Assembly: GCF_964194025.1 (NCBI RefSeq) | Contig: NC_134481.1 | Location: 38,440,001 to 38,504,000 of the forward strand | From: Convolutriloba macropyga | Lineage: Eukaryota | Length of the DNA stretch: 64,000 nt | Reading direction: 5' to 3' | Shown here: piece by piece, positions 1 through 64,000 of the stretch | Layout: every line of letters begins with the position of its first letter | Numbering within the stretch: position 1 is the first letter of the stretch | Made by a program: the position numbers and the translations under genes | Notes under the pieces: generated by a model | Told to the model about the DNA's origin: nothing | Database searches by the model: none | The model's input: the letters and a program-made list of their open reading frames with translations, nothing else

Positions 1-3000
1 AATTTCTTACAACCTAACCATCGACTTGCAATTTCATACAAGTTCACCCTTCGGATTGCAAATTTGTACAAATTAATCACTCGACTTAAAAATTTTTACA
101 ATAAACCATTCGACTTGCAAGTTCTTACAAGTTAACAATTATACTTGCAGATTTTTACATGTTAAACGTTCGAATAGCAATTTCTTACAAATTAACCATT
201 CGACCTGCAGAATTTCACAGGTTAACATTCAACTTGCAAGTATCTACAAGTTAATCATTAGACTTGCAGTTTTTTACATGTTAGCCCTTCGACTAGCAAC
301 TCCTACGAAATAACCATTCAATTTGCAAGTTCCTACAAGTTAACCATTCGAGTTGCACGTTCTTACAAGTTAACCATTCGACTTGGCAATTTCTCACACG
401 TTAACCATTTGACTTGCAATTTCTTACAACCTAACCATCGAATTGCAATTTCATACAAGTTAACCCTTCGGAATGCAAATTTGTACAAATTAATCAATCG
501 ACTTGCAAGTTCTTACAATAAACCATTCGACTTGCAATTTCCTACAATTTAACCACTCGAGTTGCAGGTTCTTACAAGTTAACCCTTTGACTTGCAAGTT
601 CTTACAAGTTAACCATTTGAATTGCAAATTCTTTCAAGTTAACCATTCGTGTTGCAGGTTTTTACATGTTTACCAATCGACTAGCAAATTCCTAAAATTA
701 ACCGTTCGACTTTCAAGTTCCTACAAAATAACCATTTGAGTTGCAGGTTCTTACCAGTTCACCATTTGAATTGCAAGTTCTTACAAATTAACCATTGGAC
801 CTGCAATTTCTTACAATGAACCATTCAACTTGCAATTTCTCACAAGTTACCCAATTGACTTGCAGGTTTTTACTTTTTAACCATTCTACTTGCAAGTTAG
901 TACAAGTTAGGCATTCGACATGCAAATTCTTAAAAGTAAACCATTCGACTTGAAAGTTCTTATAAAATAACCAATCGACCTGCAAGTGCTTTCAATTGAA
1001 CCATTCAACTTGGCAACTTCTCACAACCTAACCATCGACTTGCAAGTTCTTACATGATAACCCTTCGACTAAAAAGTCCTTACAAATTAGCCATGCGACT
1101 TGCAAGTTCCTACAAGTTTACCATTTGAGTTGCAGGTTCTTACAAGTTAACCATTTGACCTGGCAATTTTTTACAAGTTAATCCTTCAACTTGCAAGTCT
1201 TTACAATTTGACCATTCGACTTGCAAGTTCTTTCAAGCTAACCATTCGACTTGCATTTTGTTGCATGTTAATTATTCGACTTGGCATTTCCTTACAAGTT
1301 AACCATTCAGTTTGCATGTTCTTACAAGTGAATCATTCGAATTGGCAATTTCTCTTACGTTAACCATTTGACTTGCAAATTTTAACAGGTTAACCAATCG
1401 ACTTGCAAAACCCTAAAAACTAATAAATCGACTTGCAAGTTGTTACTAATTAGCCATTAGACTAGCAATTTCTTACAAATTGACCATTCGATTTGCAAAT
1501 TCTAACAAGCTAACCATTCGAATTGCATGTGCTTACAAGTTAGCCATTTGACCAGCAAGTTCCTTCAAACTGAATATTTGACTTTTAATTTCTTACAAGT
1601 TAACCATTCAGCTTGCACGTTCTTACAAAATAACCATTCGACTTGGCAGTTTCTTACACGTTAACCATTCTACTTGCAAGTTAATACAAGTAAACCATTC
1701 TAGTTGACGTTCTAACAAGTTAACCATTCGACATGAAAATTCTTAAAAGTAAACCATATGACTTGCAAGTTCTTACAAAATAACCAATCGACCTGCTAGT
1801 GCTTACAATTGAGCCATTCAACTTGGCAACTTCTCACGACTAACCATCGAATTGCAAGTTCTTACAAGTTAACCCTTCGGATTGCAAAGTTGCAGGTTTT
1901 TACATGTTAACCCATCGACTAAAAATTTCTTACAAATTAGCCATTCGACTTGCAAGTTCCTACAAGTTAACCATTTGAGTTGCAGGCTCTTACAAGTTAA
2001 CTATTTGACTTGGCAAATTCTTACAAGTTAACCATAAAACTTGGCAATTTCTTACAAGTTAACCCTTCAACTTGCAAGTTTTTACAAATTGACCATTCGA
2101 CTTGGCAATTTTTCACACGTTAACCATTTGACTTGCAAATTTTCACAGGTCAGCCAATCGACTTGCAAATTCTTAAAAACTAATAAATCGACTTGCAAGT
2201 TGTTACTAATTAGCCATTCGACTAGCAATTTCTCACAAATTGACCATTTGATTTGCAAATTCTTACAAGCTAACCATTCGAATTGCATGTTCTTACAAGT
2301 TAGCCATTTGACCAGCAAGTTCCTTCAAACTGAATATTTGACTTTTAATTTCTTACAAGTTAACCATTCATTTTGCACGTTCTTACAAGATAACCATTCG
2401 ACTTGGCAATTTCCTTCAAGTTAACTATACAACTTGTCACTTTCTTACAAGTTAACCCTTCAACTTGCAACTTCTTACAAATTAACTTTGGACTTGCAAG
2501 TTCTTACAATGAACCATTCAACTTGCATTTTCTTACAACTTACCCAATAGTTTTTCAAGTTTTTACTTGTTAACCATCCTACTTGTTGACGTTCCAACAA
2601 GTTAACCATTCGACATGAAAATTCTTAAAAGTAAACCATTTGACTTGCAAGTTCTTACAAAATAACCAATCGACCTGCTAGTGCTTACAATTGAGCCATT
2701 CAACTTGGCAACTTCTCACAACTAACCATCGAATTGCAAGTTCTTACAAGTTAACCCTTCGGATTGCAAAGTTGCAGGTTTTTACATGTTAACCCATCGA
2801 CTAAAAATTTCTTACAAATTAGCCATTCGACTTGCAAGTTCCTACAAGTTAACCATTTGAGTTGCAGGCTCTTACAAGTTAACTATTTGACTTGGCAAAT
2901 TCTTACAAGTTAACCATAAAATTTGGCAATTTCTTACAAGTTAACCCTTCAACTTGCAAGTTTTTACAAATTGACCATTCGACTTGGCAATTTTTCACAC

Positions 3001-6000
3001 GTTAACCATTTGACTTGCAAATTTTCACAGGTCAGCCAATCGACTTGCAAATTCATAAAAACAAATAAATCGACTTGCAAGTTGTTACTAATTAGCCATT
3101 CGACTAGCAATTTCTCACAAATTGACCATTTGATTTGCATATTCTTACAAGCTAACCATTCGAATTGCATGTTCTTACAAGTTAGCCATTTGACCAGCAA
3201 GTTCCTTCAAACCGAATATTTGACTTTTAATTTCTTGCAAGTTAACCATTCATTTTGCACGTTCTTACAAGATAACCATTCGACTTGGCAATTTCCTTCA
3301 AGTTAACTATACAACTTGTCACTTTCTTACAAGTTAACCCTTCAACTTGCAACTTCTTACAAATTAACTTTGGACTTGCAAGTTCTTACAATGAACCATT
3401 CAACTTGCATTTTCTTACAACTTACCCAATCGTTTTTCAAGTTTTTACTTGTTAACCATCCTACTTGTTGACGTTCCAACAAGTTAACCATTCGACATGA
3501 AAATTCTTAAAAGTAAACCATTTGACTTGCAAGTTCTTACAAAATAACCAATCGACCTGCTAGTGCTTACAATTGAGCCATTCAACTTGGCAACTTCTCA
3601 CAACTAACCATCGAATTGCAAGTTCTTACAAGTTAACCCTTCGGATTGCAAAGTTGCAGGTTTTTACATGTTAACCCTTCGACTAAAAATTTCTTACTAA
3701 TTAGCCATTCGACTTGCAGGTTCCTACAAGTTAACCATTTGAGTTTAGGCTCTTACAAGTTAACTATTTGACAAGGCAAATTCTTACAAGTTAACCATAA
3801 AACTTGGCAATTTCTTACAAGTTAACCCTTCAACTTGCAAGTTTTTACAAATTGACCATTCGACTTGGCAATTTCTCACACGTTAACCATTTGACTTGCA
3901 AATTTCCACAGGTCAGCCAATCGACTTGCAAATTCTTAAAAACTAAAAAATTGACTTGCAAGTTGTTACTAATTAGCCATTCGACTAGCAATTTCTTACA
4001 AATTGACCATTCGATTTGCAAATTCTTACAAGCTAACCATTCTAATTGCATGTTCTTACAAGTTAGCCATTTGACCAGCAAGTTCCTTCAAACCGAATAT
4101 TTGACTTTTAATTTCTTGCAAGTTAACCATTCATTTTGCACGTTCTTACAAGATAACCATTCGACTTGGCAGTTTCCTTCAAGTTAACTATACAACTTGT
4201 CACTTTCTTACAAGTTAACCCTTCAACTTGCAACTTCTTACAAATTAACTTTGGACTTGCAAGTTCTTACAATGAACCATTCAACTTGCATTTTCTTACA
4301 ACTTACCCAATCGTTTTTCAAGTTTTTACTTGTTAACCATCCTACTTGTTGACGTTCCAACAAGTTAACCATTCGACATGAAAATTCTTAAAAGTAAACC
4401 ATTTGACTTGCAAGTTCTTACAAAATAACCAATCGACCTGCTAGTGCTTACAATTGAGCCATTCAACTTGGCAACTTCTCACAACTAACCATCGAATTGC
4501 AAGTTCTTACAAGTTAACCCTTCAACTTGCAAGTTTTTACAAATTGACCATTCGACTTGGCAATTTCTCACACGTTAACCATTTGACTTGCAAATTTCCA
4601 CAGGTCAGCCAATCGACTTGCAAATTCTTAAAAACTAAAAAATTGACTTGCAAGTTGTTACTAATTAGCCATTCGACTAGCAATTTCTTACAAATTGACC
4701 ATTCGATTTGCAAATTCTTACAAGCTAACCATTCTAATTGCATGTTCTTACAAGTTAGCCATTTGACCAGCAAGTTCTTTCAAACTGAATATATGACTTT
4801 TAATTTCTTACAAGTTAACCATTCAACTTGCACGTTCTTACAAGATAACCATTCGACTTGGCAAATTCTCTCAAGTTAACTATACAACTTGTGACTTTCT
4901 TACAAGTTAACCCTTCAACTTGCAACTTCTTACAAATTAACCTTTGGACTTGCAAGTTCTTACAATGAACCATTCAACTTGCAATTTCTTACAAGTTACC
5001 CAATCGTTTTTCAAGTTTTTACTTGTTAACCATTCTACTTGCAAGTTAGTAGAACTAAACCATTCCAGTTGACGTTCCAACAAGTTAACCATTCGACATG
5101 AAAATTCTTAAAGGTAAACCATTTGACTTGCAAGTTCTTACAAAATAACCAATCGACCTGATAGTGCTTACAATTGAGCAATTCAACTTGGCAACTTCTC
5201 ACAACTAACCATCGAATTGCAAGTTCTTACAAGTTAACCCTTCGGATTGCAAAGTTGCAGGTTTTTACATGTTAACCCTTCGACTAAAAATTTCTTACAA
5301 ATTAGCCATTCGACTTGCAAGTTCCTACAAGTTAACCATTTGAGTTGCAGGCTCTTACAAGTTAACTATTTGACTTGGCAAATTCTTACAAGTTAACCAT
5401 AAAACTTGGCAATTTCTTACAAGTTAACTCTTCAACTTGCAAGTTTTTACAAATTGACCCTTCGACTTGGCAATTTCTCACACGTTAACCATTTGACTTG
5501 CAAATTTTCACAGGTCAGCCATTCGACTTGCAAATTCTTAAAAACTAATAAATCGACTTGCAAGTTGTTACTAATTAGCCATTCGACTAGCAATTTCTTA
5601 CAAATTGACCATTCGATTTGCAAATTCTTACAAGCTAACTATTCGAATTGCATGTTCTTACAAGTTAGCCTTTTCACCAGCAAGTTCCTTCAAACTGAAT
5701 ATTTGACTTTTAATTTCTTACAAGTTAACCATTCAACTTGCACGTTCTTACAAGATAACCATTCGACTTGGCAGTTTCTTACACGTTAACCATTCTACTT
5801 GCAAGTTAGTACAAGTAAAACATTCCAGTTGACGTTCTAACAAGTTAACCATTCGACATGAAAATTCTTAAAAGTAAACCATTTGACTTGCAAGTTCTTA
5901 CAAAATAACCAATCGACCTGCAAGTGCTTACAATTGAGCCATTCAACTTGGCAATTTCTCACAACTAACCATCGACTTGCAAGTTCTTACAAGTTAACCC

Positions 6001-9000
6001 TTCGGATTGCCAAGTTGCAGGTTTTTACATGTTAACCCTTCGACTAAAAATTTCTTACAAATTAGCCATTCGACTTGCAAGTTTTTACAAATTGAACGTT
6101 CGACTTGCAAGTTCTTTCAAGCTAACCATTCGACTTGGCAATTTCTCACACGTTAACCATTTGACTTGCAAATTTTCATAGGTCAACCAATCGACTAGCA
6201 AATTCTTAAAAACTAATCAATAGACTTGCAAGTTCTTACTAAATAGCCAATAGACTAGCAATTTCTTACAAATTGACCATTCAATTTTCAAGCTCTTACA
6301 AGCTAACCATTCGAATTGCATGTTCTTACAAGTTAGCCATTCGACCAGCAAGTTCCTTCAAACTGAACATTTGACTTTTAATTTCTTACAAGTTAACCAT
6401 TCAACTTGTACGTTCTTACAAGTTAACCTTTCGACTTGGCAGTTTCTCACACGTTAACCATTCGGCTTGCAAGTTCTTACAAGTTAATCATTCTATGTGC
6501 AGGTTCTTACCAGTTATTTATTCGACTCGCAAGTTTTTGCTAATTAACAATTGGATTTGCAGTTTATCTACATGCTAATCATTCGAATAGCAAGTTCCTA
6601 CAAATTAACTGTTCAATCTTCAAGTTGCTACAAGTTAACCATTCGAGTTGCACGTTCATACAAGTTAACCATTCGAATTGGCAATTTCTTTCAAGTTAAC
6701 CATACAACTTGGCAATTTCTTACAAGTTAACCCTTCAAATTGCAAGTTCTTACAAATTAACAATTGGACTTGCAAGTTTCTACAATGAACCATTAAACTT
6801 GCAATTTATTACAAGTTACCCAATCGACTTGCAGGTTTTTACTTGTTAACCATTCTACTTGCAAGTTAGCGCAACTAAACCATTCCAGTTGACGTTCTAA
6901 CAAGTTAACCCTTCGACATTCAAATTCGTAAAAGTAAACCATTTGACTTGCAAGTTCTTACAAATTAACCAATCGACCTGCAAGTGCTTACAATTGAACC
7001 ATTCAACTTGGCAACTTCTCACAACAAAACCATCGACTTGCAAGTTCTTTCAAGTTATTCCTTCGGATTGCAAATTTTTACAAATTAACAAAACGACTTG
7101 CAAGTTCTTACAAGTTAACCCTTCGAGTTGAAGGTTTTTACATCTTAACCCTTCGACTAAAAAGTGCTTACAAATTAACCATTCGACTTGCAAGTTCCTA
7201 AAAGTTAGCCATTCGAGTTGCAGGTTCTTACAAGTTAAACATTTGACTTGGAAATTTCTTTCAAGTTAAACAAACAACTTGGTATTTTCTTACAAGTTAA
7301 CCCTTCAATTTGCAAGTTCTTGCCAATTGACCATTCGACTTGCAAGTTCTTACAAGTTAACCATTCGAATTGGCAATTTATCACACGTTAACCATTTGAC
7401 TTGTAAATTTTCACAGGTTAACCTCTCAACTTGCAAAAAATCCTTAAATACTAATAAATCGACTTGCAAGTTCTTACTAATAAGCCATTCGACTTGCAAG
7501 TTCTTACTAATGAGGCATTCGACGAACAAGTTCTTACAATTTGACCATTCGATTTGCAAGCTCTTGCAAGCTAACCATTCGAATTGCATGTTCTTTCAAT
7601 TTAGCCTCTCGACCAGCAAGTTCCTTCAAACTGACCATTTGAATTTTAATTTCTTACAAGTTAACCATTCAACTTGTAATTTCTTACTAGTTAACCATTC
7701 GACTTGGCACTTTCTTACACGTTAACCATTCAACTTGCAAGTTCATACAAGTTAAAAATTCCACCTGCAGGTTCTTACCAGCGAACTATTCGACTCGCAA
7801 ATTTTTGCAAATTAACAATTGGACTTGCAGTTTTTTTACTTGCTAATCATTCGACTAGCAAGTTCCTATAAATTAACCGTTCAACCTGCAAGTTCCTGCA
7901 AGTTAACCATTCGAGTTGTACGTTCATACAAGTTAACCATTCCAATTGGCAATTTCTTTCAAGTTAACTATACAACTTGGCACTTTCTTACAAGTTAACC
8001 CTTCAACTTGCAACTTCTTACAAATTAACTTTTGGACTTGCAAGTTCTTACAATGAACCATTCGACTTGCAATTTCTTAAAAGTTACCCAGTCGTTTTGC
8101 AAGTTTTTACTTGTCAATCATTCTACTTGCAAGTTAGTACAAGTAAACCATTCCAGTTGACTTTCCAACATGTTAACCATTTGACATGCAATTTCTTAGA
8201 AGTAAACCTTTCGACTTGCAAGTTCTTACAAAATAACCAATCGACCCGCAGGTGCATACAATTGAACCATTCTACTTGGCAACTTCTCACAACCTAACCA
8301 TCGACTTGCAAGTTCTTTCAAATTATTCCTTCGGATTGCAAAGTTGCAGGTTTTTACATGTTAACCCTTCGACTAAAATTTTCTTGCAAATTAGCCATTC
8401 GACTTGCAAGTTCCTACAGGTTAACCATTTGAGTTGCAGGCTCTTACAAGTTAACCATTTGACTTGGCAATTTCTTACAAATTAACAAAACAACTTGATA
8501 TTTTCCTACAAGTTAACCCTTCAATTTGCAAGTTCTTACAAATTGACCATTCGACTTGCAAGTTCTTACAAGCTAACCGTTCGACTTATATTTTATTGCA
8601 ATTTAATCATTCGATTTGCTCGTTCTTACAAGTTATCCATTCGACTTGGCAATTTCTCACACGTTAACCATTCCACATGTAAATTTTCACAGGCTATTCT
8701 ATCAACTTGCAACAAGGCCTTAAAAACTAATAAATCGACTTGCACGTTCTTACTAATTAGCCATTCGACTAGCAAGTTCTTACAATTTGACCATTCGATT
8801 TGCAAGTTCTTACAAGCTAAGCATTCGAATTGCATGTTCTTTCAAGTTAACCATTCAACTTGCAAGTTCAAACAAGTTAACGATTCGACTTGGCAGTTTC
8901 TTACACGTTAACCATTCGACTTGCAAGTTCTTACAAGTTAATCATTCTACCTGCAGGTTCTTACCAGTTAACTATTCGACTCGCAAGTTTTTGCAAATTA

Positions 9001-12000
9001 ACCATTGGATTTGCAGTTTTTTTACATGCTAATCATTTGACTAGCAAATTCCTACAAATTAACCGTTCAACCTGCAAGTTCCAACAAGTTAACCATTCGA
9101 GTTGTACGTTCATACAAGTTAACCATTCGAATTGGCAAATTCTATCAAGTTAACTGTACAACTTGGCAATTTCTTACAAGTTAACCCTTCATTTTGCAAG
9201 TTCCTACAAATTAACCATTGGACTTGCAAGTTCTTACAATCAACCATTCAACTTGCAATTTTTTACAAGTTACCCAATCGTTTTGCAGTTTTTACTTGTT
9301 AACCATTCTACTTGCAAGTTGATACAAGTAAAACATTCCAGTTGACGTTCCAACAAGTTACCCATTTGACATGCAAATTCTTAAAAGTAAACTATTCGAC
9401 TTGCAAGTTCTTACAAAATAACCAATCGACCTGCAATTGCATACAATTGAACCATTCAACTTGGCAACTTCTCACAACCTAACCATCGAATTGCAAGTTC
9501 TTTCAAGTTATCCCTTCGGATTGCAATTTTTTGCAAATTAACCATTCGACTTGCAATTTCTTAGAAGTTAACCATTCGAGTTGCAGGTTTTTACATTTTA
9601 ATCCTTCGACTAAAAAGTTCTTACAAATTAACCATTCGACTTGCAATTTCCTACAAGTTAACCATTCGAGTTGAAGGTTCTTACAAGTTAACCATTTGAC
9701 TTGGCAATTTCTTACAAGTTAACGAAACAACTTGGTATTTTCCTAAAAATTAACCCTTCAGTTTGCAAGTTCTTACAAATTGACTATTCGACTTGCAAGT
9801 TCTTACAAGCTAACCATTCGACTTGCATTGTCTTGCATGTTAATCATTCGACTTGTAAATTTTCACAGGTTAACTTATCGACTTATAAATCCTTAAAAAC
9901 CAATAAATCGACTTGCAAGTTTTTACTAATTAGCCATTCGACTAGCAAGTTCTTACAATTTGACCATTCGATTTGCATGTTCTTTCAAGTTCGCCACTCG
10001 ACCAGCAATTTCCTTCAAACTGACCATTTGACTTTTAATTTCTTACAAGTTAACCATTCAACTTGCAAGTTCATACAAGTTAACCATTCGAAGTGGCAGT
10101 TTCTTACACGTTAACAGTTCGAGTTGCAAGTTCTTACAAGTTAACCGTTCAACTTGCACGTTCTTGCATGTTAATCACTCGAATTTGCAGTTTCTTACAA
10201 GTTATCCATTCGATTTGCACGTTCTTACAAGTTAACCATTCGACTCGCAATTTTTGCAAATTAGCCATTGGACTTGCAGTTTTTTTACATGTCAATCTTT
10301 CGAATAGCAAGTTCCTACGAATTAAACGTTCAACTTGCAAGTTCCTATATGTTAACCATTCGACTTGGCAATTTCGTACAAGTTAACATTTCGACTTGCA
10401 AGTTGTTACAAGTTAACCATTCGACTTTCAAGTCTTTACAAGTTAATCATTCTACCCGCAGGTTCTTACCAGTTAACTATTCAACTCGCAAGTTTTTGCA
10501 AATTAACCATTGGACTTGCTGTTTTTTACATGCTAATCTTTCGACTAGCAAGTTCCTACAAATTAAATGTTCAACTTGCAAGTTCCTATATGTTAACCAT
10601 TCGACTTGGCAATTTCTTACAAGTTAACATTTCGACTTGCAAGTTGTTACAAGTTAACCATTCGACTTGCCAATTTCTTACAAGTCAACATTTCGACTTG
10701 CAAGTTGTTACAAGTTAACCATTCGACTTGCAGGTTTTTACATGTTGACCAATCGACAAGCAATTTCTTACAAATTAACTATTCGACTTGCAGGTTTTCA
10801 AATGTTAACCATTCGACTTGCAAGTATCTACAAGTTAACCCTTCAACTTGCAAGTTCTTACAAATTAACCAGTGGACTTGCAAGTTCTTACAATGAACCA
10901 TTCAACTTGCAATTTCTTACAAACCACCCAATCGCCTTGCAGGTCTTTACTTGTTAACCATTCTACTTGCAAATTAGAGAAGTAAACCATTCCAGTTGTC
11001 ATTCTAACAAGTTAAACAATCGACATACAAACTCTTAAAAGTAAACAATTTGACTTGCAAGTTCTTACAAAATAACCAATGGACCTGCAAGAGCTTACAG
11101 TTGAACCATTCAACTTGTCAACTTCTCAAAACCTAACCATCGACTTGCAAGTTCTTACAAGTTAACCCTTCGGATTGCAAATTTTTACAAATTAACCAAA
11201 CGACTTGCAATTTCTTACAATAATTCATTCAACTTGCAAGTTCTTACAAGTTAACCATTCGAGTTGCAGGTTTCTTCTTGTTAAAACTTCGACTAAAAAG
11301 TTCTTACAAATTAACCATTCAACTTGCAAGTTCCTACAGATTAGTAATTTGAGTTGCAGGTTATTACATTCGACTTGCATTGTCTTGCATGTTAATCATT
11401 CGACTTCTAATTTTTCACAGGTTAACTTATCGACTTGTAAATCCTTAAAAAACAACAAATCGACTTGCAAGTTCTTACTAATTAGCCATTCGACTAGCAA
11501 ATTCTTACAAATTGACCATTCGTCCTGCAAGTTCTTACAAGTTAATCATTCTACCTGCAGGATCTCTTATCAGTTAACTATTCGACTCGTAAGCTCTTAC
11601 AAGTTAACCATTCGACTGGCAGTTTGTTTACATGTTAACCATTCGACTAGCAAGTTCCTACAAATTAACCCTTCAACTTGCAAGCTCCTACAAGTTAACC
11701 ATTCGACTTGCAAGCTCTTACAAGTTAACCATTCGACTTGCAGTTTGTTTACAAATTAACCATTCGACTAGCAAGTTCTTACAATTTAACTACTCAACTT
11801 GCAGGTTTTCACATGTTAAAAATTCGACTTGCAAGTATCTACAATTTAATCATTCGACTTGCACGTTCTTACAAGCTAACCATGTGTCTTGGCAATCTCT
11901 TACACGTTAGCCATTCGACCAGCAAGTTCTTACAAATTGACCATTCGAAATGCAAGTTCTTACAAACTAACTATTCATCTTGCAAGTTCTTACAATTTAG

Positions 12001-15000
12001 CCACTCTACCAGCAAGTTTCTACAAACTTACCAATCGACATGTAAGTTCTTACAAGTTAACTTTTCAACATGCACGTTCTTACAAACTAACCATTCGACT
12101 TGACAATTTCTTACACGTTAACCATTCGACTTGCAAGTTTCTACAAGTTAACCATTCGACTTTCAAGTCTTTACAAGTTAACCATTCGACCTGTAGTTAT
12201 TTACCCGCTAACTATTCGACTCGCAAGTTTTTGCAAATTAATCATTGGACTTGCTGGTTTTTTACATGCTAATCTTTCGACTAGCAAGTTCCTACAAATT
12301 AAAACTTCAAATTGCAAGTTCCTACATGATAACCATTCGACTTGGCAATTTCTTACAAGTCAACATTTCGACTTGCAAGGTGTTACAAGTTAACCATTCG
12401 ACTTGCAGGTTTTTACATGTTAACCAATCGACTAGCAAGTTCTTACAAATTAACTATTCGACTTGCAGGTTTTCAAATGTTAACCATTCGACTTGCAAGT
12501 ATCTAAAAGTTAACCCTTCAACTTGCAAGTTCTTACAAATTAACCAGTGGACTTGCAAGTTCTTGCAATGAACCATTCAACTTGCAATTTCTTACAAACT
12601 ACCCAATCGACTTGCAGGTTTTCAGTTGTTAACCATTCTACTTGCAAGTTAGAGAAGTAAACCATTCCAGTTGACATTCTAACAAGTTAAACAATCGACA
12701 TACAAATTCTTAAAAGTAAACAATTCGACCTGCAATTTCTCACAAAATAACCAATGGACCTGCAAGAGCTTACAGTTGAACCATTCAACTTGTCAACTTC
12801 TCAAAACCTAACCATCGACTTGCAAGTTCTTACAAGTTAACCCTTCGGATTGCAAATTTTTACAAATTAACCAAACGACTTGCAATTTCTTACAAAAATT
12901 CATTCAACTTGCAAGTTCTTACAAGTTAACCATCCGAGTTGCAGGTTTTTTCATGTTAAACCTTCGACTAAAAAGTTCTTACAAATTAACCATTCGACTT
13001 GCAAATTCCTACAGACTAGTAATTCGAGTTGCAGGTTATTACAAGTTAACCATTTGACTTGGCAGTTTCTTACAAGTTAACCATACTACTTGGCACTTTC
13101 TTACAAGTTAACGCTTCAACGTGCAAGTTCTTACAAAATGACCATTCGACTTGTAAGTTCTTACAAACTAACCATTCGACTTGCATTTTCTTGCATGTTA
13201 ATCATTCGACTTGCAAATTTTCACAGGTTAACTTATCGACTTGCAAATCCTTAAAAACCAATAAATCGACTTGCAAGTTCTTAATAATTAGCCATTCGAC
13301 CTGCAAGTTCTTACAAGTTAATCATTCTACCTGCAGGTTCTTATCAGTTAACCATTCGACTCGCAAGCTCTTACAAGTTAACCATTCGACTTGCAGTTTG
13401 TTTACATGTTAACCATTCGACTAGCAAGTTCTTACAAATTAACTACTCAACTTGCAGGTTTTCACTTAATAAAAATTCGATTTGCAAGTTTTACAATTTA
13501 GTCATTCGACTTGCACGTTCTTACAAGCTAACCATGTGTCTTGGCATTCTCTTACACGTTAGCCATTTGACCAGCAAGTTCTTACAAATTGACCATTCGA
13601 AATGCAAGTTCTTACAAACTAACTATTCAACTTGCAAGTTCTTCCAATTTAGCCAATCTGCCAGCAAGTTTCTACAAACTAACCATTCGACATGTAAGTT
13701 CTTACAAGTTAACCTTTAAACATGCACGTTCTTACAAACTAACCATTCGACTTGACAATTTCTTACACGTTAACCATTTGACTTGCAAGTTCCTACAAGT
13801 TAACCATTCGCCTTGCAAATTTTCACTGGTTAATCTACCGGCTCGCAAATTCCTAAAAACTATGAAATCGCCTCGTAGGTAATTTTACAAATTGATCATT
13901 CGAATTGCAGGTTTTAGCAAGTTAAAGTTTCGATTAGCACGTTTTTACAAGTTAATCATTCGACTAGCCAAATCTTACAAGTTTACCATTTGACTTGCAA
14001 CATCTCAAAGGTTAACCATTCGACTTGCAAATTCTTACATGTTAACCATTCGAATTGCATGTTTTTTCAAATCAGCCATTCGACCAGCAAGTTCCTTCAA
14101 ACTGACCATTTGACTTTTAATTTCTTACAAATTAACCATTAAATTTGCAAGTGCTTACAGTTGCACCATTCAACCTAGCAATTTCTCACAAATTAAGCAT
14201 CAGTTTGCAAGTTCTTACAAGTTAACCATTCGGCTTGCATTTTCCTACAAGATAACCATTCGACTTGCAAGTTTTTACAAGTTAACAATTTGACTTTCAA
14301 GTCTTTACAAGTTAACCATTCGACCTGCAGGTTTTTACCAGTTAACAATTCGACTCGCAATTTTTCACAAAAAACCATTGGACTTGCAAGTTCTTTCAAT
14401 GAAACAGTCGACTTGCAATTTCCTAAAAGTTACCCAATCGACATGCAGGTTTTTACTTGTTAACCATTCGACTTGCAGGTTATTACCAGTAAACCATTCG
14501 AGTTGCACGTTCTAACAAGTTAACCATTCGACTTGCAAGTTCTTACAAAATAATCAATCGACCTGCAAGTGCTTAAAATTGAACCATTCAACTTTGCAAT
14601 TTCTCACAAACTAACCATCGACTTGCAATTTCTTACAAATTTACCATTCGAGTTGCAATTTTTTACAATAAACCATTCGACTTGCAAGTTCGTACCAGTT
14701 AACCATTCGAGTTGCAGGTTTTTACATGTTAACCATTCGACTTGCAGGTTATTACCAGTAAACCATTCGAGTTGCACGTTCTAACAAGTTACCCAATCGA
14801 CTTGCAGGTTTTTACTTGTTAACCATTCGACTTGCAGGTTATTACCAGTAAACCATTCGAGTTGCACGTTCTAACAAGTTAACCATTCGACTTGCAAGTT
14901 CTTACAAAATAATCAATCGACCTGCAAGTGCTTAAAATTGAACCATTCAACTTTGCAATTTCTCACAAACTAACCATCGACTTGCAATTTCTTACAAATT

Positions 15001-15215
15001 TACCATTCGAGTTGCAGGTTTTTACGTGTTAACCATTCGACTAGCAAGTTTTTACAAATTAACCATTCGACTTGCAATTTTTTACAATAAACCATTCGAC
15101 TTGCAAGTTCGTACCAGTTAACCATTCGAGTTGCAGGTTTTTACATGTTAACCATTCGACTAGCAAGTTCTTACAAATTAACCATTCGAGTTGCAACTTC
15201 TTACAAGTTAACCAT
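1..15215. repeat. 30-bp satellite array (consensus about CAAGTTAACCATTCGACTTGCAAGTTCTTA), ~500 monomers, with higher-order repeats; continues off the left edge
   Basis: Continuous 30-nt periodicity. The ORF track shows 10-aa periodic peptides (QVNHSTCKFL, LTIRLASSYK). Near-identical blocks recur at 2041/2923/3804 (882/881-bp spacing). The array ends abruptly at about 15215. Confidence 0.98.
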
Positions 15216-16005
15216 TTCGGTCTCGACCCGGATTGCGCATTACGTTTCCAGAACATTTTTTCTAATGACCAGGTGTCACTCGGTGTTTCAATGCCCAATC
15301 GCCGTCGAGTTTGCCGATGTCGGTAATTGCACTCCTTCTTTTTTGACAGTTTTTGGGGTTCGTTGAATTTTCTTTTACCGGACGTCCTCGAACGTGATGA
15401 ATGAATTTCTGGTTGTTTTTTCAAGAACACCTAAGCTTAGATAGTAATTTGTAGTAAAAGTAGTTGGTGATGAATGCGGTTAAATTTAGATAATTTTAGT
15501 CACAATTTAGGTAAAGAAAAAAAAATGTTATAATTTTTTTCACCCCTTTCACCGTTTCTGCCATCTTTAATTGCATAACTTTGTTTGTTTTCTGTATGTT
15601 CAAAAACAATGTTCATAATGAATATTTATAACGCATTATAAACGCTGATTTCAGCGGTTGCATTATGTGTAAGTCGCTGCTAAAATTAAGCCATTTTACA
15701 TATTTTCTGTGGCTTGTAGCTCTGACTCGAAGATTCATTAATAATAATACATTGTTTACTGGTGTCTTTACAGAATAAATCGAACACTTACACAGTTGAT
15801 CAATACATATAAAAAAGAGCACCAGAAAGATCGCCATTAGACCATAAAGTCCGTTTTCAGGCGTCTCATAGTCGGAAGAGAAATTTCGTGTTATTTATTT
15901 CAAAGTTATTTAGTGGAAATCAAAATTAAAGTGATAGCGAGAAAAAAAGGAAGATTACTATTAAAATGATTTCAAATTGGTCATAAATTTTGTTGAATAA
16001 AGTTT

Positions 16006-18875
16006 CTATTTTAAGCCATAAATTAACCTAGTGAGTTGTTCATTCAGTAAATAATAGTTTTCTAGCTTTTCGTGAGCAAAATTATTTAACTGTGCACCGC
16101 TCAAATTTTTCACTATTGTTACAAAATTAGAATCCAATTTGAGAAAAAGGTTTAACAGTTTCCGGATTTTATTTGACAGACTGTTTTCGGTAAGAGATGA
16201 ATTAAGGGGTACATTTTTAACTCGTTTTTCGCATGAGCACAGTTTTGACAGTTCATTTTGTGTAATCGAGTGATTTATGTCCATGATGCAACTTTCACGT
16301 CTTATGCATTTTGTCATCAATTTGAAAACTTCGTACAGATGAAGCTCCTGGGCCGAAAAACCGTTGTATTTCTCTCTGATGAGAGAAACTGAGTCAAACT
16401 TTCGAAAAAAAATTACTCTTAGTATTCTATTAATTTTTGAATCGATTTTCTGCATGGTAGCTTAACTGGCAGTCCCATAGACTAAAATCCCGTATTGAAC
16501 CACTGGTTTAACATAAATGTTGAAAATCTTGATCAATTGGCAGCGATTTAAAATTTTTCTCAATTTATAGAAAAGTCCGCAAAATTGTACCAATTTCTTT
16601 TCTACGAGTTTCGAGTGTTCTCTAAAACATAGTTTTTTGCCAATCGTTATGCCCATGTAACATAAAGAATTTAGATTTTCAAGGCGCTTTCCTTTCATTG
16701 TAAAGACAACATTTCGGTCATGCTTAGTCTTAAGGGTTATGGTTTTACTTTTATTCGTGTTCAGTGTAAGTTTGTTCATTTTAAGCCAATTTTCTGTTTG
16801 AGATATGATCTGTTGATGTCCCCGACAAGCATTTGCTTTATTTGATTTTGTGTAAACTGCAGTATCATCAGCATAGAAAATGAAGTTCGAGCATGGACTG
16901 TTTGTTTTTTAATCATTTATGTAAACAAGGAAAAGAAGTGGGCCTAATATAGACCCTTGTGGTACCCCGTATTTGACTTCTGTCATTTGCAACTTCCTTT
17001 GTCCAGACTGTACAAATAGTTTCCTATTTTTCAAATAAGATTCCAAAATATTATATACATGAACCCTTAGTCCATACATTTTACACTTTTGAAGCAGAAT
17101 TTTTCTGTCAATAGTGTCGAAAACTTTACGTAAATCTAAAAATGTGCAATAAGTGTGCTCCGTATAAGAATGTTTTGATGATCGTATCAACTCAACCAAA
17201 GTGCTAACTGCGTCAACAGTTCCTCTTCTTTCCCTAAAATCGCATTGTTTGCTGTTTAAAATTTCAAAGTCTTTAAAATAATTGGAAATGCGATGTAGAA
17301 CAATTTTTTTCTAAAATTTTACCAAGAGTTGGTAAGAAAGATGTTGGGTGGAAGTTATTGGGTTCACTTTTTTCACCTTCTTTATGTAGCGGTATTACTG
17401 ATGCTATTTTCAATGAGTCCGGAAAAATGCCTTCCTGAAAACATGCGTTAATCAATTTGGATAGGTAATGCGTGATTGTAGCTGCTACAGATTTTATAAA
17501 GATATAGTTAAGATCCATATAGTCTTCGCTGTATTTTAGTCTTCGCTGACTTAGAGTCCTGGACAACTCTAAGCACTTCTTTTTTGCTCTTTGGTAACAA
17601 AAACGTAGATTGAACTTGTTGAATTTATACTGAACACTCACTTTGTTCAAATTTTTTATTCAAATTTTCACCAATTGTTGCAAAGAAGTGATTGAAATAG
17701 TCTACTTCCTTTTGATTGAGATTTTGTACCTTTTCTCGCTCATTTCCACTTAGATTTCTTATTAATTGAAAAAAAAATGCTGTTTGATTTTGCTGCATGC
17801 TTTTCTATTATTTTATAATAAAATTGTTTCAATTTTACTTTCACCATACGTTTGACTTTTTTACGTTGTTCTTGGTACTTTTCTTTATCAGTTGTTTTTG
17901 ATTTCCTACTTTTTCTGAACATCCAATTCTTTTTTGCAGTTTCTCTTTTCAATTGGTTATCAACCCAGCTGTGATGGTTTTTGTTTTTTACAACCTGCTT
18001 GGGAAGATATCTGTCCAAAATTGATTTCAGTAAAATTTGAAGCTCTTCAAACTTGTTATCAATTGTCTTGTAATTCTCACAACTTTCCGGTTTTGATATT
18101 TCATGACTCAGTACAAAAATTATTTTTTCAATAAGGGAGATATCCTTAGGCTTTTGCCAGTTTCTTGAAGTGATGTATTCAAGTTTGTTTTCCATCTGTG
18201 TTCCTGCCGGAAAACCAAGAAATACAGAATAATGATCAGATATACATGTTATTTTTAACTTTTAACTCTGCTGTAAAATTGCAAAAAAAGATGTCTAAGT
18301 TTGATTTTGAGCATTCGGTTTCTCGCGTGATTTATTTTCCATCAATTATTTTCATAAAACCTCCATTCATAATTTCCTTCAACGCCTCTTGATTCTGATT
18401 GTTCTTCAAAAAATTGATATTAAAGTAACCACAGACGATATTATAAGATTGCGGTTCTATTATTAAACTGTCAATATAACTTTCAATTTTTGTAAGGGTT
18501 TCCGTGTTAACTGAATTTGGAGGCATATACATGCAATATACATAGATGACGGTTTTGACAGTTCCGATAACTTTCACATTGAGTGCCTGAAGTCCATTTA
18601 AATTACACGATTTAACAACTTTTGCTTGTAGAGGTTTTTTAATAAAAATAGCAACACCACCTCCTCTTTTTTCTGTTGATATTACCGAGAGGTCTATAAC
18701 CCTCTAGGAACACTGATTTTGTGTGAATTCCTTGAGCCAAGTTTCCATCAGACAGATTGCCGACGGTTTCTCGCTTAGGCTTTCTAGTAATACTTGTAGA
18801 TCATCAAAGTTCTTGGTAAGTGAACGAATGTTTTGAAGCATGATTTGGAAACAGTTCGACGTGTTTATCGATAAG
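16006..18875 (-). pseudogene. LINE ORF2 (APE endonuclease + reverse transcriptase) with multiple frameshifts and stops
   Basis: ORF fragments 18332-18577, 17740-18195, 17273-17650, 16909-17199, 16462-16779 and 16006-16455 are collinear with a CR1/L2 ORF2. Confidence 0.92.
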
Positions 18876-19405
18876 AGTTGAAGTTTAAGTTTAATTGATT
18901 AACTAACTAGCTACGCAGGCCGCCAGACACAGCCTAATGTAAAAAGTATACAAATGATTTAAAAATTAAAATGAAAAAAAAACAAGAAACTCAAAACAAA
19001 AGCAAAAAAGGCAAAAGAAAAGCAAAAAAACTTTCAGCAGAATAGTACTATCAAATGGAATCAATTCCCGCGTAAATCACACGAAAGGAGGAGCAATGAT
19101 TACGAATTTACTCTTGTTTAACCCCTGTCTTCTCAAAAGACAGTCCGAAAAGAGTACTTGCGGAAATCACAAGCAGAGTGAAGGACAGATAACTTTGCTA
19201 ACCAAAGGTTTTACCAGCTGGTGGTTTTCTGTAGTGTCAGGTGCAATAATAATGCTAATTTTTAGAATCCTAAAAAAAAGATAAAATTGCTCTTCCGGTT
19301 GAACATGATGGGAATTTTTGAGTCATGGAAACAGAAAGCACATTTTAACACAAATCAAGAACAATTATTTTGATTCAGATTTTGTTTTCTAGTTCTCATC
19401 TTATT

Positions 19406-20122
19406 TTACCATTTCTGTCGTTTGGCAGCGGGAGATCTGACGTCTACATCATCGTCTTGAACATTACGCTTTTTAATAGTTGTAAACTTGTCTAATTCTT
19501 CTATTTCGCTCACCAGAACGAATTGAGGTTTTTGTTAGTTGTTTGCAACGAGCACGGAAACAACGCAATTGTGTGTTGTTGTAAATAATTTGCGTTTCGT
19601 AGTCTCTGCCTTGATTTGAGCCTCACGTTCAGGGAGTGGCTCGTTTATGTCGATGTTGTTTCCATTGATTGCGTTTTTCTTGTTTCGTAAGGCTCGTCTT
19701 TTCTTAAAAATTTATTTTTGGTCAGCAAAGTAGATGAACTTGCCAATAACAGTAGGCATATTGTTGTACTTCAGTTGACCCGGTACAATATGGCAAGCTT
19801 TGATGCTGGGTCTCTCCATGTACACTTCAAGAAATTTATCAAAAAATTTCAATGTTTCGAGGGTAACGTCCTGTACACTTCGACTATCAAATGGGGGGTT
19901 AACGATTAAAACGCTATCTTGCCTTGAGTACCGTTCCTGTGCTCTGAGCCTATCGTTCAAGTTTTTCTGGTTTTTTGTTAGCATTTCATTTTTTTGGTCT
20001 TTTTCGACAATAGTTTTACGAAGTTTAGAGACTTCCGTTTGTAACTCTTGTATTTGTGATGTTTGTGTGTTGTTTTTACTCACGATACCATTGGCCACAT
20101 CCTCTGTGTTGGTTGATTCCAT
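19406..20122 (-). pseudogene. LINE ORF1 (coiled coil + RRM-like nucleic-acid-binding protein), frameshifted near 19712
   Basis: Heptad-rich N-terminus followed by QERYSRQDSVLI (typical E-YSR motif). It continues in another frame (KIFKKRRALRNKKNAING...SPAAKRQKW*, with one internal stop) to a stop at 19406-19408. Confidence 0.8.
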
Positions 20123-20707
20123 AGTCCAGTCAATAATAATAGAGAAAAATAGAAAATCAATTCAGTTGTTTTGATCAATAAAAGACAAGAAAAGATTCTG
20201 TTTCGATAAGCTAGCTAATGCGTGAAACGGCCTGCGTAGTTTCTTTTTATAGACGTAGAAACATCAAGGTCAAAGAGAAGAAAGAAATAGAGCAACCGCT
20301 CTATATGAAAACTGAATTTATTTTGAGGGTATCAAAGAATAATTCGTTCATGTAACCTAGAAACGGGGGAATTTAAAACTCGTGCAAAATTTTGAATTCT
20401 TTTAGATGACGATGCTGTAACTTTTTCTGCGATTAAAATTAAAAGACAAAAATTGTCTTTGTTTGAAAAACGCCTGAAACTGATTTGTTTTGCATCAAAG
20501 TTTTCGGAATTTTTTTGCGGGTATTATACCAAAATTAAGGTTGACATAATATTTCCCCTTGGGTAAGATTCCTACAAGTTTTGAATTCTTCAATAACTAG
20601 GGTATGCTTTCGACATAGAGCTTAAAAACCCACTCATTATAAAATGTTATTGAGCAAGTTGCATTATTAAATTATTGAATTTGACGTTGTAAATTAATGA
20701 ATGTAAT

Positions 20708-21239
20708 TTACTGATCATTGTCAACAGCATTTTTAAAAGTAAAATTATTCAAAATGAAATCAATCCAGTCTTTAAAAGGCAAAAGTTTTGAAAAGTAGCT
20801 TCCATTATTGCAAAACTCCTCTGGAGTATTAGCCTTAGGAGCGGAAAAACTGGTCACGCCAACCAGACATTGGGGGCGTAAAGTCCCACATTCGAACCTG
20901 AACAAAGCCCCTCCATCGTCCAACAAACAAACATTGCTTCCAGTGAAAACGGGTAAAGTACAAACAATATCAACAGGACAAGCTTGCAAATTTTCCGGAT
21001 CAGCCGGCTGGAATAGAGTCTGTTTTAGGAAAATTTCCTTCAAAGTATTTGGGTACTGTTGGTGTCTGCGGGTTGTGGTAGTGGTACCCATTCCAACAGC
21101 GCCCAACAGGGTTCTGTCTAGATTGAATGAGGATTCTTCTAAGCTACAAATTGGAAGTGACTTGGAATAGGCGTTCAGAATTGGCCACCTGGTTCTGATA
21201 AGTGCAATGTTGTTCATCATCCGAGGTCTCAGCCGGAAC
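20708..21239 (-). CDS. Terminal exon of a trypsin-like (S1) serine protease homolog, predicted catalytically inactive
   Basis: NNIALIR (DIAL equivalent), LPIC, GMG, LKE, VCLLDDGGAL (GDSGG equivalent), CLVGVTSF, DWI. Acceptor TTCAG ends at 21240. Upstream exon(s) not identified. Confidence 0.8.
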
Positions 21240-23284
21240 CTGAATTATAACTATACTTACGCATTTATAAATTCTATATCTTGTGTTAGAATAAAGTCTA
21301 TATCTGGTGTTCATAAATCTCAAGTCTTCGATGTCTCGTACCTAGAATGACCTCTGATCTGACATTATCCAGACTTCCGCGCGTTCTTATCGCTGACCAG
21401 ACCTCGTAGTTATGGTTTGCTAACCTTGTTCCTTTAAATTGCGCCTGATCAGAGGTAATTTCAGCTTGCGTGATTCCTCAAGCTGAGTAGCTTTCACTCA
21501 AATACATGGGCTTATTGAACAAATTCAACTTTGACTGAATAAATATTTCCTTCTACGCTTGCATTACTCAGCCCCCCCCCCCCCCACCCCCACCCCCAAC
21601 CCCACCGAAATTAAAGTCCATTGTATTTCATTTTCAGCTATTTTTTAAGATGAGTTTTGGTCAAATATCGCATAACTTGTTACCAGATGGCAAAAAAAAA
21701 CTATGAGGGCAAGATAAAGAAAAGGAACTTAACAACATTTTAGTATATATGCTTTCTATTGCAATTGTAATTTGCAGTATAACGCAAAAGATGTAACCTT
21801 GGATGTATGAAGACATCACTGACACTGTAGAGTCCAATTGAGTCATTTCTAGCCGAGAAGTCTCCAATTTCAACCCGAAGGTCTTGATCTGAAAAATAGA
21901 TTGAAGAGAAATCAAATGAAAATCCAATCTACCGCAATCAATAATTAACTAATGAGCAGTTTTCGCAACAGGATGTTTCCTATTGCAATTGAAAAGTTTA
22001 GAAATAACAGAAAAAAATGAGAGTTCGGATTTTTTTATGGTTCATATGAGAATGGTTCATATGGTCTGTATCATGGTTGATTATTGTCTAAGTGGACTGC
22101 AAAAAGAGCAAAAACCCTAAAAAAGACGGAAAAAGAGTACACAACAAGTTAAAAGGTTTAATAAGTACAAAAGGAGCAACAAAAACAAACTAAAGTCATG
22201 ATCATGGCTGAATTCGGTGTTGATGGGTCTTACAACTAACACACACCTCAACCTGGGAACTGGTTTCAGTCTCTATTATGTCAGTTATGAACATATAGAA
22301 GAGCATTATGACTATTTGGTGGAGTATCAAATCATTCTCTCCTAATGATGATTTCATTTTTATTGTTCCGACCTCTCTTGAGGGGGGAGGAACTATATAC
22401 TCAAATGGGTTTTTTTGTTCAGACAATTTTCGCCGTTCGATATATTAATCGTAGAGAGTTGAGACTGGTATTATTAGAAAGCTTGTCCAGCGTAGAATAC
22501 GGAGTTAAAAAGATCTTTTCTAATTTCGTTTTTTTACAGGGAGTTATCGAGGTCTAAACTTCTGAGATCAGTAGAGTGAACTCCGTTGTTTTTAATCACA
22601 ATCTCCGGAATTTCTGCCTCAACTTTCGTCAATTTTGCAAAAATTTGTTGACATTTTTAAGAATAGTATTGTTGATTTTGTTTTCAAAGACAAAAAACGT
22701 ATTGCTGATTATTTTGATTTAATTTTTTGTCCAAAATTTGGACTAATTATTTCAAAATTCAGGCTTTTTCATCAAAAACAGCACGTAATAAGCTTTTTTA
22801 GTCCACTTTGATTGACTTTGCCGGAAGTAAAACCGAAAACCACACTAATACAATCTTTGTAGACTCAAAGGGGGGCCATTCCTTCTTCAAATTCTGTTGA
22901 GAGTGCTCAGTAATTAGAACTCTGCCGTTTTTTGCTAACTTTGCACGTTGATTATCAAAAGCGCAGAATTTAATTTTGAATTTTTAACTAACAACTTATC
23001 TATCTATAACAATCATAGAATTAAGTGTTCCTAATGGACGATAAGCATTAGCAGGGCTAGTTTTGAACCAATCTTGGAAAGTTACAAAACAAAAAGAAAT
23101 GGGATTGTAATCAGTCCATCTTTTTTTACCGATTTTTATCAAACTTATTAAAGAACAGAACAAATAATATCAAAACTCAGGAGTGATAGGTTCATGGGGC
23201 TTCCTCAACAGCTCCATGCTAATGTTTTTTGTTTCTTACTTGAAAGCTTATGGTTGTTTTGACTTTTAAAGATAATTGATTTAA

Positions 23285-25330
23285 ATAGATAATGGCTTAA
23301 TTAAATTTTTCTCTATTTTTTTTCTTAATTTGGTCAACTTGTAGCTTAGTGTCAGCAAAGAAAGAATGCTTCGCCTTTCTACTGATTTAAAATTTAACCC
23401 TTATTGCGGTTTTAAGCCTTAATTTATTGTTTTCTGGCTTTGATACTACTAGATTTCATATTTTTGTATTTTTGGATATTTTGCAGACTTTCACGTTTTC
23501 TAGTTTTGTCACTTTATTACCATATTGGCTTCTGAAATAAAGCACAATAAAGCACGCGTTTTTACGGCTTCGACAGTTCTTTCTTGAAGAGTTTAATTGA
23601 ATTTTTTCATATTATCTTTAACTATTGTTTCTTCTTTGTCTTTTTAGACGTATGAAATTTCCTGTATAATGACAGGTCTCACTGGCTTTTCAAGGAACAA
23701 TAGATGAACTGAAATTCTGATATTAGTAGATATCTCATGGTTTTCATGACTTTGAATACAATTTTTTCCCAAAATAAAAAAAAAACTTTAAGATTCGCAA
23801 TATTGTTCTTTCTACTTTATTTTTGTTACCTAATATCGTTAATTACAGGTCAAATATGACATTATTGGTGTCAAAGGAAGATGTCAAAAGGGATTGGTGC
23901 CACGAACTCTTATGTGTTAAAAAAAATTTGTTTTGACTACTGGCTTCGACACGGGTTTTTCACAATAAAGGAAACAAAGTCTCGTTTTTTGTCCTATTCG
24001 AAGTTTTTTTTGTAGACGTAAGACATATTCTGGATGATTGCAGGTCTCATGGGTTTCCTTTGGAAGAATAAGCGAACCTATTAAATTATTTCATTTTGTA
24101 ATTTATGGCTTTCATATTTTTGGAAATAATGCTTTTTCGAAAAAAAGAACAAGTATTACATAATTTTGCCCCTTCTTTTTTCTGTCTACTTGTTTTCTAG
24201 TTTCATTAATGAAAGGTCACAAAATGAAATATTTGATTTTTAATTAAAAAATGGCTTATTGAACTTTGCCTCCATTTTTCTCTTACTTTGGTCAACTTGC
24301 AGCTTAGTATCAGCAATGAAAGAATGCGTCCTCTTTTTACTGAATTGAGATTCAAATTTTATTACGGTAAAACGGTTTTAAGCTTAATTTATGGTTCGCT
24401 GGCTTTGATACAACTAGATTTCACATTAGAAATTAGATATTTTTTTTAGATTTTTGCCCATTTTTCATGTTTTCTAGTTTTGTCACATTATCACGTTATA
24501 GACAGTTCATATAATCACATTATTGGCGCTCAAAATAAGGCTAAAATGATCATATTAAAATGCTTAAAAATATAGATTATGGTTTTAACGGCTTCGACAC
24601 CACTTTCTTGAAGAAATTTATTGAATTTCATAATTTTGTCTTTTACTTTCGTTTTCACTTTGTCTTTTGAGTTGTATGAATTTTCCTGTACAAAAACCCG
24701 ATTTAATTGTCTTTTCATGGCAAAATAAATGAGCCGATATTCTGATATTAGTAGACAGCTGACGACTTTGGTGACTTTGAAAACAATTGTTTTCCAAAAA
24801 AAAAACTAACTTCGCACTTTTGTTCATTTATTGTTTGTTTGTTACCTAATCTTTTTAATTACAGGCCAAATTTGAGATTATTGTTATCAAGGGAAGGTGC
24901 CAAAAGGCATTGGTGCCACGGAATCTTATGTGTTTGAAGAATTCGTTATGACTACTGGCTTCTACACGGGTTTTTCAAAAAAGGAAACAAATTTTCGTTT
25001 TTGTCCTATTTGACGTTCCTTAAGTAGTCGTAAGACATATTCTGGATAGTTGCAAATCTCATGGGTTTCTTTTGGATGAATAAACGAACCTATTTAATTA
25101 TTTCAATTTGTTATCAATGGCTTTCACGTCTTTGGAAATAATGTTTTTTCGAAAAAAAAATAAGTATTACCTAATTTTGCCTCTTCTTTCTCTTCTTTGG
25201 CTACTTGTTACCTAGTTTAATTAATAATAGGTAACATAATACCTTATCGGTGTTCAACAAAGTAGCATTCGAACATATTTTGAGGGCCAAAATATAGCTT
25301 TACGGCTTCGAAAGCGTTTTCTGGCAAGTT
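23285..25330. repeat. Diverged ~1-kb tandem duplication built from ~350-375-bp subunits
   Basis: 23290 aligns with 24250 (TTGGTCAACTTG.AGCTTAGT.TCAGCAA.GAAAGAATGC) and 23860 with 24878 (ATTGGTGCCACG). A GGCTTC(G/T)A motif recurs at about 23566, 23942, 24590, 24957 and 25304. Confidence 0.8.
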
Positions 25331-26228
25331 TTAATTGAATTTTTTTTTGTAGTCTTTTTGTTGTTCTTTTTAGCCGCATTAAAAATAAAATAAGGACAGG
25401 TCTTATTGCCCTTCTATAAAGACATTGGTAATCGCAAACCTTCGGGATATTTTACTTGATTTCTAATGGTTTTCTTTACTTTGAATTTAATTGTTTAAAA
25501 AAAAACATTTTTTTTTTAATTTTACAGTTTTTGTTCTTTTTCTCTAATTGTTACAAAACGCTTTTATGGACCGCTCCCACATCATTTCTGGTGATTTATA
25601 AGTTGTTTTGTTTAGTTTCAATTTTATCTGACGGTACGTTGACTTTGTTTTTAAGTTTTGTTTTTTAAAACGGACACAAATTTTTGACGTAATTAAATTT
25701 GTTGTTGTTTGATTCTGCTGTTCGTCTTCACTCGCTTTCCTAATATTGGCATATCTCATCAATCTACTGCATCATTTTTTACTCCACTGAATTATTTGCT
25801 TTGGAAGCTATTTCTTCGTTAATACACTACTTTTTTGAAAAATAATTGTTTTTTTTTTGTTTTTTTTTGTTTTTTTTGGTTTCTTTTTGGATTCCAAAAA
25901 TTATTTTTAGGTTTTTCTATCGAATCTTCATTTGGTAGACAATTATGCTTATGTGGATGAGCGGGGTGGGAACCTTATGTGCGATTGCACATTACCGAGC
26001 CTTCTTGTTGTGTACTATTGTCAAATAGCATCCGTAATCTGGCAAAACCCATGCAGTTTTGACTACATTTGCGGCAAATTCAAGCAAAAAATCTTTAAAT
26101 TTGATTTTGGTTTTATCCTTTTTATGCATCCTTAATATTTTACTTGGTGTTTTGACTAATTTGGGTTTTTAGATTGTATTTCTTGAGCCAAAAAATTATG
26201 GCAAAAAAATGATACAATTTTTCAGCCA

Positions 26229-26428
26229 NNNNNNNNNNNNNNNNNNNNNNNNNNNNNNNNNNNNNNNNNNNNNNNNNNNNNNNNNNNNNNNNNNNNNNNN
26301 NNNNNNNNNNNNNNNNNNNNNNNNNNNNNNNNNNNNNNNNNNNNNNNNNNNNNNNNNNNNNNNNNNNNNNNNNNNNNNNNNNNNNNNNNNNNNNNNNNNN
26401 NNNNNNNNNNNNNNNNNNNNNNNNNNNN
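26229..26428. other. Assembly gap (200 N)
   Basis: Run of exactly 200 Ns, probably a placeholder size. Confidence 0.99.
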
Positions 26429-28926
26429 AGTCATATATTCACCAGAAGGGACTAGGGGTATTATTAGGTATTAAAGAAACAGCGGGTATCCAACTGTTGG
26501 GACATATGCTAATTACTCAATATCATGGGTCTTTTTTGAATTGGGTATATATTGAATTAGAAATTTTATTGTAAAATTGTGAATTGGGTATATAATGAAT
26601 TGGGTATTTTGATGCAAAAATTTGAATTTAATTATTTTGTTTGAAAAAAAATGTTTTACTAAAATAGTTTTTAATCAAAGATTTCGTTTTTTACATAAGG
26701 TTTTTAACGAAAAATGTAAATTTTAATGTTTTTTTTTCTATTTTTCCATTTTTCAGTTTTTGAAGTTTTTCCAATGTAAAATTTTCAATTTTATTGTTTT
26801 TATTAAAAAATATTGTTCTACTAAAATAATTTTATTTTCAAAAATGTCGTTTTTTACATAAGGTTTAACAAAAAATGTAAATTTTGTTGTTTTTTGTTTT
26901 TCTATTTTTACATTTTTCAGTTTCTGAAGTTTTTCAATGTAAATTTTTTAATTTAGTTTTTTTTCATTAAAAAGTGTCGTTTTACTAAAATAATTTTTTT
27001 TCAAAAATGTCGTTTTTCACAAAGTTTTTAACAAAAAATGTAAATTTTGTTTTTTATTTTTCTATTTTTGCATTTTTCAATTTTTGAAGTTTTTTAATGT
27101 AAAATTTTCAACAATTATTTTTTTATTAAAATATGTCGTTTTACTAAAATACTTTTTTTTTCAAAAATGTCGTTTTTTACATAAGGTTTTTAACAAAAAA
27201 TGTAAGCTTTGTTGTTTCTATTTTTCTATTTTTACAATTTTCAGTTTTTGGAGTTTTTTCATGTAAAATTTTCAATTTAGTTATTTTCATTAAAAAGTGT
27301 CGTTTTACTAAAATAATTTTTTTTTCAAAAATGTCGTTTTTCACAAAGTTTTTAACAAAAAATGTAAATTTTGTTGTTTTTTATTTTTCTGTTTTCACAT
27401 TTTTCAGTTTTTTAAGTTTTTTAATGTAAAATTTTCAATTTATTTACTTTTTTTCATTAAAAAATTTTGTTTTACTAAGAATTTTTTTTTTCAAAAATGT
27501 CGTTTTTACATCAGGTTTTAACCAAAAATGTATTTTGTTGTTTTTTATTTTTCTATTTTTCCATTTTTCAAATTTTGAAGTTTTTTCATTTACAATGAAA
27601 AAACTTCAAAAGCTGAAAAATGGAAAAATAGAAAAATAAAAAACAACAAAATACATTTTTGGTTAAAACCTGATGTAAAAACGACATTTTTGAAAAAAAA
27701 AATTCTTTTAGTAAAACAAAATTTTTAATGAAAAAAGTAAATAAAATGAAAATTTTACATTAAAAAATTTAAAAAACTGAAAAATGTGAAAACAGAAAAA
27801 TAAAAAACAACAAAATTTACATTTTTTGTAAAAAACTTTGTGAAAAAACGACATTTTTGAAAAAAAAATTATTTTAGTAAAACGACACTTTTTAATGAAA
27901 AAAATAATTAAATTGAAGATTTTACATGAAAAAACTCCAAAAACTGAAAAATGTAAAAATAGAAAAATAAGAAACAACAAAGTTTACATTTTTTGTTAAA
28001 AACTCATGTAAAAAACGACATTTTTGAAAAAAAAAGTATTTTAGTAAAACGACATATTTTAATAAAAAAATATTTATTGAAAATTTTACATTAAAAAACT
28101 TCAAAAATTGAAAAATGCAAAAATAGAAAAATAAAAAACAAAATTTACATTTTTTGTTAAAAACTTTGTGAAAAACGACATTTTTGAAAAAAAAATTATT
28201 TTAGTAAAACGACACTTTTTAATGAAAAAAAACTAAATTAAAAAATTTACATTGAAAAACTTCAGAAACTGAAAAATGTAAAAATAGAAAAACAAAAAAC
28301 AACAAAATTTACATTTTTTGTTAAACCTTATGTAAAAAACGACATTTTTGAAAATAAAATTATTTTAGTAGAACAATATTTTTTAATAAAAAACAATAAA
28401 ATTGAAAATTTTACATTGGAAAAACTTCAAAAACTGAAAAATGGAAAAATAGAAAAATAAAAAACATTAAAATTTACATTTTTCGTTAAAAACCTTATGT
28501 AAAAAACGACATTTTTGAAAATAAAATTATTTTAGTAGAACAATATTTTTTAATAAAAAACAATAAAATTGAAAATTTTACATTGGAAAAACTTCAAAAA
28601 CTGAAAAATGGAAAAATAGAAATAAAAAACATTAAAATTTACATTTTTCGTTAAAAACCTTATGTAAAAAACGAAATCTTTGATTAAAAACTATTTTAGT
28701 AAAACATTTTTTTTCAAATAAAATAATTAAATTCAAATTTTTGCATCAAAATACCCAATTCAATATATACCCAATTCACAATTTTACAATAAAATTTCTA
28801 ATTCAATATATACCCAATTCAAAAAAGACCCATGATATTGAGTAACTAGCTTATGTCCCAACAGTTGGATACCCGCTGTTTCTTTAATACCTAATACCCC
28901 TAGTCCCTTCTGGTGAATATATGACT
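26429..28926. repeat. ~2.5-kb imperfect palindrome (3-nt loop at 27591-27593) whose arms are tandem ~163-bp AT-rich units
   Basis: AGTCATATATTCACCAGAAGGG at 26429 is the reverse complement of the sequence ending at 28926. Centre reads AAGTTTTTTCATT-TAC-AATGAAAAAACTT. CAAAAATGTCGTTTTT recurs every 160-166 bp. The right arm has one extra ~168-bp unit. Confidence 0.93.
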
Positions 28927-28939
28927 CATTCTAACAAAT

Positions 28940-29432
28940 TTGTTGTTAAGGCACTATCTTGCTAATCCCTTTCGTGTGAACAACTTGGGTATCATGCTGT
29001 GAGGTACGTCTTTGGAATCTGACATTAGTAAAGTGCAACGTGATAAGGGTAAATGATCTAACTAATTTTTGAAGGCACTATCTTGCTAATCTCTTTCGTG
29101 TAGCATCTTGGGTATCATGCTGTGAGGTACGATTTTGAAAATTGGCATTGGTAGAATGTATTATGGTAGGGGGTCAATGACCTCACTGATTTGTTGTTAA
29201 GGCACTATCTTGCTAATCCCCTTCGTGTGAACAGCTTGGGTGTCATGTTTTGAGGTACGTCTTTGGAAAATTACATTATTAAACTGCAATATGGGAATGG
29301 GTAAATGACATTACTAATTTAATATTTAGGGATTATCTTGCTAAACCCCTTCGCGTGAACAGCTTGGGTATCCTGCTTTGAGGTACGTCTTTGGTATTTG
29401 AGGTAAAATGGGCTATACGTAATCTTTATACA
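28940..29432 (+). repeat. ~127-bp tandem array (4 units)
   Basis: The unit core ATCTTGCTAATCCCCTTCGTGTGAACAGCTTGGGTATCATGCTGTGAGGTACGTCTTTGG recurs in units starting at about 28950, 29074, 29201 and 29329. The array ends in AAAATGGGCTATAC. Confidence 0.92.
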
Positions 29433-30002
29433 TTATCATTTTTATATTTTTTTAATGTTTTTTTGTTTAAAACTAATTTTTTACGGCACTATCTTGCATT
29501 GTTTCACATAAAAAATAATGAAAAACGAAAAAAAATTTTTATATGAAGTTTTAAACAAAGAAACGTGTATATTGTTTTTTTTATTTTTTGGTTTGTTAGT
29601 TTTTGATGTTTTTAAGCTACTTTTGTTCAATTAAATTTTTTTATTGTTGTTTTTTCTTAAAATACACGTTGACTCAAAATATCGTTTTTGACATAAGGTT
29701 TTCAACAAAAATTGTGTTTTTTAATTTTTTCTCCTTTTCAAATCTCCAGTTTTTGAAGTTTTCGAATATTTTTTTTAATTTAGTTTTTAAGATTTCATTT
29801 CACTGTGACCTTTTAAACTGAAATTTCTTGGTTCCCAATATCTATTATTATTTGGAAAACTAGTCAATTTCTAGCATTATTCTGCCATCATATAATCTGC
29901 AGCGAGCTAATCATATTCCAATGGGACCTTTCTCTGATTTAAAAAGTAGTAAAATAAGAACAATTACAAAACGATCTCAAATACAATTAGAAATTACAAA
30001 TA

Positions 30003-30470
30003 TTATACGTTATCAAAATGATCAAGAGTCCAAATTCCGAAAGCATAAGCTTTCTTCTCTGCACAGTGAAAGGTTTTTTCGTGTCGATACGGATAGTTGC
30101 TGCAATCCCAGTCAGTATCCAAATTGTTGAGAAGTTCGGAAATTTTTGGACAACCAAGATCATCTAGATTCTCCACATCTTTACACAAGTAATTTGAGAG
30201 GAGATTACATTTCTCCAACCCTTTCGCAAGATATTCTGTTGTAGGTGAACAATAAATGTGAATGACTGATGACAACTCAATATATTCCAGTTTTCCACTG
30301 CTCCAATTGATCCCATGTAAATTTTTAGTGTTCCACTTTGCTTGAAAAGTAGGTTGGTAGTCTTTGGGTGGCAGGAAACTGAATCCCAAAACAATTCCGT
30401 CCTTGAAAACACCCAACTCCTTAACAATTTTCCCCTCCAAGCACTCAATATCAAATACAACGAGAGACAT
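30003..30470 (-). CDS. 155-aa putative DEDD/DnaQ-like nuclease-fold protein of the type carried by Polintons and related viruses
   Basis: Intact ATG-TAA ORF with VFDIEC, VKELG, FLPP, HGINW, KGLEK, NLDDLGCP and a C-terminal C..H...HCA motif. Family assignment is by motif recall. Confidence 0.65.
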   Translation of the reverse strand: MSLVVFDIECLEGKIVKELGVFKDGIVLGFSFLPPKDYQPTFQAKWNTKNLHGINWSSGKLEYIELSSVIHIYCSPTTEYLAKGLEKCNLLSNYLCKDVENLDDLGCPKISELLNNLDTDWDCSNYPYRHEKTFHCAEKKAYAFGIWTLDHFDNV

Positions 30471-31259
30471 TCCTTTTTCTAGATTACAATATCAAAAAAT
30501 GATTAGCAGTCTAGTCTTCTGAAAAATTGAGGATGGAAAAGTTTAATAAGAACAAAAAAGATTAACCCAGTTAACCCATGAAACATGAGCTGAGAAAATT
30601 TGGTAACATGTAACATTATCCTGGACCCTTCGGCAGAATCGTGCAGTACAGCATGTAATCGAAAAACTTTCAATCTAGTAAAGAAAAAGTCAAGAAAGGA
30701 ACTTGCTTAACCAATAAGTCCTCCATGAGAAAATTTTTGGTCATTTTATTCGGAATTTATATTTTTGTCCCATATTTTACAGGCTGATAAGAAAGAGTTT
30801 TTGCGTTTTTCATTTTCGGGAAACCATGAAAGTATGTTTCCGTAAAAATTGAATATGTTGACAAGAATAAAACTACCAAAAGATATGACTGGAACTACTA
30901 CTTTTGGTAGTTACTTTTGGTGAATTGAGCAAAAGATGAGATCTGGAAGCAGAAAATAAGAAAACCTGGATGAATAAGGGTAACTGAACAATGTAAGGGG
31001 AAAGAAACAAATGACTGAAATATCTTGAAAATTAACCTCGATATATCGAGCCAATGAAACTTAATTAAAACACAGAAGAATTGGGAACAACAAACCTCGT
31101 AGCCGATAAGATCTTATAAAACATTTTGTTAAGTCAATGAAAGTTGTGTAGAAAATGATTTAGTGTTTGTCATTTCTGTTTTTAGTAAGGTCACGTGATG
31201 TTAGTAATGAGTTTTTCATTAGTCAAGTGAGGGAGAGTATAGCGAGGCATACCAGCAAG

Positions 31260-31694
31260 CTAGATTGTACTAAGGTTGGTTCCGACAGACTTTAGTGAAG
31301 TGTTTTTAACAGCCGACGCTCCCTGTACCTCTTTCTTTGCATCTTGCCCAGTTTCCGTAGAAAAACACGACAAGGGAGCTGTCTGGTCAAATTTTTTCAT
31401 GCCAAACTTGGGGTCAATTGCGTTTTCTTCTTCTCTACTTGCAATAAAACTCTCTGTCAGTGACAGTGACCCATTTTCCCACTCGTCACAATCCTTATCA
31501 GGTTTCTGCAAATTTTCAAAGTCGTCAGACAAACACCAGAGGAATTTAAGTTCTCTCTCCTGCTCAAAAAATCCGAGTAAATTTTTATACATTGGTCTAT
31601 AAGACAACTCATAGTCACAAAAATGTCCACGGACGAATCTGCTTAGTTCCATGTTGTCTGAGACTTGTAAAGTTTTGTTTTGGATGTGGGTCAC
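31260..31694 (-). CDS. Hypothetical 144-aa ORF inside the putative Polinton remnant; probably the 3' part of a disrupted longer ORF
   Basis: Coding-like composition in AT-rich surroundings, co-oriented with 30003-30470, non-ATG start, no recognised motif. Confidence 0.35.
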   Translation of the reverse strand: MTHIQNKTLQVSDNMELSRFVRGHFCDYELSYRPMYKNLLGFFEQERELKFLWCLSDDFENLQKPDKDCDEWENGSLSLTESFIASREEENAIDPKFGMKKFDQTAPLSCFSTETGQDAKKEVQGASAVKNTSLKSVGTNLSTI

Positions 31695-32139
31695 ATGATT
31701 TCAATGACCCCATACTATACCTAGGTATCTGTAATTCGGTAATTGTGGTAATCATACGTCTTAGTTGACCTACATTTTGTTGAGCGGCTCCCGTGCAAGG
31801 ATGAAATCACCTAATTGTCCGTATTTGCGAAGACAGTATGATGTGATTTTTTTGGTATTAGGACTTAATTGATACATTTTACGACTAATTTCTAACGATA
31901 GTGAAAAATTCCTGATAAATTTGTGCTCATAAAACCTCTATCGATCACCTGAGAAGATTCGCTCTTACAAAAGAAGATGTCAAAGGTTGATGTTTGTAAG
32001 ATCACTAAATAATTGGATTGACAGAATGAATTTAAATAAATACAGATGATGGCAAGTTGTATAATTTTTGATATATTTTGGATAAATATTTGATAAAATT
32101 TTGTTATATTGCTTATAATTTGGTTGTTTTTCGACAATA

Positions 32140-32830
32140 CTAAAGAAAATTGGGTAAAATTTGAGTATTTTTGACAAGATTCAGCTACTTTTGGTAAATA
32201 TAAGTGGCAGGAATTGGACAGTTTTTAATAGAATTGTTTCGGTTTTGATAGGAATTAGGTTTTTTTTGGCAAAAATGTAGTTTTTTTTGGTAAGAAATGG
32301 CTATTTTCAACCTGTATTGGTTAATTTCTTTTAAGGTTTTGGAAAGTGTTTGTCAGAATTGGGCATTTTTTTCAAGAATTGGGGATTTTTTTTTTATCAA
32401 GAATTGGGTTTTTTGGCAAGAATTGGGCATTTTTAAGCAAGAATTTGATATTTTTTGGCAATAATTGGATAATTTTTTGTAATAATTGGCTTTTTTTTGG
32501 CAGCAATTGGGTACTTTTTAGCAAGTTTTGTGTAGTTTTTAGACAGAATTGGGTATTTTTTAGCATGAATTGGGTAATATTTTTGCATTTTTTGCGTATT
32601 TTTTAGATAAAATTGGGTATTTTTGGCATGATTTGTGTTTTTCTCAAGAATTCGATATTTTTAGCAGGAATTGGATATTTTTGGCAAGAATTGTGTTTTT
32701 TTAAGCAAGAATTTGGTATTTTTTGGTGATAATTGGATAATTTTTGGTAACAGTTGTCTATTTTCGGCAAGAATTCGGTACTTTTTAGCAAGTTTTGGGT
32801 AATTTTTAGACAGAATTGGGTATTTTTTTA
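32140..32830 (+). repeat. ~20-21-bp minisatellite (about AAGAATTGGGTATTTTTTAGC)
   Basis: Repeated GAATTGG(G)-T-run units. The GAATTGGGTA core also occurs in the palindrome arms (26538-26610). Confidence 0.85.
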
Positions 32831-32844
32831 TCTACGCGGGATAA

Positions 32845-34050
32845 TATTATTAAGGGATTATCTTACTAATCTACTTCGTGTCAACAGCTTGGGTATCATG
32901 CTGTGAGGTACATTTTTGGAAATCACGTAAGCCGTACGTAACTGTAAATGAGTCACCCTATCTAATTTAATATTAAAACATTACCTAGCTTATCTCCTTT
33001 GTGTGAACAGCTTGGATATCATACTGTGAGGTGCGTCTTTGGCAATTGACATTAGTGAAGTGTAATATGGGAATGGGAAATTGACCTTCTTATTTTGTTA
33101 TTAAGGGATTATCTTGCTAATCCCCTTCGTGGGAACAGCTTGGGTATCATGTTGTGAGGTACGTCTTTGGAAATTGACATTAGTAAAGTGCAATATGGTA
33201 GGGGGTAAATGACCTTACCGATTCGATGATAAGGCACTGTCTTGCTAATCCCCTTCGTGTGAACAGCTTGGGTATCATGGTGTGAGGTGCATTTTTGAAA
33301 AGTCGTACGTAACTGTAAATGACTCATCCTAAATTATTATTAAAGGATTATCTTGCTAATCCCCTCGTGTGAACAGCGTGGGTATCCTGCTGTGAGGTAC
33401 GTCTTTGGTAATTTACATTATCAAAGTGTGTAAAATGGAAGGGGCTCAATGCACTATCTTACTAATCCCCTTCGTGTGAACAGCGTGGGTATCATGCTGT
33501 GAGGTACGTTTTTGGGAATTTACATTAAGTGTAAAATGGTAGCGGGTCAATGACCTTACTGATTTGTTGTTAAGACACTGTCTTTCTAATCCCTTTAGTG
33601 TGAACAGCTTGGGTGTCAAGCTGTGAGGTACGTCTTTGAAAATTTACATTATTAAAGTGCATTACGGTAGGGGGTCAATGCCCTTGCTGATTTGTTGTTA
33701 AGGCACTATCTTGCTAATCCCCTTCGTGTGAACAGCGTGGGTATCATGCTGTGGGGTACTTTTGAAAATCACGTAAACCGTACGTAAGTGTAAATGAGTC
33801 ACCCTATCTAATTTAATATTAAAACATTACCTAACTGATCCCCTTTGAGAGAACAGCTTGGGTGTCATGCTGTGAGGTACGTCTTTGGAAATTTACATTA
33901 TTAAAGTTGAATATGGGAATGGGTAAATGGCCTAATTTAATATTAAGGGATTAACTTGCTAATCCCCCTCGTGTGAACAGCGTGGGTATCAAGCTGTGAG
34001 GTACATCTTTGGGATTTGAGGGAAAATGGGCTATACCTAATGTTAATACA
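32845..34050 (+). repeat. ~105-128-bp tandem array (~10 units), same family as 28940-29432, two interspersed unit variants
   Basis: Same core. One variant carries ACATTAGTAAAGTGCAATATGGTAGGGG and the other carries CGTACGTAACTGTAAATGA. It ends in AAAATGGGCTATAC like the first array. Confidence 0.93.
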
Positions 34051-34406
34051 TAGGTACTTCCTTTTACCCCCCCCCCCCTGTCTTGCTTAACTATTACTAC
34101 TAATGTCATATATATTGTTGGTAATATTCTGATCAGTTTCAAAATACATTTAGTGAACTCCATTATGAGTCTAGCTACCTTCGCTTAATGACATCTGAAA
34201 TTGACGCACGTTTGGTTTTTCTGACCAAATCTTGAAAAAATAGAATAAAATTCGTCAACCCTTATCCTTTAAACGCATTCAAGTCCATTCATGGGAAAAA
34301 TTCCAATAACACTTCTAAACAAACAATTGAACATTTTAATTCTCTATTATATAAAAAAGAGGAAAAGGCTTTCCTCTCTCGAAAAGAGCTGAATTTGATA
34401 ACCAAC

Positions 34407-35270
34407 CTTCACGACATGCCTGAATCCTCGTTGAATCCGATGTTGATCCTGCAACCTTGCTCTTACAACTTGGTATGGATAGGTCAAGACAACAGCAAAT
34501 AATTTCGAAGACGCTGAAAAGAGCAAATACCACTTGGTGGCCAACTTGACTGAATTCGTATCAACGTCGAACTTCCTCGAGTACCACTTTTTCATTTCTT
34601 CATAAGCCATGAATTGAAAGGCTCCATGTGAGACACCGAGCAAGCCCGCTGAAAACCCACTATAAAGACCTCGTATTCCTTCCAACTTGTAGGTTTTAAC
34701 CAGACAATCAACAAAACCTCTGTATAAAACTTGACTTCTCGGTTTTAATAAGCTTTCACTGGCTGCGTGATTTGATTCATATTGCAAACAAAGTCTAGTT
34801 TTTGTCACCCAGATTGGGTTAGTCAAAGCCAGAGTAACAGCTCCGGATTGTGCGGCAGATAACATGTGCATTCCAGGTGATAAACTTTTAACACTTGTTC
34901 CGTTCTTATTTTTGCCGTAAATTTTCTTGGACGCATTGTAAAAGTAAAAATAAAGTCCCCATGAAGCGCTAGCACCTATGATGTTAGGAGTGACTCCTTG
35001 ATAGAACCCGAAAACACCTCCGCCCGAATAAATAGACTTGCAAATGTGGCGAATGCTTTCATAGTAAGGTCTGTTCTTGAAGCCATCGTTGACAGCCAGT
35101 CTTATTTTGACAATGTCGAGAGGATGGCAACATAAAGTGGACACGACGCCTCCCGTGACACCAGAGACCAAGTCCACTGCTTTGAAGTTGAGCAGGAAAT
35201 CACCCAATGCATATTTAGGGACCTGCATCAAGTCCACTATCTGAAATGGCACCTTATCACACAGTTTCAT
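34407..35270 (-). CDS. SLC25A32: Mitochondrial folate/FAD carrier (SLC25 family), first coding exon; C-terminal exon not found in window
   Basis: Three carrier signatures (HPLDIVKIRLAV, NPIWVTKTRLCLQY, YPYQVVRARLQDQH) plus GFYQGVTPN, WGLYFYFYN and GVSHGAFQFMAYEEMK. Homology stops at the likely donor AAG|GTTGGT (34407/34406). Confidence 0.9.
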
Positions 35271-36659
35271 CTGTGAAAGAATTTATGAACTAGTTACATT
35301 CCGCCCCGTTCAATCTACGATAGATTATTTGCCCATTTAAAATGGTGTATTAATTTTTATATCAAATTCGACCTCTTATTCGGCACACAAAGCATAATCA
35401 GTGCAACAAGCTTTAGTTTGTTCACAGTCTTATGAGAAAAGAAATGTGCACGACGTCAAAGGCGGCTAACGAATTCTCCAGAAACAAGATTTATTTAGGA
35501 ACACTAAACGAACTTAAAAATATACTAAATTTTGAGTTTTTAAGACTGAAGCTCCAAAGTCAGGTGAGTCGTTTGTGGAGCAAAAATGTAAAAGCCGACG
35601 TTCAAAGCCAGCTAGTTCCGCTGTGGTCATTTTAATAACCCATTTGCTCAGTCCATAAATATTGAATGTCGGAATACGCGCTCCCAAATAAGAAAAATTG
35701 GAACTCGACATCAATCAGTTTTTTCAATCAATTATATTTCACTTCACAAACTGCATTCAAAAGACCTAGTTTAGTTACTGACTGCATTTTAGCTAATGAG
35801 ATGATCACATTTCGTTTCCACATATGATCATCAAAAACTGCTGAGGCTAGCGGTTGATGTCTTTAACGCATTTTCTTTGTCTACTAGTGGAATTGGAGAC
35901 AGCAGTATTAACTCTGAAGCAAATTCCATTAATAGTAAGTTATAACAAGCCGAAATCAAATAAAATTGTTTTTCTATTAAAAAGAACCATTTTATGAGAC
36001 AAGAAAATGAAGATTCGTTGAATGTCATATTTCATTACTCTGTCATTTTAGAAATTTCCTGCCAACGCAAACTTTGGATTCCACATTGAATACAAATAAG
36101 TCAACATTATACAACAGTCAGCAAAGCACGCTTTAAAAAATTCTTTTTGAAATTAAGCAATTCTATAGTCCTCCATTTTCTAGACCTTGAAATGAATTGC
36201 AAAGCTTGTAGAAAAGCTTAATGTCAAACCATCATATGTAATTTCTAGGAAGAGAAGCAATTTGACTATAGATAAAAAATAAGACCATTTATAAGAACTA
36301 TAGAGCAAAGCCAAAATTGCGTTCTTGGACCTTTTCTGGGGTTCGACGTGTTCAAAGAAAACAATGACTATTTCATGTCCTGGTGGCAGCATATCAGCCC
36401 TGGACTGAACCAATTCTTAAAGGGTTCAAACAAAATAGAAACAACAGGAAACTTATAATATTTATGGTGGGTCCACTGAAATAATTGCACGAAAACTAAA
36501 TCAAATGTTACAAGAAGGCTTAATCAGTGCTAGAGATGTACAGTTAGATCTATGCAGAGGATGGGCTTCACCACGAGCATGCTCACATGCAAGAGCCAGC
36601 ATCGGATTTTAGACTCGTTATTTCAAACTGAAACGGTTTGTACTCTGCGGTTGGCCATA

Positions 36660-37080
36660 GAGAAATATAAACCGACCAACTTGAAATGAATTGCTCAAAT
36701 GTCAGGCGTAGGCAATTTAATTTACAGGGAGTGTAGCTTAGAAATGTTTTATGCTTCCAAAAACTTCAGCCCCAACAGAGGTTTGTACCCCATAACCTTC
36801 AGGATGCCACTCCATCATAACCACTAAGCTACAATGCCGTTGATTCTTTTTCGCTCACAATCATTTTTATATTAGCAACAAACTTTATTTCAGAATGAGA
36901 GCAACTTAGACCACTGGAAAATGAAGAACTGAAGCGTTAAAAGAATGTTCAGACCCAAGAAGTCAAAGAATGTTCTCGAACAAAAAAAGCAAAAACTGTC
37001 AAGCAAAAATTGTGCATAAAAAACGAAAATAATTGTTTCAAACTTTGTTCGAGAGCAATTAAAAAATCTATCGTGATTTT
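36660..37080 (-). repeat. Dispersed repeat with an embedded degenerate tRNA-like segment (copy 1)
   Basis: Aligns with 42575-42905 (TTTTATATTAGCAAC, GAAGTCAAAGAATGTTCT, GAGCAATTAAAAA). Minus strand 36838-36770 has A-box TAGCTTAGTGG and B-box-like GGTACAAACC. Confidence 0.65.
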
Positions 37081-37146
37081 AACTCAATTTGACTGCTCAG
37101 TCTTTCCACTTATTGCATGTGGTTTTATATTTCTTCACTTCGCGAT

Positions 37147-37570
37147 AGGGCTAAATATTGTCGAAGACTTCAACTAATAGTCGAGGCATTGTGTGAGTAT
37201 CGCTGGAGAATTAGCTCGACAATAATAGGCTAAGTAAGGCTGAGGAGTATTACTTTTCTCATAGAAAACATACAAAGCGGCTCGCTGGTGGGCAATGTGT
37301 CAACCACTCTGATCTATAATTTTGTCTCAATTGTCTACCAACTGAATCAGAGATAGACGTCTTTTAAAGAAGTCGGTCATTTTTTATAAAACTTTGATAG
37401 ATCCTTAAAAAAGGACAGACGTCTACACTAAACTGCATCAGTTAGGGCTGAATATTGTTAAAGACATCAACTAATAGTCAAGGAATTCTGCGAGTATCGC
37501 TGGCTAATTAGCCCGACAAATGACCGGTAAGAACTGAGGAGTAATACTTTTCTATCAGAAAACAAAAAAT
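37147..37570 (+). repeat. Diverged ~130-bp direct repeat pair (~297-bp spacing)
   Basis: AGGGCT.AATATTGT..AAGAC.TCAACTAATAGTC...GAGTATCGCTGG..AATTAGC.CGACAA...CTGAGGAGTA at about 37147 and 37444. Confidence 0.8.
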
Positions 37571-37658
37571 GAGTGTCCGCTTAAGATCGAGTAGTCACAC
37601 TCCCATAGGTTTGACAAATTCGATAATGCCGTGAAGAAAAGTTGTATCTATTGTTTCG

Positions 37659-37802
37659 CCCCCCCCCCCCCCAGCTTAGTGAGCATAAATCTTTTTATGA
37701 CCCCTAGGCGCACGTGCTATTTTCTTACCTAGTAACGTGCTATATAGCAACATATAATTTGTAAGTGGGGGTCATAAAAAACACTGGGGGGGGGGGGGGG
37801 GG
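37659..37802. repeat. Small inverted-repeat (MITE-like) element
   Basis: poly(C)AG...TTTTTATGACCCC mirrored by GGGGTCATAAAAA...CT-poly(G). Confidence 0.6.
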
Positions 37803-37949
37803 AACAGAATAGGTCCGAGACATTCAACCAAACTCTGAGTTAAGAAACAGTAAAATACAGATTAACTACTATTCCACATAATGGAAATTTTATTAAAAAC
37901 ATGAGAGGAAGGTTTAAAAACAATTGAAGAGCATTGCTGAATATTAGTC

Positions 37950-39800
37950 ACAACTGCTTACCAAGAACTCACTGGGGATTCAAAGAATGGCATAAAACAT
38001 CATTTTTAAGGACCAAAACGGTCCATGGAACGAAAATATTTGGTGTGGTTGGATCTGGTACATGGGTTTGCCATTTATTGGAATAATAAAAGGCGACGAG
38101 GCACATTAATTAGACTCACGGTCATATTATCTTTAAACGAAATTTCGTCGATTTCAGATTTTGCTGTTGATCAAACCTTTGATTTTAAATGCGATCTTGC
38201 TGTTTACTTCAGATAACTTTGCCTAAGAACACAATTGGAAGAAAACGAGACCAGTATGCGAAGTAAAAAAAACGTCAAGTTAAACTCTACCGACATAGTA
38301 AACTGGTATAAACTTTACAGTAACAAAGTTTAATTATACAGTAACAAAGTTTAAGAAACATCCGGCAGCATTCTGGAAGCCAGTCTAATTTATTAACATC
38401 GTTCAGTTACCCTCTGCAAAAATTATATTTGCTTAGCTTCTGGGCAAAAGACGCCCAAGTCATTATCATTTTCAAAATAGTTCCTGTCGAAAAAAAAAGC
38501 AGAAGAATGATTTAAAAAAGCACAGGTACAAATACGAAACTGACAGGCAGACAAACTATTGCGAAAAATCTTTTATAATAGCATAAATTGACTAATTTCT
38601 GTTAGCATGTCAGCTAATAATATCCAATTAAACTTGTTATAAAAAGCACAGAGGTGCACTCTAGTGCTGATTAATTGTTCTCAATAAAATGAAAGCAATG
38701 AAAGTATAAACCTAAGGAGCAACACGAATTCGCAACTTTTTTCAGAGCAGAACAGCTAATAATCAGAAACCCAGAATATGGGTATAACAAAACAAAGGTT
38801 TCCAAAAAAATAAGCTTTTTTAGGAAAGCAGGGAGCAAAGAACCAACATGAGCATAGAAAGGTTCTGTATTGACCTGAAGCGTTAGCACTCCACCCCTAT
38901 AACAATAAGTCAAACAAAAGGGAAAATAAATCGAAACAAACGCTGATTTTATCAGTCGACACGTTTTGATAGAAAGCAAAAAAAAATTAAAAGGAGCCAA
39001 AATTTTGGCCACCAAAAACCAATAACATTAGGGACAAGTTTTTTCCCTCCAAAAGACACTAAACCATAGGTCAAAAATATTGAGCAATAACAAGTACAAA
39101 AAACAGACGCAAAAAATAGACCTGAATTAAGAGTCAAAGGTTTATCTTGCAGAGATATGAAAAGCTTCCTATGACTTCCGATCATTGCATTACGGTAACC
39201 AAAAATTTGTATACTTTTTTGTAAATGACCAATATAGTAATCATAAAAACACTGACAAAGCTGACCGGACCACTATCAGAGCCTTTGATCTCCAGATTAA
39301 GAAACCGGCTAAGATATCAGACAAATTCTTTGAGGAAAGTCGTATGATAATATGAAACAAGGTTTGAAATAAAACTATCTACATAAAAATTATATTTTTA
39401 TGTGGCCGAAAACCTCATACCAAAAACTTCTGGTCTTGACAGCAGAAAAAACGCTTGTGATCTCTAGCCTTTACAAATAAATAAAGCAAAATATACGAGC
39501 TAAGTACAACAAAAATACAGCTAAATAAGCATTAAGAACTGAAACAACTCCCTGTTTATTTTCAAGACTTGACAACACACCAACACCACACCAAGACTTG
39601 ACAAGTCGTTTGAAGTGGAACTTGCCAGAACTTGGAAAACTTAATAGAATTTTAAATCTTGAAGAGGATGTGGGGAACAAAATCTTTATATGGAAACTAT
39701 TATATGGAACCTCTATACATTGTCTATGCTATTATAAATGTGAAAACTACGAAAAACAGACTGCAAAATTTTGTTATGCTGAAGACATGTTGATGTGAAT
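37950..39800 (+). mobile_element. Highly decayed L1/Tx1-like LINE ORF2 remnant
   Basis: Fragmentary motifs NMGIT (KYLGI-like), KQTLILS and KIFIWKLLYG...KFC (zf-RVT-like); A-rich sense strand. Confidence 0.4.
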
Positions 39801-41223
39801 CCTGGGAAAAACCTGTGCAAACGAACGGCTTCACGTGGAAATTGTGTATAAAGCTTTTTTTCAAAAAATCTAGGATCTGATGAAAGCAACCAATTAAGTA
39901 AATTGCATGAGAACTTATTCTATGCGTGATTGACTCAATTTCATAAGCAATTAAATATTTATATATATACAAATGTATACAAATCTAGAGTCAAATATAG
40001 TACAAAAACATAAATGCACACAAAAAAATTAGTTCAAAGACTCGAGAACACAAGAAAATATTCCACAGAATTTGTAACTTTGAGATTCATTAAACATTTT
40101 CAATTGAGAACATCAATGACTTTCAGAACAATTCATTAACAATTATTTTATGTTAAAATTGTGAAAATAACATGTGATATGTTAGAAAAAAATTATATGA
40201 CAAATGGTCAATTGAGGCCAGTGCCCGAACAAAAACAATTTCCCGCTGAGCAACGATATAACTAGCAAATGTTTTAAGAAATCAGCTATTCGAGAGAAGT
40301 TTATAAAACTCAAAAAAAATCGCTGTCAAATATCTCAACTCTCTAAAAACAAAACAAGGCGCACTCTAAAAGTTCTTCAAAAACTATTCACTGATAGTAG
40401 AAAAGGATAGATTCTATAGAAAAATTTCTCACCATTACCCGGAAATCGCATCATTCTACAACTGTTCAAGTAAAAAATATATATACAAACTCAATCAAAA
40501 TTTGAATACTTAGATTATAAAAAACTATAGAAAAAACGTAATTATAATAGCAAAACAAAAAAGATTGCAGGCAATGTTTACATTAATATACATTTACCTG
40601 CTCGCAGAAAAACTCTGCCAATCAGTTAATTAAAGCCAATAATTTTATCCACTCAATTAAATACCCGTTTTGCAATTTATAAAATTGTTACTCCTTGTCT
40701 TTGCACAGCGTATTTTCAGTACCTTTCTGATTTCCCTAAATTTTTGTATGCGTCAAATGAAAATCGATAAAACTTTGATTGCTTTAAAAAAAATCTCATG
40801 TGATTCAATTTAGTGCTCATTAAGGAGAAACTTATCCGAATTTTCTTATTAGTACTGTTGTTGCTTTTCTTGACCTTCTGCAAGTGTATATGCACTATTC
40901 CGTCAGTGAAAACTGAAGTAAGAAGTCACTGACTCAACGCGGCGCATGAACAAAAAACTTTTCTCACTCAGCAATTTGTGTTCAAAGCGGTGTTCTCTTT
41001 CCCTTTAAGGTCAAAATATCTCATGAGTAAAATTATTTCAGAAGCCAATACCTATCTTCGAGTCATAAAAAACAATGACAACTGCCTCAGCTTTCGCCTC
41101 TCGTCTACCAATTAAGCAACTTCTTACTTCTTTCCGATTTGTGTTTTAACTTCAAAACAACAGAACTCGTAGTAACTGAACTAATTAATTAAATGAACTA
41201 TAACAAATATCAAAATTCAAACA

Positions 41224-44200
41224 TCACAAGTAGAGTTTCAGAAACTTCAAATCAGTTTGATTAACCGACGATTCACTTTCCAGTTTTCGTTTGATAGATT
41301 TAGATTTTGAGGCTTGCAATCTGCGATCATTAACTGTTGGTATAAACTGTTTTGTTAGTGTATAGTATTTAGAGGCAGAGCAAGTGAAAGTCTTCTGCGA
41401 CAAAGTTTCCTTTCCCAATCTTCTACCATAAAATTGATTCAATTCCGTCCTATTGCATCGGAAGATATCTACATTATCCAGCTCCACAACTTGATCACCT
41501 GCACAACTTTCGTCATTCAAAGCGTAGAACAAAGTCTTGAGCCAATTTTGCTCTTCCAGTTCGTCGTAAGCTAGATTTCCACTTTCTGAACGCAAAACTT
41601 TCCAATTAATGTTGCCTGACTTTACGTTCTCTTTGTTGTCCAGGCACCATTGCTGTTTCTGGCACAGCTGGATTTTATCCAAAGATTGAAAATTGGAGAA
41701 GAAAGTGAGACATTGGGATGTCAAATGGTGGTTGCAGCACAGTGATAGATACCTTAGCCTGTCTAAGCATCCTAAAAACACACAACTAAAATTTGTTGAA
41801 ACAAATCATTTTTTTCAAAATTCAGCTTAAAAGAAGTATTTCGAATGCTATTAACCATTTAGTGGCCTGACAAAAACTTAAAACGCCAGAACACTATTCA
41901 CAATTTAGTAGAATATTTCTTTAAAAAATAGAGAATTAAAGTAGAATATTTCTATTGATAACAATCTGCTGATCGGGGCTACTTGGTTCAGACATAGGTT
42001 TGCTCAACCTACCAGATCTAAACAGTCGAAAGAAGTCGCATACAAGTTAAGCGAGTTGGTAAAAAAAGAAAAGAGCAAAAGTGCGCTATTGTTGACGCCA
42101 GTGCAAAGCCAGGAAAGAAAGGTGATTCCCACGAAATGTTGAGGTCTAATCGTCTTAGAAAAAACGACAGCATCGAAATTTTTCACGTTTGAACAATCTG
42201 AAAATTATGGTTACGTGGTTGTAATAAGTTTGGTCATAGGTATACGTGCAGCCCACCAGTTGTCGGACGAAGTTTTACCGTATCATCATCATGTCTTCTT
42301 TTCGTTCAGATACAACAGCTACTTAAACCATGTGAGAAGTAAAACAGGTACATGAACTGCATCTCATGAGGAATCAATCGTTGCTAAATGAGTATAAAAC
42401 AGAAAGTCTTCTTGAGTTGCCGCGAAACTTAATTCATCTGAACGGAAAAAAAACGGCGCGGCCCTGGCTACCAAAACCATCAATACTGCTCGCGGAAAAG
42501 TCATTGTTGCTCGAGAAATCAATGGAATATTAGAAAAGGACAGATGAGAATGTGCTTCAATTAGTGAATTACTGATTGAAACATAAACCGACAAATGTCG
42601 GAAGAATTGCTCTTGAACGACAGGTGATGCGAACCACTGACCTCTCGATCCATGGCCACCCTCACTAACCACTGCGCTACAAGTCAGTTAATTCTGCTAC
42701 GCTGCAACCGATTTTATATTAGCAACTTCGGAGCAATAGAGATCACTCAAAAATGATGAACGAAAGCGTGAAAAAGTCACTTGAGAAGTCAAAGAATGTT
42801 CTAGAAGAAAAGCGCAAAATTGTCAAGCGAAAACTTTGCATAAAAAAGACACACGTTTACAATAATTGCTATGAACTGCGTTCAAGAGCAATTAAAAACC
42901 TACTGCTGTTCTTAAATATTAACTGCATGGCGAGGGGGTCCGCAAGCAATTCAATTAAAACCTGAAGCTAAAATTTGAGAATGGTGCTCTAGCAGTCGTG
43001 AAACTTTCATGGAAAAATCTTTGCAGTGCATTTAATGTCTCCTGTCTGAGAATGGATAACATGATGCAAAGGAATCAAAACACAAGCAGGCAGGCAACAG
43101 TTTGGACAAATCATTAAGATGAGGCTTTCAATAAAACGATAAAAACAGGAGAAGTAGAGAAAAAGAGGAGGCTTTGCTTGAGTCGGACTGGAGAAAAGCA
43201 GAGAAGTTTGGCTCGAAAATAATGGGTTTTGAGAAAAACTAATAGGGCCAATTAAAGGTCTTCACTTTTTCAATTAGCCTAATTGCTGTCATAAACTTAT
43301 TAAACAGTTTCAGAGAATGTCTGATGTCGGCGAACTTGCCAATGGGTTGACTATCCCCAGTGACCAGATGCCAATAATTTCCCAACCTGGTACAGCAAGT
43401 ACTGAGAATGAGCCCCCACTCCCCGATCTGCGTTTTCACGATCAAACACCGTTATCCAAGCCTCGACAACAAAAGACCTCGACTTCTGCTAGGATCTTCT
43501 CCAATTGAGGAAGATAATTCAGACGACGCAAGAATACAAAAGTTTGTTGACGAAGCCATCCAAAAAAAACATCAAGCATGCTGCCAAATATTGTGGCATC
43601 ACTGCAGACAGAAATCAAAGACACTTTATCCAATGCTTTAACGAAAGCCGTGTCAGACATGAAGGCAGAAATAATGGGGGAATTGAGGGAGGATATAGTT
43701 TTCGTTGACAAGAAATCTGAACTGAAGACATTGTGTGAAACAGAACAACTGGAAACCTATAATAGACGCGATAACCTTAAAATTCTTGGAGTCAATGAAC
43801 ACCTGCATGAGGACGGCCACTTAGAAACACCATTAGAAACAATTGAAAAAGTTCTCAACGTTTCGAACATCATTGAATCAAAAGTAACTGCGAACGACAT
43901 CTCCATTGCTCATCGCCTTGGCACGAAAAGTACTGCTCGTCCAATAATAGTCAAGTTTTCGCGACGCATTGCTAAAGTAAACATGCTGACAAGTAAGAAG
44001 AAACTCAAAGACAACCCCCTGGACAACAACGTACGGATCATTGAGGATATCAGTCGATCACGAGTCAAGTTCCTCAATCTAATGCAAACCGATGCCCGAA
44101 ATGCTTCCGCATGGACCAAAGAAGGAACAGTATTCTTCACGGAGCCCAACAGTCAGCAAATCAACAAGTTCAACAACCTCTATGATGGAGGAATCCTACT

Positions 44201-47200
44201 CAATTATAGCTTGGATGATGTTTTGTACTGTTTTCGGAACAACTAACATAAATAATTCAAAAAATGTTACTGCTGCAGTTCCGAATGTGCCTTTAAAAAC
44301 CAAAGTTTCTGTTATGCATCTAAATGTACGATCTCTAAAGCCGCACTATGAGAAACTGGAAGCGTTAATTTTGAGTCTTGAGTCTCCACCAGACGTAATA
44401 TGTCTGACTGAAACTTGGGTAACTGCAAATGAGGATCCAAAATGTTATTTGTTACCGGGATATAGACAGTAGTTCGTTTTTCGAAACCGATAATCAACAG
44501 GTGGAGGAGTAATGATGCAATTACATGAAAATTGCGTGCTACTAGGCGAGAAAGATAGTCCATTTGAAGAGAGCATTTTATCAGACATTTCAATTCATGG
44601 GCATACATACTCCTTTCTGACTCTATACAACAAACCAAGTTCAAATAAACAACTGTTTCTTAATCAATTAGCCCAATTCCTTGAGCAAAACGCTTCTCAT
44701 TCAACTCCTATGATCATATGTGGAGATACTAACATCGATGTTCTCAAAAATAATACACTTATCAAAAACTATCTCAATATAATAACGGCTAATGGTTTTA
44801 ATTGTTTCGCTGATGAACCCACCAGAGAGACAGAAAACACCTCCACCTGCCCGGATCATTTTATTTTCCAAAATATAAATCTGACACGTTTTTCCGTATT
44901 GAAAGAAGAGTATATCTCTGATCATTACCCGGTAATAATAGAATGGGATTCAAGTCAACTCGAAAAGCCCGAGATCTCATTTCGTGACACGTCCTTCTTA
45001 AAAAACAAATCATTAAATGATGAATTTCTTCAAAGACTGGGCGAAAGCCTTAGTGCTTGTAATGAAAAAATTTTCACCGAAGAGGAGCCTGGCTCTGCTT
45101 TCAATAAATTCAAAAACATCTTCAAAAATACTTAAATCTTTTTGCACCTATCAAGAGCTTTAACAAGCCAGCATGTAGAACTCCAAAATGGTTTACCAAC
45201 ACCCTTAAAATTCTGAGAGCAAAAAGAAATCGCGCGCACCTGAAACAAACAAAATCCGCATAACGAAGAATACCTAAAAAAAATTTAGAGAATTACGTGA
45301 CAACTTTGAACCAGCTGTTAAAAAATCTAAAAAGAAGTTTTACTGGGATAAGTTCAAGGCATGTATTGGAGACTCAAGACAAACTTACAAACTTTTAAAT
45401 GATTTACGAGGTTCAAGTAGCGACGCTCAAACTGTCCCTGCTCTCACATCGTGTTTGCTGAGGCAGTCGGAGCCTACCGCTGAGGATATAGCAGATAAGT
45501 TTAACCATTACTTTACATCGATCGCCAAAGACATTAAAGCTGCCCTGCCTGAAACAGCTCTACCAGTCTTACCTTCTGTGGAAAAGTCGATGTTTCTATA
45601 TGAAGTGTCAAATGCTGAAGTTAAACTCATAATTGATCAGCTGGATAACAAATCATCTTCTGCTGATGATAATGTCAACAACTTAATCGTAAAAGCATCT
45701 GCGCCTGTGGTAATTCCTTACCTAACGCATCTGATAAACAAATCGTTCTCACAAGGAATCTTCCCATCAGAACAAACAAAAGCCAAAATCCTCCCATTTC
45801 ATAAAGATGGAGCAAAGACCGATGAATCAAACTATAGCCCAATTTCACTTTTGTTAACCTGGAGCAAAAAATATGAAAGCGCTATGTACAACAGAAAGTA
45901 TCAGTATTTAGAAAAATTTTCACTCCTACATTCCAAACAATTCGACTTCCGATCAAAACATAGTGCAATCGATGCAATTGTTCAATTGACCGAGCGTGCA
46001 AAACTACTTCATGGTAAAAATTATTATAGATTTTTTCTTGACCTTAAGAAAGCTTTTGATACCCTTGATCATTCTATACTTCTTTATAAATTAGAAACCT
46101 ACGGCATCCGTGGCATTTGTCTTAAATGGTTTCGCTCCTACCTAACAAATCGAAAACAGCGCGTTGAAGTTAATGGTGTTTTCTCTGGATGGCGAAACAT
46201 ATCCTGTGTGTCCCCCAGGGCTCTATATTAGGGCCCCTCCTCTTCTTAGTTTATATCAACGACTTACCCCGCTCATGTCCATCAGCCGGGGTGCTTCTTT
46301 CTGCCGACGATACAAACCTAACTGCTATTAACTGCCAAATAAACAACTTACAAAACGATCTTGCTAGTCTCAATAATTGGCTGAATGCCAATAAACTTGT
46401 TCTTAATATGTCTAAAACAGTTCAACTGAACATTAACATTAACGCTTCCAGTTCGTTCTCACTTAATAACTGTGTAGTTCAGGTAAAACCTGTATGCAAG
46501 TAATTGGGCACTTACATTGATAATAAGTTCTCCTTTCAATCGCATATTGATTTTGTTAAAGTGAGACTCGGTAAACAAAGTGGTATTATATCGAAGCTAC
46601 GACACTATGTACCTAGAGCTAACTAACTACTATCGTACAACCGTTGTACCAATAGTTCAGTATGGCCTTTTAGTTTACGGTTGCTGTAGTTATAAATCAT
46701 TAGAACCCTTATATATCCTTCAAAAGAAAATTTTGAAGTTCATTTACTTCCGCAAAAGACGCGAAAACTGTGATATATTTCAAAGCAATTATTTATTAAC
46801 AATATATGAGCTACACCTCTATGAACTTCTCAAATTTGTTCTTATATCGCTTAAACAACAACATTGTCCAACTTTTTAAAACGATTTATTTAAGTTTTCA
46901 GAATCTAACCCAAATACACGCCGTACATCAGCTGGATTATTAGCAGAACCATTCTAAAAAAGACAAATTGACCGATTTTCTGTTAGATATTGTGCGACCA
47001 AACTTTTCAAGACAAATTGACCGATTTTCTGTTAGATATTGTGCAACCAAACTTTTCAACAAGCAAAAAACCTGTGGCGTCATTCCACACATATTAGATC
47101 TGCCCTTTTCAAAAATTTCACATTTGTATGATAATTGGGAAGACATATATATACTACAAAACCGTGAATTGATTAAACATATTTTTGATATTTAGCTTCC

Positions 47201-49213
47201 CAATTTTTTCAATACCTGTGGCTGCATGCTACAGGACCTTCAATTTTGGGCCCTGATTCTAGCCTGAAAGTTTGACCCCTCTAGCTCTTCTAGTTTTCGA
47301 GATATCGCATTTTTTTCATTTTTTGAGAAAAATTTTAAGGACTTAGAAAATTTTTGAAAAAAAAAATCAGATTTTTTTTCTCTCGTTAACAGCAGGCTAT
47401 GCAGTGTGCTTATCAATCGATACATGTGAGCACTCCGCTTTCTGTCAACAAAAAAAATTCTCTCGACCAATTTTGGCATAGCTGACCAATTTTTTTTTCT
47501 TTCATTTTCCTTTAATTGATCAAATTGATATTGCATTAAGCCACCAGGGCATAAGTCTTGTGGACTGTATTGTCCCGTTATCTGTCCTTTCCGGGTCTCA
47601 TTTGATATTTAAATTTATAACTTTGTCATTCATTTAATATATTACTTGAACCCAGATAAATAAATTCTTTCTTTCTTTCACTTGAACAGAAAGGCGATCT
47701 AATTCAGAATCCTGCACGAAATGTAGAAAAACGAACCAAAGTGAATGGAACATTAAAAGCTTATCAAAAGTCAGTGGTCTGTCCAAAAAGATTTTGCCTT
47801 ATTAAAACCGTTAAGAGTGCACGAGGAAACAAAGCTTTTTGGATCAAGTTCCAAAAAGCCAAATTGAAACAGCTTGCAAGAGGTGTTTCATCTCAACATG
47901 TCTAAGAAAAATTGTAAGGAAAAGTAAGGGTAAAAAGTACACTAGGAAAAAACAACAGTAGGAAACAGATGACAATAAATCGAATGTTCTCATGTAGTGT
48001 AAATAAAAAGTGAAAAAATGGAGAATGTTGATTTTTAACATACCTTAGAAAGTTTTTCAGTTCTCAGGAATATTGTAGACTGTGGAGGGCAGATAACGTT
48101 TTGCGGACTATAGCATATACAGTACAACAATAGCTACAAACATTGACCTTGCGCAAAAGTTTGGAGACAAATCTTGAAAAGCGTACATCATCATACATTC
48201 AAAGGGCTCGAGCAACGCAGTATTATTGAAAACAAAAATAACAAATTTGACATTTTGAATTTGAAAAGGCGGATGAAATGATTTTGTCACATTGGAAGAA
48301 TGAACTGCAAGTCTTCCAGCAAAAAACTAATTGCAATCCTATCAGACAAATTACTTAACCAGAAAAGCTGTCGGAGGAAAACGAAGACATGGCTGCAATA
48401 ACTCCGACAACGCATACAGTATAGAAAGCCGAAAGACACTTAAGAGAATTTAATTTCATTTGAGAGCAATTATAAATATTCGCGTGTCGAAAATTAGCCT
48501 GATGCATTTAATTTGCAGCTGTTTATAATCTTGTATCCATTAATAAAGCAGTACAAATTAAAAAATATCCAATTATAATACCCGTAGCTGAAAATTGACG
48601 TACCAGATGGTATTTATGGATATTTGACAATCTTCACACTTAAAGGAAAGTTTTCAGCTAGTTGAGCTATAAAAAGGGATATAAAAAGGCGACAAATTTA
48701 CGAAGTTAAAATTACGATAAACGTACCTTTGTACATTCGCTGACGGCTTGTCATTATTCTGAGATCTTCATTATGCAAATAACAACCATCCAATTGCAAT
48801 ACCTCCAATAAACAAAAGTCACTTCCGATTTTCAGCAAATTATCTTTGCTCAGATCCAACCCTGATAGTGATAATTTAGTTATTTGGCTGAACACATGTG
48901 AGGGATAGCTGAAAAATGTTTTGAATAAACTTGTTTGACTTTTAGTCAGCCTGATTTCTGATAGCAATTGAGGACAAGCTTCAACAGCTAAATATGCATA
49001 TTTCCTTTTCATATCTTCGCTTAGCTGTTCACTCGTAAATATTTCTTCAACTATCATTTCGGGCAGTCCATAAAATGAGTACACCAGGTGTAAATTTGAA
49101 AGAATGAAATCGAAAATTATCACTCGCAGCATCTTTGGTTGGTGACCTTTTGGTACACAAGATTGACTTAAAATTTGAGAAAAATCGCGATTTGAATCGG
49201 GTTTCCACTTCAT
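41224..49213 (-). CDS. LRRC42: Leucine-rich repeat-containing protein 42; exons 49213-48727 and 41771-41224 (344 aa), intron 48726-41772
   Basis: Donor AAAG|GTACGT and acceptor TTTTTAG|GA join in phase to give [29 protein letters not shown]. This matches the recalled LRRC42 pattern (RKMTAPVRVMKRGLENL..LDLSCN). [20 protein letters not shown] and QFYGRR also match. Confidence 0.82.
42575..42905 (-). repeat. Dispersed repeat with an embedded tRNA-like segment (copy 2; tRNA-like part 42685-42614)
   Basis: Minus strand GACTTGTAGCGCAGTGGTTAGTGAGGGTGGCCATGGATCGAGAGGTCAGTGGTTCGCATCACC has A and B boxes but a poor acceptor stem. Confidence 0.7.
43317..44246 (+). pseudogene. LINE ORF1 (coiled coil + RRM + C-terminal domain), frameshifted near the N-terminus
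   Basis: ORF pieces 43317-43508, 43408-43641 and 43578-44246. Confidence 0.85.
44215..47195 (+). pseudogene. LINE ORF2 (APE-RT) with stops, frameshifts and a 49-bp internal tandem duplication (46961-47058)
   Basis: Collinear fragments 44092-44472, 44512-45135, 45455-46231, 46189-46503, 46580-46879 and 46968-47195. Confidence 0.9.
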
Positions 49214-49471
49214 TTCAACCTAGAACAATCACTCTGAATTCGAACTTTTTTATCGAATTTAGCAAAATTCATTGCTCAATTTATATCAAGTTTTGATATA
49301 AATAATAATAAAGTTCTGATTAACATTTAAGCAGTGAACAAGTATTTGAAAAAGTTTCTTTAATTTGAACTATATTAATCAAATCAATTTAATTATTAAC
49401 TACGGCAATATGGTACCTACAACTTATTCATATAATCTACCACTTTACTCATTTCTACGACCATTTTGTTA

Positions 49472-50398
49472 TTACTTTTTGCGTTTCTTCGTAGATCTGA
49501 GAGAAACGCCTGTTCCTTGAAATGGTTTGAAATCAGGAACATCGCTTTCATCGTTTTTGTTCTTTTCTTCAGCGCCTGTACTCGTCTTGCTTCTTATAAA
49601 ATTTATTTTGCCCGGCTTGTAATCGTAATTTGGAATTCCACGTTCAATCACTTTTGAGGGATCCAGTAATTTTGGATTAGCTTCCGTGTTTTTCTTTTCC
49701 CCGTCCAACCGATTTCCTCTTCCTTGGAATGCATGGAAAAGTTTTGCTTGTTCCGCTTTCTTAATAGCGTCAATCCTTTCTTGTTCATTGAGCTGTTCCT
49801 TCTGTTCACGTGTTAGCACTTCCGGTTCTTTGTAGCCAACCGGTTTTTCAAATTCGACGTTCATATCGCACTTAATAATCGAAACAGCTGGCGGTGGCTC
49901 AACTGCTACAACTAGCAACTCATAAACTCGATCATTATAATGAATTGCAATAACATCATTGCAAGTCAGACAAGCAAAATTTCTCAAACTGTTTTCAAGA
50001 ACTGCCTTTGGATTAGTTATGTCCAAGAAATCGGCACTTTGCGGCTGGAACTTCCCAAATGTTGCAGAAGGAAGCGAAACAGATTCAATATCTACAAGTT
50101 CACCCTCCTCTAGAAGCAAATTTTTCATCATCCAGTACGGAATGTAGCATTTTCCTTCTTCCGCGATAAACTCTAACACGCCACAATTTGTTACTCGACT
50201 TTTTCTTTTGTTCTGCAGTTTAAAAAGCATCGGGTAGTCAATATTCAAGCGTGACAGAAGCTCCAAAGCAGTTGGAGGCAGAATAATTTTGCCACCCTCT
50301 TCAACTTCCGGTCTCTCGCTTCCTGGCATCATCGACACGGAAAAGCATTTGTACTGTGTTTTGAATGTTCTTCCAAGGGCAGGATAAAAATGAAACAT
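49472..50398 (-). CDS. UFD1: Ubiquitin fusion degradation protein 1 (p97/Cdc48 cofactor), intronless CDS, 308 aa from the ATG at 50398
   Basis: GGKIILPPTALELLSRLNIDYPMLFKL, CGVLEFIAEEG, PYWMM, QPQSADFLDITNPKAVLENSLRNFACLT, and two SHP-like boxes (FQGRGNRL, FQGTGVSL). Confidence 0.97.
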   Translation of the reverse strand: MFHFYPALGRTFKTQYKCFSVSMMPGSERPEVEEGGKIILPPTALELLSRLNIDYPMLFKLQNKRKSRVTNCGVLEFIAEEGKCYIPYWMMKNLLLEEGELVDIESVSLPSATFGKFQPQSADFLDITNPKAVLENSLRNFACLTCNDVIAIHYNDRVYELLVVAVEPPPAVSIIKCDMNVEFEKPVGYKEPEVLTREQKEQLNEQERIDAIKKAEQAKLFHAFQGRGNRLDGEKKNTEANPKLLDPSKVIERGIPNYDYKPGKINFIRSKTSTGAEEKNKNDESDVPDFKPFQGTGVSLRSTKKRKK

Positions 50399-50983
50399 TT
50401 TCACTGAACTGAAAACAATCTCGATGAAAAAATCTCGATGAACGGTTTAAAGTCAATCATGACTTTTTCCTTTTCTCCCCCCCCCCCCCCACCCGTACGT
50501 CATGCACTTTCCAATTTCAGAGCAAGTGTCATTAAAGAAACGGAAAAAGGGGTATGATCCACCCAATGGACGGAACAGCAGTGAGCCCCCACTATGAAAC
50601 ATCACAGCAGCGTATTTAAATTTACCGCAAAAAACGCACAGTACTTTGAACTTACAGCATCATGCTAGTCTCTCGGAGCCACGTCAAAAGGTCAAAACAT
50701 TACTTTACTAATCATGTGTCCAGCCTCCCCTCCCGCACAACAACATTACAATTATCGTCAACCTCAGTAACACGTTTAATACCACGAAAGCCTCTGAGAC
50801 AGATAATTGCAATGCTTAGGAGCGCCTTCGTTCGAATGTATGTAATTGCGTCCGAGTATTTGTCGTCTTTTCTTTCGGGAATTTTTGTTGCTAGGTACTA
50901 GAAATAAGAAATATGGCACTTGCTTCAGGCGGTGCAAAAAATTTGCACCTAATAAGCTTGGGGAGGCACAAACAGAAAATGAG

Positions 50984-51112
50984 TCTTTCCCATTATAGCC
51001 CCCCTCAACTTAGTGGTCAGATAACCTATAGCCCCTCCAATCATGGTAATTCCACCATAATGGGGGCTATAATTTCATTGGGGGGGGGGGGGGGGGGCTA
51101 TAATGGGAAAGA
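50984..51112. mobile_element. MITE-like element with ~21-bp terminal inverted repeats (copy 1)
   Basis: TCTTTCCCATTATAGCCCCCC ... GGGGGGCTATAATGGGAAAGA, with internal copies of the TATAGCCCCC motif. Confidence 0.75.
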
Positions 51113-52074
51113 TCCCAGAAAAGATCCGAAATCAAACCATCACAGCGATAACACCGATCGCAGTCTCTTCATTCGGTGCTATAACTCAGCCGCTACCAAT
51201 TTTAAAATAACATAAGAAACCTACATCCATGTTTCAAAGGAAAACAACACAATACCGTATGGATGCAGAATTGTAAATAATTAACTTACGAAAATTTTAA
51301 CTCCTGAGGATGCAAGTTATTGTGAAAAACGTTCGAGTGATTTAACAAGTTTTTATCGACTTTTAACCTTTTTTTGATCAAAAGCTACACATAACAAAAA
51401 AACTTTGAATGACTTGCTCACAGAGAAACACCCGATTCCTTCCAAATTAAACCTAACTTACATAGTTGACGAAAACAATTTTGAGTCAATCCCTTACAAC
51501 CCCGCAATCTTCAAAAATATGGGCGCGTTGGCAGCTTTGAAAACAAATGGCAGCCATGTACCGCCCTGTTTAATGCAAAAAACGGTAGCTAAAACGGCTA
51601 ATCACCAAGCAATTAAAAAAAAGTATCTGAAAAATTTTTTGAACCGTTATTACATATGCACACAAATAACGTGGAAAAAAACTCCGGTATTCAGCTATTT
51701 GCGTAGGAGAACTTCTTCGTCAGATAGTAGGCAAATGCATCATCAAGCGTATAGAAAGCGACCTACGTTTCTAGGCGGTAAAAGAATTTGGCCGAAAAAA
51801 AAATTGCGCGATTGAACACGCTAATCAATCTCTACGCTCGCGAAATGAAAAATTCGAAAAATAAGCTGTTCTACTAATTGACGCAAAAAGGCCTTTTGCG
51901 GCCTCAACCATGAATTGGCCGTTAAAAAATCAAAAGAAATTGTCCCATTGATATTCAATCACGTATGATTTATGGCCTGTTTTATGGCTATGGATGGAGT
52001 AGCCAATTTTCCCTAGATCAAGCTTGTCTAGAGCACGCATGTGTCGAGAAAAAAGTACGCAGACAACAACAGCT

Positions 52075-53588
52075 TAGCAGAAAGTTTGATTGACTTACTC
52101 TTATTTTTCAAACAACTCACTGTACCTGGTGGCAATTTTCACTACAACATGAAAGCCCCTGAGTTTTAATTATCAGTGAAAGGTGCTTCAAAGAACAAAG
52201 ATTTGAGGTTGTCGTTTGAGGTGATGGCAGTTGAAATTGTTGACAGCTACCGCTTTCCAAGATCTTCAATAGCAGAAAGTTTGATTCACTTACTCTTCTT
52301 TTTCAAACAACTCACTGTACATGGTGGCAATTTTGACTAAAACATGAAAGCCCCGGAACCTTAAATATTAGTGAACGGTGCTTCAAAGAACAAAGATTTG
52401 AGGTTGTCGTTTGAGGTGATGGCAGTTGAAATTGTTGACAGCTACCGCTTTCCAAGATCTTCAATAGCAGAAAGTTTGATGCACTTACTCTTCTTTTTCA
52501 AACAACTCACTGTACATGGTGGCAATTTTGACTAAAACATGAAAGCCCCGGAACCTTAAATATTAGTGAACGGTGCTTCAAAGAAAAAAGTTTTGAGGTT
52601 GTTGTTTGAGGTGATGGCAGTTGAAATTGTTGAAAGCTACCGCTTTCCAAGATCTTCAACAGGCACGTAAGAATACCTAGGTGAACTTCTAAAGCATTCA
52701 AGACCGTAGCAGAACGAGACCTCTAAGGCATTCAAGGCTAGAAAATGTGCCAATTTGTTTTATAAATTAGGATAATGGGCAAAATCAACCACTAAAAACG
52801 CTAACGCATGTCTCAAGAAAACGTGCAACAACAACTAAATTTAGTATCTTGGAGAATGTCAAAATGTCGGAATCTGTGCGTGGACGCGGAAGCGAACATC
52901 TAAACCCACGACCTACCATTGGTTTTCGACTCAACGATTGCTCAGTCCTCGCAGTGATTTTACCGTGAGGGCGAACTCAAGAACGGTGCTTCAAAGAACA
53001 AAGATTTGAGGTTGTCGTTTGAGGTGATGGCAGTTGAAATTGTTGACAGCTACCGCTTTCCAAGATCTTCAATAGCAGAAAGTTTGATGCACTTACTCTT
53101 CTTTTTCAAACAACTCACTGTACATGGTGGCAATTTTGACTAAAACATGAAAGCCCCGGAACCTTAAATATTAGTGAACGGTGCTTCAAAGAAAAAAGTT
53201 TTGAGGTTGTTGTTTGAGGTGATGGCAGTTGAAATTGTTGAAAGCTACCGCTTTCCAAGATCTTCAACAGGCACGTAAGAATACCTAGGTGAACTTCTAA
53301 AGCATTCAAGACCGTAGCAGAACGAGACCTCTAAGGCATTCAAGGCTAGAAAATGTGCCAATTTGTTTTATAAATTAGGATAATGGGCAAAATCAACCAC
53401 TAAAAACGCTAACGCATGTCTCAAGAAAACGTGCAACAACAACTAAATTTAGTATCTTGGAGAATGTCAAAATGTCGGAATCTGTGCGTGGACGCGGAAG
53501 CGAACATCTAAACCCACGACCTACCATTGGTTTTCGACTCAACGATTGCTCAGTCCTCGCAGTGATTTTACCGTGAGGGCGAACTCAA
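52075..53588 (+). repeat. Nested tandem duplications inside the CRE RT: 195 bp x3 (52075-52659) and 608 bp x2 (52373-52980 / 52981-53588)
   Basis: TAGCAGAAAGTTTGAT at 52075, 52270 and 52465. Identical ORFs 52507-52701 and 53115-53309 are offset by 608. Confidence 0.92.
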
Positions 53589-55566
53589 GATCAGGGAGCC
53601 TAGAGATTGAGAGAACCCGTGAACGCCGCTTCGCTAACCATATGCGCTCTTTTTGAAGATGGTCGAGCAAATGCTCATCTCATCCAGGAACACATAGGGC
53701 ACGACCAACGAACCGCACGCTTGAATGGAATTCAGTCGCGTGAAAAGGTTCTTATGGAAAACCTACAACCGGAACAATGCTACCTAATAGAAATAGCTTA
53801 GAAAGAAATATCCTCGAACGAGTTTACCGATATACCGTTTAAACGTAACGGTTTCAACAAAAATAATATCCGAATTTGAAGACGGGCTTTGCATTAGATA
53901 CAACATCAAGGCAAGCGATTTGCTCCTTAATCTTCCATGTGGTGGAAAGTTCGCCACAGTGCGAAAGGTAGGTATACACACTTGAGACATAACGAGATCC
54001 GGGACACCTTTGAAAAATTCTTGCAAGACATTTGCTATGATGTTGAGGTCGAAACGACTCCTAAGTTGCCTCAAGGTGAGTCTTTTATGCGAAAAACTGC
54101 TCTCACTGATGACAAATCACGACTAAATGTTAAAGCAAATGGCCGATGAAAGTCCAACTTCAGACGCTGTTTCTTTAAAGTGATTATAATTAACTCAGCT
54201 GCAAATTCATGCTCGAAAAACTACGTAGATGCTTAGAAATATAATGAGTCGTTGAAATACCTCAAGTGTTGGTAACTAATACGTGACGTCGAGAAGAGTA
54301 ATTTCGTTCCGCGTGTGTTTTCCTACTTGAAGGCGGAAGAACGTTCGTGCGCTATAAAACAGCTAGCTAGCAAAATTGATGAAAGGAAAGACGAATCATA
54401 CTCCGACGCAATAACATACATAAGCACGAGAATAAATGTTGCTCTCCTGCACAGCCCTATAACATGCCTCAGAGGTTGCAATGGTTCCAGAGGTTAACTG
54501 GCATTCGTTTTTCATGCAGTGCCATAGTGCGGGAGGGAAACATATGTTCATAACATTTTAGTTTATTTAGAATTTCTATTTTCATGACGCAGTTCTAATG
54601 GGTTATAGTGCTTGTCTTTAAATTTATATACAACGCAGTGATGTCTCAGTGTAGGGAATCATTACTCGTCCCTTGAATTGTCCTGCTAGACTTATGAGCA
54701 AACCCTTATCCTATTGACTACTGAAACAACGATAAACACGAATTTTAATAGTAGTCATCAATTTGTGCCAACAGGTCAGACGAGTTCTCGTCGTACTCAT
54801 TGATTCTTTTGCTCCTGTCCGACCCATATGATGACCAACCATATTCATGTCTGGAGTCTGACTTCTAATGGCAATCTGTCTCTGACGTCCGTCCAACAGG
54901 AACTCAGTTTGAAAGCACTTGTCGAAAACAAATTTCAGATTGCAGCTGACACACAAGTTTATGTTATCTTTTCAGATGACCCCAATTCATCTAATGCACA
55001 ATTGAATCGAACCTAATACAATTTCAGTATTAAGCCCTCATCCGTTTACAAAGTTTTAGCAGTAGCGCTTGAATTAGCAAAAAAGCAAATGATAACTCCC
55101 AAAAAAAGGAAGGGCGCCTTTAGGAATAAGCTATTGGGAAAAGTAACGGCTGCTTTCGTCTCAATGAGAAAGAAAATTTTGTAATGCCGAGTTCGTTGTC
55201 AGCCGTTTACAAGCTGTCCGGATGCTTATTACTACGATTCGTTTTTCAAAATGGGTTTTAATAATCCGCTGTATAACAAATTCGTTTTCTTGAACTACTC
55301 AATCAATTCCAATCGACTAATCAATTAAATTTTTTGTTCTGATTGATAACTCAGACAAAACTTCAAACATTAAATTGCTCACTTTTATTGCTTATAAACT
55401 ATAAAGGAGGGATCATTCGGTTTCAGAATAGAACACAGTTTACAGAGGAGGATTCAATTTGGACATATGAGACTTGTTTTACTGTTAAAATCAGAGATAT
55501 TTCGTTATTATCAGGAATCCAAGCTCCTGAGACAAGAAGCATATAATTTTTCGATCGGAAAAATTT

Positions 55567-55665
55567 GGTTTTATCCATTATAGCCCCCCTTGTTAATTAC
55601 CGTGATTGTGAGGGGGGCTATAGTTTACCCGACCAATAAGCTGGGGAACTATAACGGGGAAGACC
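55567..55665 (-). mobile_element. MITE-like element (copy 2, inverted relative to 50984-51112)
   Basis: The reverse complement aligns with copy 1 (CTTA.TGGTC..GTAA.CTATAGCCCC...CAATCA.GGTAATT...GGGGGCTATAATGG). Confidence 0.7.
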
Positions 55666-56399
55666 CGAGAACTCGGATATGAGATCTGTAAAGCTATCTT
55701 ACACCACCTAATAACGAAATGATTATAATTTGATCGTCTTCACAAAGAGAAGGAATTTTTGTCACTCTGATATTTAGAGATTGGAGGAGGTTTATCGATT
55801 TCTTTTCTCTAAACTTTCTTAAGTTTTCAATACCAAATCGACGGTAGGATGAAGTACAAACTTCAAGTCAACAAGACACTGTATTTAGTGAGATTTGGAC
55901 AACCCTCAATTTTTTATCAGTTTAACATTCAAAATTTTTAGTCTTCCGCTCTTCTCTGGTTGGGAATTCGCTTCTATACATAACCTGATATTTTTCTTGT
56001 ATATGTCAATTCTCAACCCTTGACTGGTTGAACCTAACTATGTCGAAATAATTCCAAAACTCCAGTTTTTCCATGCAGAGCTGACGTCAGGAGTTGTTGC
56101 AAGCCATGTACAATCTTCATAGAGTAAAGCATTTACACGTCAAAATTTCGCTTTGTAATTGACGTAATAATTTAAATTAAGATAAAGCATACTCCGTGTT
56201 ACAATGTTTAGGAAAAAATCTGTCGAAATACAGTGATTCAATTTTGCGTTGCAAGCGTCTCTAGTTTTGCTCCTTTTGATGAAAGTTTTAAAAAATTCGT
56301 TATGCTTGGCTTTCACAGGATATATGAAACATAACCTTTGTCGAATTACTCTTCGAGGAAAAATGCTAAAGCAATTTTAATCACCTAGTTAAACAAGGG

Positions 56400-58100
56400 T
56401 ATGGCCAGATTTCCACTCTGATCAATAAAAGGTACAAATTATACCAATGTTAACAAAGCACCGACCTTCCTGACAGCCATAAAGGCAAAACCAACATCAT
56501 TTCAAATGATGGCAAATAATGCTAATGAAAAACTGCAAAGACCAAATTCAAAGATTGAGTAACTTGATTAAACCTTTTACATTAAATTACATTTGAAAAG
56601 TGTATTACTACGCAGACTGATTCGGATCTCATGGTTTTAGATTTATAAACTTAGAATCCAATTTAGAAGCCAATTTTTTCAAGTCAACTTTTCAGCGTTA
56701 TCAGAAGTACCTAACAAAACAAAGTCAAGCTTGGAGACATAATTGAAGAGTCCGACAGTGACACAGCCCAACTGTTTAACAAAATTTTTTTAAGTGTCAT
56801 CATCCGTTCTCCCAAAAACAAAATTAGTAAATTTCTGATAATAGAAAAGAAACAGAAATAAACCAAGAGTGGCCGCAGAACTCTATGAATTAACTAGACC
56901 CGAAATCACCGAGAATATTATTTTCAAAAATTGGAGTAAATCTTTGAGCAAATTGCTCTTGTTTTTGAAACAATCATCAACAAGTGTTTCTGTCCCAAAA
57001 TCTGGAAAATTATTAATAAGTTTAACCATTAATAAAAGAAAGAAATAAACCAGTTGTTACCTGTCACTGACCGATAAGTCTTGTATGCTGTATTTCCTAA
57101 GTTTTTTAAAAAGTAGTAGGGCTGTACGAACGCTGTCCAAACAAACAAAATGAACATTAATTTGGCTTCAAGAAACAAAAAACTGAAAAAACAAAAAAAA
57201 ACTGAAAAAACAAAATCAAGAAAAAAAAAACAAGAAACAAAAACACAAAACTCTCCTTTGCCTAAATTCAATTTTGAAATTAAAAAGTACGATAAAACAG
57301 TAGAAAATCTAAACGTTTCACACCTTGAGCTTCAACAAATTCTTGAGTCTTGCATCTTCTACGGATAAAAAATTGTGCGGGTTTCGACGTCGGGAAAAAA
57401 ATCCTTTAGCTCAATAAAATCTGATCCTGAAGCAAGCTATCAAATTGTTCACTTCAAAATTTCTGTTGTTAAGGTAACCAGAGGTATGACCCTAAGCTCA
57501 ATTCATGGCCCGCTTCCGATCCTTTTCTGTGTCAAAACTATCTCCGATTTTTGCCCAGACTTGGAAAATTACGGTTTTGCAGAAGATTTCAAATTGATAG
57601 TACTAAAGCACTGATTATCTCAATCAAAGAGCGCGTCAACAGATTTCTGATGCAATATTTATTACAGGCAATCCAATTCAGATAATTGCAAACTTTTTAA
57701 AACAAGAAGAAAATTTTCCACATAACTAAATGACACAAAATTTTTTTCCACAACGTACAGAAAAATCTTGCAGTTCTCATAAGATCCATTCTAACTTGAA
57801 AAAAAAGCGAGAGACGCGTGTTCGAAGAGCAATTCTCTATTTCTTTCAGCTCGAGCGAAAAATCTCTTTCTCTTTCTCTCTCTTGCGTGAAATGTGTTCA
57901 CATTAATGAAACTTGCTTTAGTTTTTTTTTTAAAAAAATGCATTCTGTATACGACAAATTTGAGACCACTACTTTTACTGTTGACTACAAGGAACCTCTC
58001 AATGTCTGATGGCGACAAAACACTTGAATTATGTTTGAAGTTTAAAAAATTCTGATGCTGATAGTGTTATTCAAATATGGAAAAGCAGAGCCGTCATTGA
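56400..58100 (+). mobile_element. Highly decayed LINE RT fragment
   Basis: IINKCFCPKIWK, PISLVCCISK, VTRGMTLSSIHGPL (GVPQGS.LGP-like) and GFAEDFKL (FADD.K). Confidence 0.65.
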
Positions 58101-58449
58101 GCAAAAAAACGACAAAAACAAGAATCACAATTTAAAATTAGTCAGTTTTTAAGCAGAGTAAAAATCCCTTCAAAAGCTGTCCAACAATTGAGGATGTTCT
58201 TTTGTTTCTCCAAATAAAAATCCTAAAAAGTTTTAACGACAGGCCTTTGGTTTTGGTTCCCGTTTCGTGTAGCACTTGATAAGGATTTCATTTCAAGATG
58301 TTCTGGGAAAAAAGTTTTTCGAGAAAATCCGAACATCTCTGGTCTTCGAATATTACGCAATTCGTTCGATTATTCCTGTGGTAATTAGCAGTAGGGAGAC
58401 TTTTGTGACTTTTGTAATGCATTTCTTTCCGACGTTTAATATTGTTGGA

Positions 58450-59650
58450 AAAATAAAAGTTTTTTGTTGAATACTCAAACGTCTGTTTGACATGTGCAAG
58501 ACAGATGGTTGTAGAATGATTGATCGAAATTACACTACTTTTCAAGTTCTAATCTATCTGATTATTTGTAACAGCAAAAAATTTTTTGGTGATACCAATG
58601 AAAGTTAGCCTATTATGTTCAAAAAATACAACACAGTTGCATCAAGTGAGTCAAGATTGTGTTGATTGTATGGACACTTACTCCCGTTTTTTGTAAAAAG
58701 AAAACATCCGCCTGGCTTTCAAATTTCAAACGACCGTCAGTAATGATCACTATGTAGTTGATTTCATTTTTCTGCCAAGCTTTCAATTTCTTGCAGTGGA
58801 TTGATTTCAATGTGATGATTATAGAAACTCTATAGAAATTGGACAAAATGTTCTCTAAGTTTTTTTTATAGCAATCTCACTTAGTTTCTTTTACGGAAAA
58901 CCAGAAATAATCATCAGCGTAACCGCCAACGAATCATTTTTTGTCAATTGTAAGAGTCGGGTGATTTAGGTAGATGTTATATAAGAGTGTATCTAAGACT
59001 GTAGGGCACATTTTTGTTTTCATAATGCCGGAAAATAAATCCTTGATGCTCAGTTGCTGTAATCTTTTTAATCAGTCGCGGAAAACAAACCGTTTTTGGA
59101 TATTGAGTTTTCGGTAAAACAAATTAATGTAAGAACAACTTGTGGTGTGATACTGAATCAAAACCTCTTAAAGTGCGCAAGTAGCAGCATACACCATCTT
59201 TGTAGGATTCAAGTGTTTTTCTAAAACTTTCTAAAAGAAACAATAAAAATAATAAAGCGGAGACTTTTGATCCAAAACAAAAATGCAAAGAGTTCAAAAA
59301 TTCTTTTCTTTCAAGTCTGACAGACATTCGAGCGTAGCTAACTATTTCAATCTTTTCTGAAAACCATTTGTGGGAGACATAGATCTCTAGTTCTGTAGTT
59401 TGCAGCATCTAAGGCAGTCCTTTTTTGAAAAGAGTATTGACAACGGCCGATTTGAGTTGTTTGAGTTGTTTGGGAAAGACGTTGGTTTTTGTGTTTTTTT
59501 TAGTTAGGAATATGAGACAAGGGACACAAAATGGTCACAGTGTTTTTGATTGATCAAGTGGTTTCAATGCATGATTGAAGTGACAATCTGAGTTGAGCTC
59601 CCTAATTACTTTAAGCGCGCAACTCTTTGCTACCTCGTCAGTATTAAATG
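58450..59650 (-). mobile_element. Highly decayed LINE RT fragment
   Basis: CCYLRTLRGFDSVSHHKL (D..KAFD.V.H..L) and a YADD-like remnant near 58910-58925. Confidence 0.5.
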
Positions 59651-59711
59651 GTATTGGATAGGCAAACTCTCTTTCATATGAGAAATATGTTTTTCAAGAC
59701 TGTAAACAACC

Positions 59712-59962
59712 AATGCAGGGCCTCAACGGGCGGAGTTTTTGAGGAAGTACCCCTGACCAAAGTTGCGTACTAAGAGAGGGCTGCAATGGTAGCACTTTTG
59801 AAGAATTACCCCTTGGGCAAAATTGCAATGTACGAGTGGGTTGCAATGGGCTGCAATGGGAGGACTTTTGAGGTATTACCCTTTGGCCAAAATTGCGAAG
59901 CGGTAGTGGGTTGGAGTTAGAGAAATTTCTGAGGAATTACCCCGTTGACTAAAATTGCGATT
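59712..59962 (+). repeat. ~60-bp tandem repeat, 4 diverged units
   Basis: TGA(G/A)G(A/T)A(T/G)TACCC...AAA(A/G)TTGC units recur with GGG(C/T)TGCAATGG spacers. Confidence 0.75.
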
Positions 59963-60625
59963 TTATATGATCTCTAATTGTTTCAAATTCTGTCAATCTT
60001 TCGGTTTTGGAAATTAATAAACAACATTCATTTTCTTTTGAAAGAAATTGTGATATAGGTGAACAATTGATGAAATCAATTGCGGCGCTAAATCTCTTAA
60101 ATTTATTTCAGTCTTAATTTAGTTCAATTTTAGTTATTTCAATCCTAATTTTGTTCATTCTAAATTTTGAAGATCAAATCTTCTTGTTCATACTTTTGAA
60201 TTTGTTTACTCAAGAGTTGTGATCAAATGTCTGATCATGTCGTCTGTTAATTTTGTTTTACCGCAAATTTCTTTTTACAAGTGCAATGTTGTATGATCAA
60301 ATTTAAGTATTATTTCATTTTTCATTCTCATTAATCGTAGTACAATTTTCAGTTGAGTCTCTTTAATTCGAATTTCACTCCGCGGAACGCTCAATTCCAA
60401 ATAGCAGATTTAAGTATTATTTCGCTAAGCAAAATAACAGATTAAAAGCACATGCTGCATTCGCAAGACAAATACCACCGAAATGTGATACTAGAAAGAT
60501 TAACTCGCTAAATTCAAATTTAATAGTGGAATTGCACCGCGAAAGCACTCGAAAAATAGTTCAATCTAATTTGATAAATCGCATAGCAAAACACTCTCTA
60601 CTACAGAAACTGATTTCTGTACGAC

Positions 60626-63600
60626 ATGGCGCAGCCAGCCCGCGAATCTCGCAAGACCCCTCTCTCAATTTAACCCCTTTGGGAATGTGCTACATCAGGC
60701 CCAACAATACAATGGGAAAAGTGGCAAATCCAGGTGAAGCTAGCAACTCTTGCGAGAGAAAACACAACGTTGGATACCCTACTGCAACCGAAAACGACTC
60801 ATGTATGACTACCACCGGAACCAGAATACGAAATGGCTTTTGAGGATGCAACTGAACAAACAGAAGGAGATCGCCAAATCCGTAACAACCAGCTTAAATT
60901 TCAATGGGAATTGAAAGGTCAGAAAATCACAGAAGCAGGAATTTTTTGTGATGAAAGACCATGGACCCTATGTGATAAGAAATGCGTTTCCCTTCTCTAC
61001 CTCAGCATTGGAACGAAAGGACGACGTCTTTTGACACAGAAATTTCCTCATGATATTCAAACTTTCGGAAATGATGAAAATAGCTTGCATTCGACCAGGG
61101 AACTTCAGATTCAATCGCTATGTCTTTTTTTCGAGAAAACAAAGGAAGGGCGAGAAGGTAGAACAGTACTACAGCATTCTTAAAGAGGTAGCAGAAAACT
61201 GTGATTTCGAAAATCGAGAGGAAGTGATCATCAGGGACATTTTGATCACAAATAAGCTGGATGATCATAAACAATGAGAACTCCTTCGAGATACAGTAGA
61301 CCCTGAAATAGTTCTGAGTATTCCAGCCAAAATGGAGATGGGTCATCAAAACCAGCAACGGATATCTTCCAACAACAACAACGTCAACAGCAACACAATC
61401 AATGCAATACAACAATTCAGTCGATTTTGAGGCGCGAATGTTCGAACAAACCAGTCAAGCAGAAACACATTCAATCGAGCAGCAATTGGTCGATGTAGAG
61501 GTCGTCGCCAAAATTGCACTCCAGCACATCGCCAGGTTGGCCGTGCTATGGGTAAGAAATGTTATCATTGTGGTCTGCTTAACCTTTTTGCAAAGGTATG
61601 TCGGAAAAAATTGAATAATTCCAAAAACTCTCCGCAAGATACTCGCCTTAATCGTGTTAAAAACGCTGAAGCTACAGAACGACCAGAAAGAAAAAACATA
61701 AATTTCATAAATTGCAATGAACAGTATAATTCTGAATATGAAACATCAGACGATAACTATGTTGCAATAGTGGAAACTGTTAACCCATCCTCAATCGCTC
61801 TGTAAAATATAACAATAACGATTGGAAATACGTTCTGTCGTTTGCTTCTCGATTCCGGTGGTGGGTGCAATATTATAAATAAGTCACTTGCCAAACAGAT
61901 AATGTTTAACTGTATACAAGCACAATGGTCAGAGAAAAAACCACTAGAACTTAAATCTTTCTCTAACGATATCGTCGAAACATTAGAAAATTTGAAAACG
62001 ACAGTTAAATGTAATGATTGGAAAATTCCTGACGCAAAAGCAACAGTAGTTTCAGACGGTTTTCGACATATTCTTGGACGTGAATTATTCGATCAATTTG
62101 GAATAACTATTTCACAAAAGCCTTGCTAAAAAAACGAAGTAAATACAATTGAAATATCTTGCGCATTAAAACCACCACTAGCCAAAGATTTTCCGGGATT
62201 AATTTCAAGAATTGGTAAATCAAAAAATAATACTGTCAATTCAAAATGTCATCGAAATTATCGTGTCACACATCAAAAAGGGAGAAAAGTACCAATTCAT
62301 CCTCAACCGAAAGTAAAAATCGAACAGGAAAAAATGTTAAACGAGGGGCATTTTGAATATTATCAAATTGTTCCGACCAATTTTTCATTTCCACAATTAT
62401 TTTTACATTCAAAAAGGACCAATCAATCAAAAGAGTTTTAAAAAGCAAAAATTCTGAATAAAGCAATCCATAGGAATAAATACCAAATGCCAAACATCAA
62501 TTCGCTAATACAAACTATCTCACAAACACTGTCAAACGCGCCGCAAGAGACGGCCTACTTTACATTAGACTTGCAATACGCTGACAGCCAACTTATTCTT
62601 CTTACTGATACTGCCCGTCATTGTAATTTCAATATTGTCAGCGGCTATATGCCCGGCACTTACCGCTTTAAAACAGGTTTCTATTGGCTAACGGGTTTGC
62701 CGGCGGATTTTCGGAAAGCTATTGATGGTACGCTCGCCGGTCTAAACAATACATTCTGTTTTCTTGATGATATTTTAATAGTGAGTAGAGGTAGAATCGA
62801 ACATCAACTCGATCTTGTACGAAAATGTTTAATTAAACTTGATCAGCAAAATCTCCGCATTAATCTCGCTAAATGCCATTTCGCAAAAGATCAAATTGAA
62901 TGGCTCGGGCACCGTATTACCCAGTCTGGCATAACACCATTATCAAAAAAACTGATGCCTTTCAACAATTATCAGCTCCCTTTACTCTAAAGAAGTTACG
63001 ATCTTTTATGGGATCTGTGCATCATTTAGATAAGTTCATACCAAATTTATCTCAAATGTGTCAGCCACCCAGACCTTTATTAAAGACAAACACTAAATTT
63101 GTTTGGACAGATGAGCACGAACAACACTTTAAAATGATTAAAATTAAAATTGCTGAGGCGACAGAAAATAAACGTTTTAATCCGGATCTTGAAACACGGA
63201 TAAAATGCGACGTCTCTCGAAAAAGTTTGGGTTGTGTGTTAGAGCAACGACCGCCGGACTGTTGGCATACTGTAGCTTTCGCCTCACGTTCTTGAATTCA
63301 GTTGAAGATCGACATAGTAATAAGGAACTTGAATTATTGGGCGTAGTTTGGTCAATAGAACATTTCAAATACTATGTCTATGGTAAACTTTTACTGTTAT
63401 AACGGATTACAGAGCATTATTATCTATAGTGAGAGAGAACACAGCTAATATATCTCATAATAGTCGTCTTACACGTTGGGTTGATCAACTTTTACCATTT
63501 GATAATTTGATAGATCATCTTGCTGGTACGAAAATGGGCTTAGTCGATTTTATTTTGCGAGAGCCCCAACAAAAAGCTGTTAATGTCTCCACTTATGAGG

Positions 63601-64000
63601 AACAATTTATAGTCGCCAAATTAGACGCTATTAAACGCAATGCAAAACGCTTTCTATTGAATGCGGAAAATTATAAAAAAAATTTCGGCGCGAAATCCGC
63701 TGACAAAACCGGTCTCAAATAATTCACATTCCACTGACAAATTATGCAGCGAATTTGCACCGCGAAATCTCGAATATTCTGAAATTACGAATAATGGCAA
63801 CACAATTAGCAAATTAGCACCAAATAGTTCTCGTTCCACTAACAAAATCGCGATTGCAAACATTCCTCACTCTCTTTTTGCCTTGAATAGCACTACCAAT
63901 CATTCGCAACAACATTTCAAAAATTTTAAACGAATTGCTGATAGCTTTCAAAACGTTTTAATGATGTCTCAATCCGATGAGTAAACACTTTTGCAAATAA
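60626..64000 (+). mobile_element. Ty3/Gypsy LTR retrotransposon gag-pol, decayed; continues off the right edge
   Basis: Gag from the ATG at 60626 (MAQPARESRKTPL..WEKW, RKQRKGEKVEQY, zinc knuckle CYHCGLLNLFAKVC), protease LLDSGG, RT (TLDL, FLDDIL, LAKCHF, WLGH), RNase H (CDVS, ELELLGVVWSIEHF, RLTRW). The LTR was not delimited. Confidence 0.93.

Follow-up and report, generated by a model that had tools for sequence, protein, structure and literature searches.

Positions 26429-34101 of the window, the 64,000-nucleotide stretch of Convolutriloba macropyga DNA analysed here, begin at a scaffold gap and finish with a terminus like that of the Polinton/Maverick elements. The question raised by the locus is whether this is the rearranged remnant of such an element, as an earlier note proposed, or a portion of something intact. 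It is half of a mirror-image mobile element of about 13 kb, divided by an assembly error. Sequence comparison gives a reverse overlap of 2,530 bp, at 99.8% identity, with a piece beyond the next gap, and the missing arm lies about 135 kb away on a flipped scaffold piece. The two pieces are assigned to one element because this overlap is accompanied by the target site duplication (TSD) at both ends and by the last host exon beyond; the length of 13,245 bp was obtained by arithmetic from both pieces. Two unrelated half-elements were rejected, as was the gap at 26229-26428 as the site of the left end. The earlier right boundary, 34101, is exact, but the left one, 26429, is an assembly break and no end of the element. 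A true 134-kb inversion, rather than a misplaced scaffold piece, is possible, but gaps form both edges of the piece and host gene splicing follows the flipped order. At its other junction, the flipped piece was searched for matching sequence, and none was found.

Table 1. Features of the palindromic element and its surroundings (window positions unless a contig is given)
Feature	Position	Strand	Basis or detail
Scaffold gap of 200 N; left edge of the 134-kb piece placed in reverse	26229..26428		
Right arm and centre, plus the innermost 1.16 kb of the left arm, of the 13,245-bp palindromic element	26429..34101		2,530-bp overlap
164-bp satellite, left side of central palindrome	26612..27590 (repeat tract 26612-27585)	+	6 units
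164-167-bp satellite, right side of central palindrome	27594..28741 (repeat tract 27589-28741)	-	7 units
Palindrome tip, 3-nt loop TAC	27591..27593		
Inner copy of 125-bp TIR array and subterminal fragment	28931..29436	+	array 28931-29394
ORF155, predicted DEDD-type exonuclease fold	30003..30470	-	AlphaFold, Foldseek, 91% nt to family B
ORF130, shortened remainder of the middle of a 300-aa gene	31260..31652	-	65% over 144 aa to 323-aa frame
21-bp minisatellite	32221..32828	+	
Outer 125-bp array, TIR body common to core Polinton family A	32840..34012	+	units 124-128 bp
Terminus, comprising the (AGT)2 motif, a pair of variable modules (8 + 6 nt) and the G-run	34013..34101	-	
Target site duplication AATGTC	34102..34107	+	same hexamer at partner end
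Exon of host mitochondrial carrier gene	34407..35270	-	Pfam Mito_carr
Second gap, far edge of flipped piece	C15:38600562-38600761		
Remainder of left arm	G000:C15:38603293-38608864		

The element occupies the last intron of a mitochondrial carrier gene, whose last exon begins on the far side at C15:38609051 (+). A 220-nt contig from an independent study and another sample joins both exons across the element, and the intron without it is computed to measure 485 bp. No empty-site allele was among the matches listed in 4 runs, and no RNA data set was listed as containing the flank query.

The minus strand from 34101 begins AGTAGTAATAG, followed by a G-run, as had been described. Polintons are reported to end in (AGT)2//(ACT)2 or (AG)3//(CT)3 (PMC8097293), and the first of these motifs is present in the element. 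The earlier note predicted the 6-bp TSD AATGTC and proposed closing the gap and looking for the hexamer joined to a terminus; it was recovered at the partner end, G000:C15:38608864, and so flanks both ends. The motif, the TSD and the ends in common with core elements together support a Polinton/Maverick terminus. Similarity had also been expected to stop at ACTACT, and 34 of the best 41 non-self genomic matches do end at 34101-34108, while 5 end earlier, near the G-run, and 2 extend 15-27 bases beyond.

Inside the terminus, the array of about 125 bp recurs as an inner copy with units of the same size range, and the subterminal motif AAAATGGGCTATAC is found at 29405 and 34023 and nowhere else. 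The inner subterminal fragment has neither G-run nor terminus, so that the right array alone reaches the end, as first noticed; the inner array is found in all mapped PAL-1 copies. The minisatellite is real, but its period is 21 bp (22.8 copies over 32355-32828) and not the 20 bp first given. The fold-back palindrome is likewise present, with two sides built of the 164-167-bp satellite, and the complete arms measure 6.5 and 6.7 kb around the 3-nt loop. The suggestion that terminal inverted repeats (TIRs) seed satellites found no support here: the 125-bp array is an ordinary TIR part of the core family and grows to 5.3 kb in one palindrome copy, but no free-standing satellite derived from it was noticed, and the 164-bp and 21-bp repeats are absent from the 14 family-A and 8 family-B core stretches examined.

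The element is one of a family of palindromes, 11-21 kb in length, that have a tip in common, and module order is the same across the 13 copies having both arms. The loop is identical in 10 of 13 copies searched; 9 of the 10 with the common tip are asymmetric 17-19 nt away from it. Twenty palindromes were examined, and among the 18 with both ends read the TSD is perfect in 15 and has one mismatch in 3. These 18 loci differ in flanks and TSDs; the palindromes have been inserted many times independently, each as a unit. A one-off rearranged composite remnant is rejected: module order, palindrome and tip all follow the regular plan on which the many copies of the family are built.

The common termini also bound core Polintons of 16-21 kb, with polymerase, integrase and ATPase genes, in the same genome. 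Copies of the end had been expected to flank such genes, and 6 of the 9 terminus pairs fetched enclose them. The core copies give Pfam matches to rve (E 2e-8) and Pox_A32 (E 1e-8) and weak protease matches, and they carry PolB motifs. The terminal 89 bp are 90-99% identical between the element and the core family, an identical terminal 24-mer is carried by core copies, the 125-bp array is common to both, and the size range of the palindromes overlaps that of the core Polintons. The termini of one core element, enclosed by a single TSD, are of two types, and the polymerase end also forms a separate palindrome, 10 kb long and flanked by its own TSD. A 1,485-aa polymerase-like protein had no DNA_pol_B match in Pfam and matched only zinc fingers when compared by sequence with the PDB. 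The capsid-like ORFs had no Pfam match, a homologue search returned 134 relatives, all without names, and no library confirmed the capsid names. The polymerase and capsid names are therefore provisional, being drawn from motifs and from the order of the genes.

None of the pPolB, rve integrase, ATPase, protease or major and minor capsid genes is present in the element, in agreement with its earlier description as non-autonomous. The two small co-oriented ORFs reported before, of 155 and 130 aa on the minus strand, are the only ones that reach 80 aa from an ATG within the element, and both are of Polinton origin. ORF155 is 91% identical in nucleotide sequence to Polinton family B, from which it was captured; its copy in the partner arm has a 51-bp insertion and a stop. 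An RNase H-like DEDD fold is predicted from its AlphaFold model (pLDDT 84), for which the top PDB matches by Foldseek are all DEDD nucleases (best E 3.8e-4), and among named structures an adintovirus protein matches best (E 4e-8, TM 0.66). The fold resembles those of the Drosophila adintovirus 2 and ichnovirus DEDD-fold proteins in Foldseek; comparison with the PDB by sequence gave matches only at E>0.4. The first two acidic residues, D7 and E9, are conserved, as are Cys/His residues, and a conserved K140 stands where the last catalytic Asp would be expected, a position that we take from arenavirus NP. Among palindromic copies the dN/dS of ORF155 is 0.72, close to neutral. An Adintovirus/Polinton accessory gene labelled 'MAEL' (supplement of PMC8502044) may belong to the same family as ORF155.

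The 300-aa gene of which ORF130 is a part is intact and conserved in sister subfamilies. A homologue, 43-51% identical, is the inward-pointing gene adjoining the protease at 3 core Polinton loci, and the parent of ORF130 is related to this terminal accessory gene of core Polintons. The structure prediction for the 300-aa protein reached a pLDDT of only 32. No consistent Pfam family was found, the best one matching 4 of 28 members; assignment as a Rep was rejected, with a Viral_Rep match in 1 of 28 members only (E 0.054). Distant homologues gave no Pfam match, PHROGs gave none for the protein itself, and the ESM Atlas had no entry for any of three proteins tried.

The element is a palindrome without core genes; it was probably born by fold-back and is probably copied and integrated, through a hairpin, by core Polinton enzymes. 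One core Polinton end would fold back to give the palindrome; this origin is proposed because the arm has the layout of such an end, with terminus, repeats and inward-pointing terminal gene, and in the parental-end test the arm corresponded to a core Polinton end, including the terminal gene, in inverted duplicate. Because the ends and TSD length match those of core Polintons, their pPolB and rve integrase would mobilise the element in trans. A displaced single strand would then snap back into a hairpin of about 6.5 kb, or, alternatively, the new strand would turn round just past the tip. Differences between arms would be repaired or overwritten, while the mismatch 17-19 nt from the tip would escape. 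Termini and gene cassettes would be exchanged with co-replicating Polintons, for which the 125-bp array is a likely crossover substrate. Counting against this fold-back model, neither extrachromosomal forms nor empty sites nor new insertions were observed, and one core element has the mixed termini described above.

There is little to recommend the proposal that each palindrome instead arose separately, by fold-back from a one-armed or conventional source element, and was dead on arrival, integrating once and not propagating. It would account for arms that were identical at birth, an independent fold-back of the polymerase end does exist, and 58 of the 89 loci of the 300-aa gene have a single scored match. 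However, all six of the single-match loci that were opened (L170-L175) lie beside assembly gaps or contig ends, the tip, together with the asymmetry close to it, recurs unchanged from copy to copy and also in a second subfamily, and none of 22 core stretches yielded a non-palindromic source containing these modules. Among the 31 multi-match loci, 30 hold a convergent pair and none a divergent one.

Comparison of arms among copies bears on the copying step itself. Of the variants, 165 are private, occurring in the two arms of a single copy, against 11 in one arm of several copies, and therefore the arms have been repeatedly equalised. Examples of such private sites in the present element are window positions 31682, 31699, 31716, 31793, 31842, 31985 and 32124. 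A further 17 variants are in both arms of several copies, 20 are mixed (both arms in some copies, one arm in others) and 409 are in a single arm. In a tree, 11 of 13 arm pairs are sisters, 10 of them strongly supported; segment by segment, the sister arm is the nearest sequence in only 7/13, 9/13, 3/12 and 7/10 copies. Within 160 nt of the tip the values are 7.7% (own), 7.8% (same side) and 8.7% (opposite side), with no general side signal.

The arms could have been equalised after insertion by chromosomal gene conversion, as happens between the inverted arms of sex-chromosome palindromes, with the same element and helper and faithful replication, although this is judged unlikely. In 4 of 13 copies divergence varies with position in the arm (p<0.05), and in the present element it ranges from 0/548 to 4/171 sites; such patchiness speaks for conversion in place because that process would yield it, and full copy-back in each cycle would not. 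The mixed variants, and both-arm variants that show no obvious fall with copy age, point the same way. However, both ends of each of the 18 copies are always of one terminal type, despite 14 terminal variants among them that are common to other elements, and conversion in place would therefore need elements first to exchange their ends and the two ends then to be made equal down to the last base. The common mismatch beside the tip also persists, unlike variants lying 55-90 nt away from the tip, which have been equalised.

An artefact is very improbable too, whether fold-back reads, amplification chimeras or polishing are held responsible for the palindromes or for the identity of their arms. 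In its favour, gaps cut many of the copies, the local piece is placed in the wrong orientation, and in a read-depth test of the both-arm variants the private sites were left uncovered by exact short-read contigs. Against an artefact are the unique flanks and matching TSDs at both ends of 18 copies, arms that differ by 0.3-2.5% plus indels, and the host gene spliced across the element, with the junction spanned by the contig from another sample.

Fold-back birth and mobilisation in trans can be set beside known systems. Polintons are reported at 12.7-24.6 kb, with TIRs of 46-1,447 bp or 100-1,500 bp (PMC8097293, PMC10748475, PMC6431247). The element shares with them its end motif, TSD length, TIR array and two accessory genes, and its 13.2 kb falls in the reported range; unlike them, it is entirely an inverted repeat, with a 3-nt spacer and no unique core. 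TIR-only Polinton insertions occur in C. elegans (PMC11414722). The cis ends are likewise retained in such derivatives, which would depend on enzymes from a helper, but here one end is mirrored to near full element size, with genes in both arms. Repbase includes non-autonomous Polintons, and to our knowledge these are otherwise internal deletions or lone TIRs. The Drosophila FB element is a Foldback DNA transposon with long arms of tandem repeats, and such very long, partly repetitive inverted arms are seen here as well. However, the ends, TSD length and genes tie the palindromic element to Polintons and not to a cut-and-paste transposase; Foldback transposons are mentioned in PMC6431247. A literature search did not find whole-element palindromic Polintons, which the original Polinton description and Repbase reports could contain.

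Defective viral genomes of the snap-back and copy-back kinds are transient and known chiefly from negative-strand RNA viruses (PMC13506859). They are likewise palindromes from one parental end with two origin copies and a dependence on a helper, which for the present element is inferred, but the palindromes described here are DNA, integrated between TSDs, inherited and diversified into subfamilies. More tentatively, and with somewhat less than even confidence, the palindromes may be true satellite replicons of polintoviruses, with full-length snap-back genomes replicating as hairpins on the protein-primed polymerase of the helper, with arms re-equalised in each cycle, the Polinton terminal gene kept under selection, helper genes captured and two origin modules shuffled to track helpers. 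If so, the integrated copies would be a genomic record of a never-observed single-strand intermediate of Polinton replication.

For the host, long double-stranded RNA is likely to arise from a 13-kb inverted repeat lying in an intron whose splicing continues, and such palindromes break and flip scaffolds and divide host genes, as at the present locus. The copying mechanism of Polintons has been modelled from sequence and not directly seen. Since the inverted repeat here spans the whole element, each insertion may read out that copying through arm equalisation, surviving mismatches and end swaps. The palindromes would also be DNA analogues of snap-back defective viral genomes that have turned into heritable, gene-carrying parasites.

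The minus strand does begin at window position 34101 with AGTAGTAATAG and a run of G, as the earlier note had read it. The two small ORFs it listed (155 and 130 aa) are present, and so is its fold-back palindrome, in the form of a satellite of 164-167-bp units arranged as two blocks in inverted orientation. Both claimed arrays were recovered, in units of 124-128 bp, and the minisatellite put at 20 bp has instead a measured period of 21 bp. A search of the species' own genome with window 33900-34300 returned at least 332 matches (40 of 917 candidates scored). Similarity had been predicted to stop at the terminus, and the 41 best non-self rows bear this out for the most part: 34 end at 34101-34108, five end earlier and two go 15-27 bases further. 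The terminus is genuine. Across 34020-34101 the summed contig depth exceeds that of the flank by a factor of 2,000-3,000 in two runs; this is no measure of copy number, but it may point to very great numbers of such ends.

The predicted target site duplication (TSD) was located with the partner arm, where the reverse complement of AATGTC directly follows one of the matched termini, at C15:38608864. The stretch closed by that terminus opens after a second 200-N gap, and over its initial 2,530 bp it matches window 26429-28958 in reverse complement, at 99.8% identity. Given this overlap and the matching TSD, the 134-kb piece between both gaps has most likely been placed in reverse. By arithmetic, the element is 13,245 bp long, with arms of 6,508 and 6,734 bp, and the host intron without it would be 485 bp. 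The last exon of a mitochondrial carrier gene is cut off from the rest by the reversed piece: the frame in the window lacks its end, and the missing exon lies beyond the partner terminus, behind a canonical splice acceptor. In run X5, from another sample and study, a 984-nt contig follows the window exon to 34406 and continues in the displaced exon, and a 220-nt contig crosses the element-flank junction with 33 bases inside the element and no differences. Contigs from runs X1 and X3, only 28 bases into the element, were not counted as bridging. The split carrier gene is in independent agreement with the reversed placement. For the palindromes, or the identity of their arms, an artefact of reads or polishing is a very improbable source.

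Features of the window and of related loci (plain positions are those of the window; C-numbers are contigs of the same genome, G000, and L-numbers fetched loci)
Feature	Position	Strand	Remarks
30-bp satellite array	4-15216		about 505 copies; strong GC skew
5.9-kb repeat	20313-26228		ends at gap; reverse copy C15:38535529-38540466, 84-93%; holds 170-aa ORF without Pfam match
134-kb piece, most likely reversed	G000:C15:38466429-38600561		window 26429 onward
ORF155	30003-30470	minus	
ORF130	31260-31652	minus	truncated part of a 300-aa gene
Carrier frame	34347-35270		Pfam Mito_carr
Missing carrier exon	C15:38609051	plus	
Broken non-LTR (endonuclease/RT-like) and LTR-retrotransposon-like frames	43578-46879; 60833-63984		from inspection of the ORF list
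308-aa ORF	49472-50398		intronless; taken by us to resemble UFD1
L190-L192	G000:C13:2484001-2512000		other-family core Polinton apparently nested between arms of a palindromic element
L068	G000:C1:17022880-17027300		LTR-retrotransposon-like segment inside a palindromic copy
L107, L110			other 2-4-kb segments inserted in palindromic copies
L072/L073	G000:C3:68014436-68024614		10-kb palindrome from family A polymerase end; arms 97% identical; TSD TCCTCC; duplicated right end 2.6 kb further on
L064/L065	G000:C13:6952632-6969549		core element

Arm copies in the genome occur as inverted pairs (40 of 561 candidates scored), and 13 loci hold both arms with an identical succession of modules; internal duplications or gaps affect several of them. 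With a longer relative of ORF130, a search gave 1,093 candidates, from which 124 places in 89 loci were tallied; 31 of these loci have multiple hits, with a convergent pair in 30 and a divergent pair in none. The 164-bp centre and the 21-bp repeat are retained in sister subfamilies, whereas the 125-bp array and ORF155 may be present or absent; in many of them the 300-codon frame is intact in each arm. Both ends were read in 18 of 20 parsed palindromes, revealing 15 perfect TSDs (one counted after allowing an extra AGT) and three with one mismatch. That such elements are one-off fold-backs, made repeatedly, is quite improbable.

Copies of the terminus were also expected beside Polinton core genes, and this holds for six of nine fetched terminus pairs; two others enclose palindromes like the window element and one a 10-kb polymerase-end palindrome. 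In family A, a core Polinton family of this genome, Pfam identifies rve (E 2.4e-8) and Pox_A32 (E 1.2e-8), with weak protease matches. A 1,485-aa protein of the core elements has the motifs of family-B polymerases but no polymerase match in Pfam. Capsid names of core ORFs are our assumption from gene order, and library searches gave no confirming match. The common ground of the window element and family A is limited to the terminus and 125-bp array, amounting to 0.8-1.6 kb of terminal inverted repeat (TIR), plus a weak match of 290 bp with the middle segment. The window element has the end motif and TSD of Polintons as given in two papers (PMC8097293; PMC10748475) but neither their genes nor their TIR size, so it is a non-autonomous Polinton derivative and not a Polinton proper.

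The predicted fold of ORF155 (pLDDT 84) matches DEDD nucleases in the PDB, and further matches are an uncharacterised protein of Drosophila adintovirus 2 and ORFs of ichnoviruses. An adintovirus/Polinton accessory gene labelled MAEL in PMC8502044 may belong to the same family. Because the counterpart of ORF155 adjoins the ATPase in a second core family, B, with 91% nucleotide identity (8/8 loci of that class), the element arm is a chimera. The dN/dS of ORF155 is 0.15 against family B and 0.72 among seven palindromic copies, the latter suggesting that it is cargo in palindromes and probably decaying; the copy in the partner arm is broken. For the product of the 300-aa gene, Pfam gave no consistent family and structure prediction no confident fold. 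Distant homologues were found, one of them from outside this genome, and a homologue 43-51% identical points inward, after the protease, in three core Polinton loci. Codons 1-150 have a dN/dS of 0.13-0.16 between subfamilies and the remainder 0.7-1.6, with 0.47 over the whole length among ten close copies. Part of this selection may be inherited from autonomous ancestors.

Variants were tallied in four arm segments of 10-13 copies. Those carried by both arms number 165 when confined to exactly one copy and 17 when found in several; a further 11 lie in only one arm of several copies, 20 have a mixed pattern and 409 are single-arm. In the arm tree the two arms of a copy are sisters in 11 of 13 pairs, ten with strong support. 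In a nearest-neighbour test the own sister arm is closest in 7/13, 9/13, 3/12 and 7/10 copies, by segment, a weaker signal, as is expected when copies differ in age. The motif at the tip, the 3-nt loop at the palindrome centre, is present in 10 of 13 copies, and nine of those ten retain a mismatch at a distance of 17-19 nt from it; in the window copy, the arms have private changes in common 55-90 nt from the loop. In 4 of 13 copies the arms are equalised in patches, the clearest case being the window copy (p 0.0009). Equalisation of the arms by conversion in place, which such patchiness would also fit, is unlikely. Within the terminal 24 nt lie two variable modules; 18 copies show 14 combinations of them, and the two ends of a copy are always of the same type. 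These modules (positions 7-14 and 19-24), possibly origin variants, are freely exchanged by recombination between core elements and palindromic ones; the core element at L064/L065 has two unlike terminal types within one TSD.

Beside the observed structure, boundaries, family, common ends, gene origins and arm similarity stands a joint reading that we consider probable. One end of a core Polinton would fold back, and the product would be copied by helper pPolB, starting from either terminus. In a hairpin intermediate, arm differences would be repaired or overwritten, except beside the loop. Integration would be by helper integrase, and ends and cassettes would be swapped among co-replicating elements. 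In its working the element would resemble a snap-back defective genome (PMC13506859). The literature searched, with the founding paper and Repbase outside it, holds no description of whole-element palindromic Polintons. The window locus adds gene-bearing arms and modular termini, a test of arm equalisation that rests on counts, together with a tip mismatch that lasts, and a host gene as evidence for the true arrangement.

What the first reader, a model, noticed from the sequence alone, without database searches (positions are those of the whole stretch)
49205..49471. UFD1-LRRC42: operon-like spacing with a trans-splice-like acceptor
Seen: only 258 nt separate the UFD1 stop (49472) from the LRRC42 ATG (49213) on the same strand. 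In transcript order the spacer has ATTAAA poly(A)-like signals, a U-rich patch (CTTTATTATTTTAT) and GATTGTTCTAG|GTTGAAATG. Known: this layout is the intercistronic architecture of SL-trans-spliced operons in nematodes and tunicates. Inference: there is little room for a 3' UTR plus promoter plus 5' UTR intron, so this may be a eukaryotic operon in a lineage where operons may be undescribed.
Basis: partly seen in the sequence, partly recalled or inferred. Interest (0 to 1): 0.75.

Follow-up and report, generated by a model that had tools for sequence, protein, structure and literature searches.

The report
Candidate spliced-leader operon in an acoel
In the acoel worm Convolutriloba macropyga the LRRC42-like gene starts 258 bases behind UFD1 and very probably receives the animal's shared RNA leader just before its start codon, so the pair looks like a two-gene operon, but no RNA data could be reached and a sister species has the two genes 17.5 kb apart.

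Summary
UFD1 is a single exon whose stop ends at 49472. An LRRC42-like gene has its ATG at 49213 on the same strand, 258 nt downstream, with a splice acceptor (cut 49220|49219) 6 nt before the ATG.

The genome is the acoel Convolutriloba macropyga. [quoted passage not shown] This genome holds about 1,250 canonical SL RNA genes.

Comparative evidence:
- An LRRC42-like mRNA of another acoel carries the leader 11 nt before its ATG.
- UFD1 mRNAs of a close relative carry the leader and end 143-150 nt after the stop.
- The tight UFD1-to-LRRC42 spacing (210, 211 and 258 nt) is kept in three lineages and looks ancestral.
- In Symsagittifera roscoffensis the same two genes, in the same order and orientation, lie 17,490 nt apart.

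The ATTAAA motifs and the U-rich patch are no more than chance in 75% A+T sequence.

No RNA of this species could be laid on the locus, so co-transcription is untested.

My odds:
- leader splicing at this site: about 0.8
- operon, including one with an internal promoter: about 0.45
- own promoter in the spacer: about 0.35

I found no paper describing operons in acoels. This scan has noted many similar candidates elsewhere in this genome.

The parts
49472..50398 (-). UFD1 coding sequence, a single exon of 308 aa plus the stop codon
   Evidence: ORF. Pfam UFD1_N1 and UFD1_N2. It is the only intact copy in the genome, and it is intronless in all four related genomes too.
50404..50421 (-). Candidate SL acceptor(s) of UFD1 (TTTTCAG then TTCAG), 10 or 5 nt before the ATG
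   Evidence: Sequence. UFD1 mRNAs of a relative with 90% protein identity carry the leader 5 nt before the ATG (L001-L004).
49214..49471 (-). Spacer of 258 nt between the UFD1 stop and the LRRC42-like ATG. It should hold the UFD1 3' UTR plus either an intercistronic region or a promoter with a short outron.
   Evidence: It is 75% A+T, has no consensus cis donor and no Rfam match. It is not alignable to other species' spacers.
49359..49393 (-). Two ATTAAA hexamers (49393-49388 and 49364-49359), candidate UFD1 poly(A) signals
   Evidence: their number is at chance level. One MAFFT alignment puts the second hexamer opposite the conserved AATGAA block of L005/L033. This is inference only.
49268..49285 (-). 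TATAAA (49285-49280) and AATGAA (49273-49268). These could be alternative poly(A) signals of UFD1 or a TATA-like element for LRRC42.
   Evidence: A second alignment puts AATGAA opposite the proven AATAAA of the relative's UFD1 mRNA; the alignment score is not significant.
49293..49313 (-). T-rich, A/T-only patch
   Evidence: not above chance (P 0.35).
49220..49230 (-). Predicted SL trans-splice acceptor GATTGTTCTAG, cut 49220|49219, 6 nt before the ATG. An alternative CAG acceptor has its cut at 49234|49233.
   Evidence: Orthologues have acceptors 7, 20 and 31 nt before their ATGs. The orthologous mRNA L018 carries the leader plus an 11-nt UTR.
48727..49213 (-). LRRC42-like exon 1, with donor AAAG|GTACGT
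   Evidence: The five relatives found are the acoel-like ones retrieved. Single copy in this genome.
41772..48726 (-). LRRC42-like intron 1 (6,955 nt). It holds an antisense LINE with endonuclease and reverse transcriptase, about 43578-46900 on the plus strand.
   Evidence: tblastn exon mapping, acceptor, Pfam hits for the LINE ORFs.
41224..41771 (-). LRRC42-like exon 2 with the stop codon; the whole protein is 344 aa
   Evidence: Weak LRR_8 hit.

Best explanation
The LRRC42-like pre-mRNA is trimmed by spliced-leader trans-splicing at the AG at 49221-49220, or possibly at the CAG 14 nt upstream. The 38-nt acoel leader, made from about 1,250 SL RNA genes elsewhere in the genome, is joined 6 nt before the ATG.

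The substrate is most likely RNA made by polymerases that started at the UFD1 promoter and read on past the UFD1 poly(A) site. That makes the pair a two-gene SL-resolved operon, possibly a 'hybrid' one with an additional weak internal promoter.

Shown: the layout, the SL RNA genes, the leader on an orthologous LRRC42-like mRNA and on a relative's UFD1 mRNA, and tight spacing in three lineages.

Inferred: use of this acceptor in this species, the position of the UFD1 poly(A) site (25-150 nt before the acceptor), and the shared transcript.
For: - Same strand, 258-nt spacer, unpaired acceptor 6 nt before the first possible ATG, and no cis donor in the spacer.
- There are 1,247 genomic copies of the leader followed by a GTAAG donor, mostly in tandem arrays on chromosome 9. 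The fold is canonical (donor inside stem 1, 3' hairpin, z = -5.8).
- The same leader is published for S. roscoffensis, where 30% of genes are trans-spliced (PMC9911081).
- The metatranscriptome contig L018, an LRRC42-like mRNA of another acoel, starts with the leader followed by 11 nt and the ATG.
- UFD1 mRNAs of a relative with 90% protein identity carry the leader and poly(A) tails 143-150 nt after the stop. If that holds here, only about 100 nt remain.
- The UFD1-to-LRRC42 spacing is 210 and 211 nt in two outgroup species and 258 nt here. The UFD1 tree makes tight spacing ancestral.
- By published operational criteria the pair would count as an operon: less than 250 bp plus SL in the chaetognath P. 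gotoi (PMC12460157), and less than 1 kb repeat-adjusted in M. lignano (PMC8629364).
- No other host gene was recognised for more than 10 kb upstream of UFD1, so UFD1 would be the first cistron.
Against: - No RNA of this species was seen. The four runs that hold the locus are DNA, with contigs running unbroken through intron and spacer.
- In S. roscoffensis the same two genes, in the same order and orientation, are 17,490 nt apart in two assemblies, and the LRRC42-like ORF is intact. There the gene probably has its own promoter, which may be ancestral.
- SL trans-splicing in acoels is common on genes not known to be operonic, so an acceptor alone does not indicate an operon.
- The acceptor is only moderately strong (7 of 12 pyrimidines; chance 5.8%).
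- A TATAAA lies 65 nt upstream of the acceptor.
- A small spacer is also a small target for insertions, so its persistence is weak evidence of constraint.
- The spacer sequence is not conserved between clades.
Confidence: 0.45

Rival explanations
1. LRRC42-like is leader-spliced but independently transcribed. A compact promoter sits in the distal 100-150 nt of the spacer, for example around the TATAAA at 49285-49280. It makes a short outron that is replaced by the leader. The proximity to UFD1 is just tight packing.
For: In S. roscoffensis the gene sits 17.5 kb from UFD1 and keeps an intact ORF, a pyrimidine tract and an AG 7 nt before its ATG. This argues that a promoter close to the gene exists in the family. 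There is a TATAAA 65 nt before the acceptor. About 30% of acoel genes are trans-spliced with no operon reported.
Against: Very little room remains once a UFD1 3' UTR of about 145 nt is allowed. The TATAAA is not unexpected in 75% A+T sequence. No motif is shared with the S. roscoffensis, L005 or L033 upstream regions. Polymerases leaving UFD1 would run straight through such a promoter. In M. lignano repeats are reported to inflate spacers inside operons, so the S. roscoffensis gap is not decisive.
Confidence: 0.35
2. There is no trans-splicing here. LRRC42-like has an ordinary capped transcription start inside the spacer, and the AG before the ATG is a chance match.
For: An equally good and equally close acceptor precedes 5.8% of random ATGs in the window. 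No RNA of this species was seen.
Against: The orthologous mRNA L018 carries the leader. Acceptors with 10 of 12 pyrimidines precede the ATG in L005 and L033 (chance 2-3% each). All three co-oriented host genes in the window have such a site.
Confidence: 0.12
3. The acceptor is used in cis. An unrecognised non-coding 5' exon lies further upstream, in or beyond UFD1, and is spliced to 49219. Alternatively, the true start codon lies elsewhere.
For: The acceptor needs a donor of some kind, and the N-terminal 25 residues are poorly conserved.
Against: There is no GTAAG- or GTRAGT-type donor in the spacer. An in-frame TAG lies just before the ATG. The orthologue's mRNA starts with the leader, not with a genomic exon.
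Confidence: 0.05

Closest known systems
SL trans-splicing in the acoel Symsagittifera roscoffensis (Martinez et al. 2022, PMC9911081)
   Same: The leader sequence is the same: the published 32-mer matches the SL RNA genes found here. The donor is GTAAG. The acceptors lie a few bases before start codons.
   Different: That paper reports 30.2% trans-spliced genes but never mentions operons. In that species this very gene pair is 17.5 kb apart.
Caenorhabditis elegans operons (Blumenthal; distances as summarised in PMC7986045)
   Same: Genes are head to tail, with roughly 100 nt between the upstream poly(A) site and the downstream trans-splice site. The downstream mRNA is capped by a leader. 'Hybrid' operons with internal promoters exist.
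   Different: C. elegans uses a dedicated SL2 and a defined U-rich element. Only one leader family is seen here, and the U-rich patch is at chance level. Nothing is proven at the RNA level.
Single-leader operons of chaetognaths, tunicates and the flatworm Macrostomum lignano (PMC2481426, PMC12460157, PMC8629364)
   Same: One leader serves both monocistronic and operonic genes. Operons are defined by short same-strand spacing plus SL on the downstream gene (less than 250 bp in P. gotoi, a peak near 100 bp in M. lignano). Housekeeping genes, including ubiquitin-pathway genes, are typical members.
   Different: In Ciona and Spadella the intercistronic region is almost absent (0-3 nt). Here 258 nt separate stop and ATG. 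The lineage (Xenacoelomorpha) has no documented operons.

Membership tests
SL trans-spliced gene (acoel leader) | The genome encodes SL RNA genes: leader exon, GT donor, Sm-like single-stranded stretch and 3' hairpin | tested here: met
   1,247 exact copies of the leader 3' end plus GTAAG, in tandem arrays. Gene copies were aligned by eye. The fold has the donor in stem 1 and a 10-bp 3' hairpin, z = -5.8.
SL trans-spliced gene (acoel leader) | An unpaired 3' splice acceptor upstream of the start codon with no cis donor upstream | tested here: met
   TTGTTCTAG|G lies 6 nt before the ATG, and there is no consensus donor in the 258-nt spacer. The chance of such an acceptor is 5.8%.
SL trans-spliced gene (acoel leader) | The mature mRNA carries the leader joined at that acceptor | tested here: inconclusive
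   No RNA run of this species was reachable. The orthologous mRNA L018 from another acoel does carry it. No leader-bearing retrocopy of this gene exists in the genome.
SL-resolved eukaryotic operon | Same-strand genes with a short intercistronic distance | tested here: met
   258 nt from stop to ATG and 252 nt from stop to acceptor. This is within the thresholds used for P. gotoi and M. lignano and above those used for tunicates.
SL-resolved eukaryotic operon | A polycistronic precursor RNA spanning both genes | not testable with these tools
   Only DNA runs held the stretch. The relative's UFD1 contigs end at or 3-9 nt beyond the poly(A) site.
SL-resolved eukaryotic operon | The downstream gene lacks its own promoter | not testable with these tools
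   There are no TSS or chromatin data. The 17.5-kb separation in S. roscoffensis suggests a promoter near the gene may exist.
SL-resolved eukaryotic operon | Linkage and tight spacing conserved among relatives | tested here: inconclusive
   Order and orientation are kept in all four genomes. Spacing is 258, 210 and 211 nt in three of them but 17,490 nt in S. roscoffensis.
UFD1 (ubiquitin fusion degradation 1) | UFD1_N1 and UFD1_N2 domains above Pfam thresholds; orthologues across animals | tested here: met
   Pfam 136 and 113 bits. About 55-60% identity to most of the named animal UFD1 hits.
LRRC42 | Recognisable LRR repeats and sequence similarity to LRRC42 proteins | tested here: inconclusive
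   Pfam LRR hits are below threshold (E about 0.01). A whole-library phmmer search finds only five relatives, all acoel-like. The top feature match in the atlas is the LRRC42 cluster (0.95).

The most novel reading that the evidence does not exclude
UFD1 and the LRRC42-like gene are transcribed as one precursor and separated by leader trans-splicing. This would be one of the first documented operons in Xenacoelomorpha. It would have a nematode-like intercistronic region of roughly 30-150 nt but only one leader type. The S. roscoffensis locus would then show either an operon broken up by a recent tandem-repeat expansion or an operon with a 17-kb spacer.
Probability: 0.4. Interest if true: 0.55.

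Novelty: new member of a known kind. Interest (0 to 1): 0.4.

Why it matters
Spliced-leader operons are known from nematodes, tunicates, flatworms, chaetognaths and a few other groups. How often they arose is debated. Acoels sit at a key position in the animal tree, are known to trans-splice, and have no described operons in the literature I could search. A proven acoel operon would add a lineage to that debate. It would also matter for gene annotation of acoel genomes, where fused or mis-started gene models are likely.

This particular pair is one modest candidate among many in this genome. Its special value is the contrast with S. roscoffensis, which offers a natural test of whether the downstream gene depends on its neighbour.

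Tried and rejected
- RNA evidence: the look-up of sequencing runs listed four runs, and read laying showed they are genomic DNA. One contig runs unbroken from 48200 to 50573 at even depth, with no joints and no loose ends at 49219 or 48727. This says nothing about expression.
- Chaetognath origin: I first suspected it because the relatives' contigs come from marine metatranscriptomes.
- More LRRC42-like transcripts: two metagenome scans, two protein searches and exact look-ups gave only L018 and a genomic contig that matches the window at 99-100% (L007/L032, probably the same species).
- A leader-bearing retrocopy of LRRC42-like that would fix the junction: none found.
- Mapping the UFD1 poly(A) site by aligning the relative's 3' UTR: the scores are within shuffles, and two alignments point to different hexamers.
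- Shared promoter or intercistronic motifs between spacers of different clades: none found. Only the close pair L005/L033 shares a 60-nt block.
- Known RNA families in 47000-52000: nothing found.
- UFD1 as a recent retrocopy: rejected. It is the only intact copy, it is intronless in all four genomes, and it has an acceptor rather than a leader remnant upstream.

Full report
**What is there.** On the minus strand UFD1 is one uninterrupted ORF of 308 aa (50398-49475) with its stop at 49474-49472. Pfam UFD1_N1 and UFD1_N2 match far above threshold. After 258 nt comes the ATG at 49213 of a second gene.
- Its exon 1 runs to 48727 (donor AAAG|GTACGT).
- Its exon 2 is 41771-41224.
- The two exons are separated by a 6,955-nt intron that holds an antisense LINE.
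- The 344-aa product has only sub-threshold LRR hits and only five relatives in a library of 1.8 billion proteins, all acoel-like. Its best feature match in the protein atlas is the LRRC42 cluster. I therefore call it LRRC42-like.
- An in-frame TAG just upstream fixes 49213 as the first ATG.
- The quoted acceptor is exact, with its cut at 49220|49219.

**Whose genome.**
- The nearest named UFD1 proteins are mostly only 55-60% identical.
- Metatranscriptome contigs of a relative with 90% protein identity (L001-L004) begin with a shared tag ahead of a 5-nt UTR.
- A 26-mer of that tag occurs about 2,800 times in this genome and never in the reversed control.
- The tag is not the chaetognath leader. 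It is letter for letter the spliced leader published for the acoel Symsagittifera roscoffensis.
- The assembly size of 1,175.98 Mb identifies Convolutriloba macropyga, as earlier notes of this scan also said.

**The trans-splicing machinery is native.**
- 1,247 copies of the leader's 3' end are followed by GTAAG. Most lie in tandem arrays on chromosome 9.
- The gene copies are near-identical.
- They fold into a typical SL RNA, with the donor inside the first stem and a strong 3' hairpin (z = -5.8).
- The other roughly 1,600 dispersed copies are followed by AG and unrelated sequence. They look like retrocopies of leader-bearing RNAs.

**Is the acceptor real?**
- On its own it is modest, with 7 of 12 pyrimidines. 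5.8% of random ATGs in the window do as well.
- Comparative data lift it. The LRRC42-like mRNA L018 of a more distant acoel starts with the leader, then 11 nt, then the ATG.
- In two other acoel genomes (L005/L006 and L033) acceptors with 10 of 12 pyrimidines lie 20 and 31 nt before the ATG (chance 2-3% each).
- S. roscoffensis has a long pyrimidine tract and an AAG 7 nt before its ATG.
- UFD1 and the mitochondrial-carrier gene further downstream in the window have such sites too.
- The spacer has no consensus cis donor.
- I put leader splicing at this site, or at the CAG 14 nt upstream, at about 0.8.

**Are the other quoted features meaningful?** No. The spacer is 75% A+T. Two A[AT]TAAA hexamers and a 17-nt A/T run are expected in 43% and 35% of shuffles.

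**Where UFD1 ends.** This is unknown here. In the relative, poly(A) tails start 143 and 150 nt after the stop, behind an AATAAA. Alignments to the window's spacer are not significant, and they point either to the second ATTAAA or to AATGAA/TATAAA much closer to the acceptor. The distance from cleavage site to acceptor is somewhere between about 25 and 150 nt.

**Synteny and spacing.**
- UFD1 followed by LRRC42-like on the same strand is found in all four genomes available.
- The stop-to-ATG distance is 258 nt here and in the near-identical contig L007 (99-100% identical, probably the same species), 210 nt in L005/L006 and 211 nt in L033.
- A UFD1 tree places L005 and L033 outside a well-supported group of this species, S. 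roscoffensis and the Tara relative. Tight spacing is therefore the ancestral state by parsimony.
- In S. roscoffensis the two genes are 17,490 nt apart, in the chromosome assembly and in an independent contig alike.
- About 9.6 kb of that gap is four copies of a 2.4-kb unit at 96-97% identity, a recent expansion. The LRRC42-like ORF there is intact (357 aa).
- Between clades the spacers do not align.
- Between the close pair L005 and L033 a 60-nt block in the middle of the spacer is far better kept than its flanks. It is probably the UFD1 poly(A) region.

**Operon or not.**

For:
- The layout meets every operational criterion used in other single-leader animals.
- Room for a promoter is scant.
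- Such spacing is very unusual in a 1.2-Gb, repeat-rich genome unless genes share transcripts.
- It has persisted in three lineages.
- UFD1 has no recognisable host gene for over 10 kb upstream and is itself leader-spliced in a relative, so it fits a first cistron.

Against:
- There is no RNA evidence at all. The only runs holding the locus are DNA.
- S. roscoffensis shows the downstream gene can live 17.5 kb away, which suggests a promoter near the gene. In M. lignano, however, repeats are reported to swell spacers inside operons.
- A small spacer is a small target, so its survival proves little.

I put co-transcription, including a hybrid operon, at about 0.45. I put an independent promoter with a short outron at about 0.35, no trans-splicing at about 0.12 and cis-splicing or a wrong start at about 0.05.

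**Novelty.** SL trans-splicing in acoels is published. I found no paper that describes operons or polycistronic mRNAs in acoels or Xenacoelomorpha, and Marletaz et al. list acoel operons as '?'. This scan has already flagged many similar candidates elsewhere in this genome, none with a proven shared transcript. This pair is one more candidate, weakened somewhat by the S. roscoffensis gap. The public RNA-seq of this species would settle it quickly.

Noticed in passing
whole genome; examples L008-L017: About 1,600 dispersed copies of the leader are not followed by the GTAAG donor. Most of the ten copies inspected end in ...AAATAG and run on into unrelated sequence. Two of them (L012, L014) continue into the same repeated sequence. 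They look like retrocopies of leader-bearing mRNAs or of a leader-spliced mobile element.
   Followed up: partly
window 4-15216: A 15-kb satellite of about 505 copies of a 30-nt unit (70% matches) with strong strand asymmetry (GC skew about -0.28).
   Followed up: partly
window 50463-50643: Just upstream of UFD1 there is a poly-G run whose length differs between runs (1 or 3 extra letters at 50476). Next to it, at 50550-50643, is a very high-copy repeat (summed contig depth 3,000-5,000 against about 50 nearby).
   Followed up: no
window 52075-52659: Three copies of a 195-nt tandem repeat at 95% identity, about 1.7 kb upstream of UFD1.
   Followed up: no
window 34347-35270 (-): A mitochondrial-carrier gene (Pfam Mito_carr, 1e-49) has an acceptor abutting its ATG (TTTCACAG|ATG). 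It lies 5.9 kb downstream of LRRC42-like on the same strand. S. roscoffensis keeps the same order at 8.4 kb (L022).
   Followed up: partly
L005:10905-10970 and L033:9825-9885: A block of about 60 nt in the UFD1-LRRC42 spacer is about 95% identical between two related acoels, while the sequence on either side has diverged. It contains UGUA motifs and an AATGAA and may be the UFD1 poly(A) region.
   Followed up: partly
L024:10928-20927 with L022:1-10000 (S. roscoffensis): The 17.5-kb gap between UFD1 and LRRC42-like holds four tandem copies of a 2.4-kb unit at 96-97% identity.
   Followed up: partly
L033:15678-20570: Minus-strand ORFs with DNA_pol_B_2 and rve (integrase) domains lie downstream of the LRRC42-like gene in another acoel. 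This is the gene set of a Polinton/Maverick-type element.
   Followed up: no
G000:C1:34228564-34228743: A decayed fragment of UFD1 (55% identity over 62 residues, three stops) lies on another chromosome.
   Followed up: no
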